Origin: an uncultured Verrucomicrobiae bacterium
Lineage (GTDB): Bacteria; Verrucomicrobiota; Verrucomicrobiia; Limisphaerales; Palsa-1400
Assembly (NCBI GenBank): GCA_963707025.1
Contig: CAVPOM010000007.1
Span: 486,864 to 550,863, forward strand
Direction of reading: 5' to 3'
Length of the DNA stretch: 64,000 nt
Shown here: one piece after another, positions 1 through 64,000 of the stretch
Layout: every line of letters begins with the position of its first letter
How positions within the stretch are numbered: position 1 is the stretch's first letter
Program-made: the position numbers and the translations under genes
Notes under the pieces: model-generated
The model's database searches: none
What the model saw: only the letters and a program-made list of their open reading frames with translations
Told to the model about the DNA's origin: nothing

Positions 1-736
1 TATATATTGGTTTAGCGCGTTCGCATTGCGAAGATACCCCTCAAAAGAGGACTGAGCGCGCGTGGCGTCCCACTGTTGGCGCTGTTCAGGGTGGTCAAAT
101 GCTTCGGCCGTCGCGCTTGTGCGCGCCACGGTGACGAGAATCGGTTCCTTGGTTGAGTTGCTCTTGTCCGGGATGAGCCATATTTTGCCGTCCCGCTCAC
201 GAAGTTTCAAGAGGCGGGTTTGGACAGCGGATAACTTGCTGCTCCAAGCCTTCCATCTCTTTTCGGGCCTTCGCTTCCTGACGGGCATTGGATTCTGCTT
301 CCTGCGTTGTCCGTTGGACTGTTGCTTTCAGATCAGTCAGGCCAAGCGCGGCGTCTCGCGCTTGGAGGGCTGATGCGCTCTTTGGCATTTGTGCAGTGAT
401 GGCGCGATTGCTTTTTCTGCTCGATCCGTTAATCGTGAACGCAAACGTCGCAATGTCAGCCTCGATTTTTTCCAAGGCCGGGGCGGTTTCCGCAGCGGCA
501 AGCAATTCCCGCAACCGTTGGTTCTGAGCATCTGTTTCAAGTTGCTGGCGAAGTGATTCGTCAAGTTGTTGTTGAACCTCCCGGTCGGCCTTCGGATGGC
601 TTTTTGTGCTTGGTCGCCCAAGTCCGTGGCCAGCAACAAGCGTAATGAAGATGAGCATCCCACTGACGGCGGTAATAATGTCCGCAAATGCGAAGAAGCT
701 GATCTTGGAATCCAATGTTCTAAGCCGGGCGCTCAT
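1..736 (-). CDS. ExbD/TolR-like protein with long coiled-coil insert (frameshifted; runs off window start)
   Basis: ATG at 736 overlaps the upstream ExbB-like gene. N-terminal ISFFAFADIITAVSGMLIFITLLL is a TM with the ExbD/MotB-type Asp. Coiled coil follows. After frameshifts the frame continues ...KIWLIPDKSNSTKEPILVTV...LNQYI to position 1. Confidence 0.6.
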
Positions 737-1662
737 GATTTGTCTCGGTGGCAATTGGGGTGGTCGCGGATAGCTGGCGGTCAACCAACCGCAGCTTTGA
801 AACGATATGTGAATGGCAGTAATCGTTGCATTCGTCGAGAAAAGCCATTTCGCGCTTTTGTTGAAATGTAATCCCCAATTGCAGCATGAGCGTAAATGAA
901 AGTGCGATCAGGGTTGTCTCGAAGGCGGTGGACAAGGCCGCCGGTGACGCCCTGAAGTGAAGCTGCGGATCAGAGTCAAGATCGCCAGCCGCCTGTAGGG
1001 TGATGGTGAACCTTCCGATGGCTAAACTCAATCCCAGCACCGTGCCAATGAAACCAAGCACCGGAATGCCCCAAACCAAGCCATTGACCACGACATAGCT
1101 GGATGCAACTTGGTCTTCGTCGTTCTCTGCTTGTGCGCGTAAAATTGAGGACACGTCATTGACTTGGCCGATATTCTTGAAATTGGACAAGGCGCGATCA
1201 ATGCGATTGAGCAATATGAAATGACGCGGATTGTCAACCAGTGAATGGATGCGGGCCAGGACCGTGGCGGCTGTTGTTTCCGTGAGGATAAATTCGGGCT
1301 GAGCTGGAACTGCGGACAATTGCAGTGCTCGTTCCTGGAATTGTATCTTTCCTTCCTTTCAACGCGAGGATGGCGACGCCCCAAAAGAAAAAGACTGTTG
1401 CCGGAATCACAGCAAACTGATTAGTAGGACGCATGAACATAGTTGCGACCTTTGAGATAACCGGCAAGTGTATAAAGACGAATATCATTAGGGCGTAAAG
1501 AACGCCGGCGAGCAAAGCACCTATGAGAAAGGCGAAGCCATGATTAACGCTGGTGTAGCGAGCGCCTTTGAATCCGAAACGGTTTTCGACGTCGCTTTGC
1601 GTCCAAGCGAGGACATCCTGTTTTTCGTTGATCGTTTTTGGTGTGATTGGAAATTGTGCCAT
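720..1662 (-). CDS. MotA/TolQ/ExbB proton-channel family protein (one frameshift near 1320-1350)
   Basis: Joined ORFs 1234..1662 and 720..1319. Motifs WGIPVLGFIGTVLGL and LSTAFETTLIAL are typical of MotA/ExbB. Confidence 0.85.
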
Positions 1663-1681
1663 AATACTTACAGTAATTGAG

Positions 1682-2335
1682 TTAAAATCGAGTGAATCCT
1701 CCAGCGAAGAAAAAGAACGCGATGCCAACAATCCATAATAATGTGCCAATCCTCGCTATGGAAAGGCCCAGGCTGGTCTGGGAACGTCCGCTGGGGTCCA
1801 TTAGTCCAGTATCCATCTCACGAAGATCGGCACTGGCCATTGACCAAGCAGCGATACAGACTGGGGCACACACGAATAAACCAATCACGGCACAAGTGAC
1901 TATTAGACCCCCTCTATGGGACTTGATAGGAAAGGCGGGTGTTGGCCGGGCACGTTCGTCCGTTTGACGTTCGTAGATGGACTTTTCAAGTAAATCGTTT
2001 TTTCGCTTTTCCTCCGCGAGGGCGGCAGCACGTTGTTGCGCTTCCAGTTCTCGCGTTTGGCGTTCCTCGTCCTCACGTTCGCGGCGTTCCCGTTCTTCGC
2101 GCGCCCGCTCCATAACGTGGAGAGCCGCTTCCTGCTTGGCGACGTAGTCACGAATACTAATCCACCGACCGCTGTGCAAAATCTCGTGCAATAGGCCGAT
2201 TTCGTTGGTTGAAAGCTTCTTCTCGATCAACTTCGCCGAGTACGGACCTTCTTGCCTGCCGCGCCAACGCACAAGAAATGAAGGATTTTCTTCATCACCA
2301 GCTTGCACTTTGGATAACTCGGCAAAATTACTCAT
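1682..2335 (-). CDS. GYF_2-like domain + coiled coil + DUF4190-like two-TM C-terminus
   Basis: FLVRWRGRQEGPYS N-terminus; E/R-rich coil; HRGGLIVTCAVIGL...IAAWSMASADLREMDTGLMDPSGR...G membrane tail. Confidence 0.7.
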   Translation of the reverse strand: MSNFAELSKVQAGDEENPSFLVRWRGRQEGPYSAKLIEKKLSTNEIGLLHEILHSGRWISIRDYVAKQEAALHVMERAREERERREREDEERQTRELEAQQRAAALAEEKRKNDLLEKSIYERQTDERARPTPAFPIKSHRGGLIVTCAVIGLFVCAPVCIAAWSMASADLREMDTGLMDPSGRSQTSLGLSIARIGTLLWIVGIAFFFFAGGFTRF

Positions 2336-2345
2336 AATTAGCCCT

Positions 2346-3440
2346 TCAATTTGCCGCATCAATCAGAACGATTTGATACTTTTCGCCTAGTTTCTTGCCA
2401 AGCTGTGATCTCTCACGGCTCAATCCTTGGTAGGTTTCGCTTGAGTTTTGTAGGGCTGCGGAGTATTTTAAAAGAACGTCTTTGTCACTAATAGTGGCCT
2501 GCCCAGCAACAGATCCAGCGAGCCTGCCAAAGAATTGACCAAGCTGCATTCCCGATTCTACAGTTACGTTGCTTTCTTTTTGGGAAGAAAGAATCGCACC
2601 AAGGGCCGTTCCAAATAATTGCCCGATGTTAGCTATATCATTTCTACCAGACTCGCTCTCTTGAAGCTCTTTGTTGACGCTTTCAAAGACTGTCCGCGCA
2701 GCTTTTGCTGCATCAACACGCTTCAATATGTAGCTTTTCAGTTCGGGATCGGCATCATCTACATCAAGTTGCGAATAGCCTAACGCGATGCGAGCAAAAT
2801 ATGTTACCGGATCGGGATTGTCAGACGCGGCCTGAAATTCAACCAATTGCATTTGTTTCCATGCCTTTTCTGTTGCGTCCTTCATGTTGACGTCAACTCT
2901 TTGCTTGTTGTATTCAGCTTGAAGTCTGATGTTTTCCTTGGCCATTGCAGATTCCATGTCTGTTTTGTGTATGGCGGTGATGCAGTAATTCACAAGCCAC
3001 ACGCTTACACAAATGGCAGCAAGAACAATTAAGCCGCTAATAAGCCGTCTAGTAAGGCGAGAATCAAATATCGGCCCTCTCGAAACATCTCTTGGTCGAG
3101 GTGCGTTTTGAACCTTATCCGCAAAGGCGGCTGATTGCTGCTGAGCCTTGATTTCCCGTGCCTTACGGAGAGCCTCATCTCGCTCGCGACGTTCCTGCTC
3201 TTCACATGCACGTTGATGGAGCCGACGATTTGCTTCCTGGCTGGCGAGGTAGTCACGAATGGTCATCCATTCGCCGTTATGCAGAATCTCATGTAACAGG
3301 CCAATTTCATTGGCTGACAGCTTATCCTCGATCAACCCCGTCGAGTAAGGGCCTTCCTGTCTGCCGTGCCAACGCACTAGAAACGTGGCACTTTGCCCGC
3401 CGGTGAAGGCGACCTTTGATGGCTCACCTCGGCTGCTCAT
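2346..3440 (-). CDS. GYF_2-like domain membrane protein with helical extracytoplasmic region
   Basis: FLVRWHGRQEGPYS, paralogous to 1682..2335; single TM LISGLIVLAAICVSVWLV; ATGA overlap with upstream gene at 3437-3440. Confidence 0.7.
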   Translation of the reverse strand: MSSRGEPSKVAFTGGQSATFLVRWHGRQEGPYSTGLIEDKLSANEIGLLHEILHNGEWMTIRDYLASQEANRRLHQRACEEQERRERDEALRKAREIKAQQQSAAFADKVQNAPRPRDVSRGPIFDSRLTRRLISGLIVLAAICVSVWLVNYCITAIHKTDMESAMAKENIRLQAEYNKQRVDVNMKDATEKAWKQMQLVEFQAASDNPDPVTYFARIALGYSQLDVDDADPELKSYILKRVDAAKAARTVFESVNKELQESESGRNDIANIGQLFGTALGAILSSQKESNVTVESGMQLGQFFGRLAGSVAGQATISDKDVLLKYSAALQNSSETYQGLSRERSQLGKKLGEKYQIVLIDAAN

Positions 3441-6424
3441 GGCGATTGGTTTGGCATTAGTTGAAAGAGTGGTGGCAATACACTTCGGAAACAAGGGTCG
3501 GTGGCTTTTACACCAGCCTGAGAGAAATACTCGCTACGGGGACTTGCCAAGACGAACATCGGTGAGAGCGGCATGGCGGCTTCACGGAGCATCGTATCTG
3601 TCCCAATGTTGAATTCCAACAAAACCGGCTGCTGTAGGGCAGCACTGTATCCCCATAATTCAATCGCAGGAGGGTTTTGTATAAAATTGGGTTTGCCATT
3701 CAAGTCAACGAAGCCAACATAGGCAAGCCCATTCTTAGAAACCGCTTGCGCCAGTGTCAGTAAACCGACCGCCTGTTTCACGTAAGAAACCGACTTAGTC
3801 GAACTGAAGAACTGTTCCACCTTTGCCCCATAGGAACTGGCCTTTGCGTCAACAAACCAGTCTCCGCTATTCAGTTGATCGCCTAAAGTCTTTTTGAGTT
3901 GGGCCTCATCCATGCTGACTGCCGGGCAAAACGTGAGTCCCCACGCATCTGGTTGTAGTCGCATAAAATCAATTAACTTGGTGAATAACCATGCCCGAAA
4001 AATGGGTGAACCTTCGATGCGAATCTTTGATCGCATCCAAGACGCCAAGCATCGGCTTGGCATAAGAGTCGTTGCCATGCACTACGTTTCTGCAAGCCAC
4101 AGGAATAGAAACACTCGGTATCCTTCATATCTCCAAGGTCAATGAGGCGATAGACCAATGCCGTCGGCGACAATCTACATTTCCCATCGAAATATCCATA
4201 GCTGTGGTCGGTAAACACGGCGCTGGACGAATACGACGAAGGTTCCCACGCTTTGATTTGTTTCCAACCTCCAGTATCGTTGAGTACGCCAGCCGTAATC
4301 CATTCGACATTTCTTGCTCCATCGGCGTCAAGTTGGAACCGATAATGCGAATGAGTAGTGCCAACAGCCGGGTCATCATTCAATTGCTGGAAAAGCGTCC
4401 GCTCGGCTGGCATCATTACTTCGGGAACAAAGTCTGAATTTTGTGCCTTCTGGATGTAAGACCAAGTACTCGCGTTTGTCGCTCCAAGCAAAGCGCGCAA
4501 AATCGCTTCCTCGATTAGGATTCAGCGATTGGATCAGCGGACGCCGCCTTGACATTGGATGAAGTCGAGAATTCCGACGAAGCGACTAGAGCGATGCCTT
4601 CCGAAAACTCTTTTGTCGTGTGGGCTTTTTGCAATGCCGCCATGCCATCAGTTATCTTGCGAAGCTCCTGGTCGTATGCGTTGAATTTTTCATGGACAAT
4701 GGCGGAACGTTGGAGAAGGTCAGCCCGCAATGCCAGGTAGTTTGTGAGGCCGGACTCGCATTCGCCAATTTTTTGCACGAGGCTGGAAAGAGCGGCAATT
4801 TGCGCCGTCGATTTTTCCAAAGACGCCCGATAGTCAAGTTGATCGGACTGCTTTTCCGCTTCCGTGATCCATTGATTCAACGAATCATTTACGGTCGAAC
4901 TGCTATCGGCGAGATATTTTTGCCACTGCTTCTCAAATGTTTGCAAACGCGGCTCATTTTCGCCCCGAACATCCGGGGCAAGCGCGTTCAAGGCATTACG
5001 GGCCGACACGAGTTCACCGGAAAGCTCGGCCAGACGGGCACTGTTAGGTTCTCCGCCGAGTTGTTGTGGCAATTTGGCGAAAGCGGTCTCAAATCCCGCC
5101 AACATGGCATGTTCCCGGCCAACAAAGCTTTCAGCATCGGCGACCGCGCTATTGAGCCGCGCCGACGATAGCAAAGCTCTGCTCCTGTGTGTCGCAGTCG
5201 TTCAATCAATTTTTCGGCGGTATGACATTGCCGCTGAACGATGGCGGTTTGAAGCTGCCCGGCAAAATCGCGAGCCTTCATCTGTCGGCTGACAAGCCAT
5301 GCCAGCGATCCCCCAACAACCAGGACAGCGACGACAGCGGAAATGATAATCCGGTGCTGAATGGTTGTTCTCCTTGCAATTTCTCCTTCAAGCAAGGCGG
5401 AACGCTTGCGAAAGCCTGCCGTGGCCTCTTCTGGAATTGGATGAGTAAATCCCTCCAATGAGCGCCAAACTTTGTGCAACGCCTCATAGTCATCTCGAAG
5501 TTCCGGGAGTTTAACATACCGGGCAGACGTATCTTTTTCTTCGCTCTGGACAATCCGATAACGCAACTCAGCGAGACAAGATTGAAACTCGCGTTCCTTT
5601 TTGGCCTTTGCCTGTTCCGCGCGTGCCCACGAGTCCAAGAAGGTCAAGTTGTTTCTCTGAGTCTGCCGACAAATCCAGTTTAAATCGTCTTGCAGTTTGT
5701 GAATGAAATCAAGTTTGGCCAGTCCGTCCATCCACTTGGACGAATCTTTATGCGCGGAAACTTCCTCAAGCAAACTATCGCAGCGAATAATCTGCGCCTT
5801 TCGCCAAATGTCCCCTCCTGGCTGATTTTTGAAACCGAAGTTTTCGATTTTCTCTATCTCTGCCACGACCGGCAGCCGTGTCTCTCCGTTCCAATAAATT
5901 GCCAAGATATTCCAACCTCGCGGCAAGCACTTTGGAGTCAAGCCTCTCTAACTCCGACGCCGCGTTCGCGTCTGTAGGATTGAGGCGCGTGATGCTTTGA
6001 AGGGCCTTCAAGGCATCCTCATAATTGCGGCCGAGAACAGCATCACGATAAGCTGCGTAGAGAGGATGATCGGTGGTGATGCCTTGCGCGTAACATTCGT
6101 TCAACGCGCCTACGGATGCGAGCATCAATTCTGTCGGCGGCGGAGAGAGAATTTTGCTGGCAATATCCCCGCCAATTATCTGATGCCGCTGAATTCCAGC
6201 ACCGTCACCATGTCGAGGAGATTGGGCGCGGTTTCCGCCAATTGAATGGCCTGCTGGCGATCTCCAGCTTTAATCATCGCCTCGCATTGTTGAAGGCGAA
6301 GATTGACCGCATGACAGGCGGCGGCGAAATCCTCAGCCAACTTGGGCGCAATGGCCGAATTGCCTTCCTGCTTCAGCAACTCTGAAATTTTGCGGACAAG
6401 ACGTTCGGTTTCTAAAAGTGTCAT
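3437..6424 (-). CDS. Large (~990 aa) helical/coiled-coil single-TM protein of the GTPase operon (several frameshifts)
   Basis: Consecutive overlapping minus-strand ORFs 6176..6424, 5775..6128, 4988..5941, 4515..5174, 3973..4500 and 3437..4078 join into one reading. TM IIISAVVAVLVVGGSLAWLV. Confidence 0.65.
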
Positions 6425-6431
6425 AGGGGCA

Positions 6432-8583
6432 TCACTCCGCTGGATAGAATTGTGCTCTGGTCTGATTAGTGCCAGCGGGGAATATTGCGTAGCCTGCCAG
6501 CGGCTTACTCACTGTTAACGGAAAGGAAATAGCTTTGGTTGTCCGGACCGGGGTGGAACCTTTTGGAGTAATCCAGGAGGCCGTTACATTTCCACCCGCA
6601 GAAAAACCAAAACATAGCGTCAGACCCTTGACGTTTGATGGCGACGGTTTGTTCATCGGATATGGCGTAGTTTTTCCTCCATTATATGTCCAGCACTGAA
6701 CCTGATTATTGGAGACGCCGATGAAGAGATATGGCGCATCGTTGCTTGTTGATTGCCGCACCAATATTCCTGCCGCTCCTGATACACTCCAGTTTGTCAG
6801 TAGAGTCCTGAATTCGTGCGTATCATTGTTCGTATATACAAAGAAGAAATTCGTCGCTTCCAATGAACTGTCCGCAGCAGTCGCGTGCAGGTCGAACCAA
6901 AAATGTTCCTTTATGTATTCTGCGGATGGGTGGGTGACCGTTCCATTTGTAATCTTTGTCCATCCGGGAGGCCATTGCGAAATCGTGTCGCGCAGTTCGC
7001 TTGAATTACCAGTTTGAGGCGGACCCATGCCAGTGCTTTGCGAAAGCTCGGTCGCAACAGGCTCCGCAGAATTTTTATTCACCACGGCGTTAGAACTCGT
7101 GACCACGGCAGCCACATTCCTGACGATAACGGAATACGTGCCAGCATTGCTCACATAAATCGATATATTAGTCTCGCCATCAATATTCGCTCCGTTAAGT
7201 TGCCATTGATAGTTCAGCGGCAAAGAACTGGAAGCACTGACGGAAAGGTTGCATCTGCCGGATGATGGGATAGTCGTCTGAGCCGTCGGCTGATTCACAA
7301 TTGTCGGTCCAAACCATTTGCCTCGGAAAAAAACTATTGCCGCTACGATGATTCCAACCATCGCGATAGCAAGAGGAACAATTAAACTGTTTGCAAAACG
7401 ACGTTTTGGGATCAGCGGTGTGTCTGGATTTTCCCATGATCTTAATTGGGGATCGGCTACGATTCGAGGCCGGACAAGAGTGGCTGGCCTGGATAGAGGC
7501 TCTGCTTTTATTTCAACCGCCAATGTGACCCTAGAACTAACAGTTTCCCCAGCGGAATTCCAGGCACGTAACACATAATGCGTCACCCCTCGTCCAGCGT
7601 TTTTGATTGTAAGTTGTGAATTTGTTTCACCTTCGATTGCTTTTCCCTCATTTGAACGATCCACAACATACCATTGGTAAGAGGGATTTGGGATTCCCTC
7701 AGCTCTCGCTTGGAAGAGAGCCTCTTGGCCTTCGATAATTTGAATATCCTTGGGTGGGACCACAAATTCCGGCGCTTTTCTGCCGTCATGTGCGAAGGCT
7801 TTTTCTTCAGCAGTCGATTTCGTGGCGCGCACGGTGGAAAGCTCGCGGCAATCGGGCGCAGCAAGGCGATTTGCCGCTGGATTGTCGGAATGAATACAAC
7901 GCCATCGAAAATCTGCTGGGTTGTCTTGCTCCTGCATGGAGGTCGTGAACGTGTATTGCAATGCGGCGGCGCGAAAGTCCCGGCGGGCGTCTCTTACTTC
8001 CAGGAGTTCGATACTTTCAGCAAATAATCCCAAAACCGTTTCGTTCGTCTGGTCATCTACGCGAAAGGTCGCTCCCGCGCGCGCTTCCAACAGACCATAG
8101 CCGTTCACGGCATCGCCGGTTACACGCTGCCAGGTTCGTGCGGGCACTGAGCATTTGCATGCCGAGAGAAGCCAGGGCAGACCAATCTTCGTTCTCCAAC
8201 AAGGCGGGTTCTCGTGTCCACGATTTCACCCAACCTGGCCAATCGCGCAGAATTATAGGAGGCGTGGGGAACTGGCGGAATTCTTCGGCTGCGAGAAGCC
8301 AGATGATGCGCGATAAAGTTGGTGCGCCCTGTGAAATCCAGGCCCGCATCCTGAATCCGGCTCAAGACATGAAATCGGGACCCCCGAATATCAACGATCC
8401 GGTAGGCGAAAATCGGCCGTTCCTTGCCCGCCACTGAGCGACAGGTGCTGGTAATAACTCAATTGCTCTAAACGAAGCATGAGTGCGTTCCCGCATCGTG
8501 GCGCTTCGCGCAACGGTGCAGTGGCCTGAACGCCCGGCAACCAGTCCCCGTGGCGCGCTGGTGTAGATGAGTTGTTGTGGCAT
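6432..8583 (-). CDS. GAP1-N2 (GTPase-associated protein 1)-like domain fused to Ig-like domains and a TM (frameshifted at 5' end)
   Basis: N-terminus MPQQLIYTSAPRGLVAGRSGHCTVARS...AGLDFTGRTNFIAHHL matches the GAP1-N2 pattern. Ig I-set motifs GIPNPSYQWY and LPLNYQWQLNG...AGTYSVIVRN lie either side of TM LIVPLAIAMVGIIVAAIVFF. Confidence 0.75.
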
Positions 8584-8603
8584 GGCGGGACTCGGTGAAT
8601 TGT

Positions 8604-9999
8604 TCAGAGTTTCAAGTGGGGCCTTTTGATGGAATTGGCGAATAACGCGGGACAGACATGTGACAGAATCCAAAGCAGCGGAACCTCGACGAAGGCTGGC
8701 TGGAGTTTGGCCGGGTCGGGGACATATTCTCCCGGTCCAATCTTAACAGGAGTATGGCCAAACGAACTGGCTGCAAAGAAAGTGACATTTTGGCTCAAAG
8801 CCTCAGCGTTGGCCACCACTGCTGGACATAGATGATACAAAAGTTCCCGAACTTGCGCGGAGTTTTCCTCGACCTCGGCCATGTCGAGCTTTCCATCTCG
8901 AATCGGGCTTTGTGGCGGCTTTCCGTTGAGCAAATGCAGCCACACGTCGCACTTGCCAACGACAAAAGCAACAGGCGTCTCGATGGTTTCGCCGGAACGC
9001 AAATTGCGGATCATCTGAATGCGCGCCCGCATCTCGGCCAGGATGATGTCCTGTTGATCCACGACCGGCTTTTCGATTTGAGGGTCCTTCGTATCCCGGA
9101 GATTGCGGCGAAACTCAGGGCTGTTGAACGGGTCGAAAAGATACAGGATTCCAGCGGCTGAAGCCGACATGCTGTGCGCCGGGCTGCTCCACTATATTGA
9201 CTCCGGGTTGGAAATGCTCTCCAGCATTATCGTAAAAAATAACCGCGCATCGGTCGTCAGGATTCTCCTCGGGAGACAAGGTGTAAACAAACGGGCGTGG
9301 CAGGGCCACCATTCTGCCCTGCCTCGGCAACCGTTCGTACATGGCCCCCTCAAATACCGTTTTGGCCAATTTTGCCTGTGCGGGGGTTTGAGCGCCAAAC
9401 AACGCTTTCCGCATATCATTAACCGGCGCATTGCCGGTCGGGTCGCTGTCCTGGAAAACGATGCCAAACTCACGATACAATGTTGCTGGCAGAACCTTGG
9501 TCAGGACGCTCAGATAATATGATTTGCCTGCGCTTTGGTCTCCCACGAGGGAAATGATGTGGTGGGGCATGTCAAGGAAACTTGGGGGCAATTTCCTGCG
9601 GCAGTGTGGACAGGCGATTTCGTGAGCAGGGCAAACCCATTGCGTCGAGCGCCTGATCTGCATTGTTGAAGCGGGTCGCCAGAAAACGTTGCTGGGCATC
9701 TTCGCCGAGAACCGGGTCGCCACGAAGGGAATCATGCACCGCGATGTGCATGATGTTGCCCTTGTCAAAACGCAGCCAGCAGACGGGACAGGTCAATTCG
9801 CCGTTTGGATTGGGATCGGCAAACGCCGGGTCTCTGCTCGGTGCTGCTAAAGTTTCAGGTTGTGTGTCCTGGACGGCATTGTCGGCTGGGGGACTGAAAA
9901 CTCAGTTCCACAATGCGGACAATCAACCAGCCTTCCGGCGATTTCTTCATCCGCCTTGAGCCTTTGACTGCAAGATGGGCACAAAAAGTGAAATTCCAT
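8604..9999 (-). CDS. TRAFAC-clade double-GTPase (DO-GTPase2-like) with N-terminal Zn ribbons (about 3 frameshifts)
   Basis: ATG at 9999 reads MEFHFLCPSC...CPHCG, then TCPVCW, ACPHCRRKLP, Walker A IISLVGDQSAGKSYYL, G3 FYDNAGEHF and G4-like VVGKCD. Confidence 0.8.
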
Positions 10000-10190
10000 A
10001 ATCCGTTTGCAAGCCGTTTGTCACAAATATGATGGACAAACGAGCGTGAAAGCGCAATGCCAATAGGGCGAAGGCGCAGTTATTCTTGGCTTGTCTCGGT
10101 TGACTTGGCCTCGCCAGCGATTCCACTCTTAGCGTAAGCTTGAGCACGATGTAAAGCCTCGTGTTTTAAGGCGATGGTTTTCGAGAGGAT

Positions 10191-10439
10191 TTGGGAATGC
10201 CTTCGCGCAAACCCAAGAAATGTCCTCACCGAACTCGATTCGGGAAGAATATTGCGGCTTTGCGCGGTCGGCGTACATTGACTCAGGAAAAACTTGCAGA
10301 AAAAGTGGGCGCGAGTGCGCGCTACATTCAAAGCGTTGAAGCCGGGGAATATTTTCCAAGCCTGCCGACGCTGGTGCGTTTACGCGCCGCACTTCGGTGT
10401 CAGTGGGAGGAACTATTTGACGGTTGCGATAAGCCATAG
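10191..10439 (+). CDS. XRE-family HTH transcriptional regulator, divergent from the GTPase operon
   Basis: FGKNIAALRGRRTLTQEKLAEKVGASARYIQSVEAGEYFPSLPTL. Confidence 0.9.
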   Translation: MGMPSRKPKKCPHRTRFGKNIAALRGRRTLTQEKLAEKVGASARYIQSVEAGEYFPSLPTLVRLRAALRCQWEELFDGCDKP

Positions 10440-10490
10440 AGGCACCGAACAGGACCAAAGTGAATCTGCTAAAAGATAGTCACTTTTTTG

Positions 10491-10631
10491 GAGATCAATC
10501 TGACGATTCTTGAAAAACGTCTGACGATTATCTGACAATTCCTCCCACTCGATTCAAAATCGGTGGGACATGCGAGGCCGGGCAGGGCAAGCCCCTTCTT
10601 TATAGGGCAAGTTGACGATTCGTTGACAATT
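10491..10631 (+). repeat. TGAC(G/A)ATT octamer array, site 1
   Basis: Copies at 10501, 10522, 10533, 10613 and 10624. Confidence 0.7.
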
Positions 10632-10714
10632 TGCTTGGCGGGATTGGGACAGGTTTTCCTGGCGCGGCCCGACTTCATTGTGCGGAATCTTCGAGGCGTT
10701 CATGGTGCATTTTT

Positions 10715-10774
10715 GCGGCTCATTACCGGCTCTAGCGGCTCACCAGCGGCTCATTACCGGCTCTAGCGGCTCAC
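10715..10774. repeat. 31-bp tandem duplication built from CGGCTC subunits
   Basis: GCGGCTCATTACCGGCTCTAGCGGCTCAC at 10715 and 10746. Confidence 0.85.
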
Positions 10775-10775
10775 G

Positions 10776-12128
10776 TCATGTATTATCTTTCGCGATTTCA
10801 TACCAAAAGACCGTTCCGCTGCCTTTCTTAGCAAGGATGCGTTTCTTCACGAGATCAGCAATTTGTCTCTTGGCGGTGGCTGACTTGACCCCCGCGATTT
10901 GTTCGTATTCCAATCTCGAAATCTTTCCCTTGTTGAGAGCGTGTTGCAGGGCTTTTACCTGCCCCTCCTTCAACCCCAAGCTTCCGAATTTCCTTTCGGC
11001 TGAAATTGTCCGATAGAATATGGTCCGAAATGAAGATGCGCGCGACTCAAACTCCGGCTCCGGCACCCCGGCCTCCCGGCAGTCAGTGATCATCCGGCCA
11101 GTCCCGGTTCCAAACTGCTCAATATACTTGATGAGGAAAAACGCGCGCGCGATCAGTTTATTGCGGGGTTTCGACTCGTGGGATTTTCTCAGGTCATCCA
11201 CCGTCAAATCGAGTGGCAGGCTGCCGGGATTCCAAATTTCGAGCTGGTCGTCAAAAATCTTGACCACCACGTTTCCGCTATCGGCGTAGTCCCGATGGCA
11301 TACTGCATTGATGATTCCCTCACGCACGGCGTCCAACGGGTATTCCCATCGCTCTTTGCGTGCCAGTTGTCCTTCGATTTTCGCCGCCATTCTGATATTT
11401 CGTTGAACGAACGCCATCGCTTCTTCCACCTGGGCAACGATGTCCCCTTCAATCACTTTCATGTCGAGGAATTCGACCTCTGAGTTTCCTTTAAACCGGC
11501 CACACCGCAGGTATCCTTGCACCAGAAAATGTTGCGGCCTTTGGCCAAAGAGCAGCAAGGCGGCTACCGTCAACTGCCCGTTGCGTGTTAGGTCCAACTG
11601 ATTGAGCGCCTGTTGCACAGGCGTCTGCGGGTCAATTGGCCATTGCCGTTCCGCTATGGCGCGGTTCAGGAATTTGCGAACCTTTTCCGGGTCAATGTCG
11701 CTGAGGCTCGCGTCAGATTCTACGGTCTGATCCCACGTCAGCCCTCTCGACGCGAGATAAAGTTCGGCAACTTCACTGGCGGATAACACCTGATTGGTGC
11801 GTCCCGACCGGCGATACGGGCGGCCGAATGCTGTAACGGGCTTGGTTTGGTGTTCCGGCACGTCCACAACAATGACGGTCGCCCCTGGCTCGTCCTGGGT
11901 CGTAATGGCCGGCACGACCTTGGGCGTGGTATTTTGTGCGATTCTGTTGGCCAAGTCTTCCAAAGTGCCTTTGCCAATCTGTACGCCGGTGATGCGGCCA
12001 TCGTCTGCCACGCCTACAAAAACCTTCCCGCCCTGTGCCGAGGCAAAGGCGGCACAAGTTTCCACAATGTCGCGCCACAGGCTCAACGACTCTTTCCGTT
12101 CAACCGTTTGTCCTTCTTCGGGAATCAT
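10776..12128 (-). CDS. AlbA_2/Schlafen-like domain + HATPase_c_4 (RecG C-terminal-like) + wHTH protein
   Basis: EGQTVERKES...AFASAQGGKVFVGVADDG; EYPLDAVREGIINAVCHRDY; RNKLIARAF...IEQFGTG; C-terminal wHTH. Confidence 0.9.
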   Translation of the reverse strand: MIPEEGQTVERKESLSLWRDIVETCAAFASAQGGKVFVGVADDGRITGVQIGKGTLEDLANRIAQNTTPKVVPAITTQDEPGATVIVVDVPEHQTKPVTAFGRPYRRSGRTNQVLSASEVAELYLASRGLTWDQTVESDASLSDIDPEKVRKFLNRAIAERQWPIDPQTPVQQALNQLDLTRNGQLTVAALLLFGQRPQHFLVQGYLRCGRFKGNSEVEFLDMKVIEGDIVAQVEEAMAFVQRNIRMAAKIEGQLARKERWEYPLDAVREGIINAVCHRDYADSGNVVVKIFDDQLEIWNPGSLPLDLTVDDLRKSHESKPRNKLIARAFFLIKYIEQFGTGTGRMITDCREAGVPEPEFESRASSFRTIFYRTISAERKFGSLGLKEGQVKALQHALNKGKISRLEYEQIAGVKSATAKRQIADLVKKRILAKKGSGTVFWYEIAKDNT

Positions 12129-12550
12129 TATGTTCGGCTTTTCTTTCAGATCAGCCGCTGTTTCCCAATGGTGTGGTTACAGGGCATGAATTGCAAGTGG
12201 ACGCGCTCCTTTCGCAAACTTGCTGGCGAGTAGTTGTCCGAATGGACTCCTGCGCCCCGAATGGGCCAAAAATCTGCGCTTCGGTCTGGATTTGCGGCGC
12301 GGAGAGTGGAGCGGAGCGATGGAACAGGGCGTCAGGGGTGGAATCCGAAGCGCAACGCCGCAACGCAAGTCCAGACCGAAGCCAAAGGGAAGCCGCGACG
12401 AGCGCGCGGTTTGGCGACAGGAACGGACAGAGGCGGGCGGGGTGAGGGACGCCTGCTGTCTGTGGAAGGAGCCAAAATGAGCGTTGGTCGCGGCGGGGAA
12501 TTTGGGCGGGGTTTGCCGTTATCTAAGATTGAGAAAAACGGCAGCCCAAG

Positions 12551-12692
12551 TGACCAATCGGACGATTCTGAAAAAACATCGGACGATTCGCCTGGGTCTC
12601 AGATCGGTCGCCTGGGCCGGGTGTTTTTTGAATTCCGGTGTGAGCCAACTTGACGATTACCGAAATTCGCTTGACGATTGGTTGACGATTCT
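12551..12692 (+). repeat. (T/G)GACGATT octamer array, site 2
   Basis: Copies at 12560, 12581, 12651, 12672 and 12683. Confidence 0.7.
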
Positions 12693-13010
12693 CTGAGGGC
12701 ATATTTCGGTTGCCTGAACACGGTGGCTGTCGAGTTTCGTCGTGACCCAACTTTACGATTGACCAAAATGCGTTTAATGATTGGTCCGTGTTCCCGATGT
12801 CCCAATTGTCCCATAACCGTCTCGTTTCGCCAGGAAACAAGCTCCGACTTGTCCGGTCGCCCATAAAACTGCTTTAGGCACGACTGATTTTATCCCTTTA
12901 AAAGAGACAGAATCACTTAAAGTTGTCTCTCTGAGAGCGAGAAATGTTCTCGCCAAAAGCCCATCCATTCGGAAACAAGGCGCGACCACGAAACAATCAA
13001 CTGAATCTTT

Positions 13011-13235
13011 TCAAATGATCCCTGTTGTCTCCTTCAGGAAGCGGTCGAGGTCGTCTCTGGAATAGATCGGGTGGCGCAGTGCCAATGAAGGATGCAGAAG
13101 GCCCCGCTTTCTCAAGCGGTCTATGGTTGCGGGCGTCACGCCTAAATAAACTGCGGCTTCGGCGCGTTTGAACCCTTTTTTCTCGACTGTCGCTCGATTG
13201 ACGGTTCCCGTGGATTGTGCATCTCTTTTGGCCAT
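13011..13235 (-). CDS. HTH_17/excisionase-like DNA-binding protein
   Basis: FKRAEAAVYLGVTPATIDRLRKRGLL...YSRDDLDRFL. Confidence 0.85.
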   Translation of the reverse strand: MAKRDAQSTGTVNRATVEKKGFKRAEAAVYLGVTPATIDRLRKRGLLHPSLALRHPIYSRDDLDRFLKETTGII

Positions 13236-13245
13236 AAATCCTCCT

Positions 13246-13452
13246 TTACTCTGATTTAAGCAACCGGAGCAGTTCGGTGCGGGGCACGAGCAGCTTGCCG
13301 CGCAACGCCCGGCACGCTTTGAGTTTGCCGCCTTGGACGAGGCGATAAATGCTGAAATAATGCACGCCCAGCATATCGGCTGCCTCCTGTATAGAGTAGG
13401 CCAGACGCTCGGTTGTCATGGGGGACTCCTCGGTTTTTGAAATCGTTTCCAT
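13246..13452 (-). CDS. HTH_17/excisionase-like DNA-binding protein
   Basis: RLAYSIQEAADMLGVHYFSIYRLVQGGKLKA...LVPRTELLRLL. Confidence 0.85.
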   Translation of the reverse strand: METISKTEESPMTTERLAYSIQEAADMLGVHYFSIYRLVQGGKLKACRALRGKLLVPRTELLRLLKSE

Positions 13453-13824
13453 AAGTTTAAAAATCGTCTTTGTGTTGAAATCATAAATATCAGGCGCAAC
13501 GCATCCATTACAAAAATCAGCGTTATTTCCAGTCTCGGAATTATCCAAGATTCCCCAAACAACCAGGGCAATTCCCAACCGCGACTTGGCCGGTGAGTTG
13601 GCCGGTCGCCGGGCGAGTGCGTTCCTGGCCGCATCGGCGCGTGGTCCATGTCAATTCTCTCGCCGATGGGACGGGAATTTTAGCAGCACCATTTTCCTAA
13701 ACCAGGCCATCCGTCGGAACCGGTCAGTCGGCAAACAGCACGGAGAGTTCATTCAGAACCATGATTGCGGGTTGGACTTATGCGGTGATAGATTTCGGTA
13801 GAATGGTGATAGAAAAGTGATGGG

Positions 13825-14496
13825 TTATCGCCGGAGGACAATGCCCAACATCAGCCCGAACGAAACGAGCAAGGACGCAACCAAAAGGTAGGCGAACCAG
13901 TCCCGCTTGGTCAGGCGCTGCTCCAACCGCTCCCGTTCCTTGTTCATTTTTTCCCGCGCCATATTGAAATCCTCCTTTGCCTTGTTCCACGATTCGGTTC
14001 CCTGATTGAGATCGTCCTGGATTTTTCGGGCGACAGCCTCAAACTCGCGCGCTTTCGAGCATATTTGGGTGGCGATGCCGTGGATGACATCGTTGTAACC
14101 TGACACCGTCATGTCGTATTGCTTCAATCTTCCGTCTATTGCTTCGATGGTGGTCTTGGACTGAGCCGCAATCTGTCGGCGGTGGTCGGCTTGGACGGCG
14201 TCCAACAGTTTTTTGGAGTCACTGGCAAGCCGACGCGCATCATCCAGTGCGCTGTTGAATTGCTCCGAAAAGCGGGCGCGGTGACTGGCTTGGTCTCGCT
14301 GCCAATTTTTTTGGGAATCCCTCAGAATATGAGGCAACCGTCCGATGGCTCGCCATTGGGCCTTGGTCAACAATGCCAGTTGCACCGGAAATGAGTTTTC
14401 ATCGCCGCTGCACCATTCGGCCAGAATTTTTCGCAAGCGTTTCGCCTCTGCCGGATTAACGCCGTCACACAACAAATCAAAGTCAGTGTCCATCAT
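13825..14496 (-). CDS. Coiled-coil protein with C-terminal TM (positional TraM/StbC analogue)
   Basis: Third gene of a tight operon; helical; C-terminal WFAYLLVASLLVSFGLMLGIVLRR. Confidence 0.55.
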   Translation of the reverse strand: MMDTDFDLLCDGVNPAEAKRLRKILAEWCSGDENSFPVQLALLTKAQWRAIGRLPHILRDSQKNWQRDQASHRARFSEQFNSALDDARRLASDSKKLLDAVQADHRRQIAAQSKTTIEAIDGRLKQYDMTVSGYNDVIHGIATQICSKAREFEAVARKIQDDLNQGTESWNKAKEDFNMAREKMNKERERLEQRLTKRDWFAYLLVASLLVSFGLMLGIVLRR

Positions 14497-14499
14497 AAA

Positions 14500-15318
14500 T
14501 CATTCTCCAAAATTAAGTTGCGGTTGCGGCCTCTCGATTTTCCATTCCCGTTGAGGCGGCAATTTTGGTTCGGGAATGAGCGCCGTTGGCAGGAGCGACT
14601 CGGCAATCGAGTCGTATTGTTGGAACATACGCTGCATGGCCCACTGGATTTCCCCGGCCAGCAACCGTTCCAAGTGGCCCGCTTCGATGCGCGACAATTC
14701 GGCGAAGCTCAATCCGTGCTTCGCGTTGGCCTCGGCCTTCTCTGCGGCCAGCAACGTTGTTGGCGTGACGGTCGGCAGGGTGATGGTCTTCGCCCCGAAT
14801 TCCGCCAATTGCTTTTCCAGCGGCGAGCCTTTGAACAGATCGCCCCGCGCTTTGGCCGGATTATGGACGATGACATAATCCACCCGGTCGCCCGCGTACA
14901 GGAACAGTCGCCCCGCGTTGGTCATGCTCTCCGTGTCGTCGGTCGGAAACAGGAAAAAGGTCAATCGCACGTCCTGCTCGGCGCAGACATCGAGCACCTG
15001 CAATTCCTCCAATGCCGCCATGATGAGCGCGTCCGCCTGGGCGCGTGTGTCAATGACGTGAACCGGCGCGGTGTCTTTGAGCACTCGCCGGAAAAGACTG
15101 AGCAGGGCCGTCTTGCTCTCGTGCTCATTGCCAAGCTGATAGGAGCGAACGGCGTCCTTGTGCCGACTGGCAAATGTGTGATGCCGGTCGTCGAGGTCGG
15201 AGCCGTTCCATTGAACGCCAAGCTGGTCGAGCCAGGCGGTGCGGAATTCCGCTTCAAAACTTTTGCCAAGGTTTCCCTTGGACTGTGGATTTAAGTGAAT
15301 ACGACGTGTGATGTTCAT
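14500..15318 (-). CDS. ParA/MinD-like P-loop ATPase (TraL/StbB-like)
   Basis: Deviant Walker A RIHLNPQSKGNLGKSF, DLDDRHHTF and VHVIDT. Confidence 0.7.
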   Translation of the reverse strand: MNITRRIHLNPQSKGNLGKSFEAEFRTAWLDQLGVQWNGSDLDDRHHTFASRHKDAVRSYQLGNEHESKTALLSLFRRVLKDTAPVHVIDTRAQADALIMAALEELQVLDVCAEQDVRLTFFLFPTDDTESMTNAGRLFLYAGDRVDYVIVHNPAKARGDLFKGSPLEKQLAEFGAKTITLPTVTPTTLLAAEKAEANAKHGLSFAELSRIEAGHLERLLAGEIQWAMQRMFQQYDSIAESLLPTALIPEPKLPPQREWKIERPQPQLNFGE

Positions 15319-15716
15319 AATTTATTTGGATCGTTAAGGTTTAGACTGTCAGGACTCGGTTGCCGAAACGAACGCGAGGCCGGAATGGCCGCAAGAACCG
15401 GCTTGCGGTTTGATTCTGGCCGACTGGCCGGCTCATGTGGGAGGGTGGGTGGCACGGACAGCGTTCGGCCTTCGTCCTCCCAATGATGCCGGTCCTGGCG
15501 CTTCACGTATCTGCGATAGAATTGATGCAGACCTTGGAGCGTGATGCGGCAGCTTTCTTCAACTGCGAGCCGTTCGGCGATTTCCCTCCACGTTTTGCGC
15601 TGCTGGCGCTGTGCGCGGATGATGGCCACGAATGGCTCAACGCGGCTGTGAAAGGCGCGTCCGCCGCCCTTGCTGGCCGCCACTGCGTTTGTTTTCGTCT
15701 CCGATTCCATTGCCAT
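15315..15716 (-). CDS. Small DNA-binding protein (TraK/StbA-like)
   Basis: IIRAQRQQRKTWREIAERL...ITLQGLHQFYRRY followed by a Pro-rich tail; first gene of the operon next to repeats and the putative oriT. Confidence 0.5.
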   Translation of the reverse strand: MAMESETKTNAVAASKGGGRAFHSRVEPFVAIIRAQRQQRKTWREIAERLAVEESCRITLQGLHQFYRRYVKRQDRHHWEDEGRTLSVPPTLPHEPASRPESNRKPVLAAIPASRSFRQPSPDSLNLNDPNKL

Positions 15717-15808
15717 AACTTTAAATCAGCAATGGCCGACTGCGTTAATCGGCAGTAGGCGAGTTAGCCCGATTCGTGGGAGAGTTAAACCGATTAGGTT
15801 TTGCGCCT

Positions 15809-15887
15809 GTTGAAAGGCGCTGAAATGGCGTTGAATCGCCGCGTTGAAATCCGTTGAGGCGCGTTGAATCTGTCAGCACCCTTCAAC
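15809..15887. promoter_or_regulatory. G(T/C)TGA(A/G) direct-repeat array (putative stbS-like binding site)
   Basis: Copies at 15809, 15819, 15830, 15843, 15853 and 15863, plus an inverted TTCAAC at 15882. Confidence 0.55.
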
Positions 15888-16415
15888 GCCTTGCGACACG
15901 AGAATTCGTGCAGATCGGCACATAGCCGCCAAACCTACGATTTGTTCGTAGGGGTAGGGCGTCCACCTTTTAATTCCACACGCATAGAGTGGAAACAAAC
16001 GCAATCTTGCGTATGAAAGTGAGGCGAATGCTGCCGTGTGGCGATGTTTGAATGAGAAATGCATCCCTGGTTCCAGCAATTCGATATTGTGACCGCTCCC
16101 ATGCACTGAACGCCTGACCCGAAGCCAGAGCGGAACGGAGCGAGCCGAGGGGTTACGGGCGGCAGGCGAAGTGAAGCGTGGCTGAGGGCAGGCGTTGAGT
16201 GCGGAAACCCATATGGATGTTTCCGGTTAAGGCGCTTTGTCTGCTCGGTTTTCGGTGGCGGCAGGGGGAAAAGCCGGGCAGTCAAAGCGCCGGGACATTT
16301 TGATTCGGCTGGCCGGAATTGTGCGGTCACAAATTGCCTTGATTGTTGTGCCGTAGGCGGTTGTCTCGATGAGAATGCCCGAAAATGCTGGTTATTCTCG
16401 TTTTCCGAACGAATA

Positions 16416-17399
16416 ATCCAGTTGCCGCGCCCACACCTCCTGTTGTTCCTCCCACAGGAACTTGAGTTCCCGCAAGAGATGCTCGTTGCACAGGGCATGC
16501 TGGCATTGCTCATAGGCAAAATAGGGTTTCCAGTGATCATGCACGACCCATTGGCGGCAAGCGCCCACGATGCCCAAAGCGTCCATCGCCTCGCCGCCGC
16601 GCTTGGGATGCACACCGTAGCAGGTCAGCGTGGCCGTCGAAGCCACATGCAGCCAGTGTAACTCCCCGGCCACGCGCAGGCCGCTCTCGTCCAGATGAAC
16701 CACCGGCGCTTGCGGCACCTGGCAGGCCAGCGCCTGCGCGAAGGGATCCAACTGATGATAGGCGCGCTCATTGGCCGCCGCCAGCGTCGCCAGACTCAAA
16801 GGCTGCCCAAATATATCGTCGCACAATTGGGCCAGCCGGTCATAGGGCAGCAACTGCTGCTGGTTCAAATACACCATCAAGCTTTGAAAACGCGGCCCAT
16901 ATTGCGCCGGAGCGCTCACCCCGTTCGGAAAATCCGCGCTGACAGTCTGGCCGCAACGCGGACAACCCTTGATCTCGGCCCGATGTTCGGTCACCGCCAG
17001 GGAAAGCTCCGGCAAGTCGAACATCTGGCGGCTTTCATAGTCCAGCACCGGCTCCCGGCCCAGACCGCGCCCGCCGCAGTGCGGACAGTTTTCCAGCCGG
17101 TGAACCTCAATGTGATCGGGGGTTTTGACCCGCTGCAAGGTATGGCCCGGATGACCGGGTTGGCCGCCCGGTTTGAGACCGCTGGGGCCGCGCAAACTTT
17201 TTGGGCTGGGTTTGTTCAGGCCGTCGCTGGAGGGCGGCTTGCCGCTGTTGGAACTGTTGCGGGCCACTTGGCCTTCCAACTCCTGGACTCGCTGTTCCAG
17301 TTGCACCAAACGTTCCTGCAAGGCCAGGATAATATCCACCAACGCTTCGGGCTGGCTGCGGGCCAGGGGCAACAGTTCTTCACGCGTGAACAGCTTCAT
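16416..17399 (-). pseudogene. tnpC: IS66-family transposase, 3'-truncated
   Basis: NSSNSGKPPSSD, KPGGQPGHPG, CPHCG/CPRCG Zn finger, VHLDESG and VHDHWKPY...HALCNEHLLREL. Similarity stops abruptly after WARQL. Confidence 0.9.
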
Positions 17400-17930
17400 T
17401 GACACAAGACCTTTCGAAAATCGGTTTGCAGGGGATAGACCCAAACATCCTTCACCGGCGCTTGCAGAACGTGCCGGCAATCCTGCCGGGTGCGCCCTTG
17501 CGTCTGACCGGCGCAAATCCAGTTGGCCGCCCGATAACAACTGCCTCGGAACCGGCCCCGTTCCACAAAGGTCTCCAACAGGGCCACCCCATGGCCGTAG
17601 CGCCCCTGCCAGTCCGCCGCGATGCGCCGGGCCACTCGGCCCAAAATGTGGCTGGCCAGTTCCGGCACGTCCACCCAGGGCAAAATCAAAAACCGGCTGT
17701 TGTTGGCCACCTGGCCCAGATGAGCCTGCCGCTGGGCGGCCGTCCAGCCAATGAAGGCATCCCGCCCCCGCGTTTTCCACGCCGCCGCGCCAAACAAGAC
17801 ACAGGCCAAATCCCGCCCCTGCCGGTCCCGCACCAGATACTTGACGTTTTGCCCGACGGCGCTGGTGTAGCCCAAATAATGATACTGATGCAGCAACCAG
17901 TCAAAGACAGGCCCCGCTTCGGGCTGCCGT
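17396..17930 (-). pseudogene. DUF4338 / Druantia DruA-like IS-associated protein, 5'-truncated
   Basis: HYLGY, RDAFIGW, NNSRFLILPWV...LASHILG and LLETFVE...GSCYRAANWICAGQTQGR; ATGA overlap with the transposase. Confidence 0.8.
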
Positions 17931-17967
17931 GAACCAGTCTGCCGGAAAACTCACGGGAGACATATTT

Positions 17968-20900
17968 ATGAAACAAAAGCCAACTTGGTTCGGTCCAATC
18001 CTCGTTATTGGAGTGTGGTTGGCCGCAGTGGCGATGCCGTCAGCGGGAGGTGCTGTCACCTTCAAAAATCTTCATTCTTTCCTAGTCTTGACCAATGGCA
18101 GCAACCCGAACGCGCTGGTTCAGGGAGGGGATGGGGGCTTTTATGGCACGACCTCCGGCGGCGGAACCAACGGAGGTTATGGCACGGTGTTCAAGATCAC
18201 GACTAACGGGGACTTTACAACGCTCCACGCCTTCGCTGGGAGTCTGGACGGTAGCACACCAAACGCCTTGGTGCTCGGGATCAACGGCAACTTTTATGGT
18301 ACGACCCAATTCGGCGGAAGCAATGGCCTGGGCACGGTGTTCAGGGTTTCAACCAATGGAGTGCTGACTACGATGTTCTCCTTTGTGCCTGTTCAGCGTG
18401 GGTTCGGCGGCCCGGTTCTGCCCCCATTTCCTTCCCAGTTTTCCCCTTCATCCATCGTGATAACCGAGCCACCGCAAAGTCCCCCAACAACTTCGCCTCT
18501 ACAGCCGCCGTTCGGTTTTGTATACACCAACGTGGTTGGCCAAAATCCAACGGCTCCACTTGTACAGGGCAGTGACGGCAATCTCTACGGTACAACCACT
18601 GCGGGCGGGACGAACGGCGTTGGCACGGTGTTCATGATTTCCACAAATGGGACGGCAGTTCCTTTGTATTCGTTCACTGGCGGCGCGGACGGTTCGACTC
18701 CCGCGTCGGCATTGGTGCAGGGCAACGATGGCCAATTCTATGGAACTACTTCTTCTGGTAACGGATCTGTGTTCAGAATTTCGACAAATGGCACTTTCGC
18801 CAACATATATGCCTTTACTGGCAGCGCTGACGGCAATTCTCCCAACGGCTTGACGCTGGGAAAGGAGGGTAATCTTTATGGCACGACCCAGTACGGTGGC
18901 AGCAACGGGAATTACGGCACAGTTTTCAAAATATCGTCCGACGGCCTTCTGACAACTCTTCACACGTTTGGATCCCTCGTCAACGGCACGAATGGTTCGC
19001 TGGATGGCCAATACCCAAGTGCAGCATTGACATTGGACACGAACGGTAACTTTTTTGCCACGACAAGAGCGGGTGGAGTTTACGGCGTAGGCACTGTTTT
19101 CCGATTGGCGACGAATGGGACGCTAACGACGTTGCACTCGTTTACCGCGACGAGCGATGGGGCGGCGCCTGCCAAAGAGATTGTGCGAGGTGATGACGGC
19201 AACTTCTACGGCGTTGCGCAAGGTGGTGCGGACGACGCAACAGCAACCATCTTTAGAATCTCGCCCGGAGGTTCCTTTGCTTCCGAGTATTCCTTCCCAG
19301 GGGCCACGGATGGCTCAACGCCAAATGGATTGACGCAAGGCAGGGACGGAAATCTCTACGGAACTACGCAGGACAACCTCGGCACCATATTCAAAATCAC
19401 GCCACAAGGGGCATTGACGACCTTGTATACGTTCAACTCGCCGGAAGTCGGAGATCGTCCTGCCGCAGCGCTTTTGCTAAGTTCCGATGGCAATTTCTAT
19501 GGCACGACAGCATCGGGCGGCACGAACAATTTTGGCACCGTGTTCAGATTCAGCCCCAGTGGGACCCTCTCCACTCTTTATTCATTCGGGATGATCCAAT
19601 ACTCGATCACAGCCGTGGACGGCAATTCGCCGGTCGCTCCGCTCACCGAAGGTAACGACGGTAGTCTGTACGGCGTAACGGAATCCGGAGGTTATTATGG
19701 ATACGCTGGCACCGTTTTTAACATCGGCACGCATGGTGGCTTCACTTCTTTATATTCATTTACCGGCGGCCCTGACGGGAACGGCCCCGATAGTGCGCTG
19801 ACGTTTGGGCCTGACGGAAATCTTTATGGTGCAGCCCCCTCTGGCGTACTTTTCGGGAATGGAACCATTTTTCGAGTTTCGACGAATGGAACCTTGACTT
19901 CGCTCTATTTTTTCCCAGCACCCGTCACAACCAATGGCCAACCCCAGGATGACACCGACGTAGGCGCAAGCGGTCTAGTTTGGGGAGGAGACGGTTACTT
20001 CTATGGCACAACGTCAGTAGGCGGCGACTTCGATGAAGGCACGGTATTCAAGGTAACAACGAATGGCAGTTTGACCACATTGTATTCGTTCACGGGCGGA
20101 ATTGATGGAGGCAATCCCTCAGGCGGACTATTACTAGCCAGCGACGGCAACTTCTACGGCGTGACGACTTTCGGTGGCACGAATGGCCTCGGCACATTGT
20201 TCAGCGTCACTCCTGGCGGCTCATTGAATAGTCTATACGCGTTTGGAACGGCTACCAATGCCGCCGGTAACTCTTTGGACGGCCAAAACCCGGTCGCCGC
20301 GCTCGTACAGGGTTTGGATGGAAGCTTCTACGGCACAACTCCACATGGCGGTACTGCTCAAAACGGCACATTATTCCAGCTTTCTGTCGGGCTACCCCAA
20401 TTGACGCCGCCTGCCATCATTGCCCAGCCGGCCAGCGAGACAGACGTCGAGCTGGGAAGTGCAGTCAGTTTTGGCGCGTTGGCTGTTGGCAGTTTGCCTC
20501 TCAACTATCAATGGCAGAGAAACGGCACGAATTTAGTTGACGAAGGGAATGTTTCAGGAGCGAACTCGAACATCCTAACGGTGCGTCCCGTCGCCTTTTC
20601 CGACGCAGCGGCGTATACACTTGTTGTTTCCAACCCATATGGTTCGGTTAGCAGCGCCGTCGCTTTCCTGAGCTTCGACCGAACCAACGGTTCTGGCCCC
20701 ACCATTAGCATCACTTCCCCTGCACTCAACGCTCGCACAACCAATCTGCTTTCCGGTGTCGCCTCTGACAGGGTTGGCATCATCGGCGTGGCCTATACCC
20801 TAACCAATTTCGGAGAACGCACGACCGTTGTTCATGGGGAGGCCGAGCTTGGTCCCGGCACGACGCGACGAACGTGGACCGTCAGACCATTGCCTGGGAA

Positions 20901-22270
20901 GAATTTCATTAGAGTCGAAGCCGTCAACTATGCTGACGTTAGCTCTGCCACCGCCAGTCGCGGGTACTTTTATGTGGAGCGAGCTTCGTTGGACATGGCC
21001 GTCACAGGCACTGGGACTGGCAGGGTAACAGGCACAGCTCTGGTGGCCGGAGACGCCGCGCCTGCCAGTCAAGCGCAGCTAAACATTGGCGAAACTTATC
21101 AGGTTAGCGCCCAGTCCGCTTCGAACTCGATGTTTGGTGGATGGACAATTACGACTCCAAGCCAAGTAATTAGTACGAACCAACCGACGATCCGCTTTAT
21201 CATGGAAAGCAACCTCTCGCTCTCCGCTGATTTTGAAACCAATCTATTCTTAGCAGCGCAGGGGACTTACAACGGACTATATTTCAGTGAGTATCTGTCA
21301 AATGCGACCGTTGATACAGCGGGATTGCTGAGTGGGCTGGGCGTCCGAAAGAACGGCGTTTATAGTGGCAGGCTTTGGATCAATGACATCGGTTACGCCA
21401 TCAGCGGCAGCTTTGATGCCTTTGGCAATGCTACCAATAATATCAACCGTCTCGCTCGCCAAGGTGGCCCGGTGACGCTGGAGATGCATTTCATAAGTGC
21501 CGCGGGAGATTTGGAGGGTTCCGTCTCGGGCAATAATGCCGCCGGGCCGTGGGTGTCGGACCTTCTTGCGCGCCGCGCGGCAGCCATCTTGCCTTCTGGC
21601 CAATATACAATGGTGATTCCGCCAATCGCCAATAGTTCCACGAATTCGCCGGGCGGCTACGGCTACCTATTGGTAACCAATAATCAAGGGGATGCTCAAC
21701 TGGCCGGAGCGTTGGCCGACGGAACGACGTTCAGTCAGGCCGTCGGTGTGTCAGCGGAAGGTTACGCACCGGTTTATGCGAGACTTTATGCAAATACTGG
21801 CTTGTTGCTTGGTTGGATTAACCTCCAAAGCAATACCGCCCCGGACGTCGGATTGACTTGGATTCGGCCTGCCCGCGCCAGATCATTGTACAAGGGCGGT
21901 TTTACCAATCTCGCTTTGGGTGACGAACTGCCCATTTCTCCTTGGACAAACCCGCCGCCCGCCTCCCTATTCCGGTCACTGACGAACCTGGTTATATCGG
22001 AGACGTTGGATGCCACAACCGATTTGTTAACCTTCGACGTCGACGTTCACGAACTACTTCTTGAGGAAAATGGGAGTTCTCCCGATGAATTCCCTAACCG
22101 GTTCGGTCAGCGCCAAAACTGGACTCTTGAGGGTGGCCTTTGGTGGCGGCAATCATACGCCAATTACCACGGGCTATGTGGTGATCCTCCAGAACGTGAC
22201 AAATGGCGGCGGTTTCTTTGTTACCAAAACAATGGACGGGGTAATCCAGTTGTTCCCAAACGGACCGTGA
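17968..22270 (+). CDS. Secreted choice-of-anchor GloVer-type tandem-repeat protein with Ig domain (frameshift near 22050)
   Basis: Signal peptide; many LVQGxDGNFYGTTxxGGxxGxGTVFxI repeats; Ig motif LPLNYQWQRNG. The natural C-terminus is probably in ORF 22061..22270 (GGGFFV). Confidence 0.85.
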
Positions 22271-22291
22271 TATTCTTAAATCTGTTCAAGC

Positions 22292-23872
22292 ATGGCAAAC
22301 GAACGGTCAATTTGGGAGAGGAGCACAATCATGCGGTTCTTCCGGTGGTTCTTCAGTGGACGCGTCATGCGACTCGCACTAAAACTATTTACCGGGGCGA
22401 CCGTCATACTGGTGCTTTACTATTGCGAGGAGGATTGGCGCGGAAGCCAGGCTTGGAGCAAATATTTGGCCACTTCCGGTATCACGCCAGAACAACTGAA
22501 CCTACAGAGCTACTTTCCAAAGCCAATTCCTGATGACCAGAATTTTGCTGCGACGCCAGTCGTCAAGCGTTGGTTTGTCAAACAATCGGCAAACGTTCCG
22601 TTCAATTCTGATCGTTTCAGCAAGGCGCCAGCCTCGCTTATTCAACTACTCAAAAATGTCGAGAAGAAAAAGAACTTGCAACATTTAGATTTGGCCGCGT
22701 GGCAGAACGGGTTGAAGGAGACAGCAGCTATTGTGTCGCCGTCGAAGCGCAATGTGGAAGCTCGACCGCCATCGAGGAAGGAGGCGGCAATCGCGGTTCT
22801 CGCCGCCATGGAGGACGACGACGCCACGGTTCAATTGCTACGAGTCGCGAGCGGTCGGTCCAATTCTTTTTATCCCGTTAGTTACACGCTGGACGATCCT
22901 TGGAATATTCTACTGCCACATGACTACAATATTAAAGAACTTGCAGCCCGGCTCGAACTGAGGGCATGTGCCGAATTGGAGACAGGAAACAGCGCCAAAG
23001 CGTTCGACGATGTGATGCTTACTCTCAATTTGGCCGATTCGCTCACCAATGAATGTATCGTGATTTCGTATTTGGTTCGCGCCGATTGTATTCACGCAGG
23101 GGTTCAGCCGATCTGGGAAGGAATCGCAGATCGGCGCTGGTCGGATTCACAACTCCAAGAGATGGAAGCGCGATTGCTCCGTTTCAATTTAATAGGTGAA
23201 CTTGAGAAGCCATTGAAAACCGAAAGGGCTGTTGGGGTTCTCACCATTGATTTGACGAAGAGCAAAGGTGTGAGCTACTTGGCGCGCACTGCCTCTACCG
23301 AGCCAACGATTTTCGGTGGCATCCTTGGACCTGTCTTCGACTGCGCGATCCCTTCGGGCTGGTTCGCGCTTGAAAAGGTCAATTACTGTCGATCATTTGA
23401 CACACTTTTCACCAACACATTCGATCCAGTCGCTCGAACCGTTTCGCCCCTCCATGCTGAAGCCAATCGCCAAACGTTCAATCAGATGGCGAACGTCGGC
23501 CGGGGAACGCCAACCGGTGTAATTCTCCACCATTGGACCGTCGCCCGACTATTTTTGCCTACCCTGCCGAAGGTTTTATTTCGAGGAGCCATCGCGCAAA
23601 CTGCCGCGAATGAGGCGGCGCTTGCCTGTGCTCTGGAAAGAAATCATTTGGCGAAGGGAAAATACGCGGCCAGCCTGCAATCGCTGGTGCCCGACTGGAT
23701 GCCGGCCACGCCACATGATGTAGTCGGCGGGCTGGCTTATCACTATAATCGTATAGATGCAGATCACTTTGTTGTCTATTCCATCGGCTGGGATGAAAAG
23801 GACGGTGGCGGGAAAAGTGGAGAATCACTTTTTGGCCGCGAAGGCAATTGGGTGTGGAAAAGTTCCGATTGA
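22292..23872 (+). CDS. Membrane-anchored hypothetical protein with pseudopilin(GspG)-like C-terminal motif
   Basis: N-terminal TM then YCEEDWRG; C-terminal ALACALER...LQSLVP...FVVYSIGWDEKDGGG. Confidence 0.6.
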   Translation: MANERSIWERSTIMRFFRWFFSGRVMRLALKLFTGATVILVLYYCEEDWRGSQAWSKYLATSGITPEQLNLQSYFPKPIPDDQNFAATPVVKRWFVKQSANVPFNSDRFSKAPASLIQLLKNVEKKKNLQHLDLAAWQNGLKETAAIVSPSKRNVEARPPSRKEAAIAVLAAMEDDDATVQLLRVASGRSNSFYPVSYTLDDPWNILLPHDYNIKELAARLELRACAELETGNSAKAFDDVMLTLNLADSLTNECIVISYLVRADCIHAGVQPIWEGIADRRWSDSQLQEMEARLLRFNLIGELEKPLKTERAVGVLTIDLTKSKGVSYLARTASTEPTIFGGILGPVFDCAIPSGWFALEKVNYCRSFDTLFTNTFDPVARTVSPLHAEANRQTFNQMANVGRGTPTGVILHHWTVARLFLPTLPKVLFRGAIAQTAANEAALACALERNHLAKGKYAASLQSLVPDWMPATPHDVVGGLAYHYNRIDADHFVVYSIGWDEKDGGGKSGESLFGREGNWVWKSSD

Positions 23873-24061
23873 ATGTCAGTGCGAATCGTAATTGAACGAG
23901 AGATGGGAGCAATGCGGCTGACGCAAGAACTGACCATCTCGCCTTCGCGTGACGTTCGAGGCGGTCACGTCGGGCATCTTTGAACGACAATTCGAGATAA
24001 CCCGACTAAACTTCCCCACTACCCATTAACGCAGGCGGCTTTAAACATTGTACTTTGGGTC

Positions 24062-26950
24062 ATGCTTTCGCCCAAAGCACAATGCAGACTGGCTGACGCC
24101 AAACGATACTTCAGGGAACACCTGGCGGCTGGTGAGTATTACATGGAAGGCCAACAGGTGCGTGGCCAATGGTACGGCAAAGGGGCGGCGGATTTGGGGC
24201 TGTCCGGCGTCACGAATCTCGAACAATTTGAGCGGCTTTGTGAAAACCTTCATCCGCAAACGGGCCTGCGCCTGACGCTGCGCCAGAAAACTACTCGGAC
24301 GGAATCGGATGTGGACGGCGCGGAGCATGAGCACGCCAACCGCCGAGTGTTTTATGATTTCACTATCTCGCCACCAAAGTCGGTTTCCATCGCCGCCCTT
24401 GTCGGCAACGACCGGCGGATTGTCGAGGCCCACGAGCGGGCGGTGACGATGGCGTTGGAGCAATTGCAATCCTTTGCCTCCACCCGCGTCCGCAAGGACG
24501 GCCAATGCACCGACCGCGCGACGGGCAACATTGTCGCCGCCACGTTTCGCCACGACACATCGCGGGCGGTGGACCCGCACTTGCACACCCACTGCATTGT
24601 CTTCAACGCCACTTATGACGCATTCGAGGGCCACTGGAAGGCATTGCAGAACCATGACATGCTCGTGGCGCAAAAGTTCGTCGAGAACGTCTATTACCAC
24701 GAACTAGCGCGGTCGCTACAGGAATTTGGCTATGAGGTCGGGAGCCGGAATGTCGGCGATTTCCAGATCAAAGGCATTTCCAAGGAGCTTCGCGATTTGT
24801 TCTCCAAACGTCACCGGCAGATTGACGAGAAGACCCGCGAGTTGCTGGCCCGCCAACCTAAAAAGGCAGACAGCAACATTGCCGCCATTCGGGAGCATAT
24901 CGCCCACAAGGAACGGGATAGGAAAATCCCGGAAATTGGGTTGTCCCGATTGCAGGCCGATTGGGATGGTCAAATGACGTTGGAACAATGGAAATCGTTG
25001 CGGAATCTCATTCACATCCAACCGACGAATCGGGAAGACGCGAAGATGGTAGCGGGTCGGGCGGTCACCTGGGCGGAGGAACACTTGTTTGACAGGCGTT
25101 CGGTGGTCAATGAACACGAACTTTGGCGGCACGCGCTCGGCTATGCCAGAGGCCAAAACGTGACCATAAAGGACATTCAATCCGTCACCGGCAAACGTGA
25201 TTATATTCGCGACGAAAAACATCCGGGCAAAGTTACGACCCGCGAGCATTTGCAGCGGGAATGGGAAATTGTGGAAATGGTCCACAAGGGTTTGCGCCGC
25301 CATCACTCCTTCCGCTCGGATTATCGTTGCGCCAATCCTTCCTTGGATGCGGAGCAACGACTGGCGGTGGAAAGAATTTTGGTATGCTCCGGCTTTGTCG
25401 CCGTTTTCCGTGGCGGGGCGGGCACAGGCAAGAGTTATACACTACGGGAAGTTGAGAAAGCATTGAAAGAAACGGGCCGGGCCGTTCACGTAGTCGCGCC
25501 GCAACGCCAACAGGTCATGGATTTGGAAAAAGATGGCTTTCAAAATGTCGAGACGGTCAGCGCCTTTCTGGCCAAAGGCAGTTTGGAACCGCAATCCGTC
25601 ATCATTGTGGATGAGGCCGGGCAGATCGGCGGTAAACAGATGCACGCGCTATTGGAATTCGCCCTGGAGCACGAGAGCCGGGTGATTCTCTCCGGCGACA
25701 CCCGCCAGCACGGCGCGGTCGAGGCGGCGGACGCTCTGCGGGCCATTGAAAAGTATTCGGGTGTGCGTCCCATCGAACTGACCACCATTCGCCGTCAGAA
25801 TCCAGAACTGGCTAAAACCATCGAGGAACGCGAATGGATCAAACAATACCGACAGGCCGTGGCCGAAGCGCAGGACGGCAAGTTTGCCGAATCATTTAAT
25901 CGTCTGGATAGACAAGGAGCCATCGTCCAATGCAGTTTGGCTGACCAGCATCAAAAGCTGGCGGAACATTACCTGGCACTGGCGAAAGACCGTCACTCCA
26001 CGGTGGTCGTATCCCAAAGCTGGAATGAGATTCATCAGGTCAACGAACAGATTCGTCTGGCCCTCAAGTGCGAAAAGCTGGTGGGCGAGGCTGACACAGT
26101 CCTGACGACATTTCAGCCGGTGGATATGACGGAAGCGCAAAAGCGCGATCAACGCTCGTACGATGAAAATTCCGTGGTGGTCTTCAACCGCAACGTGCGC
26201 GGCTTCAAGGCGGGCGAGGCGGCGCGATTGCAGGCCATTACTGAAACGCATGTGGTCGTTGAAAACGACGGGAGTCGCGTCTCAATACCGTTCAAGCATC
26301 TCGACCGAATCACGGTTTGTCAGACCAAAGAATTGGCCTTGGCCTCCGGCGACAGGGTGCTCTTGAAGGCCAATGGCCGCAGCGAAGATGACCGGAAGCT
26401 GGCCAACGGCGAACTGGTTACGATCAAGGAAATCCACGAGGATGGCCGCATTGCGCTCGCCGATGGCCGGGTGCTTTCCCCACACTTCCGTCAGTTTGTG
26501 CGCGGCTACGCCGTCACGTCCTATGCCTCGCAAGGTAAATCGGTCGATCATGTGCTGTTCTCCGATTCAGCGGTGAAGGCGGCGACGAACCAACAGCAAT
26601 GGTATGTGACCATTTCGCGTGGTCGCAAGGGCGTCCAGATTTTCACTGCCGACAAAATCCAGCTTCGCCAAAACGTCCTCCGCTCCGGGGGCCGCGAACT
26701 GGCCTTGGACATCGCCAAAGAATCCTCCGTCCATGCGCTGGCAAAGGCTTGGGGCCGCGATATTGGATACGTGTTGAATGTCCAGCATTCGCAGCGTCAA
26801 ACCGAGCAGCGCCGGGCTGAATTGCTTCAGCGGGCAGAAGTTCAGGAGAAATCCGAATCTGCCCAGCAATCGCAGACCGCTCGGACGGCGCGGAAAATCA
26901 TCCCCGCGCACAAGCAAAATCAAAAATATGGAGGAGGTATCGGAGTATGA
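24062..26950 (+). CDS. mobF: MOBF (TrwC-like) relaxase-helicase
   Basis: EYY catalytic tyrosines, YDFTISPPKSVS, HDTSRAVDPHLHTHC (HUH); helicase motifs GGAGTGKS, IVDEAG, GYAVTSYASQGKS and YVTISRGR. Confidence 0.95.
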   Translation: MLSPKAQCRLADAKRYFREHLAAGEYYMEGQQVRGQWYGKGAADLGLSGVTNLEQFERLCENLHPQTGLRLTLRQKTTRTESDVDGAEHEHANRRVFYDFTISPPKSVSIAALVGNDRRIVEAHERAVTMALEQLQSFASTRVRKDGQCTDRATGNIVAATFRHDTSRAVDPHLHTHCIVFNATYDAFEGHWKALQNHDMLVAQKFVENVYYHELARSLQEFGYEVGSRNVGDFQIKGISKELRDLFSKRHRQIDEKTRELLARQPKKADSNIAAIREHIAHKERDRKIPEIGLSRLQADWDGQMTLEQWKSLRNLIHIQPTNREDAKMVAGRAVTWAEEHLFDRRSVVNEHELWRHALGYARGQNVTIKDIQSVTGKRDYIRDEKHPGKVTTREHLQREWEIVEMVHKGLRRHHSFRSDYRCANPSLDAEQRLAVERILVCSGFVAVFRGGAGTGKSYTLREVEKALKETGRAVHVVAPQRQQVMDLEKDGFQNVETVSAFLAKGSLEPQSVIIVDEAGQIGGKQMHALLEFALEHESRVILSGDTRQHGAVEAADALRAIEKYSGVRPIELTTIRRQNPELAKTIEEREWIKQYRQAVAEAQDGKFAESFNRLDRQGAIVQCSLADQHQKLAEHYLALAKDRHSTVVVSQSWNEIHQVNEQIRLALKCEKLVGEADTVLTTFQPVDMTEAQKRDQRSYDENSVVVFNRNVRGFKAGEAARLQAITETHVVVENDGSRVSIPFKHLDRITVCQTKELALASGDRVLLKANGRSEDDRKLANGELVTIKEIHEDGRIALADGRVLSPHFRQFVRGYAVTSYASQGKSVDHVLFSDSAVKAATNQQQWYVTISRGRKGVQIFTADKIQLRQNVLRSGGRELALDIAKESSVHALAKAWGRDIGYVLNVQHSQRQTEQRRAELLQRAEVQEKSESAQQSQTARTARKIIPAHKQNQKYGGGIGV

Positions 26951-27300
26951 GCCTGAATATGAGAGCATTCGATGATCGTCTGTCGTGTTACGAACTGAGT
27001 CGTCAGGTGATGGGCTACCATGTGCCCTTGGACAACGTGAGGTTGGAATTGACTCCCAGCCGTTTTTACTTGCTGCCATATCACCATTTGGAAGTCGCCG
27101 AATTCGAGTCGGCCCATAATGGCGACACGATTTCCCTTTCATTTATCAACCATAAGGTGCGAATCACCGGCCGCAATTTGCGCGACCTGGCCGTTGCTTT
27201 TCAGGAACGCGCCGTCGTTTCGGTCACGCCCGTGCCGGAAAAATACGAGGCATTGCGAGAATGTGTGCAGGGCTTGGTTGACTCAATCCAGATTGAATAA
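26947..27300 (+). CDS. Hypothetical protein coupled to the relaxase
   Basis: ATGA overlap; LPYHHL...ITGRNLRDL is typical of small relaxase-adjacent proteins. Confidence 0.65.
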   Translation: MSLNMRAFDDRLSCYELSRQVMGYHVPLDNVRLELTPSRFYLLPYHHLEVAEFESAHNGDTISLSFINHKVRITGRNLRDLAVAFQERAVVSVTPVPEKYEALRECVQGLVDSIQIE

Positions 27301-27378
27301 GGGATTTCCGTCAGCGGGTGTTCGTGGCGTTTGCCTCGAAAGCGCGAGCGGACCGGTTCCGCCCGCACCCTTGCTGCA

Positions 27379-27630
27379 TTATCCGCCAAACGGGCCGCAG
27401 CCGTCGTTCGGCGGCTCAATTTCCCACCGAATGACGGGCGGAACTCCAGACAACCCCGTTGGTGGTCGTATAACCAAGATGAAGGTGTGGTTTCCTTTCG
27501 TTTTCTTCCGCCCCGCCCGCCGCCCAAAAAACCAGGCGGCGAGAGGAACTGCGACATAAACGAAAAGGCCGAAGACAAACGCCCCATGCTCGCGCAACAT
27601 CCAATCAATGAAACGAAATATCGGGTTCAT
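27379..27630 (-). CDS. Small membrane protein
   Basis: AAGGAGG RBS directly after the integrase stop; one TM. Confidence 0.55.
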   Translation of the reverse strand: MNPIFRFIDWMLREHGAFVFGLFVYVAVPLAAWFFGRRAGRKKTKGNHTFILVIRPPTGLSGVPPVIRWEIEPPNDGCGPFGG

Positions 27631-27639
27631 ATCGCCTCC

Positions 27640-28719
27640 TTATTCGTTGACGGCCCGCGCCGCTGGCTGCGTCTGAGTGCCCGTCGGCACTGTGGCCGCC
27701 GCCATGCGTGGCATCGGCACGATTTTCCGCTCGTAATCCTCCAGCGACGGCACGATGACTTGTGCCTTCTTGGAATAGGCTCTGGCGATGGCTTTGGAAC
27801 TGTGCCCAAGCGCCTGTTGGGCGAACCGCTCCGGCATTCCCACTGTCTTGGCCCGCTCCGCCCAAGCATAACGGTAGCTGTGCAAGGAAATGCCGGTGAT
27901 GCCAACGGTTTTGAGCCGCTTGATAAACATCTTCGCGCGGTGGTTCTCCCGAATCCGCGCCATGCGTGGAAACAACGGGCCGTTTTTCGGCAGCGATTCC
28001 AATAGGGCGGCGACTTCCGCGCCGAAGGTAATGATGACCGGAACGTTGGTCTTTCCCCGCCGGTAGGAAATAGTGCGGTCTTTCCAATCCACGTCTTCGC
28101 TGGTCAATTCCGCCATGTCGGTCTGTGAGCCGCCCAAGTGCCACAGGAGTTGGTAGTACGCCCGGATTTCCGGGTTATGCTCCCGGTCAATGATCGCTTG
28201 ATGCTGGTCTGCTGTAATGGCCTTCCGGTCTTTATGCCTCACTGGCGGCCAGTGAAGTTTGGGCAGAACCGGCCAAGGAAGCCAGTGCATCCCGACCGCG
28301 AAATTGTGCAGGCGGCGCAAAAACATATTGGTTGAGACGGTTCCCGAATTGAGAACCTGCAAAAAAAGCTCGGACGCCGTTTCCATGAGTTTGCGGTGGC
28401 GGATGAGGTCGAAGGGTTTGTCCCGCATCGCCGCTATCCATCGGCGTTGGGTTGGGCCGGTTTTGAGCGGGGCCATTGCGTCCATGACATCCTGCCATGT
28501 CCGTTTGGCCATGACGGGGTCGCCGTGCTGCAAGTAAGCCTGGGCGATTTGCAGGTTGATGGCGGGCTGGCGCACGGCCTGATTCTTGGCCTCGATGATC
28601 TGCCGGGCGGCGTCCTCGTTCGTGGTGTTAATGCTGGCGCGTTTGCCAGTGACTTTGTCAAAGCAATAATACATCCCACCCCGGATGCCACGATGAACTA
28701 AGCGGTAACGTGTATTCAT
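27640..28719 (-). CDS. Tyrosine recombinase/integrase (atypical box I)
   Basis: SLHSYRYAWAERA and ALGHSSKAIARAYS; lies next to a tRNA-derived att core. Confidence 0.9.
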   Translation of the reverse strand: MNTRYRLVHRGIRGGMYYCFDKVTGKRASINTTNEDAARQIIEAKNQAVRQPAINLQIAQAYLQHGDPVMAKRTWQDVMDAMAPLKTGPTQRRWIAAMRDKPFDLIRHRKLMETASELFLQVLNSGTVSTNMFLRRLHNFAVGMHWLPWPVLPKLHWPPVRHKDRKAITADQHQAIIDREHNPEIRAYYQLLWHLGGSQTDMAELTSEDVDWKDRTISYRRGKTNVPVIITFGAEVAALLESLPKNGPLFPRMARIRENHRAKMFIKRLKTVGITGISLHSYRYAWAERAKTVGMPERFAQQALGHSSKAIARAYSKKAQVIVPSLEDYERKIVPMPRMAAATVPTGTQTQPAARAVNE

Positions 28720-28823
28720 AATTTCCTCACGTAACCGCGATGATAAAACATCCGAAGCCCGGACCGTTAGCGGGTAGTCGGAGAGTTATCCTCCGTTACC
28801 CCTGTTTAAGACGGGCACACAAG

Positions 28824-29109
28824 TTGGTGTCCGTTTCGGTGTCCGTTGCCGACCATCTGCCACCTAAACCATTGCTGCACTAGCAGTTAGGAATGGAGCC
28901 AGTTGCCGGATTTGGGCTTTCCATTCCGTTCTGGCCTTCCATTCGGTAACTCCACCAAATGAAGAGGTTGCGAATAAAAATCGCACCGCATTTACGAGGG
29001 AGAATATGCCGCGAATTCACTCAGAATTCAAGACAATTCCGTCACTATTTCTCAGAATTCGTCTTTACTCATTTGGTGTCCCAAATGGTGTCCATTTTGG
29101 TGTCCAATC
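28824..29109 (+). repeat. GGTGTCC 12-bp-period repeats (putative integrase arm sites) on both sides of the att core
   Basis: Two copies at 28824-28847 and three at 29074-29109. Confidence 0.7.
28894..28914 (-). mobile_element. att core: isolated tRNA 3' end (probably tRNA-Thr)
   Basis: Minus strand CAAATCCGGCAACTGGCTCCA = T-loop half, acceptor strand and CCA; the 5' part of the tRNA is absent. Confidence 0.75.
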
Positions 29110-29338
29110 TCGGACAGTCGGCAAACACGCCGACATTCATTTTCCTTTCCGCTCAAAGGAAAGGGCGCAGAGCGAAAAGGCCAGCGCGAGCGGAAATGGA
29201 GTCCATGAGGGCTTGCCCTCTGGCGCGGGTCTGGGCCGGCGTGAGGCCCGGCGCCAGGGTTTGGGGACCGCGCAAGTCCCAAACGACAAAAAAACGGCTG
29301 AACTGTTGCCAGTCCAGCCGCATGGGTGTTTCCGACGG

Positions 29339-29740
29339 TCAATCCTCCCCCAACATCATCACTGTGATGGCGGGCTGCGGGTCGTCAATGTCAAGAGGGC
29401 CGCAAACGGCGGTCAACCTGACAAGTCGAGGGGCGCGATTGTCATTGCGGACATAGAGCGCAACCGGCAAGCGGTCGCAACCGGGGCGGCTGCGGAGGAT
29501 GGCAAACCGGGCCATTGTGATAATATCCCAAAGCCGGCCGGCTTCGTCCTGGCAGGCCACGCCGGGCGGCACGGTCACGTAAGCATCATAAACGGCGCGG
29601 GTGAGAAAAACCGGAAAGCGGATTCCGGCTTCCTGCGCGGTTTTGGAAACCTCGATCTGCACGCCATCGGCGACGGCCTGTGATCGGGTGTAAGAGTAGA
29701 TGACATCGCCCAATGGCGAATTCTCGTTGTTCGTGTTCAT
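29339..29740 (-). CDS. DUF6573-like mobile-element protein
   Basis: VIYSYTRSQAVADGVQIEV...QDEAGRLWDI...PAITVMMLGED. Confidence 0.8.
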   Translation of the reverse strand: MNTNNENSPLGDVIYSYTRSQAVADGVQIEVSKTAQEAGIRFPVFLTRAVYDAYVTVPPGVACQDEAGRLWDIITMARFAILRSRPGCDRLPVALYVRNDNRAPRLVRLTAVCGPLDIDDPQPAITVMMLGED

Positions 29741-29745
29741 GGTTT

Positions 29746-29967
29746 TTAGCGGTTAAGAATGGGAACGTCGGATTGTGGAGAGATACGAACCAAACCGGGT
29801 TTGGGTTGGATGCGAACACGCACACCGAAAAGCGTCGTGAATTCGCGGGGCTGTTTGGTCACGGCGACAACGGCGGAACACTCGCTAACACGGACAACGC
29901 GACACGGCTTGCCGTCCAGGCGGATAACATCGCCAGCGCGGAGACGGAATGGATAAGAGGTTTTCAT
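29746..29967 (-). CDS. Small hypothetical protein (SH3/KOW-like beta pattern)
   Basis: LRAGDVIRLDGKPCRVVRV; tight operon. Confidence 0.6.
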   Translation of the reverse strand: MKTSYPFRLRAGDVIRLDGKPCRVVRVSECSAVVAVTKQPREFTTLFGVRVRIQPKPGLVRISPQSDVPILNR

Positions 29968-30155
29968 TTGGAATTTTGAGAAGCAAACAAACGCGCTTGC
30001 GCGGACTCTGCGGCACGGCGGGCACGGTCTGCCTCGTCCCGTTCGCGGGCCAGACGATCTCCGTCCAGTCCGGTTTCGAGTGCGAGATTGAAGGTGTCCC
30101 CGGCAAACAAAAACTCGTGCTGCGGGATTGGCAAGCGGCGTCTGTTGCGTTTCAT
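29964..30155 (-). CDS. Small hypothetical protein
   Basis: ATGA overlap; MKRNRRRLPIPQHEFLF...QARLF. Confidence 0.55.
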   Translation of the reverse strand: MKRNRRRLPIPQHEFLFAGDTFNLALETGLDGDRLARERDEADRARRAAESAQARLFASQNSK

Positions 30156-30169
30156 GGGGTGTTGGCGTT

Positions 30170-30556
30170 TCAAGCTGCTTTCGCGTCTGCCGGGAAGTAG
30201 GTCTGATATTTGTCGCGGGGGTCGCGGTGGCTGCCGGTGGTAAACTGGCCGCAAGGGTGCTGCCAAGTCTGGCGTTTCCGGTTCCAATGGAAACCAAACT
30301 GAGAGAGGGCGGCGGTAATCTCCGGCGGCTGCCGTTCGTCAAAGTGAATCCAAACCCACTTGCCCACTACCTGCGCCAATTCCCAAAAACGCGGTGTCTC
30401 GTGATGGAGCATGTCGAGGAGTTTTTCTGTGGAAAGTCCCCGGTTCTGGAATCGGATTTTGAAATCAATCCGATGCGGTTGGTTTTCAATGCGCTGTGCG
30501 GTCCGGTTCAAGAGCCCCGAATCTGAATTTGAAACTGAATTTGTGTTTGTATTCAT
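30170..30556 (-). CDS. Hypothetical mobile-element protein
   Basis: VVGKWVWIHF...LSQFGFHWNRKRQTWQHPC; first gene of the operon. Confidence 0.7.
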   Translation of the reverse strand: MNTNTNSVSNSDSGLLNRTAQRIENQPHRIDFKIRFQNRGLSTEKLLDMLHHETPRFWELAQVVGKWVWIHFDERQPPEITAALSQFGFHWNRKRQTWQHPCGQFTTGSHRDPRDKYQTYFPADAKAA

Positions 30557-30557
30557 A

Positions 30558-30721
30558 GTGTTTTTTTTACTGCGCGTGCGTTCTCGGACTGTCGCCCTTC
30601 ACGAAAAAGCCTGCGGCACAGGGCGGCCAGTGGAAGTAGTCTTCAGAAGGCGCCACGACCGGCCCCCTGGGCGCAAGCAGGCTGGTGAGGGCGACAGGCT
30701 GTGAATGCACGGCAAAAACAC
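30558..30721. promoter_or_regulatory. Long imperfect inverted repeat upstream of the small-gene operon (Frpo-like ssDNA promoter candidate)
   Basis: 30571 TGCGCGTGCGTTCTCGGACTGTCGCCCTTCAC...AGCCTGC pairs with GCAGGCTGGTGAGGGCGACAGGCTGTGAATGCACGGCA ending at 30714. Confidence 0.6.
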
Positions 30722-31208
30722 TTGAAAACAACCATGAGGCGGGCCTACGGGTAATTGCCTCACACTATGCGCGGAGCGGCGCGGCTGGCGGGCTTCATGC
30801 CAGGGTCACGGGCAGGCATGAAACATGATAGACGCGCGTAATCAGGATTCCCGGCTCGCTTGTGAATTTCCAAAGCCGTGAGCGTAACGGAAGCGTTTGG
30901 GCTGGCCGCCCGCGTGGGAGAAATGTGGCGCGAATTAGCGGCCAGACCAAAAAGCGGAGTGAAGCGGCGGATTTGGAAATTCATCAAGGGAGCAGCAATG
31001 GGGGAGCCAAGTCTTGTGTTTGGCGGCGTAGTCTTTCAAGGGGAGGCCAAAGCCGGCAAGTCTTGGCGACTGAAGGGGGCAATGGGGACATACCAGGGCA
31101 CGCGGGGCCGCGATGTCTTGTCTCTCAGCCTGAAAGGCCCGGAGTGGCGCGGTCGCCCGTTTGCGGAAGCCCAGACGCGCAGAGCGAGAGCAGCGAAACC
31201 GAGCATCG

Positions 31209-31511
31209 TAGCCGGAGCAAAATGGGCGAGTAAGCGGAACGGAAGGATTTTCAGGCTGAGGGACAAGCTTGAATTGGGTGCGGCGTGAGTGCGGCGGTTT
31301 TGCGGAGCGCAGCTGGAGGGTGGCGGGGGCGCGGAGTCAGAGCGAAAGCCGCCGCTCTCAGGACGGCGGGGAAAAGCGGGTTGGAGACGATTTTGGAGAC
31401 GGTTTTGGGTGGTGGAACGAAAGATTTTTGATAGATTGGTGCCTTTGACCCGTATTTAATAGATAAGGCGAATTCTGTTCCGTGTTTGGTGATGGCCGAT
31501 GTATTTAGTTT
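31209..31511 (+). repeat. ~300-bp non-coding direct repeat, copy 1
   Basis: Aligns with 41376..41666, e.g. GCGAAAGCCGCCGCTCTCAGGACGGCGGGGAAAAGCGGGTTGGAGACGATTT is identical. Confidence 0.9.
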
Positions 31512-31648
31512 ATGTTGCCGTTTCCGTAGCATTGGGACGCCGCCGCCGTGGCGCATACGGACCACAAGATTGGTCAATCTTACCGGCCATACAAAGAGGC
31601 TACGGCGTGACCGGTTGCGGCAAATAGCAGTCATTTTACGCGATGGTA

Positions 31649-33154
31649 TTATTGGTGCAGTGATTTATTCAAGTACAATCGGTAAGTAGCATCCTCATAG
31701 GCCAATGAGTACTCTTCCGAAACAAATCGCTCCATGTCTGCGTCAGGGAATTCCCGAGTTAATAGGATCTGCTCTGGCCTGCGTCGCCTAATTGCCGTGA
31801 GAATCGCATGGTCCGTAATCTGGCCTGACCAAAACCGCTTCGCTGGCAATACGGCCAGCTCGGGAGGCACGCGCAATCCCGCATGAAATGGAAAAATGGT
31901 GAATCGTGTATACACCCATTGTGTTCGACTAGCATAAGTTTTCATGGTTGCAATGAGTTTGCTCTCATTGACCTTTGGCAGGTGTCGAATTCGTTGAATC
32001 TCCAACAGAAAACGTAGCCCTCCACAAACTATCAATGATGTGATCAGGGCCGAAGCCAGGAGCAAGCTACTTACGTTAGCCAGGGTGGGGTGGGGCGATG
32101 CGGTGCTTGCTCGGATTCTTGCCATTCGCAATAGTTCCACGATCGCGTATGCGCTCAGAATTGCCATTGGTACGGCAAAATGGAGGTAATAGTACCCCCA
32201 CCAAGGCCGATGTATCGCATGCACAATGCCAGCAGTAAGAAGCATTATGACGGGAAAAGCCATACGACGCCAATCTCTCTTGAGGAGGATAATAAAAAGT
32301 CCAACTGTGGTGCCGAGCAATCCTTCCACATGGTCTAAAAAGTGCGTTGGAGAAAGCACATGCCCTCTAGCTTCTGCAGACTGCGCTATATTTCTCGAGA
32401 AATGGGAACTCCAAAACTGCCCATAATCGCTACCCAATGTCAGAGATAATATGGAGAATGTGATGGCGATTGCAGTGAGCCAAACAGTCACAGCTTTGGC
32501 GGAAAAACTGGACCAATTCCCCAAAATCATCTCATGTGACGTCAGAATGATATCCATTATTAATGCCGGCAACAGGATGGCTGCGGTGAACTTGATCTCC
32601 AGTGCAGCACCCAGGAGTATACCTGATAATAGCAGCCACCCCCGCCGTCGGGATCGCCTCCATCTAAGCAGCGGCCATGCGGCCAGCATAGCGACACCGA
32701 CGCTTGGAACTTCAAGCATCGCGGAAATGCTCAACTCGAAAACACCTGGTGCGCTAATCAAGAAGATAATGACAATAAATGCCGCCAGGCTGCTAACCAT
32801 TTTTTTCGTCCAAATCCAGCATCCACTGAACAGTCCTATTCCGAAAAGGATGGACACCACTCGCGCAACGAAAACCTGCGTTCCGAACAACTTGAACGCC
32901 GTTCCTAAGAGAACCGTGTGTAATGGCGGCTGGTCATCCCAAACCGGGTTGTACAACTTGTAACCCTGAGACCATAAGGCCGCTTTCGTAACCTCAAAAG
33001 ATTCGTCCGGACCAATACTTATCGCCGAGCGAATTGACGAGGAGCAGAGAGCGAGTGTTGCGGCGACTCCAAAAAGCACAGCCACAGCCCGTGCCTCGGG
33101 TCCCCACATAGTGGACTTTCGAGAATTCAAGGGATTGACAGCCGGTGACTTCAA
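31649..33154 (-). CDS. GT-C membrane glycosyltransferase (ArnT/PMT_2, GT39/83-like)
   Basis: GPDESF...LYNPVWDDQPPL; many TMs; LLGAALEIKFTA. Confidence 0.85.
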   Translation of the reverse strand: MKSPAVNPLNSRKSTMWGPEARAVAVLFGVAATLALCSSSIRSAISIGPDESFEVTKAALWSQGYKLYNPVWDDQPPLHTVLLGTAFKLFGTQVFVARVVSILFGIGLFSGCWIWTKKMVSSLAAFIVIIFLISAPGVFELSISAMLEVPSVGVAMLAAWPLLRWRRSRRRGWLLLSGILLGAALEIKFTAAILLPALIMDIILTSHEMILGNWSSFSAKAVTVWLTAIAITFSILSLTLGSDYGQFWSSHFSRNIAQSAEARGHVLSPTHFLDHVEGLLGTTVGLFIILLKRDWRRMAFPVIMLLTAGIVHAIHRPWWGYYYLHFAVPMAILSAYAIVELLRMARIRASTASPHPTLANVSSLLLASALITSLIVCGGLRFLLEIQRIRHLPKVNESKLIATMKTYASRTQWVYTRFTIFPFHAGLRVPPELAVLPAKRFWSGQITDHAILTAIRRRRPEQILLTREFPDADMERFVSEEYSLAYEDATYRLYLNKSLHQ

Positions 33155-33595
33155 CTTTTACGATAAAGTCCGCGCTCTCGAAGCGCCATGACGCCGAAAG
33201 CACTTACCCAATCAAATCAGCTCAATCAGTCACTGATCGTATGACTTAAATAGCACCCTGGCAGATCCAAAATAGCCCGAATCAAGACAGTCCTTCAATC
33301 AGTTAGGACGCAGTTCCACCGTCTGGTTCCAAATAGCATCGCATCTTCGCTAATGCTTTTCTCATTCACTATTGGTTTTTCCTGTGCTATTGTATTCTTG
33401 TCAACGCGATGGTTGTTTTCGTGATCCCATGCCCAAACGGAAGAAAAAAGCCTAAATGTCATACCCGCTAAATTGTGCAACTTCTTGAGTCAGCCAAAAC
33501 CAATACTGCCAGGGGATTTACTGCCATATTAACCTGCCGCTTGTGTCAGATTCTGAATCCGACACAAGCAAAGCGCTAAGACTGCACACTATTTA

Positions 33596-34012
33596 TTATT
33601 GATTGCTACCATTACTACCGCTACCGTTACAGCCGTCGACCATAGCGCAATCCTCAAACTCTGCATTTATAGGATTGTCAGGGTCTGCAACCCATTGCCC
33701 TGTTGCAGCACTCCATGTGTAATCGTCTTCGGTACAGCTAATCCAGGTATCTGTGATGATACAGCTCGAGGTGGATGAATATGGACGAGCACACATAGGC
33801 TGCCCATACACCACTGACAGCGTGGCTCCGTCATAGTTGCCGACGAAAACAGGCGGCGGTCCCAACGACACCAATGTACATCCCACGCAATGCGAATGAT
33901 TGTAGTGCTGACAGGTCAGACACTGCTGCGCCTGCGCAATAGGACTCAGCAGCCAGCTGACCCCAAAGACAAATGCGGACATAACCAGAGCTTTTAACCG
34001 GGTATTTTTCAT
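33596..34012 (-). CDS. Secreted Cys-rich miniprotein (module A)
   Basis: Signal peptide ending AQA; about 110-aa mature region with 9 Cys; ATGA overlap with the upstream gene. Confidence 0.75.
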   Translation of the reverse strand: MKNTRLKALVMSAFVFGVSWLLSPIAQAQQCLTCQHYNHSHCVGCTLVSLGPPPVFVGNYDGATLSVVYGQPMCARPYSSTSSCIITDTWISCTEDDYTWSAATGQWVADPDNPINAEFEDCAMVDGCNGSGSNGSNQ

Positions 34013-35247
34013 ATTTCTATGCCTTTCGTTTTTTCTCGAATTTGAACATTCGACGACCACAGAGCCTTTGCCATGACCGCCGAAACTCCAATAAAAACCA
34101 GGATAATGACCGGCGGAACGATCTTCTCCCGTCTCAGCCGCCAAATCTCGGATTTTATACTAGGAAGAGACACGAGCTCCTGCTCATTAAGCCATTGCCC
34201 ATTCTTGGCAAGATATCGGGCGCTGGCAATCTTAGGATATTTTCGCTGAATTCTCTCGTCATAGACAATCGTTCTTAGGGACTTGTCCGGGTCGAAGTGA
34301 GGTGTGACGCCGACGGAGGAAAGATTCGTTAGCACGCCATCAATTGTCCAAATATTAATCACGTCTGCTGACGACACGCCCGCGAGTCGAGGCCCGAAGC
34401 AGGCAAGTCTAAAACGTAGAGGCAAGTCAACGACGGCAGTACCACTCACAGGTAGATCGATAGCGAAGTTAGTCTCTTCTAAAACTTCATAGACTTCATT
34501 CGTGAAGCCGTTGCTAAAAGGCTTGGGAGCAGGGTAAAACACCACCTCAGGGTTCCCCGTGATTGTAAGGTTAGTCCCTGCTTTAGACCGAGCGCTTTGA
34601 ATATCCCCCCCAAACGTCCATTGTTTTCCTCGATTCCAGAAAACGATGTGGCGGGGAATGTAATCAGTTTTTCCTAAAAATTCCCATGTGGCACGAAGGG
34701 GATAATCGCTCTGAGACATCGATGCCTTCGGAATCTCGCAAACGGGTGCGATTTTGCCATTGGTTATGGTATTCAAGTACCGGCCGGAACAGAAGGCAAG
34801 CCATACCGGTGCCACGGCAGATCCTCCGAAGGTCGGAATTTGCGTGCATTCCACCTTGCCAGTGGAATCATTCATAACAGCGTTTGTCGGTGACACGAAG
34901 GTAACGTCGTTAGTCCCTCCCTTTACTGTCGTTCGCTTAACAAGATTTGTTCCGGTCATAGCTTTTGAGACGGAGAACAGATTTGTTCCATCGAAATAGG
35001 CCTCGTCGAATTTCCCTGCCTGGGTTCCTCGCGCAACCTCGGTTCGAATTGACCACTTGTCGTCGGCCACATCCACTCGAAAAGTCCGCGTGACAACCTT
35101 TGACGTTTGACCATTGTTGAAAACTGACCACGTCAGGTAACCTTCCCCGTGAAAGCCAGCCGCAGGAATTGTGGCACAACTGGCTAATAAAGCGACAACC
35201 GTTCGGAAGAAACCTCCGGTATGCAAATTGCGTGCAGTAAGTAGCAT
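34009..35247 (-). CDS. Secreted beta-rich protein with C-terminal TM anchor (module A)
   Basis: N-terminal signal; C-terminal IVPPVIILVFIGVSAVMAKALW plus basic tail. Confidence 0.75.
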   Translation of the reverse strand: MLLTARNLHTGGFFRTVVALLASCATIPAAGFHGEGYLTWSVFNNGQTSKVVTRTFRVDVADDKWSIRTEVARGTQAGKFDEAYFDGTNLFSVSKAMTGTNLVKRTTVKGGTNDVTFVSPTNAVMNDSTGKVECTQIPTFGGSAVAPVWLAFCSGRYLNTITNGKIAPVCEIPKASMSQSDYPLRATWEFLGKTDYIPRHIVFWNRGKQWTFGGDIQSARSKAGTNLTITGNPEVVFYPAPKPFSNGFTNEVYEVLEETNFAIDLPVSGTAVVDLPLRFRLACFGPRLAGVSSADVINIWTIDGVLTNLSSVGVTPHFDPDKSLRTIVYDERIQRKYPKIASARYLAKNGQWLNEQELVSLPSIKSEIWRLRREKIVPPVIILVFIGVSAVMAKALWSSNVQIREKTKGIEI

Positions 35248-35319
35248 TGCTATTTTTTAACACGCTGGCTGGATCTTGGCAACAAAAAAATCACTTGGTG
35301 CGGCGTGTTAAGTATGCTT

Positions 35320-35935
35320 ATTCTAAGTTGCTTTCAAGATGAGACTAATTATGCTGGATGCTTTATATGGCAAGACCACGAAGAACCGACCGTGAATTGG
35401 TCCGGAAAGCGTTGGGTGTTTCCCAGCGAACCCAAGACAGCCATGAACTGCGCCAGGCCTTGGCCGTCCTGCTGCCAGCCGAAATGAACGCCACTCTGGA
35501 GCAAACCGCCAGAGTGCTCGGAATTGGGCGTGCGACCGTCGCTCGCTTGCAGCGTGGTTTTGGCGAGCACAAGCTGTCGGCAGCACCACGCAATATCTGG
35601 GGCGGGCGGCGGCGTTACCTGATGAGCCTGCCCGAGGAACGAGAGTTTTTGGAACCGTGGGAGAAACAAGCCAAGGAGGGCGCTGTATTGATCTTGTCCC
35701 AAGTGGGTGCTGCATTGGCGCAAAAATTAGGGCGAAAAGTCAATCGCTCGGTTGTTTGGCGATTGCTGGCTCGGCATGGCTGGCGCAAGGTGGCCCCCGC
35801 TACCCGTCATCTCAAGAGCGATCCCCATGTGCAGTAGGCTTTGGGAAAAAACTCCTCAACTTCCAGAAGCACGTCTGGGATGAATTCCGAAAGAAAGTGT
35901 TTCGAATCGAGTTTTCAATTCGATGAAAGGCATCC
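35320..35935 (+). mobile_element. IS630-family remnant (winged-HTH ORF; DDE part lost)
   Basis: WGGRRRYLMS...VWRLLARHGWRKVAP..RH, then a stop and degenerate sequence. Confidence 0.75.
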
Positions 35936-36033
35936 CGGCGCAGTTAGTCAGCCCTTTCTGCCAAAAGCCTAGTTTCCCTAAAAGGTCCCGCCCCAACATC
36001 TCAACCACGCCAGCCAACCCATCATCAAAATAG

Positions 36034-36489
36034 TCAGACCACCGACACTGGAACTGGCCCATGCTTAACACGACGGGTTATAAGTATCGCTATGCTGCCG
36101 AGAAGGAGATACCCTAAAATAACTTTCGTTATCATATCAGCCACGTTTGCAGGCATGTGAAGAATTGCAGTCAAACTACCTAAGCAAGGACACGGCAGAT
36201 GATAGTCGAGCAGAATCAATCCCACACGATAGACTAAAAACATTGAGGCCAACCAGGCAACCAATCCACTCTGGACAAGCGGGCGTTTGCCAAAAAAGCA
36301 GATACTGGCAACAATCATTTCGAGGCTTCCTACAATCAAAAACAAGTATCGAAATGGAATCAAGAAAATGGGGTCTGGAAATTCCAAAGCCTTAATGTGT
36401 CCAGCACTGCTAAATAGCTTTGCCAGACCTACCAGTCCTAGCAGTATTCCTGCCGAATATAAAAAATACTTGGTCATTGCTCGTTGCAT
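36034..36489 (-). CDS. MauE/DoxX-family membrane protein (module A)
   Basis: Four TMs; AKLF, LEM and PCPCLG (MauE CxCxG). Confidence 0.8.
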   Translation of the reverse strand: MQRAMTKYFLYSAGILLGLVGLAKLFSSAGHIKALEFPDPIFLIPFRYLFLIVGSLEMIVASICFFGKRPLVQSGLVAWLASMFLVYRVGLILLDYHLPCPCLGSLTAILHMPANVADMITKVILGYLLLGSIAILITRRVKHGPVPVSVV

Positions 36490-36597
36490 CGTCTGGCTGA
36501 ATTATGAAAGCGCGGAGTTTTGACAACTCCATAAAAAGGTGACTGTTGCAAACGCGATTGCGATAAACCCACGCATGAAACTCGTTCTAGCTGCGGC

Positions 36598-36909
36598 TCA
36601 GGGCTGCTTCGTACTTTCATATTCTAATGACTCGGCTGAAATCCGAATAGGCCGACCACCTTCAACACTGATTTCGGCGATGGATCCATTAGTGGATGAC
36701 ACCGAAGCAATGATGTTTTGCTTGTTGTTCAAGGTTGTGATGTCACCAAATAGCTTAAGCTTGGCTCCATTTAAGAGTCGAAGCTCCGCTAGAGTTTGAC
36801 CATGAGATTTGAGGCGAAGCACCTCCGACTGCTGGTTGGTGCCTGATTTATCAATGCCAACAGCTCCAAGCGCTAGCGCGAGCACAAGAGACGCAGATAA
36901 TATATTCAT
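36598..36909 (-). CDS. Small secreted hypothetical protein
   Basis: Signal-like MNILSASLVLALALGA; co-oriented upstream of the MauE-like gene. Confidence 0.55.
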   Translation of the reverse strand: MNILSASLVLALALGAVGIDKSGTNQQSEVLRLKSHGQTLAELRLLNGAKLKLFGDITTLNNKQNIIASVSSTNGSIAEISVEGGRPIRISAESLEYESTKQP

Positions 36910-37451
36910 AGTGTAATTATGAGAAACGAACACCGTTGAACGCGATTGTCGGAGCTGAAGCTTCCCGCAGCGAGCCGATGGACAGTCAATTCGCGAAGCT
37001 GGACTCATTGCCGCTCTGTCGTCAGCATAGCCGCCAAGCTTCGTTCAACGACATTCGCACACTCCGGCGCAACTCCAGTGAACGCCGCACTCGATGAATA
37101 CCAGATCGAGAATCTCGTTCGATAGCATACTTTGAGTGGCGTTGGACCGCGCCGTTTGCAAGTACCGCGCTTCAATGCTTCACTTTATTTGCTCCAAAAT
37201 ACACCCTTCACAATCTGTGTCAAGACCTATTTGGCCGTATTTGGCTGGAAAGAGCGAATTATGCCAAGGGCGAAGTCGAATGGATGCAAAACGGGCGGTT
37301 TAGAATGGGATCTTCTTCCTGTGGATTTTCTTCGGAGGATTCGCTGAAAAATCTTCTTCCTTCTTCTCCCCTTTGATTTTTCTTGCGGCTGGATTTTCTT
37401 CCGTTCTTCGGCTCCGTTTTCCGATACTGGTTCCTTTTGATTTTGGAACCG

Positions 37452-38051
37452 ATGAAGCCGCCGCAACCCCGACGCAAGTGCTTGCACTGCAACGAACTTT
37501 TTCTTCCCGATTACCGGGGTGGACAACGCCAGTGCTATTGCCTCAAACCCGACTGCCGCAAGGCCAGAAAACGCGAGCTCATGCGGGCATGGCTGGCCAA
37601 GCCGGAGAACGAAAATTACTTCCGGGATGAGGAGAACGCCCAGCGAGCCCGCGACTGGCAGAAGGAGCACCCGGGCTACTGGAAAAACACCGCTCGCTAC
37701 CGGTGCCGTACCTTACAAGACGGCTGTTCGCAGCAAGTTCCTGCGCCACAAGAAGTTGCGAAAAATGCTCCCGACTGTACCTTACAAGACCTCTGTTCGA
37801 TGCAAGTGCCTCTGTTTGTGGGGCTTATCTCCATGTTCGTCGGCAGTACCTTGCAAGACGACATCGCCACCAGTGCCCGGCGCTTGGTAAGCAAGGGACA
37901 CGACATTCTGGGCATGGTGCCCGGCATGAACCTTGAAAGATTATTGCATGAAAAAACGTGTCCTCAATCCGGAGCGGCTCCGGAAAGTCCCGCCCCAGTT
38001 CAGCTGGATCGATCACCGGCTGGTGCGGGAAAACTACTTCCTCCGGTGTGA
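37452..38051 (+). CDS. IS21-associated Cys-rich hypothetical protein
   Basis: CLHC...YCLKPDCRKARK; WQKEHPGYW. Confidence 0.7.
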   Translation: MKPPQPRRKCLHCNELFLPDYRGGQRQCYCLKPDCRKARKRELMRAWLAKPENENYFRDEENAQRARDWQKEHPGYWKNTARYRCRTLQDGCSQQVPAPQEVAKNAPDCTLQDLCSMQVPLFVGLISMFVGSTLQDDIATSARRLVSKGHDILGMVPGMNLERLLHEKTCPQSGAAPESPAPVQLDRSPAGAGKLLPPV

Positions 38052-38319
38052 TCACGCGGCTTGGGCGCTCTACCTGTTCCTGACCAGCGTGGCCGACGTC
38101 GAGGGACTGAGCTACTACTCCGACGCCTCGCTGATGCGGCGCTTGAAAATAGATCAGGTGGGTCTTTCGGCCAGCCGCCAGCAATTGGTCCAAGCCGGGC
38201 TGATTGCCTATGAAAAACCTCTTTACCAGGTCCTGAGCTTGGAACCCGTCAGCGGAGACCGGTCGGGCCCGGTCAGCGTGGGGGACATTTTGCGCAAGGC
38301 GCTGGGAGGTGCGGCATGA
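37948..38319 (+). CDS. IS21-associated wHTH-like protein
   Basis: FSWIDHRLV...ALYLFL...GLSYYSD; ATGA overlap with istA. Confidence 0.75.
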   Translation: MKKRVLNPERLRKVPPQFSWIDHRLVRENYFLRCDHAAWALYLFLTSVADVEGLSYYSDASLMRRLKIDQVGLSASRQQLVQAGLIAYEKPLYQVLSLEPVSGDRSGPVSVGDILRKALGGAA

Positions 38320-39794
38320 TCGATTATCAAACCTATTGCCAGATTCGGCAGTTGTTCACCGAAAAGAAGCTGGGCCTGCGGCAGATCGCCCGCGAACTCA
38401 AACTGGGTTTGAACACCGTCCGCAAATGGGCCGGGCGGGAGAGTTTTAAGCCCGCCGCCATCCCTCAGCGCCCCAGCAAACTTGATCCGTTCAAGGGCGA
38501 CATCGTCCGCCTGTTGGAACAACATGCTTACTCGGCCCAGCAGATTTTCCAGCAACTCAAGGAGCGGGGCTTCCAGGGACGCTACACCATCCTCAAGGAG
38601 TTCGTGCGCCAGGTGCGCCCCAAACCGCGGCCGGCTTTCCTGACGCTCCACTTTGAACCCGGAGAGTGCGCCCAAGTGGACTGGGGATGCGCCGGTTCGG
38701 TCCCGGTGGGATCCACCCAGCGCCGCCTGTCCTTTTTTATCATGGTGCTGGCCTTCAGCCGCAAAATGTATCTGGAGTTCACGCTGGCCGAAACGATGGA
38801 GCATTTTCTGGCCTGCCACCAGCACGCCCTGGAATACTTCGGTGGGGTGGTGTGCCAGGTTTGGGTCGATAACTGCAAGGTCGCCGTCTTGAGCCGGGTC
38901 GGCACCTCGATCACGTTCAACCCGCGTTACTTGGATTTTGCCAACCATCACGGTTTTCAAATCAGAGCCTGTGGCCCATCTCAGCCCCAGGAAAAAGGGC
39001 GCGTCGAGAATGGCGTGGGATATGTCAAAAAGAACTTCCTCAACGGTCTGCAACTCTCGGATTTTCAAGCCGTTAATCCGGCGGCGCGCTATTGGTTGGA
39101 CACGGTGGCCAATATCCGGGTTCACGGTCAGACCCAAAAAACGCCCCAGGAACTCTTCACCCAGGAAAACCTCAAGCCCCTCCATCCGCTGCCTTATGAG
39201 GCGGCCGTCGTAGGCCCCGTCCGGGTCAACAGTCAGTTCCGCATCATCGTTGATGGCAACCGTTATTCGGTCCCCTGCCAGTATGCGTCGAGCCAGCTCA
39301 CCTTGAAACGGTTCGCCGACCGGCTCCTGGTTTATGACCAGGAGAAGCTGGTGGCCGAACATGTGCGCCGTTACGACCGCAACCAGGACTACGAGTTGCC
39401 CGACCATGTGGCGCCCTTGCTCTTGCACCGTAAAAAGGCACGCGAGCAAAAGCTCTACCTGCGCTTTTTGGCCCTGTGCCCCAAGGCCGACGATTACTAT
39501 CAGCAACTGGAACAGCGGCGTCTCAATCCCAAACATCACGTCCAGAAGATCGTCGCCTTGAGCGAGCTTTATGGCGTCGAAGCGGTCGCTCGCGCCATGG
39601 AAGACGCCTTCACCTATCAGGCTTTTTCCTGCGAATACATCGCCAACCTTTTACAGCAACGCCAGCATCCGCCCGAGGAACCCGGCGCGTTGCACCTGAC
39701 TCGGCAACAAGACCTGCTGGAGTTGGATCTGCCCGCGCCAGACCTCTCTCTTTACGACTCCAAGAACCAACCCGACTCTCCACCCAACCCATGA
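38316..39794 (+). CDS. istA: IS21-family transposase
   Basis: HTH, PGECAQVDWG, VDNCK, EKGRVENGVGYVK and DGNRYSVP. Confidence 0.95.
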   Translation: MIDYQTYCQIRQLFTEKKLGLRQIARELKLGLNTVRKWAGRESFKPAAIPQRPSKLDPFKGDIVRLLEQHAYSAQQIFQQLKERGFQGRYTILKEFVRQVRPKPRPAFLTLHFEPGECAQVDWGCAGSVPVGSTQRRLSFFIMVLAFSRKMYLEFTLAETMEHFLACHQHALEYFGGVVCQVWVDNCKVAVLSRVGTSITFNPRYLDFANHHGFQIRACGPSQPQEKGRVENGVGYVKKNFLNGLQLSDFQAVNPAARYWLDTVANIRVHGQTQKTPQELFTQENLKPLHPLPYEAAVVGPVRVNSQFRIIVDGNRYSVPCQYASSQLTLKRFADRLLVYDQEKLVAEHVRRYDRNQDYELPDHVAPLLLHRKKAREQKLYLRFLALCPKADDYYQQLEQRRLNPKHHVQKIVALSELYGVEAVARAMEDAFTYQAFSCEYIANLLQQRQHPPEEPGALHLTRQQDLLELDLPAPDLSLYDSKNQPDSPPNP

Positions 39795-40534
39795 ACGACG
39801 ATCAACTTGTGACGCATTTGTTTTACCTCAAACTCTCCTATTTTCAGGAGCACCACCAAGCCCTGGCCCAAGAGGCGGCGGAGAAAAACTGGACGCAACT
39901 GGACTTTCTAAGCCGCCTGGCCGAAGGCGAAGCCCTCCGGCGGAAGGACCGGGCGACCCAGCGCCGCATCCAGGCGGCGCGCTTTCCGGTCATTAAAACC
40001 CTCGAACAGTTCAACTGGACTTGGCCCAAGAAAATCAATCGAACCCAAGTGCAAAATCTCTTCCGCCTCTCCTTCCTCAAGGCCAAGGCCAATGTCATTT
40101 TCATGGGCGGCGCCGGCCTCGGAAAGAGCCACTTGGCGACCGCGCTGGCCTATGAGGGCTGTCTGGCCGGCCACACGGTGCTGTTCACCACCGCCATCAA
40201 CATCGTCAACACTCTGGCGGCGGCCCAATCCACCCACCGCCTCAAAGCCGAACTCAAGAAATACATGAGCCCCAGCATAATTTGTATTGACGAGCTTGGA
40301 TATTTGCCGATCAATAAAACCGGCGCCGATTTGCTCTTCCAAGTCTTCAGCCAGCGTTACGAGACCGGTTCGACCATCGTCACGACCAACCAGCCCTATA
40401 AAAACTGGCCCAAAATCTTCAACAACGACAGCACCCTGACCAGCGCCGTGCTGGACCGGCTCCTGCACCACGCCGAAACGGTGATCGTGGAAGGCCGGAG
40501 TTACCGTATGAAGGATCAGATCGAAACACCCTAA
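39791..40534 (+). CDS. istB: IS21-family helper ATPase
   Basis: GGAGLGKSHLA, IDELGYLP and LDRLLHHA...GRSYR. Confidence 0.95.
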   Translation: MNDDQLVTHLFYLKLSYFQEHHQALAQEAAEKNWTQLDFLSRLAEGEALRRKDRATQRRIQAARFPVIKTLEQFNWTWPKKINRTQVQNLFRLSFLKAKANVIFMGGAGLGKSHLATALAYEGCLAGHTVLFTTAINIVNTLAAAQSTHRLKAELKKYMSPSIICIDELGYLPINKTGADLLFQVFSQRYETGSTIVTTNQPYKNWPKIFNNDSTLTSAVLDRLLHHAETVIVEGRSYRMKDQIETP

Positions 40535-40544
40535 CATCCCGCAC

Positions 40545-40859
40545 TCACGGCTCTTTCGGTGGGCTCATTTGCTTCCGCGCCGCCGGGATCGTCGCTTCGT
40601 AGTCCGCCAAATACTTCTCAATCGAGTGCGCCGTGCCAGTGACTCGAAGCTCGGCGTTCACTCGATCAATTAAAATGGGCGCGTTCCCTGCCAGCCTATC
40701 CCGCGTCTCGCCAGAGGCCAAGTATTTACGACTCTGGTAAAAGAAAACCCACCCGTAGGGTCGTTTGAGCGTGTCCTCTTTGACCACAATAGCCTGATCT
40801 CCCGTGACGATCCTAATCCAGGTCTCGGCCAACTCCAACGCTTGAGCAAACGTGAGCAT
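40545..40859 (-). CDS. YrhB / Imm35-like immunity protein
   Basis: PYGWVFFYQSRKYL...LAGNAPILIDR...TGTA. Confidence 0.8.
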   Translation of the reverse strand: MLTFAQALELAETWIRIVTGDQAIVVKEDTLKRPYGWVFFYQSRKYLASGETRDRLAGNAPILIDRVNAELRVTGTAHSIEKYLADYEATIPAARKQMSPPKEP

Positions 40860-41375
40860 ATAATGTTACCCTTTTAATCATGCAACAACCGATCCGTTGT
40901 CAACCGCCCGTTTTGCATCCCGTCCTCGCCGCCGCCCACAAATTACGAATCCCAGATAATTAGACTTCTGGGAGAGCGCCACCATCCTGGTCGCCTCTGT
41001 CGGCGTTTGCAGCATATAGAGCGCCGGGCATCTTTTCAAAAGATAGTGACCGAAACGCCTTCGCGCACCGCTTGCCAGCGCAGACCGGTCAGGCGTTCCT
41101 CGTATTGATTCAAACGTCGGTCCAGTGTGCCCATGACATTCCCCACCAGCGGTCGCACCCGCATCTGCTGCAACACCTTCTCGGTGGTAACAACCTAGTT
41201 CATCACCCGGGCGCGCCCGGCTTTTCCGTACCAGTCCTCGAGCTTTTCTGTAGAAATCGGCTTAGGGTGGTCTCGTCGGTCATCGGTTTCTCTGGTCCTC
41301 CGTTTTGGTATACGTGAGAGGGCGAAGCTGTGACTCGCTCTCCACTTTGACACCAATTGGTGTCAAAACCCCGGA

Positions 41376-41666
41376 TAGCCGGAGCAAATGGGTGAAAAAG
41401 CGGAACGGAAGAGTTTTCCGGCGGAGGGACAAGCTCAAATCGGGGGGCGGCCTGAGTGCGGCGGATTTGCGGAGCGCAGCCGGAGGGTGGCGGGGGCGCG
41501 GAGTCGGAGCGAAAGCCGCCGCTCTCAGGACGGCGGGGAAAAGCGGGTTGGAGACGATTTGGGGTGGTGGAACGAAAGATTTTTGATAGATTGGTATTTT
41601 TGACCCGTACTTATTAGATAAGGCGAATTCTGTTCTGTGTTTGGCGATGGCCGATGTATTTAGTTT
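41376..41666 (+). repeat. ~290-bp non-coding direct repeat, copy 2
   Basis: See 31209..31511; copy 1 has an extra 12-bp internal duplication. Confidence 0.9.
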
Positions 41667-41832
41667 GGCGGGGTGTGGAAGTTAGCACTGGCAATAGGGG
41701 CAGCAGCAAGTGGGCGTTTGGCACGAAGTCCCGCACGAACGAAAAGGTTGCCAATTGGCAACCTTTTTGCAGGTGTTTGAATATGAGCGACTTGCAATGG
41801 CATTTGCCGGAAATGAGAGTTGAAGTGGCATT

Positions 41833-42051
41833 ATGAAACCACAAGCCTTCCCTACAGACACCCCTCCTCCCGTGAGTCGCTTGAGGGCGACTTCAGATCA
41901 ACCTTCGGCCACGGATCCACGGAGAAAAGTCATTGAACTCAAGGTGGCCGTCGAGAAGGGAGGCGAACCGGTGGTTCCCGGGCACATGATCTGCGTTTCG
42001 TGCGAAATCATCAGAAATACACAGATTTCTGATAGATTGGCGTTTTTGTAG
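41833..42051 (+). pseudogene. Truncated paralogue of the N-terminus of 42273..42988
   Basis: ATSDQP...KVIELKVAVEKGGEP vs ATTDQP...SVIELKLVAGKGIEP. Confidence 0.65.
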
Positions 42052-42272
42052 CGTATTCATAGTAACGGGATGTGTGGCCCGCGCGCGGTGATGGCACTTC
42101 TCCTGTTCGGAGGGTTGGGCTGATGTGCGGCCGGCAACTGGGCAAAGGCAAACGGGCATTATTGGACGAACGCGAGGACCAGTGAAAATGTTGCCAATTG
42201 GCAACATTCGTGCAGGTGGTTGAACAACAGCCACTTAGAAGGCAATAAACCGGAAAGAGAGACCAAATCGTT

Positions 42273-42988
42273 ATGATGAAACAAAAAGCCGGCGCCGCAG
42301 ACACCCGTGCTCTCGTGAATCGTCCGGGGGCGACAACGGATCAACCTCGGGAGGAGGAGCCGGGGAAAAGCGTCATTGAACTCAAGCTTGTCGCCGGGAA
42401 GGGAATCGAACCGGCGGTTGCGCTCTCCGCGAGCGAAAGAGGCGCGCTTGAAGCCTGCGAAGGGATTCTCGAACGAGGGCTAGGCACGTTTTTTGAGGTC
42501 GGCAATGCGCTCCTCACCATTCATGAAAGCCGGCTGTATCGCGATACTTATGCGACGTTCAAGCAGGTACCTGTGAGGACCGATGGAACATCGGCCGCTC
42601 ATACGCGTGGCGGGTGATGGGCGCAGCGGAACGACTGAAGCTGCTTCCCAGTAGCGATCACTTGCCGAAACCGGCCAACGAATTTCAGATGCGTCCCTTC
42701 CTCAAGCTGGCCCCGGAAGAGTTTCCCGGAGCGTGGAAGCGGGCAGTCAAAACGGCCAAGGAGGGAAAGGTAACGACACAGGTCGTTCAAGCCGTGATCC
42801 GTGAATTGCTGCCCAATAATGAGAAGCAAGCTGGAAAGAACGGGGAAACCAGCACATTGAAAGGCAAGTGGCCGAAAGGCCAGGTCCTGGTGCTGCTCAA
42901 TGAAACAAAACGGCAGATACAAAAAGGTGAGACCGAAAAGGCAGTGGCCGCGCTTGAGAAGATAGAGAGTTTGCTGTTCAAGGCATGA
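42273..42988 (+). CDS. DUF3102-like phage/ICE DNA-binding protein (frameshift near 42568)
   Basis: FFEVGNALLTIHESRLYR..YATF; removing two bases gives KQYCEDRWNIGRSYAWRVM, then PANEFQMRPF. Confidence 0.7.
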
Positions 42989-43227
42989 GGCAGCATCTGC
43001 TTTGATGATACATATATTGGTGAAACTGATAAAAGGGGCTGGCTCGACGGGCCAACGGGCCAGCCCCTTTACGACACCGGGCACGGGGTCACATCCTCAT
43101 GTATGTAGGCCCTGAAGTGGTGGAGGTATTGTTGACGGAAATTGCGGTGCAGTGGTAATCTGATTTGGCTGCCAGCGCGGGCCAAGTGCCCGGAATGCAC
43201 GACAGGCCTGTGCCCCACCTATGCGTG

Positions 43228-43599
43228 CTAGGACTCCAATTCTAATTGGTCGGCCACGCTTTCGATTGCAAACATGCCATTCAAGGCGCATGGAAAGCCG
43301 TAAAAAACTGATATTTGCAACGCCACCTCTGTCAGTTCTTCATGTGTGATCCCGGATTTCAGTGCCAATCGGGCCTGGACGAGCAACTGATTTTGCATCT
43401 GGCCAGAAACCATGAGAACCGCAATCGTCACGAGGAATCTTTCGCGGAGAGTGAGTTTATCGCGCTGGTAGATTTCCCCGTAGAGACGTTGAATCATGGG
43501 ATCAACCAACTCAGGCGACTTTTTGCTTAACTGGGCTATAGCACCAGCCATTACTGAATCGATCGAGTCGAGAAACTCCATCGGGGGTTTCTTATTCAT
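43228..43599 (-). CDS. Carboxymuconolactone decarboxylase (CMD/AhpD-like) family protein
   Basis: YGEIYQRDKLTLRERFLVTIA...ALKSGITHEELTEV...FYGFP. Confidence 0.85.
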   Translation of the reverse strand: MNKKPPMEFLDSIDSVMAGAIAQLSKKSPELVDPMIQRLYGEIYQRDKLTLRERFLVTIAVLMVSGQMQNQLLVQARLALKSGITHEELTEVALQISVFYGFPCALNGMFAIESVADQLELES

Positions 43600-43957
43600 G
43601 TCCTCAAAATAATCAAACATTTCAGGCCGTGCAAGCTTATTCTCCCCCAGTCTCTCAGACCAACAATCCATTCATGCACGACCCCCAAGTCCTCCGGCGG
43701 GCGCGCAAGCCACCATCGACTGCCGCATGGACTGTTCATTTGGTCACAAACTCGCTAAATGAATACAACTAATTCAACACATTCACCACATTAGTAATTG
43801 TGAAACCTTGTCGAAAGAGATCAAATGTCTTGACGATGCACTATGCAGATGTAATAAACTATAAAGTACACCTATCGAGTCGAGTTGGTCGGTAGCCGTG
43901 TGGTTGGTTAGTTTTTCTTGGAAAAGTTGATGTGATAAATATCGAAGTCACCTTAAA

Positions 43958-45148
43958 ATGCGATTTATGGCTCCAGCTTCTTTCCTGACTTGCTTTTGCA
44001 TGGGCGTCGCCTTTCTAGCCATTTCAAACGGGAGTCTGCAAGCACAGGAGGCGTCAAATGGCACCCAATCGCTCGACTTGACATTCGAATCATTTCTTGA
44101 ACACCCTCCGGAAATTGCGAGCGCCATTTGTCAGGAAACGGTTGATAACAGCATGCTGGATCCTGCACTTTCGACGAATTCTGTTGTGACAAGGCAGCCG
44201 AACGGGACCGGACCGATTCATAAACTCGGCAAATCGCAGATGCAGTTGATTACCAATAGTTTTACTTTTCTGGTTAAGTTTAAGTGGGATGGCACGAATT
44301 ATCTAATGTTCCAAAAGATGGACTCGGGACCTGGACAGTACAGAGGCAGGTTCAACGGGGTCTATTGGCACGGAATGGTAATTCCCTCAGGAAAGCCGGG
44401 CGCGGGGCGTGTTCCGATCACACTCATTGATCCTCAGATCAATCCACCGGGTTTTCGCCAGCAACAAATCGCCAAGGCCATGGACAACGTCAATTCGTTC
44501 GTCAATTTAGGATTTCCAGCGATCGATCCGGGCAGCCTTGTTTGGGATAAGGATAACCATCGCTTCTCTGCATCTTTCCATCGGTTTTCTGGCAATGCGG
44601 TATCTCCCCAGCGCGCCACCAACAATGGCAGCCTTATTGGTGTCAATATCACTGATTCTCAACAGCACGGGACAATGACCGCTGAACTCAAATATGAGAA
44701 CGAAGTGCCGGTAATGGCTGTGGTACGTCAGCAGGTTGCAGGGAATGACTCTGAATACACAATAAATTATACATACAGCCCGGATTTTCACCTAGGGAGA
44801 TTTCCCGTCGAGTACACTTCTGGAAACCACAGGGTACACTATCAGGAACTAATCCTTGTATCAGGGCCAATCCAGAAGGCCGACTTTGATCCTCAAGTTG
44901 CGCTGAAAGGCAAAATAGCGGGCCAGACCTTTTGGTCCAATGGTCTCACATATTATCACAATCCATCGTTGGGGGTTCTGAAGATGCCAACTACTGAAGA
45001 TTACATGGCTATGCTGGCAAGGCAAAATAGAACTGCTGTAATTGGTAGGATGGCGATTTTCATCCTCCTCATGTGCCCTGCTATCTATTGGTTTTACGCG
45101 TCTCGAAAGACGAAGTTGCACTCAAACCCTAAAAACAAAAACAAATGA
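43958..45148 (+). CDS. Secreted beta-rich protein with C-terminal TM anchor (module B)
   Basis: Signal ending LQA; C-terminal RMAIFILLMCPAIYWFY plus basic tail. Confidence 0.75.
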   Translation: MRFMAPASFLTCFCMGVAFLAISNGSLQAQEASNGTQSLDLTFESFLEHPPEIASAICQETVDNSMLDPALSTNSVVTRQPNGTGPIHKLGKSQMQLITNSFTFLVKFKWDGTNYLMFQKMDSGPGQYRGRFNGVYWHGMVIPSGKPGAGRVPITLIDPQINPPGFRQQQIAKAMDNVNSFVNLGFPAIDPGSLVWDKDNHRFSASFHRFSGNAVSPQRATNNGSLIGVNITDSQQHGTMTAELKYENEVPVMAVVRQQVAGNDSEYTINYTYSPDFHLGRFPVEYTSGNHRVHYQELILVSGPIQKADFDPQVALKGKIAGQTFWSNGLTYYHNPSLGVLKMPTTEDYMAMLARQNRTAVIGRMAIFILLMCPAIYWFYASRKTKLHSNPKNKNK

Positions 45149-45522
45149 AAATTACTAAACAAATAAGAAAAGCTCTCATAAAACTTCTAGGCGGCTTAGT
45201 CATTGCTGTGAGTTTAACAGCTAGTGCCTGCGATTGGCCATATAATCACTATTGTGGATACGAAACGGATTCCTATACATTTCCCGGCTGCGCTACGCCA
45301 GTAATATTTACCGTTTACTTTTATAATTTAAATTGTCTATACGGTCCCTCGACCTATGGATTTAGTCACAGTGTTTTAGGATCAGAACAGTGTGTTTCAG
45401 CTTATTATACCTATACCCTTGTAGATCCGTGCAACCCCAACATCACTGTGACTTTCAAAAACGCTCACACTCCACCCGAAGCGACCGCCATTTGTAAGGG
45501 TGGAGGCGAATGTCAAGGATGA
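45145..45522 (+). CDS. Secreted Cys/Tyr-rich miniprotein (module B)
   Basis: Signal ending ASA; 97-aa mature region with 8 Cys and 11 Tyr; ATGA overlap with the upstream gene. Confidence 0.75.
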   Translation: MKITKQIRKALIKLLGGLVIAVSLTASACDWPYNHYCGYETDSYTFPGCATPVIFTVYFYNLNCLYGPSTYGFSHSVLGSEQCVSAYYTYTLVDPCNPNITVTFKNAHTPPEATAICKGGGECQG

Positions 45523-45656
45523 GGATGTGCTGAAGGGTGTTCAACATAGAACAGATAAGTTGACGTGCCCCTATCAAGGCCACGCAGGATGAACACTCCC
45601 TTGATACAATTTGTATATTGATCCACGGTATAAGAACAAGTGGCGGTCAAAGTTCT

Positions 45657-46139
45657 ATGCGAACGAGGTTAATCTGGTCTTTTATCAAGTCCGCAGGGCT
45701 ATTTTTATTGCTTACGGCGATGGCAAAACTCCTGAGTGCAGCTGGTAGCGGGCGGTTATTAAACGTGCTTGATCCAATTTTCTTGATTCCGTACCGCTAC
45801 TTATTTGTATTGTTAGGGTTTGTGGAGCTTGGTATCGCGTTGCTATGTCTGTTTGGCACGCAAATAAAGCTGCAAGCTGCGAATTTGGCCTGGCTGTCTA
45901 CTGGATTCATAGTCTATCGTGTATTGTTGGTTTATGTGCGTTATCCACAACTGTGTCCGTGCATGGGTACACTAACAGATGCACTCCATATCCCACCTGG
46001 CACGGCCGATTTAGTTATGAAAATAGTGCTCGGCTACATTTTCGTTGGAAGTTATATTACACTATATTCACTTTTGAGACGGCGCTCTGAAACAGCCAAG
46101 CGCGAGTGGATGGCAGTTGCTGGTTCCGGTTCAAACTAA
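45657..46139 (+). CDS. MauE/DoxX-family membrane protein (module B)
   Basis: Clear paralogue of 36034..36489 (DPIFLIP.RYLF, AWL...F.VYRV, CPC.G). Confidence 0.8.
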   Translation: MRTRLIWSFIKSAGLFLLLTAMAKLLSAAGSGRLLNVLDPIFLIPYRYLFVLLGFVELGIALLCLFGTQIKLQAANLAWLSTGFIVYRVLLVYVRYPQLCPCMGTLTDALHIPPGTADLVMKIVLGYIFVGSYITLYSLLRRRSETAKREWMAVAGSGSN

Positions 46140-46186
46140 GTTCTAGGCGTTCTTGCCACTGCAATCCGTCGGCCATATCTATCCAT

Positions 46187-47695
46187 ATGAACTCTGTGAA
46201 TTTTGAAGAAAGGCTTCGTGAACTTGAGGAATTGCGCGAGGTTGGTGATATTACAAAGGCCTTGATCGGGTTCAAGAAAATACTGAATACGTGGCCGCGT
46301 GAGGTTCAGGCTTGGCTGGCGTATGGTCGTCTCCTCTATGGAATTGGTCAAATTAGTGCCGCCGAACAAGCATGGCAACACGTAAAGAAACTTCAACCAT
46401 GCAATTCGAAACTCCTGGTTGACCTTGGCCACCTATACTCGAGCCTGCGTCAGCCCGAGAAAGCGAGGACCTGTTTTGAAGAAGCCAAAGCCGCCGATCC
46501 AACTGCTATTGATCCGCGTATTTCCATTGCCTTGCAAGAGGAGAAAAATCATCGCTTCCATGAAGCCCGCGAGGCTGTTGAACAATGTTTTCTCATAGAC
46601 TCTGCCGGTGAGCAGGCGCGGTACGTTTCTGCCTTACTGTGCCATCGGGAAAATAAACTCGAACAATCTGAGGACCAACTCCGCGCTTTGATTGATTCCG
46701 GCCCAAAACATGAATACGTCCGTTATGCGGCGCGCTACGAATTGGCTCAAATACTCGACCGGTCTGGTCGCTTTGAAGAGGCAATGCTCCATCTCAACGA
46801 GGCAAAGAATCTGGTTGCCGCCCTGGCGGATGCGAAGATCCTCACAAAACGCCAAGAATCCGCCGCGAGTTCCCGACTGCGCAAAGCCAAGGCGTATCCT
46901 AAGAGCATTCTCCACACATGGAGCAAAATGTTTCCTGAAAAAATCAGAAAGCAAATTCCGCCCTTTGCATTTCTTGGCGGGCATCCGCGCAGTGGTACCA
47001 CCCTGCTTGAACAAGTACTGGGATCCCACCCGGAAGTTGCGGCGATTGATGAGCCTTTGGTGATAGGAATCGCGGCGACCGCAAGCAATGCAGCATCGTG
47101 GGGATTCTCAAGCGCACGCCTCAATGTAGCTCGACAGCGCTACATTGAAGCGCTTCATAGGTCACTCGGCGTTGATCCTGATGGCAGACTGCTCCTAGAA
47201 AAAAACCCTTCGCCAACCGCAATGCTCCCCGAGTTGCTGAGAGTTTTTCCGGAATTACGTGTGATAATTGCCATTCGAGATCCAAGAGATGTCGTTCTTA
47301 GCTGCTACTTTCAAAATATCCCCCTAAATCAAGTAATTGCCACATGGCTCTCGTTGGAAGGGTTGGCTAAATATTACGTGCATTTGATGGAGGTCTGGCT
47401 CGCAGTCCGCGAATGGGAAGGATTTTCCTGGATTGAAACAAAATATGAGGACATCGTAACAGACCTAGAATCAGAGGGGCGTCGCGTCACCCAGTTTCTC
47501 GGTCTGCAATGGCATGAGAATCAAAGAATGTTCTTCGAAGGCGCAAAAAAAAGGCGCCTTTACTCGCCAACATATCATGACGTAACCCAACCTGTTTATT
47601 CGCGTTCGGTGGCTCGCTGGCGCAACTACGAGAAATATCTGGAACCGATATTGCCTGTCCTGGAACCGTATTGCCGCGCGTTTGGATATTCATAG
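46187..47695 (+). CDS. TPR-containing sulfotransferase (Sulfotransfer_3 / TPST-like)
   Basis: N-terminal TPRs; GHPRSGTTLLEQVLGSHP, EKNP, RDPRDVVLS and YEDIV. Confidence 0.9.
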   Translation: MNSVNFEERLRELEELREVGDITKALIGFKKILNTWPREVQAWLAYGRLLYGIGQISAAEQAWQHVKKLQPCNSKLLVDLGHLYSSLRQPEKARTCFEEAKAADPTAIDPRISIALQEEKNHRFHEAREAVEQCFLIDSAGEQARYVSALLCHRENKLEQSEDQLRALIDSGPKHEYVRYAARYELAQILDRSGRFEEAMLHLNEAKNLVAALADAKILTKRQESAASSRLRKAKAYPKSILHTWSKMFPEKIRKQIPPFAFLGGHPRSGTTLLEQVLGSHPEVAAIDEPLVIGIAATASNAASWGFSSARLNVARQRYIEALHRSLGVDPDGRLLLEKNPSPTAMLPELLRVFPELRVIIAIRDPRDVVLSCYFQNIPLNQVIATWLSLEGLAKYYVHLMEVWLAVREWEGFSWIETKYEDIVTDLESEGRRVTQFLGLQWHENQRMFFEGAKKRRLYSPTYHDVTQPVYSRSVARWRNYEKYLEPILPVLEPYCRAFGYS

Positions 47696-47892
47696 GTCGG
47701 AAGATGTACACAGGAGGCCGATGAGACAGGAAAGAAAACCGCAATCCGTTAATATTGGCGCAGCCAAAGCCGCCACAATCTCCCTGAGTTCACTGCTGGA
47801 TTTGCAATGTTGTGCGGCAATTCGGCAGCGCAGCGAAGTATGCTATGGGAAGTGATTTCAGTTGATTACAATAATTTGGTTCGGAGGCCTAA

Positions 47893-49287
47893 ATGATGCA
47901 AGCCATCAAATGTTCTAAGCGAGCGCTATTCATGCTGTGGTTTCTCATAGCGTTAGCATACTGTTATATGCACCAAGTCCATTTCGACAATCCAATGGCG
48001 CGGTCGCGTCTTGATTTGCTCCACGCGCTCGTTACCAAACATACATTCTCCATTGACGCGTACCAATGGAACACCGAAGACAAGTCCTTTGCTAATGGGC
48101 ATTTCTACTGTGATAAAGCCCCCGGAGTAGTTCTTCTCGCGCTTCCGTGGTTTTACCTTTCGTCAAAAATTCTACCCGCTATTGGAGTCCCACTGGAGTC
48201 CCCAGATGGAAGCTTTGTGTCGAGTTGGATTTCCACTGCCGGTTCAGTTGGAGTCATCACCGCTCTGGGCTGCGTATTTCTGTATTTATTTCTCCAGGAA
48301 ATAATTCCGGCCCGATCAGCTCTTCTTTGCACCTTTGTAATGGCCTTCGGGTCAATGGCATTTGCATATGCCACTATGTTGCTTTCTCATGGAATGGTTA
48401 TCGGGTTGATCTGTATAGCATTATGGTGTTTGGTGCCGCCGCCCACTACCTTGGGGTCTGATCCTGCCGCAGAGGGGAGGTCATTTAACATCAGAATCGT
48501 TGGAGGCGGCTTTGCCTGCGGTTTGGCGATTGCATGCGAGTATGACTCCGCCCTGGTCGTGGGTGGCATTGTAATCGTCTTGCTGTTGCGGAATTGCAAC
48601 CGGGCAAGTGCTGCAATTACGGGTGCCGTCCCTCCCTTACTACTCATTCCCATCTACAATTGGATATGTCTTGGGACTCCATTTTCCTTACCTTACGGCC
48701 ATGAAGCGATTTTCAAAGAGATGAACACTGGACTTTATGGAATTCATTATCCCCAGACTGAGAATTGTATTTGGCTGCTTTTCAGTCCACAGCGCGGGTT
48801 GTTCTTTTGGACACCATTTTTGCTGCTGGCTTTTATCGGCTACCCCTTTTTATATCGTAGCTCTCCGTCGCTTTTTTGGCTTTGCTACTTGTTGCCGATA
48901 CTTCAGGTTGTTGTAATGTCTGGCTATTACACTGTTAACGCAGGTCAAACACTAGGGCCGCGTTTTCTTTCGCCTATCGTGCCATTGCTGATTATTCCGG
49001 CTGGGATCGCCGCGGCTAAATTGCCATGGATAGGGTTTCCCTGCGCAATTTTGTCAATCATTGAGATGGCCGGGGCAACCATGGTGGACGCAAGGTCACC
49101 TGCCCTTGCTACCGTCCTGGATGATAAAGTCATTACTTACTACATTTTGGAGTTTCAGAAAGGCACGGTGTCCCACAATCTTGGAGCCTTGATCGGACTT
49201 AAGCCACATTGGCAGATGGTACCATTAATTCTGACAATTGTAGTTGGAAGCTGCTTCTTAGCAAGACATCCTGCAAAAGAACATTGA
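47893..49287 (+). CDS. GT-C-fold multi-pass membrane glycosyltransferase-like protein
   Basis: DKSFANGHFYCDKAPG, LLFSPQRGLFFWTP and GPRFL. Confidence 0.7.
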   Translation: MMQAIKCSKRALFMLWFLIALAYCYMHQVHFDNPMARSRLDLLHALVTKHTFSIDAYQWNTEDKSFANGHFYCDKAPGVVLLALPWFYLSSKILPAIGVPLESPDGSFVSSWISTAGSVGVITALGCVFLYLFLQEIIPARSALLCTFVMAFGSMAFAYATMLLSHGMVIGLICIALWCLVPPPTTLGSDPAAEGRSFNIRIVGGGFACGLAIACEYDSALVVGGIVIVLLLRNCNRASAAITGAVPPLLLIPIYNWICLGTPFSLPYGHEAIFKEMNTGLYGIHYPQTENCIWLLFSPQRGLFFWTPFLLLAFIGYPFLYRSSPSLFWLCYLLPILQVVVMSGYYTVNAGQTLGPRFLSPIVPLLIIPAGIAAAKLPWIGFPCAILSIIEMAGATMVDARSPALATVLDDKVITYYILEFQKGTVSHNLGALIGLKPHWQMVPLILTIVVGSCFLARHPAKEH

Positions 49288-49347
49288 CGGATTGAGAGCA
49301 CGGTGATCGAAATGAGAATTTATGACGATTGGACAACTGGAATCCAG

Positions 49348-50118
49348 ATGACAAAAGAGACAAAACCCAATTTCTTCATTATCGGTGCAGCGAAAGCCGC
49401 CACCACCTCTTTAAGTTCATTGCTGGAGTCCCATTCTGAGGCGGCAATTGGCCAACGTAAAGAACCGCACTTCTTCTCCAATGACCGATTTTACAGATTG
49501 GGCTGGAAGGAATACCTGAAGCTTTTTAGTCATTGTCGCGACGAAAGGGCGATCGGCGACGCGTCCACATCCTACTCTCGAATTCGCTACTACCCCTTAA
49601 CAGTAGAACGCATTGCGAAACACGTACCTGACGCGAAAATAATTTACATGGTGCGGCACCCACTTAAACGCATGGAATCCGCCTACGTTGAGCATTTATG
49701 CAGCCCCGCCGGTCAAGTGTTCGCCTCCGTCAATGATGCTGTGAGACGACAGCCAATGATCGTGGATTCTAGTCGCTATTGGGAGGTATTCGACGCCTAC
49801 AGGGAAAAATTCAATGAATCGAGGATCAAGATCGTCTGGTTTGAAGATTACATTACTAACTCAGGTGGCGTGTTTCGGGAGGTGTGTCGCTTTCTGGAAA
49901 TTGATGACTCGGTGATCCCTGATTTTGGGCGCGAGCGCACCAACAGTCGGGAGAACGCTTCAATTCGAATGGCGCGGCTCGGACGGAGCAATGTTGAAGT
50001 GAATACTATCTGGGATATGGAGACACGACAGTGGGTGATGAACCAGATTCGCGAAGATAACTGCCGTTTTCTTGCTCACTTCGGCCGGCCGCAGGATTAC
50101 TGGGGCAACCTCTTCTGA
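49348..50118 (+). CDS. PAPS-dependent sulfotransferase (carbohydrate-type)
   Basis: PNFFIIGAAKAATTSL, KEPHFF, GDASTSY and KIIYMVRHPLKRMES. Confidence 0.9.
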   Translation: MTKETKPNFFIIGAAKAATTSLSSLLESHSEAAIGQRKEPHFFSNDRFYRLGWKEYLKLFSHCRDERAIGDASTSYSRIRYYPLTVERIAKHVPDAKIIYMVRHPLKRMESAYVEHLCSPAGQVFASVNDAVRRQPMIVDSSRYWEVFDAYREKFNESRIKIVWFEDYITNSGGVFREVCRFLEIDDSVIPDFGRERTNSRENASIRMARLGRSNVEVNTIWDMETRQWVMNQIREDNCRFLAHFGRPQDYWGNLF

Positions 50119-50200
50119 TGGGATGGTGGTTTCGCGGTGTCAAAAAGGTTCGGAACCGAGAAGCGGAGCCGACACTGGCGACAATCAGATTTCGGTTAAC

Positions 50201-50665
50201 ATGAATGTGATTCGGAGAATTTTGGAAGCGAGGCGTGCGAGCCCCTCTATGGTACTACTGTTAAAGCGCTATTTTCGCTTTGGCGTCGTCGGAGCCAGCG
50301 GTATTGCGGTGGATATGGCCACGCTGTTCGTTTTGGCGGACCCCCGAATGTTAGGGCTTAATTTGTCGTTGAGCAAGGTTCTAGCGGCGGAGATTGCCAT
50401 TTTCGGAAACTTCATATGGAACGAACTGTGGACGTTTCGCGACTTGGCCGTGGATAATTCGTGGACGGCTCGAATCTCGCGATTTGGTAAGTTTAATCTG
50501 ATTTGTCTAGCTGGCATCGGTTTGAGCGTCGCGCTCCTCAACTTCGAGACGCGCTGTTTTCAGATGAACATGTATCTTGGAAATCTGCTGGCCATTTTGT
50601 TGGTGAGCGTGTGGAATTTTGGTATGAACCTGAGGTTCGGATGGAGCAAAAAGCCCAATTCATGA
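50201..50665 (+). CDS. gtrA: GtrA-family flippase-like protein
   Basis: FRFGVVGASGIAVD...NFIWNELWTF...WNF. Confidence 0.85.
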   Translation: MNVIRRILEARRASPSMVLLLKRYFRFGVVGASGIAVDMATLFVLADPRMLGLNLSLSKVLAAEIAIFGNFIWNELWTFRDLAVDNSWTARISRFGKFNLICLAGIGLSVALLNFETRCFQMNMYLGNLLAILLVSVWNFGMNLRFGWSKKPNS

Positions 50666-51966
50666 CAAACATGGATTCTTCCCGTCAGGACTGTGTGACC
50701 TCGTGGACTCTAGTTGCCAATTGGGTCTCGCGGAACCGGTTGGCAGCGGCCTATCTTATCGTTGTGCTCAGTTGGTTCCTGCTCCTGCCCTCTCTTTTTG
50801 ACGGATATCAGCAGGGGGACATCGCGATCTACGAAGCAGATGCCAACAGCCTTATGCAAGGGCGAATGCCTTACCGCGATACGCTCGTGGAATATCCCCC
50901 TTACGCCATCCCCATTTTTCTGGTCCCGCGGATGTTTGGGAGCGACAACTATCTCGATGCCTTCAGGATGCTGGCCGCTTTGTGCGATTTGCTGATCAGG
51001 GGCGGTTTGTTGTGGGCCGGAATGCGGTACGCCAACCCATCGCGTTCCCTGCTGCCGCTCATCTGCTACTGCGCGTCCGTGCCGTTTCTCCGTTTCTTCT
51101 TGCTACAACGGTTTGATCTTTGGCCAGCCCTCGTCTGTGTGGCCGCGTTGTTGGTGTTCTGTGCGGACAAACCGGGATGGTCGGGCCTGGCGATCGCCAT
51201 CGGCATCGGGGTAAAGGTTTTTCCCGGCGTTTTCGTACCGCCCCTCTTTATTTTGGCATTGCGTCAGAGGAAGGCGCGGCGGTTTACAGCCGGTTTGATC
51301 GCCGGCCTGTCGCCGATTCTATTGCTGAGTTTTTTTGTGCCGTGGTGGCGTTTTGCCCAATTCCAAGGGGCGCGCGGGCTGCAATGCGAATCTCTCGCGG
51401 CCTCGCTCATTTGGGGCCTAAAGCACCTTGGCTTGACAGATGCCTCGTGGGTGAGAGTCAAACGGTGGACAGAGGTTCAAGGAGCCTTGGCCTCGGTGCT
51501 TCTACCGTGGGCCAGGACGCTGTTCATCGCTGCAGTGATTTTTTCTGTCGTAATAGCTTCCTGTGCCGCAGCCCGTTGCCAGAAACCTTCGATTGGGAGG
51601 GTGGCGCGATTACTGCTGGGGCCTCTGCTCGCGTTTGTGGCATTCAACCAAGTTTTCAGCCCACAGTTTATGATCTGGCTGCTGCCACTGGCGGCACTTG
51701 GGACATTGGAGGGCAATTTTGGGATTGTTCTGGGGATTCCGCTGGCGACTGTGTTTACGCCGGTCATTTTTCCTTCCTTCGGCGGAGATTACAGTAGAGG
51801 TTTGAATTCGCTAGAAACGATCGTCCTGATCGCGCGGAATCTTATTCTCGTGGCGATTTGGTGGCTGCTGATCAAGGAACAATGGCGAATATGTCGAAAT
51901 GGGGATCCGGAAAAAACTCAGGCTGGCGTTCGTGCAAACTGCTTCACCGGGCTAACACAAGTTTAA
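50662..51966 (+). CDS. GT87/DUF2029-like membrane glycosyltransferase, copy 1
   Basis: PYRDTLVEYPP, RFDLWPA, KVFP, RGLQCES and VFSPQFMIWL. Confidence 0.85.
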   Translation: MTNMDSSRQDCVTSWTLVANWVSRNRLAAAYLIVVLSWFLLLPSLFDGYQQGDIAIYEADANSLMQGRMPYRDTLVEYPPYAIPIFLVPRMFGSDNYLDAFRMLAALCDLLIRGGLLWAGMRYANPSRSLLPLICYCASVPFLRFFLLQRFDLWPALVCVAALLVFCADKPGWSGLAIAIGIGVKVFPGVFVPPLFILALRQRKARRFTAGLIAGLSPILLLSFFVPWWRFAQFQGARGLQCESLAASLIWGLKHLGLTDASWVRVKRWTEVQGALASVLLPWARTLFIAAVIFSVVIASCAAARCQKPSIGRVARLLLGPLLAFVAFNQVFSPQFMIWLLPLAALGTLEGNFGIVLGIPLATVFTPVIFPSFGGDYSRGLNSLETIVLIARNLILVAIWWLLIKEQWRICRNGDPEKTQAGVRANCFTGLTQV

Positions 51967-53268
51967 TGAACATGGATGCTCTAAATCGGTGGCGGGTGGC
52001 AGCGTGGACTCTTGTTGCCAACTGGGTCGCGCGGCACCGGTTTGCAGTGGCCTATCTTATCGCTGTGCTAACTTGGCTGCCTCTCCTGCCATCGTTGTTT
52101 GACAAAGAAATGCTAGGAGACGTTCTCGATATACGAAAAGGATGCCAATAGCCTAATGCAGGGGCGGATGCCTTACCGCGATACACCGATGGCTTATCCC
52201 CCTTATGCCATCCCCATTTTTCTGTTGCCGCGAGTGTTCGGGGAGGACACCTACCTGGACGCCTTCAAGATGCTGGCCGTTTTGTGCGATATGTTGATTA
52301 GGGGAGGGCTGTTTTTGGTCGGAATACGACAAGCCAAGCCGTTGCGTTTCCTGCTGCCGCTTATCTGCTACTGCACCGCTGTGCCATTCCTCCGTTTTTT
52401 TTTCCTGCAACGGTTTGATCTTTGGCCGGCACTCATCAGTGTGGCAGCGTTGTGGCTGTTTTGCGCGGACAAATCCGGACGGTCTGGCCTAGCGATAGCC
52501 ATCGGCATCGGAGTAAAGGTTTATCCAGCCCTTTTTGTGCTGCCGCTTTTCATTTTGGCGTTACGCCAGAGGAAGGCACGGCGGTTTTCAGCCGGTTTGA
52601 TCGTCGGACTGTCGCCAATACTATTGCTGAGTTTTATTCTGCCATGGTGGCGTTTTGCCAAAATCCAGGGTGCCCGCGGGCTGCAATGTGAATCCCTCGC
52701 AGCCTCGCTGATATGGGGCTTAAAGCACCTCGGTTTGACAGATGCCTCGTGGGTGGATCTCACGTTGTGGACAGAGGTTCAAGGGACCATGGCGTCGGCA
52801 CTTCTGGAATGGGCCAGGGCGTTGTTCATCGCGACAGTGTTTTTTTCTGTCACAATAGCTTCCTGTGCGGTTGCCCGCTGCCAGAGACCGTCCATCGGGT
52901 GGGTGGCTCGATTGTTGCTCGGACCTTTACTCGCATTTGTGGCGTTCAATCAAGTCTTCAGTCCGCAGTTTATGATCTGGCTGCTGCCGCTTGCAGCGCT
53001 TGGGACTTTGGAAGGCAATCCGTGGGTCGTTCTAGGAATTCCGCTGGCGACCGCCTTGACGCCGGTCATTTTTCCTTCCCTGAGCGGAAATTACGGCAGA
53101 GGTTTAAATTCGTTGGAAACGATTGTTCTGGTCACGCGGAATCTTATTCTCGTGGCGGTTTGGTGGCTGCTGATCAAGGAACAATGGCGAATATGCCGGA
53201 ACGGACATCCGGAAAGAACTCAGGACGATGTTGATGCAAACAGCTCCGATGGCTCCGTACAAGCTTAA
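51966..53268 (+). CDS. GT87/DUF2029-like membrane glycosyltransferase, copy 2 (frameshift near 52135)
   Basis: Tandem paralogue of copy 1; 5' part in ORF 51858..52151 and remainder in 52156..53268. Confidence 0.8.
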
Positions 53269-53315
53269 CTGTATGATTTGACCTGACATTGATTATGGTG
53301 ATTCGCGAAAAGGAT

Positions 53316-54467
53316 ATGAAGTCCGGCGAGGCCAGAATGGCGACATTTGTGCTTCCGTGTTTGAACGAAGCGGAAACGTTGCGGGAATTCTTAATGGAGT
53401 GCAAAACGGTCTTTGCTAAGGATACAAACACGGCGTGGGCAATCCTTGTGGTGGACAATGGCTCGACTGATCGATCAACTCAAATTGCCCAAGAAGAAAA
53501 CGTCGCCCTGCTTCAGGTGCCCACAAAAGGATATGGTTTTTCTGTTCATTCCGGAATTCTCGCTACTAAATCAGAGTATGTGGTTTTCGCGGATGCTGAC
53601 GGAACTTATGCCCCCTCCGATGCGATCAGACTTCTTGAGGCGATCAGAAGTCATGGTGTGGATTTGGTAATTGGGTCCCGAATTCGTGGCACGATAGAAG
53701 CTGGCGCCATGCCGTGGCTCCACAGGCACATCGGAACCCCTGCGCTTTCGTTTCTCATTCGCAAATTATACGGGGTGCCGATCACTGACTGCAACTGCGG
53801 CATCCGTTGCGTCAGGCGGAGCTCCTATGAAAAATGGAACCTCTCCGGCCAGGGAATGGAATATGCGTCGGCCATGCTGATCCGCGCAGCAACGGCAGGC
53901 GCGAAGGTCATCGAAGTGCCCGTCACGTTGCGGCGTGGCAAGCCAAAGCGCGCTCCCCATCTCAAGACGTGGAGGGACGGGATGAGGCACTTGTTGACGA
54001 TTCTGGCCGGCGCGCCTGGAGTATTCTGGTATCCAGGATTGGCGCTTCTTGGGCTGTCCCTGGCCCTGGTGCTGCCGTCATTTTGGGGGCCTTTTTATGT
54101 TGTCGGCCACGTCCGTTTTTTTGGCCTGCACACGGAAGCCATTTCGATTGTAATCGGCTTTTATGGGGCTGCATTTTTGAGTTTGGCCCTTTCCCTTTAC
54201 GCCCAGGCACCGAAGCTCAAAGCAATGCCCAAGCTTGCTGCATCGCTGACACTGTTGAGGGAGGATATTTTGTTTTGGGGACTGATGGGATTCTTCGGCG
54301 CGTTCGTAACAGGCGGAGGGTTCGCACTATGGCAATGGTCCAAAGTTCATTATTCGGACTTCGATTTTTTGAAATTTACGCTCGGCATGATCTATTTCAC
54401 ATTGATACCCGCAACAATCGCTTTGGGCGTTTTCCAAACTCATTTGCACAAACGAGCGCTGCTTTAA
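53316..54467 (+). CDS. GT2 polyprenol-phosphate glycosyltransferase (DPM1/GtrB-like)
   Basis: VLPCLNEA, VVDNGSTD, ADADGTY, LVIGSR, TWRDG and C-terminal TMs. Confidence 0.9.
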   Translation: MKSGEARMATFVLPCLNEAETLREFLMECKTVFAKDTNTAWAILVVDNGSTDRSTQIAQEENVALLQVPTKGYGFSVHSGILATKSEYVVFADADGTYAPSDAIRLLEAIRSHGVDLVIGSRIRGTIEAGAMPWLHRHIGTPALSFLIRKLYGVPITDCNCGIRCVRRSSYEKWNLSGQGMEYASAMLIRAATAGAKVIEVPVTLRRGKPKRAPHLKTWRDGMRHLLTILAGAPGVFWYPGLALLGLSLALVLPSFWGPFYVVGHVRFFGLHTEAISIVIGFYGAAFLSLALSLYAQAPKLKAMPKLAASLTLLREDILFWGLMGFFGAFVTGGGFALWQWSKVHYSDFDFLKFTLGMIYFTLIPATIALGVFQTHLHKRALL

Positions 54468-54511
54468 TATCAATGTCTAGTCTGCGGCCTGTTGTCGAAA
54501 ACGACGCGAAG

Positions 54512-55963
54512 TTATGAGCGCAAAAGTAACTTTAACGGATACAACGAAGTGTGGTGCCATATATCATCGGCCGGGAGGATTGCTGCTGTAATTGCAATCA
54601 CAACCGAAATCTCGATCAAAACAATCAAAAGCAACTGCATCAAGGTTGGCATGATGTCCCAGTACCGTTTGACGCCTGCACCAAAAGCAAGAGACAGCCA
54701 AGGAAGATAAGGCACCCAGTAGCGCGGGCCATAACAAAACTGACCAGTGTAAGGAAGGATCATATAAACCGCCGCCACCGGTAAAATGCCGCCGGCCACC
54801 ATTTTTAACATCATTTGTTGGTTGGGTGCCTCTGGATTGTGACGCAAGAAAGCGAGAGCCAAGAAACAGAATGCAGCGAGCGACCACGGCAGAAAGAGCA
54901 GGACGCCTGTTTCTGGCTCAAGGAAGGTGCGCCATACACGGGACAAGTCGAACCCAAATCCCGTGTCGCGGATTGATGCGTGGCCGAGCAGCAGGTGGTT
55001 AAAGAGACTGGTGAGGACAATCGAAATCACGCTCGCCACCGCAAAAAGCCCTGCTTCACGCCGCTTTTTGCAGAGGAAAAGCAACAGAATCCATGCGGGA
55101 AAAATCAATACGAATGCTTCGGACTGCATCGCCGCAACGGCAAGGAAGAGAGCCGAAATCAAAAACAAGTTATCCAGCAGCGCCCACAGTGCCACCAGCA
55201 GCAGAAGTCCCATAAAGGTGGCCGGGAACAACTGATGGGAATACACCAGCCACGGACTGGCGAAATAAAGTAGCGCGGTCACCGACAAGGCGCATCTCGA
55301 TCCCAAGCCAATCTTGAGGGCGCACAGGTAAGTAAAAATGCCGGTCAGCCAAGAGAGAAATATTTGCGCGTAAATGGCCCGTGTCTCCAATTTATCCGCG
55401 GTACTGCCAAAGACTCTGAGGATCAACGCCAAGGCTCCCGGGTAGGGGACAGGGTGTTTCGGCAATTCCCTGTAATTTGTGTTTGTTGGGGTGTAATCGG
55501 GGAATTGAGTGCTAATGCGTTTGAATCCGACATAGGCAGGATTTGTGAATGCGCGACCCAACGGTTTGGACATGTCAAACACCTGCTCCCACAGCCGGCT
55601 TTCTCCGGTTCGCGAATCCTGGATCAGCGTGTGATGGTCGAGGCGGCTTCCTTTGAATCGGCGGCCGGCGTTCGCGTGACCGAGCGAAACGTCGCGATAG
55701 TTATTGCGAAGATCAATGTCCCCGTCCAACAGCATGCTGGAAATGATAATTAAATAATGCGGCTCGTCACCGCTGAAAACTTCCGGCTCGCTGGATTTCC
55801 ATCGCATCTGATTTGGATTATAAAAGTGTGTCGAGAAAAAGAATAAAACAAACAGCGACGCGGAAAAGAACGCCATCGCAGGCCAGGCATGGAACTGCCT
55901 CGTGTTCAAGGCAGTGCGAACTGAATCCAAGAGCTTCAAAACGCGAAAAATGCTTGTTGACAT
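54512..55963 (-). CDS. GT-C-like multi-pass membrane protein
   Basis: SGDEPHYL...DGDIDLRNNY and YGPRYWVP. Confidence 0.7.
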   Translation of the reverse strand: MSTSIFRVLKLLDSVRTALNTRQFHAWPAMAFFSASLFVLFFFSTHFYNPNQMRWKSSEPEVFSGDEPHYLIIISSMLLDGDIDLRNNYRDVSLGHANAGRRFKGSRLDHHTLIQDSRTGESRLWEQVFDMSKPLGRAFTNPAYVGFKRISTQFPDYTPTNTNYRELPKHPVPYPGALALILRVFGSTADKLETRAIYAQIFLSWLTGIFTYLCALKIGLGSRCALSVTALLYFASPWLVYSHQLFPATFMGLLLLVALWALLDNLFLISALFLAVAAMQSEAFVLIFPAWILLLFLCKKRREAGLFAVASVISIVLTSLFNHLLLGHASIRDTGFGFDLSRVWRTFLEPETGVLLFLPWSLAAFCFLALAFLRHNPEAPNQQMMLKMVAGGILPVAAVYMILPYTGQFCYGPRYWVPYLPWLSLAFGAGVKRYWDIMPTLMQLLLIVLIEISVVIAITAAILPADDIWHHTSLYPLKLLLRS

Positions 55964-56510
55964 TTTTTCATCATTTACCCCGCTTCATAGATATTCAACA
56001 GATTGCGTGGCTTGCGCAAGGAGATTCATCGGTGAATTTGCGAAAAAGAGCGAGAATTTTGGGATGGAAGAGGTCGGCTGGCCTCTGACGTTCTCCGGTT
56101 GGTTGAGGGGGACCGTCGGTCGTACCACGGCACGCTTCCGAGGCGCGGTTTTTGGTTGGAAAAGGGTGGCCGGAGTTTGTCATGGTTGCCGGCATGACCA
56201 TCGCGAATTTGGCAAAACGATCTGCGCGCCCCATTACAAAAGGGGGTGACGACTCGGCATTTGAGCCGGGAATTTGGTTCCGCATGCGCTTCATCGCCTC
56301 CATCGAGGGAGGAACAACCAGAGCGGCACGGCATGGCGCTGCACCGGCAGCCTGGGCTTGCATGTTTTGCAAACGTCGGAAGAATCAAATTAATTGAACA
56401 ATCCGGCAGGCGATGCCGTCGAATAAAATAATGGTAAAGCAAGATTGAAGTTTTCGCGTGCGAGCGTATTATTCTGCTTTGACCGCGCGACACTAACAAG
56501 CTGAAACCAA

Positions 56511-57242
56511 ATGCATTTCTCGGCTGACACCAGAAAGCGCATGAAGCACGGCGCTCCCGCCCGCGGCTTCACCCTGATCGAATTGCTGGTCGTCATCGCC
56601 ATCATCGCCATTCTGGCCGCGCTGTTGCTGCCGGCTTTGAGCAGTGCCAAGGACACGGCCGTGCGCACCACAGACGTCAATAATATAAAGCAGATGGTCT
56701 TGGCCCTGGACATGTATGGCAACGACAATCAGGACAACTCCCCCTGGTCCAACTGGCTGGCTGGCGATGCCACCAACCGCCAAGGGTGGCTTTACACCAT
56801 CAATCCCCAGGCCTTGGGAACCGCTCAGTTCGACCCCCGCACCGGCGCGTTGTGGCCGATCCTGCAAAACAGCAACATGTATTTCTGCCCGCGTGATAAA
56901 CTCACCCCGTCCTTTAAGCTGCGGGGCCAGCAATGCTCCACTTACGTCATGAACGGAGCGATCAACGGCTATAACCTGGACATTTATCCTCCTATCAAAT
57001 TAAACCAGATGCCGCCACGCGGCATTGTCTTTTGGGAGCCGGACGAAAATGACATCAACAATTTTAATGACGGTGCCAGCAGCCCGAATGAGGGCCTGAC
57101 CGCCCGGCATTTACAGGGTGGCGTTTATGGGGAGTTCGATGGCGCGGCAGCCTTCATGGAACGGAGCCTTTGGAACAACGGCTGTGCCCAGTCCACCGCA
57201 AACCAGTTTTGGTGTTACCCGGACAGCCCCAATGGACGGTAA
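56511..57242 (+). CDS. Prepilin-type N-terminal cleavage/methylation domain protein (PVC-type)
   Basis: [31 protein letters not shown]...FDG C-terminal motif. Confidence 0.95.
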
Positions 57243-57501
57243 AACGGCAGCCGCAATCTCCGGCGTTGTGAAGCGGAAGGTACTGCGGGGTAGGGGCCGC
57301 GTCTGAACAACGGTTTCAGCGGTCATGCTGCGTCAGATTGTTGCCGCATTTTGACGTTTTCATTGGGTTTTCTTCGTAAGTCGTTGGTTCTCAATGCCAT
57401 ATCTATTTCCATAAATCTCTTCGCATGGACAGCCAATGTCCAACTGGTTTTGGCAAGATTGCGGCAGGATTGGGAAATTGAGCGAAGAGAAAGAAAAAAA
57501 C

Positions 57502-58773
57502 ATGGCGACATTGGGCTGCAAGAGGTTTACGAAGCTGCATTTTTTAAAGGGAGTTGGCCGGAAATTGGTGGCCCGGTTTTTTGAGCGGTTCAGGGGCGAA
57601 CTGGCAGAGAAGAAGGTGGACCTGCCGAAAGGGGATTTGCCTGACGATGAATACTTCGGCGGGCTGTCCAAGATGTTGTTGTCGCCGGTAGGGTTGCCAG
57701 GCGAATTGTGCGAGGCGCTGTTTACGATTGATGAGATGGCGGATGATGCCGGGCAGGAAGGGCTGCAAAAGGCGGTGGCGCAGAGCAAACTGGAGGTGAA
57801 TTTTGAGGTCGAGTCGTCGCACGGTGATGTGGCGATGCAGGTTTGGCTTGCGAGACCGGAGTTGTTGGCGGCAAAGCACAATGGGCAGCAGTTGCGGCGT
57901 TTGTCCTCGTTTGAGTACTTCGGGGCAAAGTTGGCTGAAAACAAGGGGAAGCCATTTGCCACGCCTGGGAATGAAGCAATGAAGGGATTGCGGGCGGACC
58001 TGGATGGCTGGTTTGCGAGCCATAACCGGGGCCATGAAACGACCCAGATCAGCCATTATGAGATTGACGGCGAGTGGTGGTTTGTCATCAGGCATGGGGA
58101 CACGTTGTTGCGCACTGCGAAAGTCGAAAGGCAGGAGACAACGCTGTTCCAGTTTCGCCCGGTGAAGGATGACGTGGTCGTGTTTTCTCCTGGGCATGAG
58201 GAGATTCGGATTCAAGCGGCGACAGAGGGAGAGAAGGAACTTTACCGGCGGGAGTTTGGCGTCTGGTTGCGCGGGGATGGCAAATACTTTTCGGAGCGGA
58301 ATGCTTTTACGCTTGAACCGTTGCGTTTGGATGGAGCGGGCGCATTGGAGTGGAAGGGCAATGGAGACGTTGATCGAATCGTTTTGCGCGAATTTGAAAT
58401 CGCCTGGGGTGGCGGCCGTGACGAGGTCCTGATTCGGAAGGCGGAGGATATTTTTGCGGCCGCAGGGGCGAGGGGAGAGGAAGCATTGCCCGATGGGGGC
58501 AGATTGGTGAGGGCGGCGTTCGATTTCTATTTTGTGGGCATGGGCAAGCCGCGCAAGGTGCAGGTGCGTCCGCCGAACATTCTCAAGCTGGGCCGTCGTT
58601 GCGATGCGGCGGTGGTGCAAAAGTGGCTGTCCGAAAAACGCTTCCGGGAAACGGTAACGGCGGGGAATGCAGGGGTGGGACCTTTTGCGGAGCATATTCT
58701 CTGCGCGACTTCGCCGCTGGCGGTTCTCCAAACGGCTGACCTGGCGCAAGCGGCAACGGAGGGCAAAGAATAA
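57502..58773 (+). CDS. Conserved-looking hypothetical protein of mobile elements
   Basis: Long clean ORF (WFVIRHGD, FRPVKDDVVVF, FTLEPL) coupled to the next gene. Confidence 0.7.
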   Translation: MATLGCKRFTKLHFLKGVGRKLVARFFERFRGELAEKKVDLPKGDLPDDEYFGGLSKMLLSPVGLPGELCEALFTIDEMADDAGQEGLQKAVAQSKLEVNFEVESSHGDVAMQVWLARPELLAAKHNGQQLRRLSSFEYFGAKLAENKGKPFATPGNEAMKGLRADLDGWFASHNRGHETTQISHYEIDGEWWFVIRHGDTLLRTAKVERQETTLFQFRPVKDDVVVFSPGHEEIRIQAATEGEKELYRREFGVWLRGDGKYFSERNAFTLEPLRLDGAGALEWKGNGDVDRIVLREFEIAWGGGRDEVLIRKAEDIFAAAGARGEEALPDGGRLVRAAFDFYFVGMGKPRKVQVRPPNILKLGRRCDAAVVQKWLSEKRFRETVTAGNAGVGPFAEHILCATSPLAVLQTADLAQAATEGKE

Positions 58774-58776
58774 GGG

Positions 58777-59766
58777 GTGTCAGGCATGTGGCAGTGTCTG
58801 GATAATATTCACGGGCTGGCCGGCGTACCGGCGCTCTGGCGAAGCTGGCTGGGCGGCGACTTCGCCGCCTTTGAGCGTGCATTCCTGGAGAGGAGGGCAG
58901 AACCGGCCAAGTCATACCCGTGTCCGCGCCAGTGCGGTTGCGCGCATGATCTGGTCCGGGGTGCTGATGGTTCTTTCGTCGCGGTCTGCACTTGTGATCC
59001 TTGGAACTGTGACGACTTCGGCGTGGCGCGGGCTGAGGCTGTGCTGCTGGAACTGAAGTGGTCGCGGCTGGGTCGGGCGATCTGCAAGGCGTTTGAATGT
59101 GATTTCCGGGAAACGGATTTGCATGTGCCCCTCACCCGGCAGATTGGCTCAAAGTTTGCCAATGCGGTGCCCGTGGTGCTGACGATTCAAGATGAGCGGG
59201 AAGAGTTTCGGCAGGCGGTGGCGGGTGTGGTGGCGCAACTTGGCAGGCCGTTCATTCTGCTGGGACCGACAAGCCGGTTCCTGGATGCAAACAGCATCGG
59301 ACTTTTGCACGGCGCGCGGGCGGAGTTTTTCGATTTGGCCTCGCATGTCACCATGTTGCCGGGCGGGCTGCTGCAAGCGCGGAAGAGCGGCGGGGAGTTG
59401 TTCTCGCGGTTTTTGCCGCAGACAAGCGAACCGGCGAGCGATGATGAGGCCCGGCGGTTGTTCGCATTGATGGAGGCCCTGGAATCCGAATCAAACTATC
59501 GCAAAGCGCCGGTGACGCGGGTTTTCCAGCTTTACTGCAAGGACGGGCTTTCTCGCGAAGAAGTGGCCCGGCAGTGTCATTGCGTGCCGTCACTGATTAC
59601 GGTTCGATTGCAGGCGATTGAACGCAAGCTCGGTCGCAAACCGGCTGAACTGCGGCAATTCTCCTCCCAATTCGAGCGCATAGCCGATTCGCTTTCGGAT
59701 TACCGCGCGGCGCATATCCATCGCAAGAGCGCGATGGAGGATTCCGATTCTGACAGCGAAGATTGA
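58777..59766 (+). CDS. Zn-binding, C-terminal HTH regulator-like protein
   Basis: CPRQCGCAH...CTC...C; C-terminal GLSREEVARQCHCVPSLITVRLQAIERKLG (sigma region 4-like). Confidence 0.65.
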   Translation: MSGMWQCLDNIHGLAGVPALWRSWLGGDFAAFERAFLERRAEPAKSYPCPRQCGCAHDLVRGADGSFVAVCTCDPWNCDDFGVARAEAVLLELKWSRLGRAICKAFECDFRETDLHVPLTRQIGSKFANAVPVVLTIQDEREEFRQAVAGVVAQLGRPFILLGPTSRFLDANSIGLLHGARAEFFDLASHVTMLPGGLLQARKSGGELFSRFLPQTSEPASDDEARRLFALMEALESESNYRKAPVTRVFQLYCKDGLSREEVARQCHCVPSLITVRLQAIERKLGRKPAELRQFSSQFERIADSLSDYRAAHIHRKSAMEDSDSDSED

Positions 59767-59870
59767 CCTCATTTTGACCCCATTTTGACTTTATTTTGAC
59801 CTGGTCAAAATGTCTCAAACGCCCCTATTGACGGGCGTTTTTTCGTTTCCGCAGCCTTACCTTTTGACCC
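59762..59870. repeat. ATTTTGAC phased repeats
   Basis: Copies at 59771, 59782 and 59793 (11-bp period), partial at 59762, inverted GGTCAAAAT at 59803, and another near 59861. Confidence 0.75.
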
Positions 59871-60024
59871 CCCTACGGTTCATAGAGGCCATTCGCATGA
59901 GACGGGAGCGGGAGGGGCGGGCGGGGATTGAGAGACTGGCGAATGCGAGGGGCAACAAAACCGATTTCCGGCCCGTATGTGCGGGTCGGGGAAGAGAACC
60001 AATAACAATGAAACGAAGGATAGT

Positions 60025-60312
60025 ATGATAATGACACTGATCGTGTTCAAGGAGGTCCACAATACGTGGCCGGCCAAGAACGGAAAACCAGCGGGCGAAT
60101 CCTATGATTTGCTCTGCATGGACCAAAGCAACCCGCCGGAGCATCGCATGGAAGAGATGCTCTATTACCGGACCAAGGAGGAGGAGCGTCCCAGGGTTTG
60201 GGGCAAGTCGGTAGGCACCACCATCCAGGTGGGCGTGTCCAAAATCCGGCACGGCGAAAACGGCGGCAAGGCCACCCTGCTGGGTTCCATCATCGTCGAA
60301 GCCAAAAAGTAA
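60025..60312 (+). CDS. Putative ssDNA-binding protein (pV-like OB fold)
   Basis: 95 aa, beta-strand pattern with KNGKPAGESY loop, GAAGGA RBS, adjacent to Rep. Confidence 0.6.
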   Translation: MIMTLIVFKEVHNTWPAKNGKPAGESYDLLCMDQSNPPEHRMEEMLYYRTKEEERPRVWGKSVGTTIQVGVSKIRHGENGGKATLLGSIIVEAKK

Positions 60313-60318
60313 GGGCTT

Positions 60319-60978
60319 ATGGCAACGAAAAATCCCCGGAGAGACAGAGACTGGCGCGAACCGATTCGCCGCTCCGAGGTCGCCACAGACTTTGGCATCA
60401 CACTGGCTCGAATCCAGTGGGACTTTTTTGCAACCCCGACCTTCGTGGGCACCGTGCCCAAACCTCAAATTGCGTATGGTCTTGCGTTTCGCTGGTTGCA
60501 GGAATTGGCCCGGGTCTGCGGTCGTCCCTACAATCGCCTTCTCATTGCACTGCGTGGTGAAGAGGGCGAAGAAAAAGGGCGTTTCCACTTCCACTGTCTG
60601 GTGGGGGGAACTCTTACGCGCAACTATCACACGCTGCTTCACCAGGCGGAATGGCTTTGGAAGCGCCAGTCTGGCGGGGCGCGTGTAGATGTTCGGCAAT
60701 ATGACCGCTCACTCGCCGGAGCGGACTACGTGTGCAAGTGCCTTGGGGCCAATGCCTACGAACTGAATAAGTACAGTTTTGCCAACTCCGTGACGCTTTC
60801 CGCTTCTGTTATCCGTTTGATAGCGGGTATTGACGCGAGTGGGGAAAGACGCGGCGGCGGTGGACACATGAGAAAACAGGATGGTGCGAGGGCGGTTGGC
60901 GAAGGCGCTGGCCGGGACACGCTTTGCGATGAGACATCCTCCCTGAATGCGGGCAGTCCGGCATCCGCCACGGCCTAA
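60319..60978 (+). CDS. HUH rolling-circle replication initiator
   Basis: Motif I WDFFATPTF, motif II GRFHFHCLV and motif III ADYVCK. Confidence 0.85.
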   Translation: MATKNPRRDRDWREPIRRSEVATDFGITLARIQWDFFATPTFVGTVPKPQIAYGLAFRWLQELARVCGRPYNRLLIALRGEEGEEKGRFHFHCLVGGTLTRNYHTLLHQAEWLWKRQSGGARVDVRQYDRSLAGADYVCKCLGANAYELNKYSFANSVTLSASVIRLIAGIDASGERRGGGGHMRKQDGARAVGEGAGRDTLCDETSSLNAGSPASATA

Positions 60979-61086
60979 GAGCTCCTTGTGAGCCACGGTG
61001 TGGGACGGAGCGGCGAAAATCCGCCATCAGATGTCAGGGATAAAATGCCAAAGCTATTGTGGCGCGTGTCAAAGTTACAATGGATT

Positions 61087-61129
61087 CCTTACCAAGGGGG
61101 GCGGCCTTCAGGCCGCCCCCCTGGTAAGG
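61087..61129. other. 19-bp GC-rich hairpin (candidate origin or packaging signal)
   Basis: CCTTACCA-A-GGGGGGCGGCC TTCA GGCCGCCCCCC-TGGTAAGG. Confidence 0.7.
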
Positions 61130-61253
61130 CTCCTTGTAGAAACCTTCTGCCCTGATGGGGAAGGGATTGGAAGAGGGATTTCCAAGGGTTCGTGGTTCGC
61201 GTTTGCGGGCTGTTCACTTGGGGAAAAACAATGAAGTGAAAGGATAAGTAAGT

Positions 61254-61466
61254 ATGAAAAAGATGAAGTTGATTCTGTGCCTCCTGGCGGTTCTGGTTAT
61301 CAGTCTGAATTCGGCTCTGGCTGACGGGGGTTATACTCCGGTGTTTGCTGACCCGTCCACCATCACGGCGGCGGCAACGACCGCGTTCACGGCAATCGCG
61401 ACCTTCATGGTCGGCGTGTTGGGCTTCTGGGTGATCTTCCGTCTGGTGAAGAAAATCCGCGGCTGA
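61254..61466 (+). CDS. Inovirus-type major coat protein (pVIII-like)
   Basis: 23-aa signal (ALA/D); 47-aa mature protein with acidic N-terminus, Ala/Thr helix, TM and basic RLVKKIRG end. Confidence 0.85.
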   Translation: MKKMKLILCLLAVLVISLNSALADGGYTPVFADPSTITAAATTAFTAIATFMVGVLGFWVIFRLVKKIRG

Positions 61467-61552
61467 TTTGTAGTGATCCTGCAAACGTCGGGGGCCGGTC
61501 ATGGGCCGATGAAAAGGGTGGCTGGCTCCCGATAGCCTCACAAAAAGGATTT

Positions 61553-61624
61553 ATGCCTCAACTAATTTGCTTCTGTGCCGGCATGGCCATCCCCCTGGCT
61601 CTGTTCTGGCTGTTCAAATGGTGA
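61553..61624 (+). CDS. 23-aa hydrophobic micro-ORF (pVII/pIX-like)
   Basis: AAGGA RBS; MPQLICFCAGMAIPLALFWLFKW; stop 3 nt before the next ATG. Confidence 0.55.
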   Translation: MPQLICFCAGMAIPLALFWLFKW

Positions 61625-61627
61625 TTT

Positions 61628-63703
61628 ATGAAAAAACTGTTACTTGGCGGGCTGATGGTACTGGGCGGGTTGGCGGTGCAAGCGCAACCTCCGGTGAGCC
61701 TTTACAACACCTTCATTTTCCACAACAACGGCACGTCTGAGGGGATACAGTATTGCACGCTGCGCGACTCCTACACGGGCTTCAACATCAGTGTCAATTT
61801 TCCGGCGCCGTACCTGGCGGCAGGGGCCAGTTACACAAAAGTCAGTTGGGGAAGCGCCTGGCCGGTGTATCAGGGCGACACGATTTCGTTCGTGGGCGGG
61901 GCCAACAACTGCGCCTGGCTGGACGGGAGCGCGGTTACGAGCGTCCAATTCTCCAGCGGGACAACCTACACGCTGCCTGGAACATCCGCCGGGAGTCCGG
62001 TCACAATAGACGTGTATATGTGGGGTGGCAGTGGCGGCGGGGCCGGGCCGGCGACTTCAACCAATTCCCTGTTTTGCGTCACGATCAACAATACTTCCGG
62101 CGTGGGCAACTCCTATGGGATTGCCAACGTGGACAACGGCGTTTTGCTGAGTATTGACGCCTGCGGGGATAATGAGATTTATGTGCCGGCGGGCGGGTCG
62201 GCACAGATCTGCACGACGGCGGGGCCGACAAACAACCTGGCTTTGGTCACGGAAACAGGCGGCGGCATGGGTTCGCAGTCCACGCAAGTCAGTTTGCCGT
62301 TGATTGGGGATGGGGGCCGCAAGGCGGGCGGATGCAGTTCGATGGCGGGGTATGACCCCAATTTCACGGGGACCATTGCCTCAACGAATTTGGTCGGGAC
62401 GGCCATTCCTCCGGGGGCTTCGTCCGGCTCGGTGGTCAATAACAATGGGGCCACCATTCCCTGGGCAGGCGGCGACAGCGTCTATCCTGGCGGGACAAAT
62501 TCACCGATCAACTATGCCGGCATGGCGGGTTCCGGCTTGGCGTCCAATGCGACCCTGATAACGGGGTTTGACGCGGTATTTGCGGAATTGGTCAATGTGG
62601 CCAACGGGGTAGGCAAGCTGGATGTAGATAATAATGCGGGCCTGGGAGCCATCAGGGGTATCGAGGGCAGCATTTTGAGCGGCCAGGGGACCGGAAACGC
62701 ATTGCTGACAGCGGCCAACGGCGATTTGGCGGCCATCAATTCCAGCATTTCTTCCGGCAATGCGAGTTTGGGGAGCATCCAGGGCGCATTGGGCGGCATG
62801 TCGAATAACGCGGCAGGCGTGGGCAGCAATACCATTCAAGGGCTTGGGGGAATCTCCAATTTGCTCTGGATCGCTGACGGGACGCTGGCGGGCATGTCCA
62901 ACGGTGTAGAACAAATCGTTTCCAATACCGGGGACATGGCGGGCCAGTTTGGGATCGTGTCCAATTTCGCGGCGGCGTCGCTGGCTGCCACCAATGACGC
63001 GGTCGGGGGGTTGTCGCGGGTCTGGTCAGACGGGGCGAATGTGGCGGGCATGACCAATCACCTGGCCGGGTTCGCGGCTTCGCAGTTCGCCAATTTGAAT
63101 TTGCAAGGGTCCCTGGCGCAAGCAGGCGCAAACGACTTGGGGACAGGGCCGATTTCGTCGCTGGACAGCAGTTTTTGGAATTTGAACTGTGTGATGGGCG
63201 ACAAGACCTATTCGTTTGACCTCAACCCAATGGACAATGCCGGGATTGCTTCCCTGGCCGGGGTGAGCCGGACTTGTGAACAGTGGATCGCGTGCGTGGT
63301 TTTCATCCTGCTGGTGATGAAACTGTTTGAGAAATACTCGGCGGGCCTGGCCGGGACCACGCAACTGCAAGCCAACCGCATGAGCGTTCTGGGCAACTCG
63401 GTGGGTCAATTGTCGGGCGCGGTGTATTTGCCTCTGATGGTGGCCCTGGCCGGGGCCATTCCGTTGTTTATCGGGGTCGCGGTGACAACGGGCGTCGGTT
63501 CCACCTGGTTTGGGGCGTGCGGGGTGATCCCGTTTCGGCCTGACGGCCTGACATCGGCTTTGCAGCAAGCCTACTGGCTGGCCGATCAATTTCTCCCCAT
63601 CAATTTCCTGATCTGCTCGGTGCTCTGGTACGTCTTCATCCGCCTCACGGCGGGGCCGATCTGGGCCATGTCCATGCTGGTGCTCAAATCCCTAATCTCC
63701 TGA
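61628..63703 (+). CDS. Inovirus attachment protein (pIII-like) with multi-TM C-terminus
   Basis: Signal peptide, beta-rich N-domains, Gly/Asn/Ser-rich linkers and C-terminal hydrophobic segments; follows the coat gene. Confidence 0.7.
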   Translation: MKKLLLGGLMVLGGLAVQAQPPVSLYNTFIFHNNGTSEGIQYCTLRDSYTGFNISVNFPAPYLAAGASYTKVSWGSAWPVYQGDTISFVGGANNCAWLDGSAVTSVQFSSGTTYTLPGTSAGSPVTIDVYMWGGSGGGAGPATSTNSLFCVTINNTSGVGNSYGIANVDNGVLLSIDACGDNEIYVPAGGSAQICTTAGPTNNLALVTETGGGMGSQSTQVSLPLIGDGGRKAGGCSSMAGYDPNFTGTIASTNLVGTAIPPGASSGSVVNNNGATIPWAGGDSVYPGGTNSPINYAGMAGSGLASNATLITGFDAVFAELVNVANGVGKLDVDNNAGLGAIRGIEGSILSGQGTGNALLTAANGDLAAINSSISSGNASLGSIQGALGGMSNNAAGVGSNTIQGLGGISNLLWIADGTLAGMSNGVEQIVSNTGDMAGQFGIVSNFAAASLAATNDAVGGLSRVWSDGANVAGMTNHLAGFAASQFANLNLQGSLAQAGANDLGTGPISSLDSSFWNLNCVMGDKTYSFDLNPMDNAGIASLAGVSRTCEQWIACVVFILLVMKLFEKYSAGLAGTTQLQANRMSVLGNSVGQLSGAVYLPLMVALAGAIPLFIGVAVTTGVGSTWFGACGVIPFRPDGLTSALQQAYWLADQFLPINFLICSVLWYVFIRLTAGPIWAMSMLVLKSLIS

Positions 63704-63706
63704 CTT

Positions 63707-64000
63707 ATGATTGATTACCTGGCTTTGCGCGTGTTTGGCTGCTTTGCGGCGGCGATAGTTCTTGGCGGCGCGACTCTGATTGCGGTCGTGGATGGGGAGG
63801 CGGGACGGCGCCGGGCGTTGTTTTGGGGCATCTGCGGCGCGGGGCTGCTCCTGTGTGCGACGGCGCGGGCCGATGGTTACACAGTTACGGGCGTCGGGAT
63901 CGGGTCCGGGCCGGTCGGCGTGCTGTCTGACGGATCTGTCATGGTCCCGGTGATTTGGGACAATGAGACGGGCGCGGCTGTCGAGGTGGATTGCACCAGG
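63707..64000 (+). CDS. Membrane/secreted phage protein, partial
   Basis: MIDYLALRVFGCFAAAIVLGG...LLLCATARADGY..., open to the window end. Confidence 0.5.
   Translation, partial: MIDYLALRVFGCFAAAIVLGGATLIAVVDGEAGRRRALFWGICGAGLLLCATARADGYTVTGVGIGSGPVGVLSDGSVMVPVIWDNETGAAVEVDCTR

Follow-up and report, generated by a model that had tools for sequence, protein, structure and literature searches.

Anchored proteins with a predicted LolA-type fold and cysteine-rich mini-proteins form exchangeable gene pairs beside MauE-like genes in Limisphaerales

MauE-like genes of an abundant, uncultured order of Verrucomicrobiota are associated with two partners, a gene for a large anchored protein and a gene for a cysteine-rich mini-protein (mini), and the two partners co-diverge and reshuffle as one unit. 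A preliminary description of the window, i.e. the whole stretch of 64,000 nucleotides analysed here, had reported the three-gene module twice, in opposite orientation and with ATGA overlaps in both copies. The window indeed holds both modules, all six open reading frames and both overlaps were confirmed, and the observation is larger than first described, with more than two loci and four large/mini pairs in the genome.

Two modules and one exchange slot

Copy 1 is encoded on the minus strand in the order MauE, large, mini. The MauE-like membrane oxidase 1 (36034..36489, 151 aa) has the TM1 Lys, the TM2 Glu and the motif CPCLG. The large protein of family A (34009..35247, 412 aa) is predicted to consist of an N-terminal signal-like helix, a LolA/LolB-fold ectodomain and a C-terminal membrane anchor with a short basic tail, and mini 1 (33596..34012, 138 aa) has a predicted signal peptide followed by 9 Cys. 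The ATG of mini 1 overlaps the TGA of its large gene. Copy 2 lies on the plus strand in the order large, mini, MauE, with a large protein of family B (43958..45148, 396 aa; signal-like helix, LolA-fold ectodomain and C-terminal anchor, all predicted), mini 2 (45145..45522, 125 aa; predicted signal peptide, 8 Cys) and MauE-like membrane oxidase 2 (45657..46139, CPCMG). The last reading frame is also open from TTG 45618, but starting from ATG 45657 it gives 160 aa, a length equal to that of the database record P0007. The GC content of all module parts is low (0.42-0.51). The proposed module thus stands for both copies in its content but not in its arrangement, as the gene order differs and copy 1 is split by a transposase-type winged-HTH remnant on the opposite strand (35358..35837, plus strand; HTH_33, E 4e-9) between MauE 1 and the large gene. 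This remnant has a tblastx match on C12 and is presumably IS630-like.

Copy 2 is located in a variable cargo slot (42362..50200, GC 0.49) flanked by GtrA, GT87 and GT2 genes, in an integrative element whose tyrosine integrase gene is found at 27640..28719 on the minus strand. Copy 1 is carried by an extra segment bounded by two repeats of about 300 bp (31209..31511 and 41376..41666, matching at 87.8%). Outside the module there is also a 3.7-kb insertion sequence (37262..40940, plus strand; rve and Mu-transposase C), which is 99.2-99.9% identical at five other sites in the genome and which we take to be IS21-like. Contig C16 carries another version of this integrative element, with different large, mini and MauE genes in the same slot, headed by a small AraC gene; the flanks common to both elements show 79-97% DNA identity, whereas the pairs inside are unrelated. 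Cassettes are accordingly exchanged at one slot of the integrative element.

Association with MauE and pairing of the partners

The C16 locus is the third in the genome and adds two further pairs, and all four pairs lie beside the three MauE-like genes of this type. An open reading frame screen of the 6.96 Mb genome gave 24 mini-like frames but only 4 large-mini pairs, and at 5000 random sites a mini (counted when within 2.5 kb) was found in 1.06% and a pair in 0.18% of cases. In comparison, both partners were present beside 56 of 78 related CxC MauE genes (72%; only genes with full flanks counted). The earlier proposal of a polymorphic and widespread module had been made to depend on such co-occurrence in mined neighbourhoods, and this result upholds it. 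Of 301 sampled genomes of the order, 91 have a MauE-like gene of the cassette type.

Large and mini genes occur 1:1 and in this order, and ATGA coupling is frequent, with the -4 overlap in 24 of 73 unique pairs. These 73 pairs contain 61 large types, and the mini class predicts the large class in 61 of 65 cases. Of 32 minis that have a clear relative, 21 have it encoded behind the best-matching large gene, and in the case of mini 1 a relative starting with CxxCxH follows the closest large homologue (L126). The overall Mantel correlation is weak (rho 0.108). Six large types are present in two multi-pair arrays each, and the neighbour differs every time. Mini and large genes thus behave as one unit, and their co-divergence supports the cognate pairing suggested in the preliminary description. 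For the best-sampled family A pair (L043), a complex prediction that used 66 alignment rows for the large ectodomain and 11 for its 12-Cys mini gave a score of 0.01 and no verdict, the fold of the partner being uncertain.

A dedicated maturase for each pair, as also suggested, is not supported. In ten comparisons of orthologous pairs the neighbouring MauE ranked 1, 5, 9, 13, 19, 25, 28, 29, 38 and 49 among 52, and a single MauE accompanies several pairs; MauE does not track the pairs and is therefore shared, not cognate. This agrees with a preprint in which MauE was recently shown to be a DsbB-like, disulfide-forming general oxidase (bioRxiv 10.64898/2026.03.05.709764).

Among about 50 loci, Wzy_C-like genes recur in 18, prepilin/DUF1559-like genes in 28 and hydrolase-like genes in 24, and 13 loci contain a small AraC gene. 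A tblastn search of the genome of the window gave no match to the Wzy_C-like and hydrolase-like neighbours, and the cassette therefore exists without them, while prepilin-like genes are abundant genome-wide (41 matches). Neighbour clustering and a crude motif scan gave no thioredoxin cluster among the recurrent neighbours of related loci, and the identified neighbours of both window MauE genes include no thioredoxin or mauD. The absence of mau structural genes noted earlier holds for the module, and a search for MauA and MauB in the 88%-complete genome, run without a positive control, gave no match. Scans of Pfam, NCBIfam and PHROGs matched no part to a toxin, receptor or immunity family.

Properties of the three proteins

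MauE 1 and MauE 2 are, as the preliminary description had it, clearly similar paralogues (45% identity over 132 aa, E 2e-40). They match Pfam MauE (PF07291) with 23.7 and 24.8 bits (E 6e-5 and 3e-5), under the gathering score of 27, while a relative in L124 exceeds it (28.2); judged from these scores they are a divergent subfamily of PF07291. C113-x-C115 between TM3 and TM4, K37 (TM1) and E70 (TM2) are invariant in our alignment A1. The Phe-Gly feature after CxC is not seen in the window proteins; among 115 CxC MauE-like frames LG follows in 97, MG in 9 and FG in 2, so that 106 have LG or MG. Eight of these 115 frames, and a C16 gene in addition, encode MauE and a large domain as one continuous protein; these in-frame fusions involve both large families, retain a signal-like segment where the parts join and are scattered over a quick MauE tree, in which the least number of forced changes is 1 and separate origins are unsupported. 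According to the preprint, MauE spans the membrane with four helices, depends on its CxC, conserves a Lys in TM1 and a Glu in TM2, has F-G after CxC in most members and occurs without mauA (10.64898/2026.03.05.709764). The cassette MauE shares the CxC, Lys and Glu but differs in its L/M-G and in its Pfam score below cut-off, and extra copies travel with client cassettes even though the genome also has a VKOR fusion and another MauE.

The window's large proteins show no sequence similarity to each other (best E 0.79), nor do the minis (E 0.93), in keeping with the high divergence reported earlier. The F/WDGTN and FDP traces that had been taken as shared are present in both large proteins as the words DGTN and FDP, but are without significance on their own. 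The two proteins belong to separate unnamed families, A and B, and profile-profile alignment of these covers only 14-17 columns, which leaves common ancestry unsupported by sequence. The large families had no sequence match in Pfam or NCBIfam, and PDB sequence searches with both profiles gave nothing under E 0.07. Structural models predict an open antiparallel beta-barrel with a helical lid in both families. For family A, the first 16 rows of the structure comparison all belong to the LolA/LolB superfamily (P. aeruginosa LolA being best with Z 11.5, rmsd 3.6 and 161 aligned; RseB has Z 6.8), and for family B the same superfamily takes the first 4 Foldseek rows. Foldseek probability is 1.00 with E 2e-4 for both models, in line with the LolA likeness suspected at the outset. 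In an Atlas search, family A matched unnamed clusters of Verrucomicrobiota, with TP_0789-like proteins as a lead under 0.9. The predicted barrel and lid are alike in LolA, LolB, DUF1329/TP0789-like proteins and the RseB/MucB N-domain, but the large proteins have ectodomains of 300+ residues with insertions, a C-terminal anchor and 6-12% identity. In contrast to LolA carriers they are anchored, not soluble, and the neighbouring minis are not lipoproteins.

Conserved Cys are absent in both large families (top column frequency 0.24 and 0.19), which rules out a thiol relay through the large protein. N-x-S/T sequons are not enriched in these proteins, and the cytoplasmic tail of stand-alone forms has a median of 11 and a maximum of 32 residues. 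The large domain is not confined to the module: besides the MauE fusions it often stands alone, and large genes without a mini account for 25 of 124 in one set and 12 of 20 in another. Three ECF sigma factors (C6, L151, L153) and one BlaR1/M56 transducer (L159) also have the family B domain as their outside part; no mini adjoins these fused forms, and the ectodomain of the C6 sigma factor is 37% identical to the large protein of copy 2. A search for longer family B-type proteins, a weak test, found none.

No mini scanned had a family match and no toxin or delivery domain was recognised; a profile of other B-type minis also failed to recognise mini 2 (E 5). The mature minis have a median length of 106 residues, and the Cys number is even in 56 of 73, mini 1 being odd. 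With net charges between -15 and +4 (median -3, n=94) they are acidic, none reaching +5, which disfavours a cationic peptide; lipoprotein cargo is disfavoured by a lipobox in only 5 of 94. Sequons are weakly enriched (95 vs 80 +/- 8). The minis are under purifying selection, with pN<pS in 5 of 5 close pairs and dN/dS of 0.11-0.47 where measurable.

Possible roles of the pair

The explanation that we favour, at a probability of about 0.4, is that the mini is an exported effector oxidised by MauE and the large protein its cognate tethered catcher, serving immunity or self-recognition. Each pair would be a swappable two-gene unit. The mini is predicted to be Sec-exported, the shared MauE oxidase would likely supply the disulfides that we infer to staple it, and the anchored partner, with its predicted topology and LolA fold, would likely bind its own mini and no other, the pair acting as strain-specific effector plus catcher. 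Because the tail has only about 11 residues, the catcher alone would sequester rather than signal. As the cassette offers neither a thioredoxin nor a conserved Cys in the large protein, electrons would pass to MauE directly or by way of a DsbA-type housekeeping protein.

Recruitment of the B domain to ECF and M56 proteins is as expected of a ligand-binding module; however, the outside domains of such proteins are diverse in this group, and these fusions are therefore only a modest sign. Large genes without a mini are common, like orphan immunity or receptor genes. Polymorphic toxin-immunity and microcin/bacteriocin-immunity cassettes are known for coupled cognate pairs, shuffled arrays, orphan partners and mobile low-GC islands. 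The cassette shares the shuffled cognate pairs, arrays and orphans, but it lacks a toxin or carrier domain and an exporter of its own, its minis are acidic and of Sec type, and its partner is large, upstream and predicted to be LolA-folded. In most toxin-immunity pairs the partner gene is neither upstream nor three times the size of the toxin, as it is here. The acidic minis are unlike membrane-active peptides and, in contrast to cationic disulfide-rich antimicrobial peptides or microcins, neither net positive nor short. Further arguments against an effector and its catcher are the lack of an outer-membrane export route in the cassette, the odd Cys number of mini 1, the fact that plain co-inheritance of adjacent genes also gives co-divergence, and the MauE::large fusions, which fit a folding role equally.

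That folding role is the main rival, which we consider rather unlikely: the LolA-fold protein would be a client-specific chaperone holding its own mini beside MauE, in the place held by MauD or thioredoxin in other MauE clusters, and would release a folded envelope or secreted product. LolA-fold proteins are carriers or chaperones, large and mini are translationally coupled, no thioredoxin cluster recurs nearby, and the fusions echo the MauE-thioredoxin fusions (8.2%) given in the accessible part of the preprint (10.64898/2026.03.05.709764). On the other hand, a thiol relay is precluded by the missing Cys, mini-less large genes are numerous, and the fusions, with their retained signal-like segment and an unsupported separate origin, may arise from adjacency. 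A peptide-signal system, in which the mini diffuses as a signal specific to the strain and is sensed by the large protein as receptor ectodomain, would draw on the three ECF fusions and the one M56 fusion, the C6 likeness and the AraC genes, its output passing through these fused proteins or a separate transducer. It appears unlikely given the short tails, the mere four fusions, to which the weak search for longer proteins added none, and the lack of an adjoining mini.

Still less probable is a variable surface coat, in which the mini is a structural or adhesive protein, possibly glycosylated by GT-C/Wzy_C-like neighbours or shown via a pilin-like protein, and its variation an escape from phages or predators. 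The Wzy_C-like, prepilin-like and hydrolase-like neighbours, the glycosyltransferase-type genes flanking the slot and the mobile location are in its favour; yet two of these neighbour classes are missing from the genome and the third is abundant regardless, sequons are enriched weakly in minis and not in large proteins, and the 1:1 partner is left unexplained. That genes of an AT-rich island are adjacent by chance, MauE being a generalist as the available part of the preprint has it (10.64898/2026.03.05.709764), would agree with the stand-alone large genes and the uniformly low GC, but is highly improbable, being largely refuted by a co-occurrence of 72% vs 1% and by the MauE::large fusions, with the -4 overlaps, co-divergence and reshuffling of pairs also against it.

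The papers that we searched contain no description of the cassette. It resembles mauE-mauD-mauA clusters in placing MauE beside a small, exported, disulfide-rich protein, but has no MauD or thioredoxin, and its minis are hypervariable and unrelated to MauA by Pfam. The DUF6520-MauE arrangement of Bacteroidota may be a parallel. Neither this cassette nor such a client appears in the accessible part of the MauE preprint (10.64898/2026.03.05.709764). Candidate RiPP clusters of Streptomyces contain mauE and mauD without the rest of mau, MauE being proposed to act on other small products (decRiPPter, PMC7794033); these belong to a different phylum and, as far as the part of that article available to us goes, have no tethered LolA-fold partner or shuffled pairs.

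A wider reading, possible if doubtful, is a new ligand-receptor code of dozens of disulfide-knotted mini families, each read by a cognate LolA-fold catcher, with cassettes exchanged on integrative elements across this order, auxiliary MauE folding without thioredoxin, and the catcher domain re-used as an ECF/BlaR1-type sensor. If so, LolA-fold proteins would gain a role as specific protein receptors, and the cassettes would amount to a naturally occurring library in which each cystine-rich scaffold comes with its binder. The cassette names a large class of putative MauE clients outside methylamine dehydrogenase, testable in E. coli, and, as far as they were scanned, its two partner families and the minis are absent from Pfam, NCBIfam and PHROGs. 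Strict pairing, reshuffling and one-slot exchange on a mobile element are typical of systems for conflict or self-recognition, which are little known in these bacteria. Should binding prove cognate, the pairs could also be used as they are, as orthogonal disulfide-rich ligands with their receptors.

Cassettes of the window and their genomic setting

All six genes named in the preliminary description are present in the sequence. Copy 2 runs on the plus strand in the order large, a partner protein with a predicted membrane anchor (43958-45148, 396 aa), mini, a Cys-rich small protein predicted to be exported (45145-45522, 125 aa, 8 Cys), and MauE-like, a putative disulfide oxidase (ending at 46139). 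In copy 1, on the minus strand, the MauE-like gene comes first (36489-36034), followed by a transposase-type HTH remnant on the opposite, plus strand (35358-35837), large (35247-34009, 412 aa) and mini (34012-33596, 138 aa, 9 Cys). As had been described, an ATGA overlap was found at the large/mini junction of both copies, and the two MauE-like proteins are similar (45% identity). The large and mini proteins share no similarity with their counterparts. Pfam, NCBIfam and PHROGs gave no matches for the two large and two mini proteins. The GC content of the six genes is 0.42-0.51 compared to ~0.60 genome-wide. Directly upstream of the copy-1 MauE-like gene lies a 136-aa ORF with a signal-like segment (36598-37008, minus strand), without match in Pfam or NCBIfam.

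The same subfamily has a third MauE-like member on another contig of the source genome, C16, where AraC is followed by large (435 aa), mini (128 aa), this MauE, a MauE::large fusion (565 aa) and mini (77 aa); the N-terminal part of the fusion matches MauE weakly (E 0.0025), with the motif CSC. A heuristic whole-genome screen for minis, defined as ORFs of 60-230 aa with a signal peptide, six or more Cys and no additional helix, gave 24 candidates, mostly spurious or unrelated when read, and four large>mini pairs, all adjoining the three MauE-like genes; a mini occurred within 2.5 kb of 1.06% of random sites (n=5000).

The window and C16 carry two versions of one integrative element. Window segments 28385-31101, 41973-42361 and 50201-63998 are 74-97% identical to C16 at the DNA level, and the slot between the shared flanks (window 42362-50200; C16 164986-170514) holds unrelated cassettes in each. 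Copy 1 is carried on an extra segment with a ~300-bp repeat at its bounds and a recent insertion sequence inside. A mobilisation module (13825-31100) includes a TrwC relaxase-helicase (24062-26950) and a tyrosine integrase (27640-28719), and related integrase regions are found on at least seven other contigs. Around the cassettes (46106-55963 and 31649-33154) are sulfotransferases, one with TPRs, GtrA, GT87, GT2 and GT-C, a cluster that may constitute a mobile surface-modification kit. Window 57339-64000 matches C16 at 97% identity, and its part from 60787 onwards matches the end of contig C9 at 99.7%. It contains a weak REP_ORF2-G2P match (60319-60978), a 70-aa protein with signal peptide/TM (61254-61466) and an anchored Gly/Ser-rich protein of 691 aa (61628-63703), together reminiscent of a filamentous prophage; a search of PHROGs found no match.

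Spread of the cassette and the large/mini pair

A scan of genome contigs yielded 49 related loci, mostly from Verrucomicrobiota and some from Limisphaerales; several labelled Bifidobacterium look mislabelled, probably. By heuristic search within 2.5 kb, a mini was called at 40 of the 49 (39 after removal of a false call at L006), a large gene at 35 and the two together at 32. Of 301 genomes from the order, 91 matched the MauE-like profile, a tally that takes in degenerate and more distant paralogues, while family B, to which the copy-2 large protein belongs, matched in 44 of 201 genomes, and family A, that of copy 1, in one of 150 genomes sampled from the remainder of the phylum. All fetched loci together held 115 unique CxC MauE-like genes, of which 37 were excluded for too short flanks. 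Among the 78 flanked by 2.5 kb in either direction, the suggested mining of neighbourhoods found both a large gene and a Cys-rich small ORF beside 56, large only beside 11, mini only beside six and neither beside five; the large profiles derive from the same loci, the mini screen is independent of them, and the counts are descriptive because kin are not independent.

The unique large>mini pairs number 73, and in 24 of them the two genes overlap by four nucleotides. The 73 large proteins belong to family A (50), family B (15) or were unplaced (8, six of which were assigned to A or B by profile). A clear relative exists for 32 minis; in 21 cases it lies behind the best-matching large protein, and in 25 behind one of the three best. 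Similarity between minis assigned the large partner to its correct family in 61 of 65 cases, the four misses, mini 2 among them, all being family B. The overall Mantel rho between mini and large is only 0.108. In ten orthologous pair comparisons the neighbouring MauE ranked 1, 5, 9, 13, 19, 25, 28, 29, 38 and 49 (of 52), and the eleventh was a tandem pair with one MauE common to both. The pairs comprise 61 large types, and the six types seen in two multi-pair arrays have a different neighbour every time. Co-divergence, reshuffling and scattered MauE ranks thus indicate that pairs are inherited and shuffled together and that MauE is shared, so that the idea of a MauE dedicated to each pair was not borne out. 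Since adjacent genes co-diverge even without contact, these data back pairing, not binding. At L126, the large protein most closely related to that of copy 1 forms a fusion with MauE, and the mini behind it opens with CxxCxH as mini 1 does, though the alignment score between the two minis is not significant.

Properties of the three components

The guess that the large proteins are LolA-like agrees with the predicted models. For family A (mean pLDDT 81.9), the LolA/LolB superfamily filled the top 16 rows against known structures (best Z 11.5, rmsd 3.6, 161 residues aligned; RseB Z 6.8) and also matched in Foldseek; for family B (pLDDT 73.8), LolA-superfamily entries were the top four Foldseek rows (E 2e-4 to 6e-4). 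Profile comparison gave no link between the families, neither has conserved Cys, and the tail past the anchor has a median of 11 residues. A mini follows 99 of 124 profile-defined large genes by a relaxed test, in which inspection revealed at least one false call as well as two misses. Among 20 family B loci taken from profile matches outside those already fetched beside MauE, eight have an adjacent mini and five a MauE-like match (one weak), two of the remainder lying at a contig edge; this occurrence speaks against restriction to the cassette. The family B domain is also found fused behind a BlaR1/M56 domain at L159 and, as the outside domain, behind an ECF sigma factor at L151, L153 and contig C6 of the source genome (G000:C6:425859-428069, locus L002, 736 aa, outside domain 37% identical to the copy-2 large protein, no mini adjoining). 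The C6 protein is a candidate for a one-component sensor of mini 2. Tandem family A genes without minis precede a GT-C-type membrane glycosyltransferase at L112:4272-6394 and L117:165-10117. Proteins of ~290 aa with a sole, N-terminal anchor and no Pfam match (L003:4783-5993, L034:4673-5875, L043:3070-4335, L045:960-2154) lie downstream of shorter CC-motif minis, also beside MauE, and may represent a third partner type.

An even number of Cys is found in 56 of 73 minis, and an alignment of 12 members (two rows identical) has 10 invariant Cys columns at ~20% identity. In all five mini pairs with at least 50% identity pN is below pS, with dN/dS of 0.11, 0.26 and 0.47 where dS is unsaturated, indicating real genes under purifying selection. 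Among 94 minis, five carry a lipobox-like sequence at their first Cys, and the median net charge is -3, none reaching +5. An exported 455-aa protein with 23 Cys (L006:3656-5023), upstream of an anchored protein and MauE, appears to be a long variant of the client.

MauE substitutes for DsbB and requires its CxC, according to a preprint (10.64898/2026.03.05.709764). The window proteins retain CxC, Lys and Glu, with L/M-G instead of F-G after CxC. In-frame MauE::large fusions account for eight of the 115 CxC MauE-like ORFs, in addition to the C16 gene. A second MauE-like paralogue, which lacks CxC and has zinc-ribbon repeats behind it, has 12 unique members (for example L003:3388-4080, L006:2472-3182, L088:12233-13597, L130:6878-8242 and L131:5472-6854) and is fused to a prepilin/DUF1559-like protein in three loci. 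MauE is also fused to a transglycosylase-like domain, presumably MtgA-like, at L125:2934-4298, and to a multi-helix glycosyltransferase-like domain at L128:3345-5327. Elsewhere the source genome (88% complete) encodes a VKOR fusion and one more MauE, which scores above the Pfam threshold, so that the MauE genes of the cassettes are additional copies. In this 88% complete genome no match was found for DsbB, for which the controls responded, or for MauA and MauB, for which no control did.

Proposed function and meaning

The mini would be exported across the inner membrane via Sec and oxidised with MauE as added oxidising capacity, and would be bound by the tethered partner, presumably translated from one transcript with it. 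We tentatively favour, at a probability of roughly 0.4, that large and mini are effector and immunity protein, or serve self-recognition, since the cognate pairs are hypervariable and shuffled in arrays, partners occur as orphans, and exchange takes place on a mobile element. The MauE fusions and the missing thioredoxin would also suit a large protein acting as a client-specific chaperone, which we consider rather unlikely. The fusions with ECF and BlaR1 point to signalling, a role that seems improbable for the pair, and an envelope role is harder still to credit. The latter would be compatible with the genes that recur beside the cassette in other genomes, namely prepilin/DUF1559-like (28 loci), hydrolase-like (24), Wzy_C-like (18) and AraC (13), but for the hydrolase-like and Wzy_C-like ones this genome has no match.

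No account of the cassette was found in the full-text literature searched, a coverage outside which most subscription journals fall. PMC7794033 places mauE in candidate RiPP clusters of Streptomyces, and the passages covered of PMC12419801 do not mention MauE. The sequences and predicted models indicate a real, widespread and undescribed cassette type, in which both the oxidase and the fold are of known kinds. What appears to be new is that the unit is a pair rather than a triplet, that two separate partner families have one predicted fold in common, that cassettes are swapped at one slot of one element inside a genome, and that the partner domain is re-used in signal transducers.
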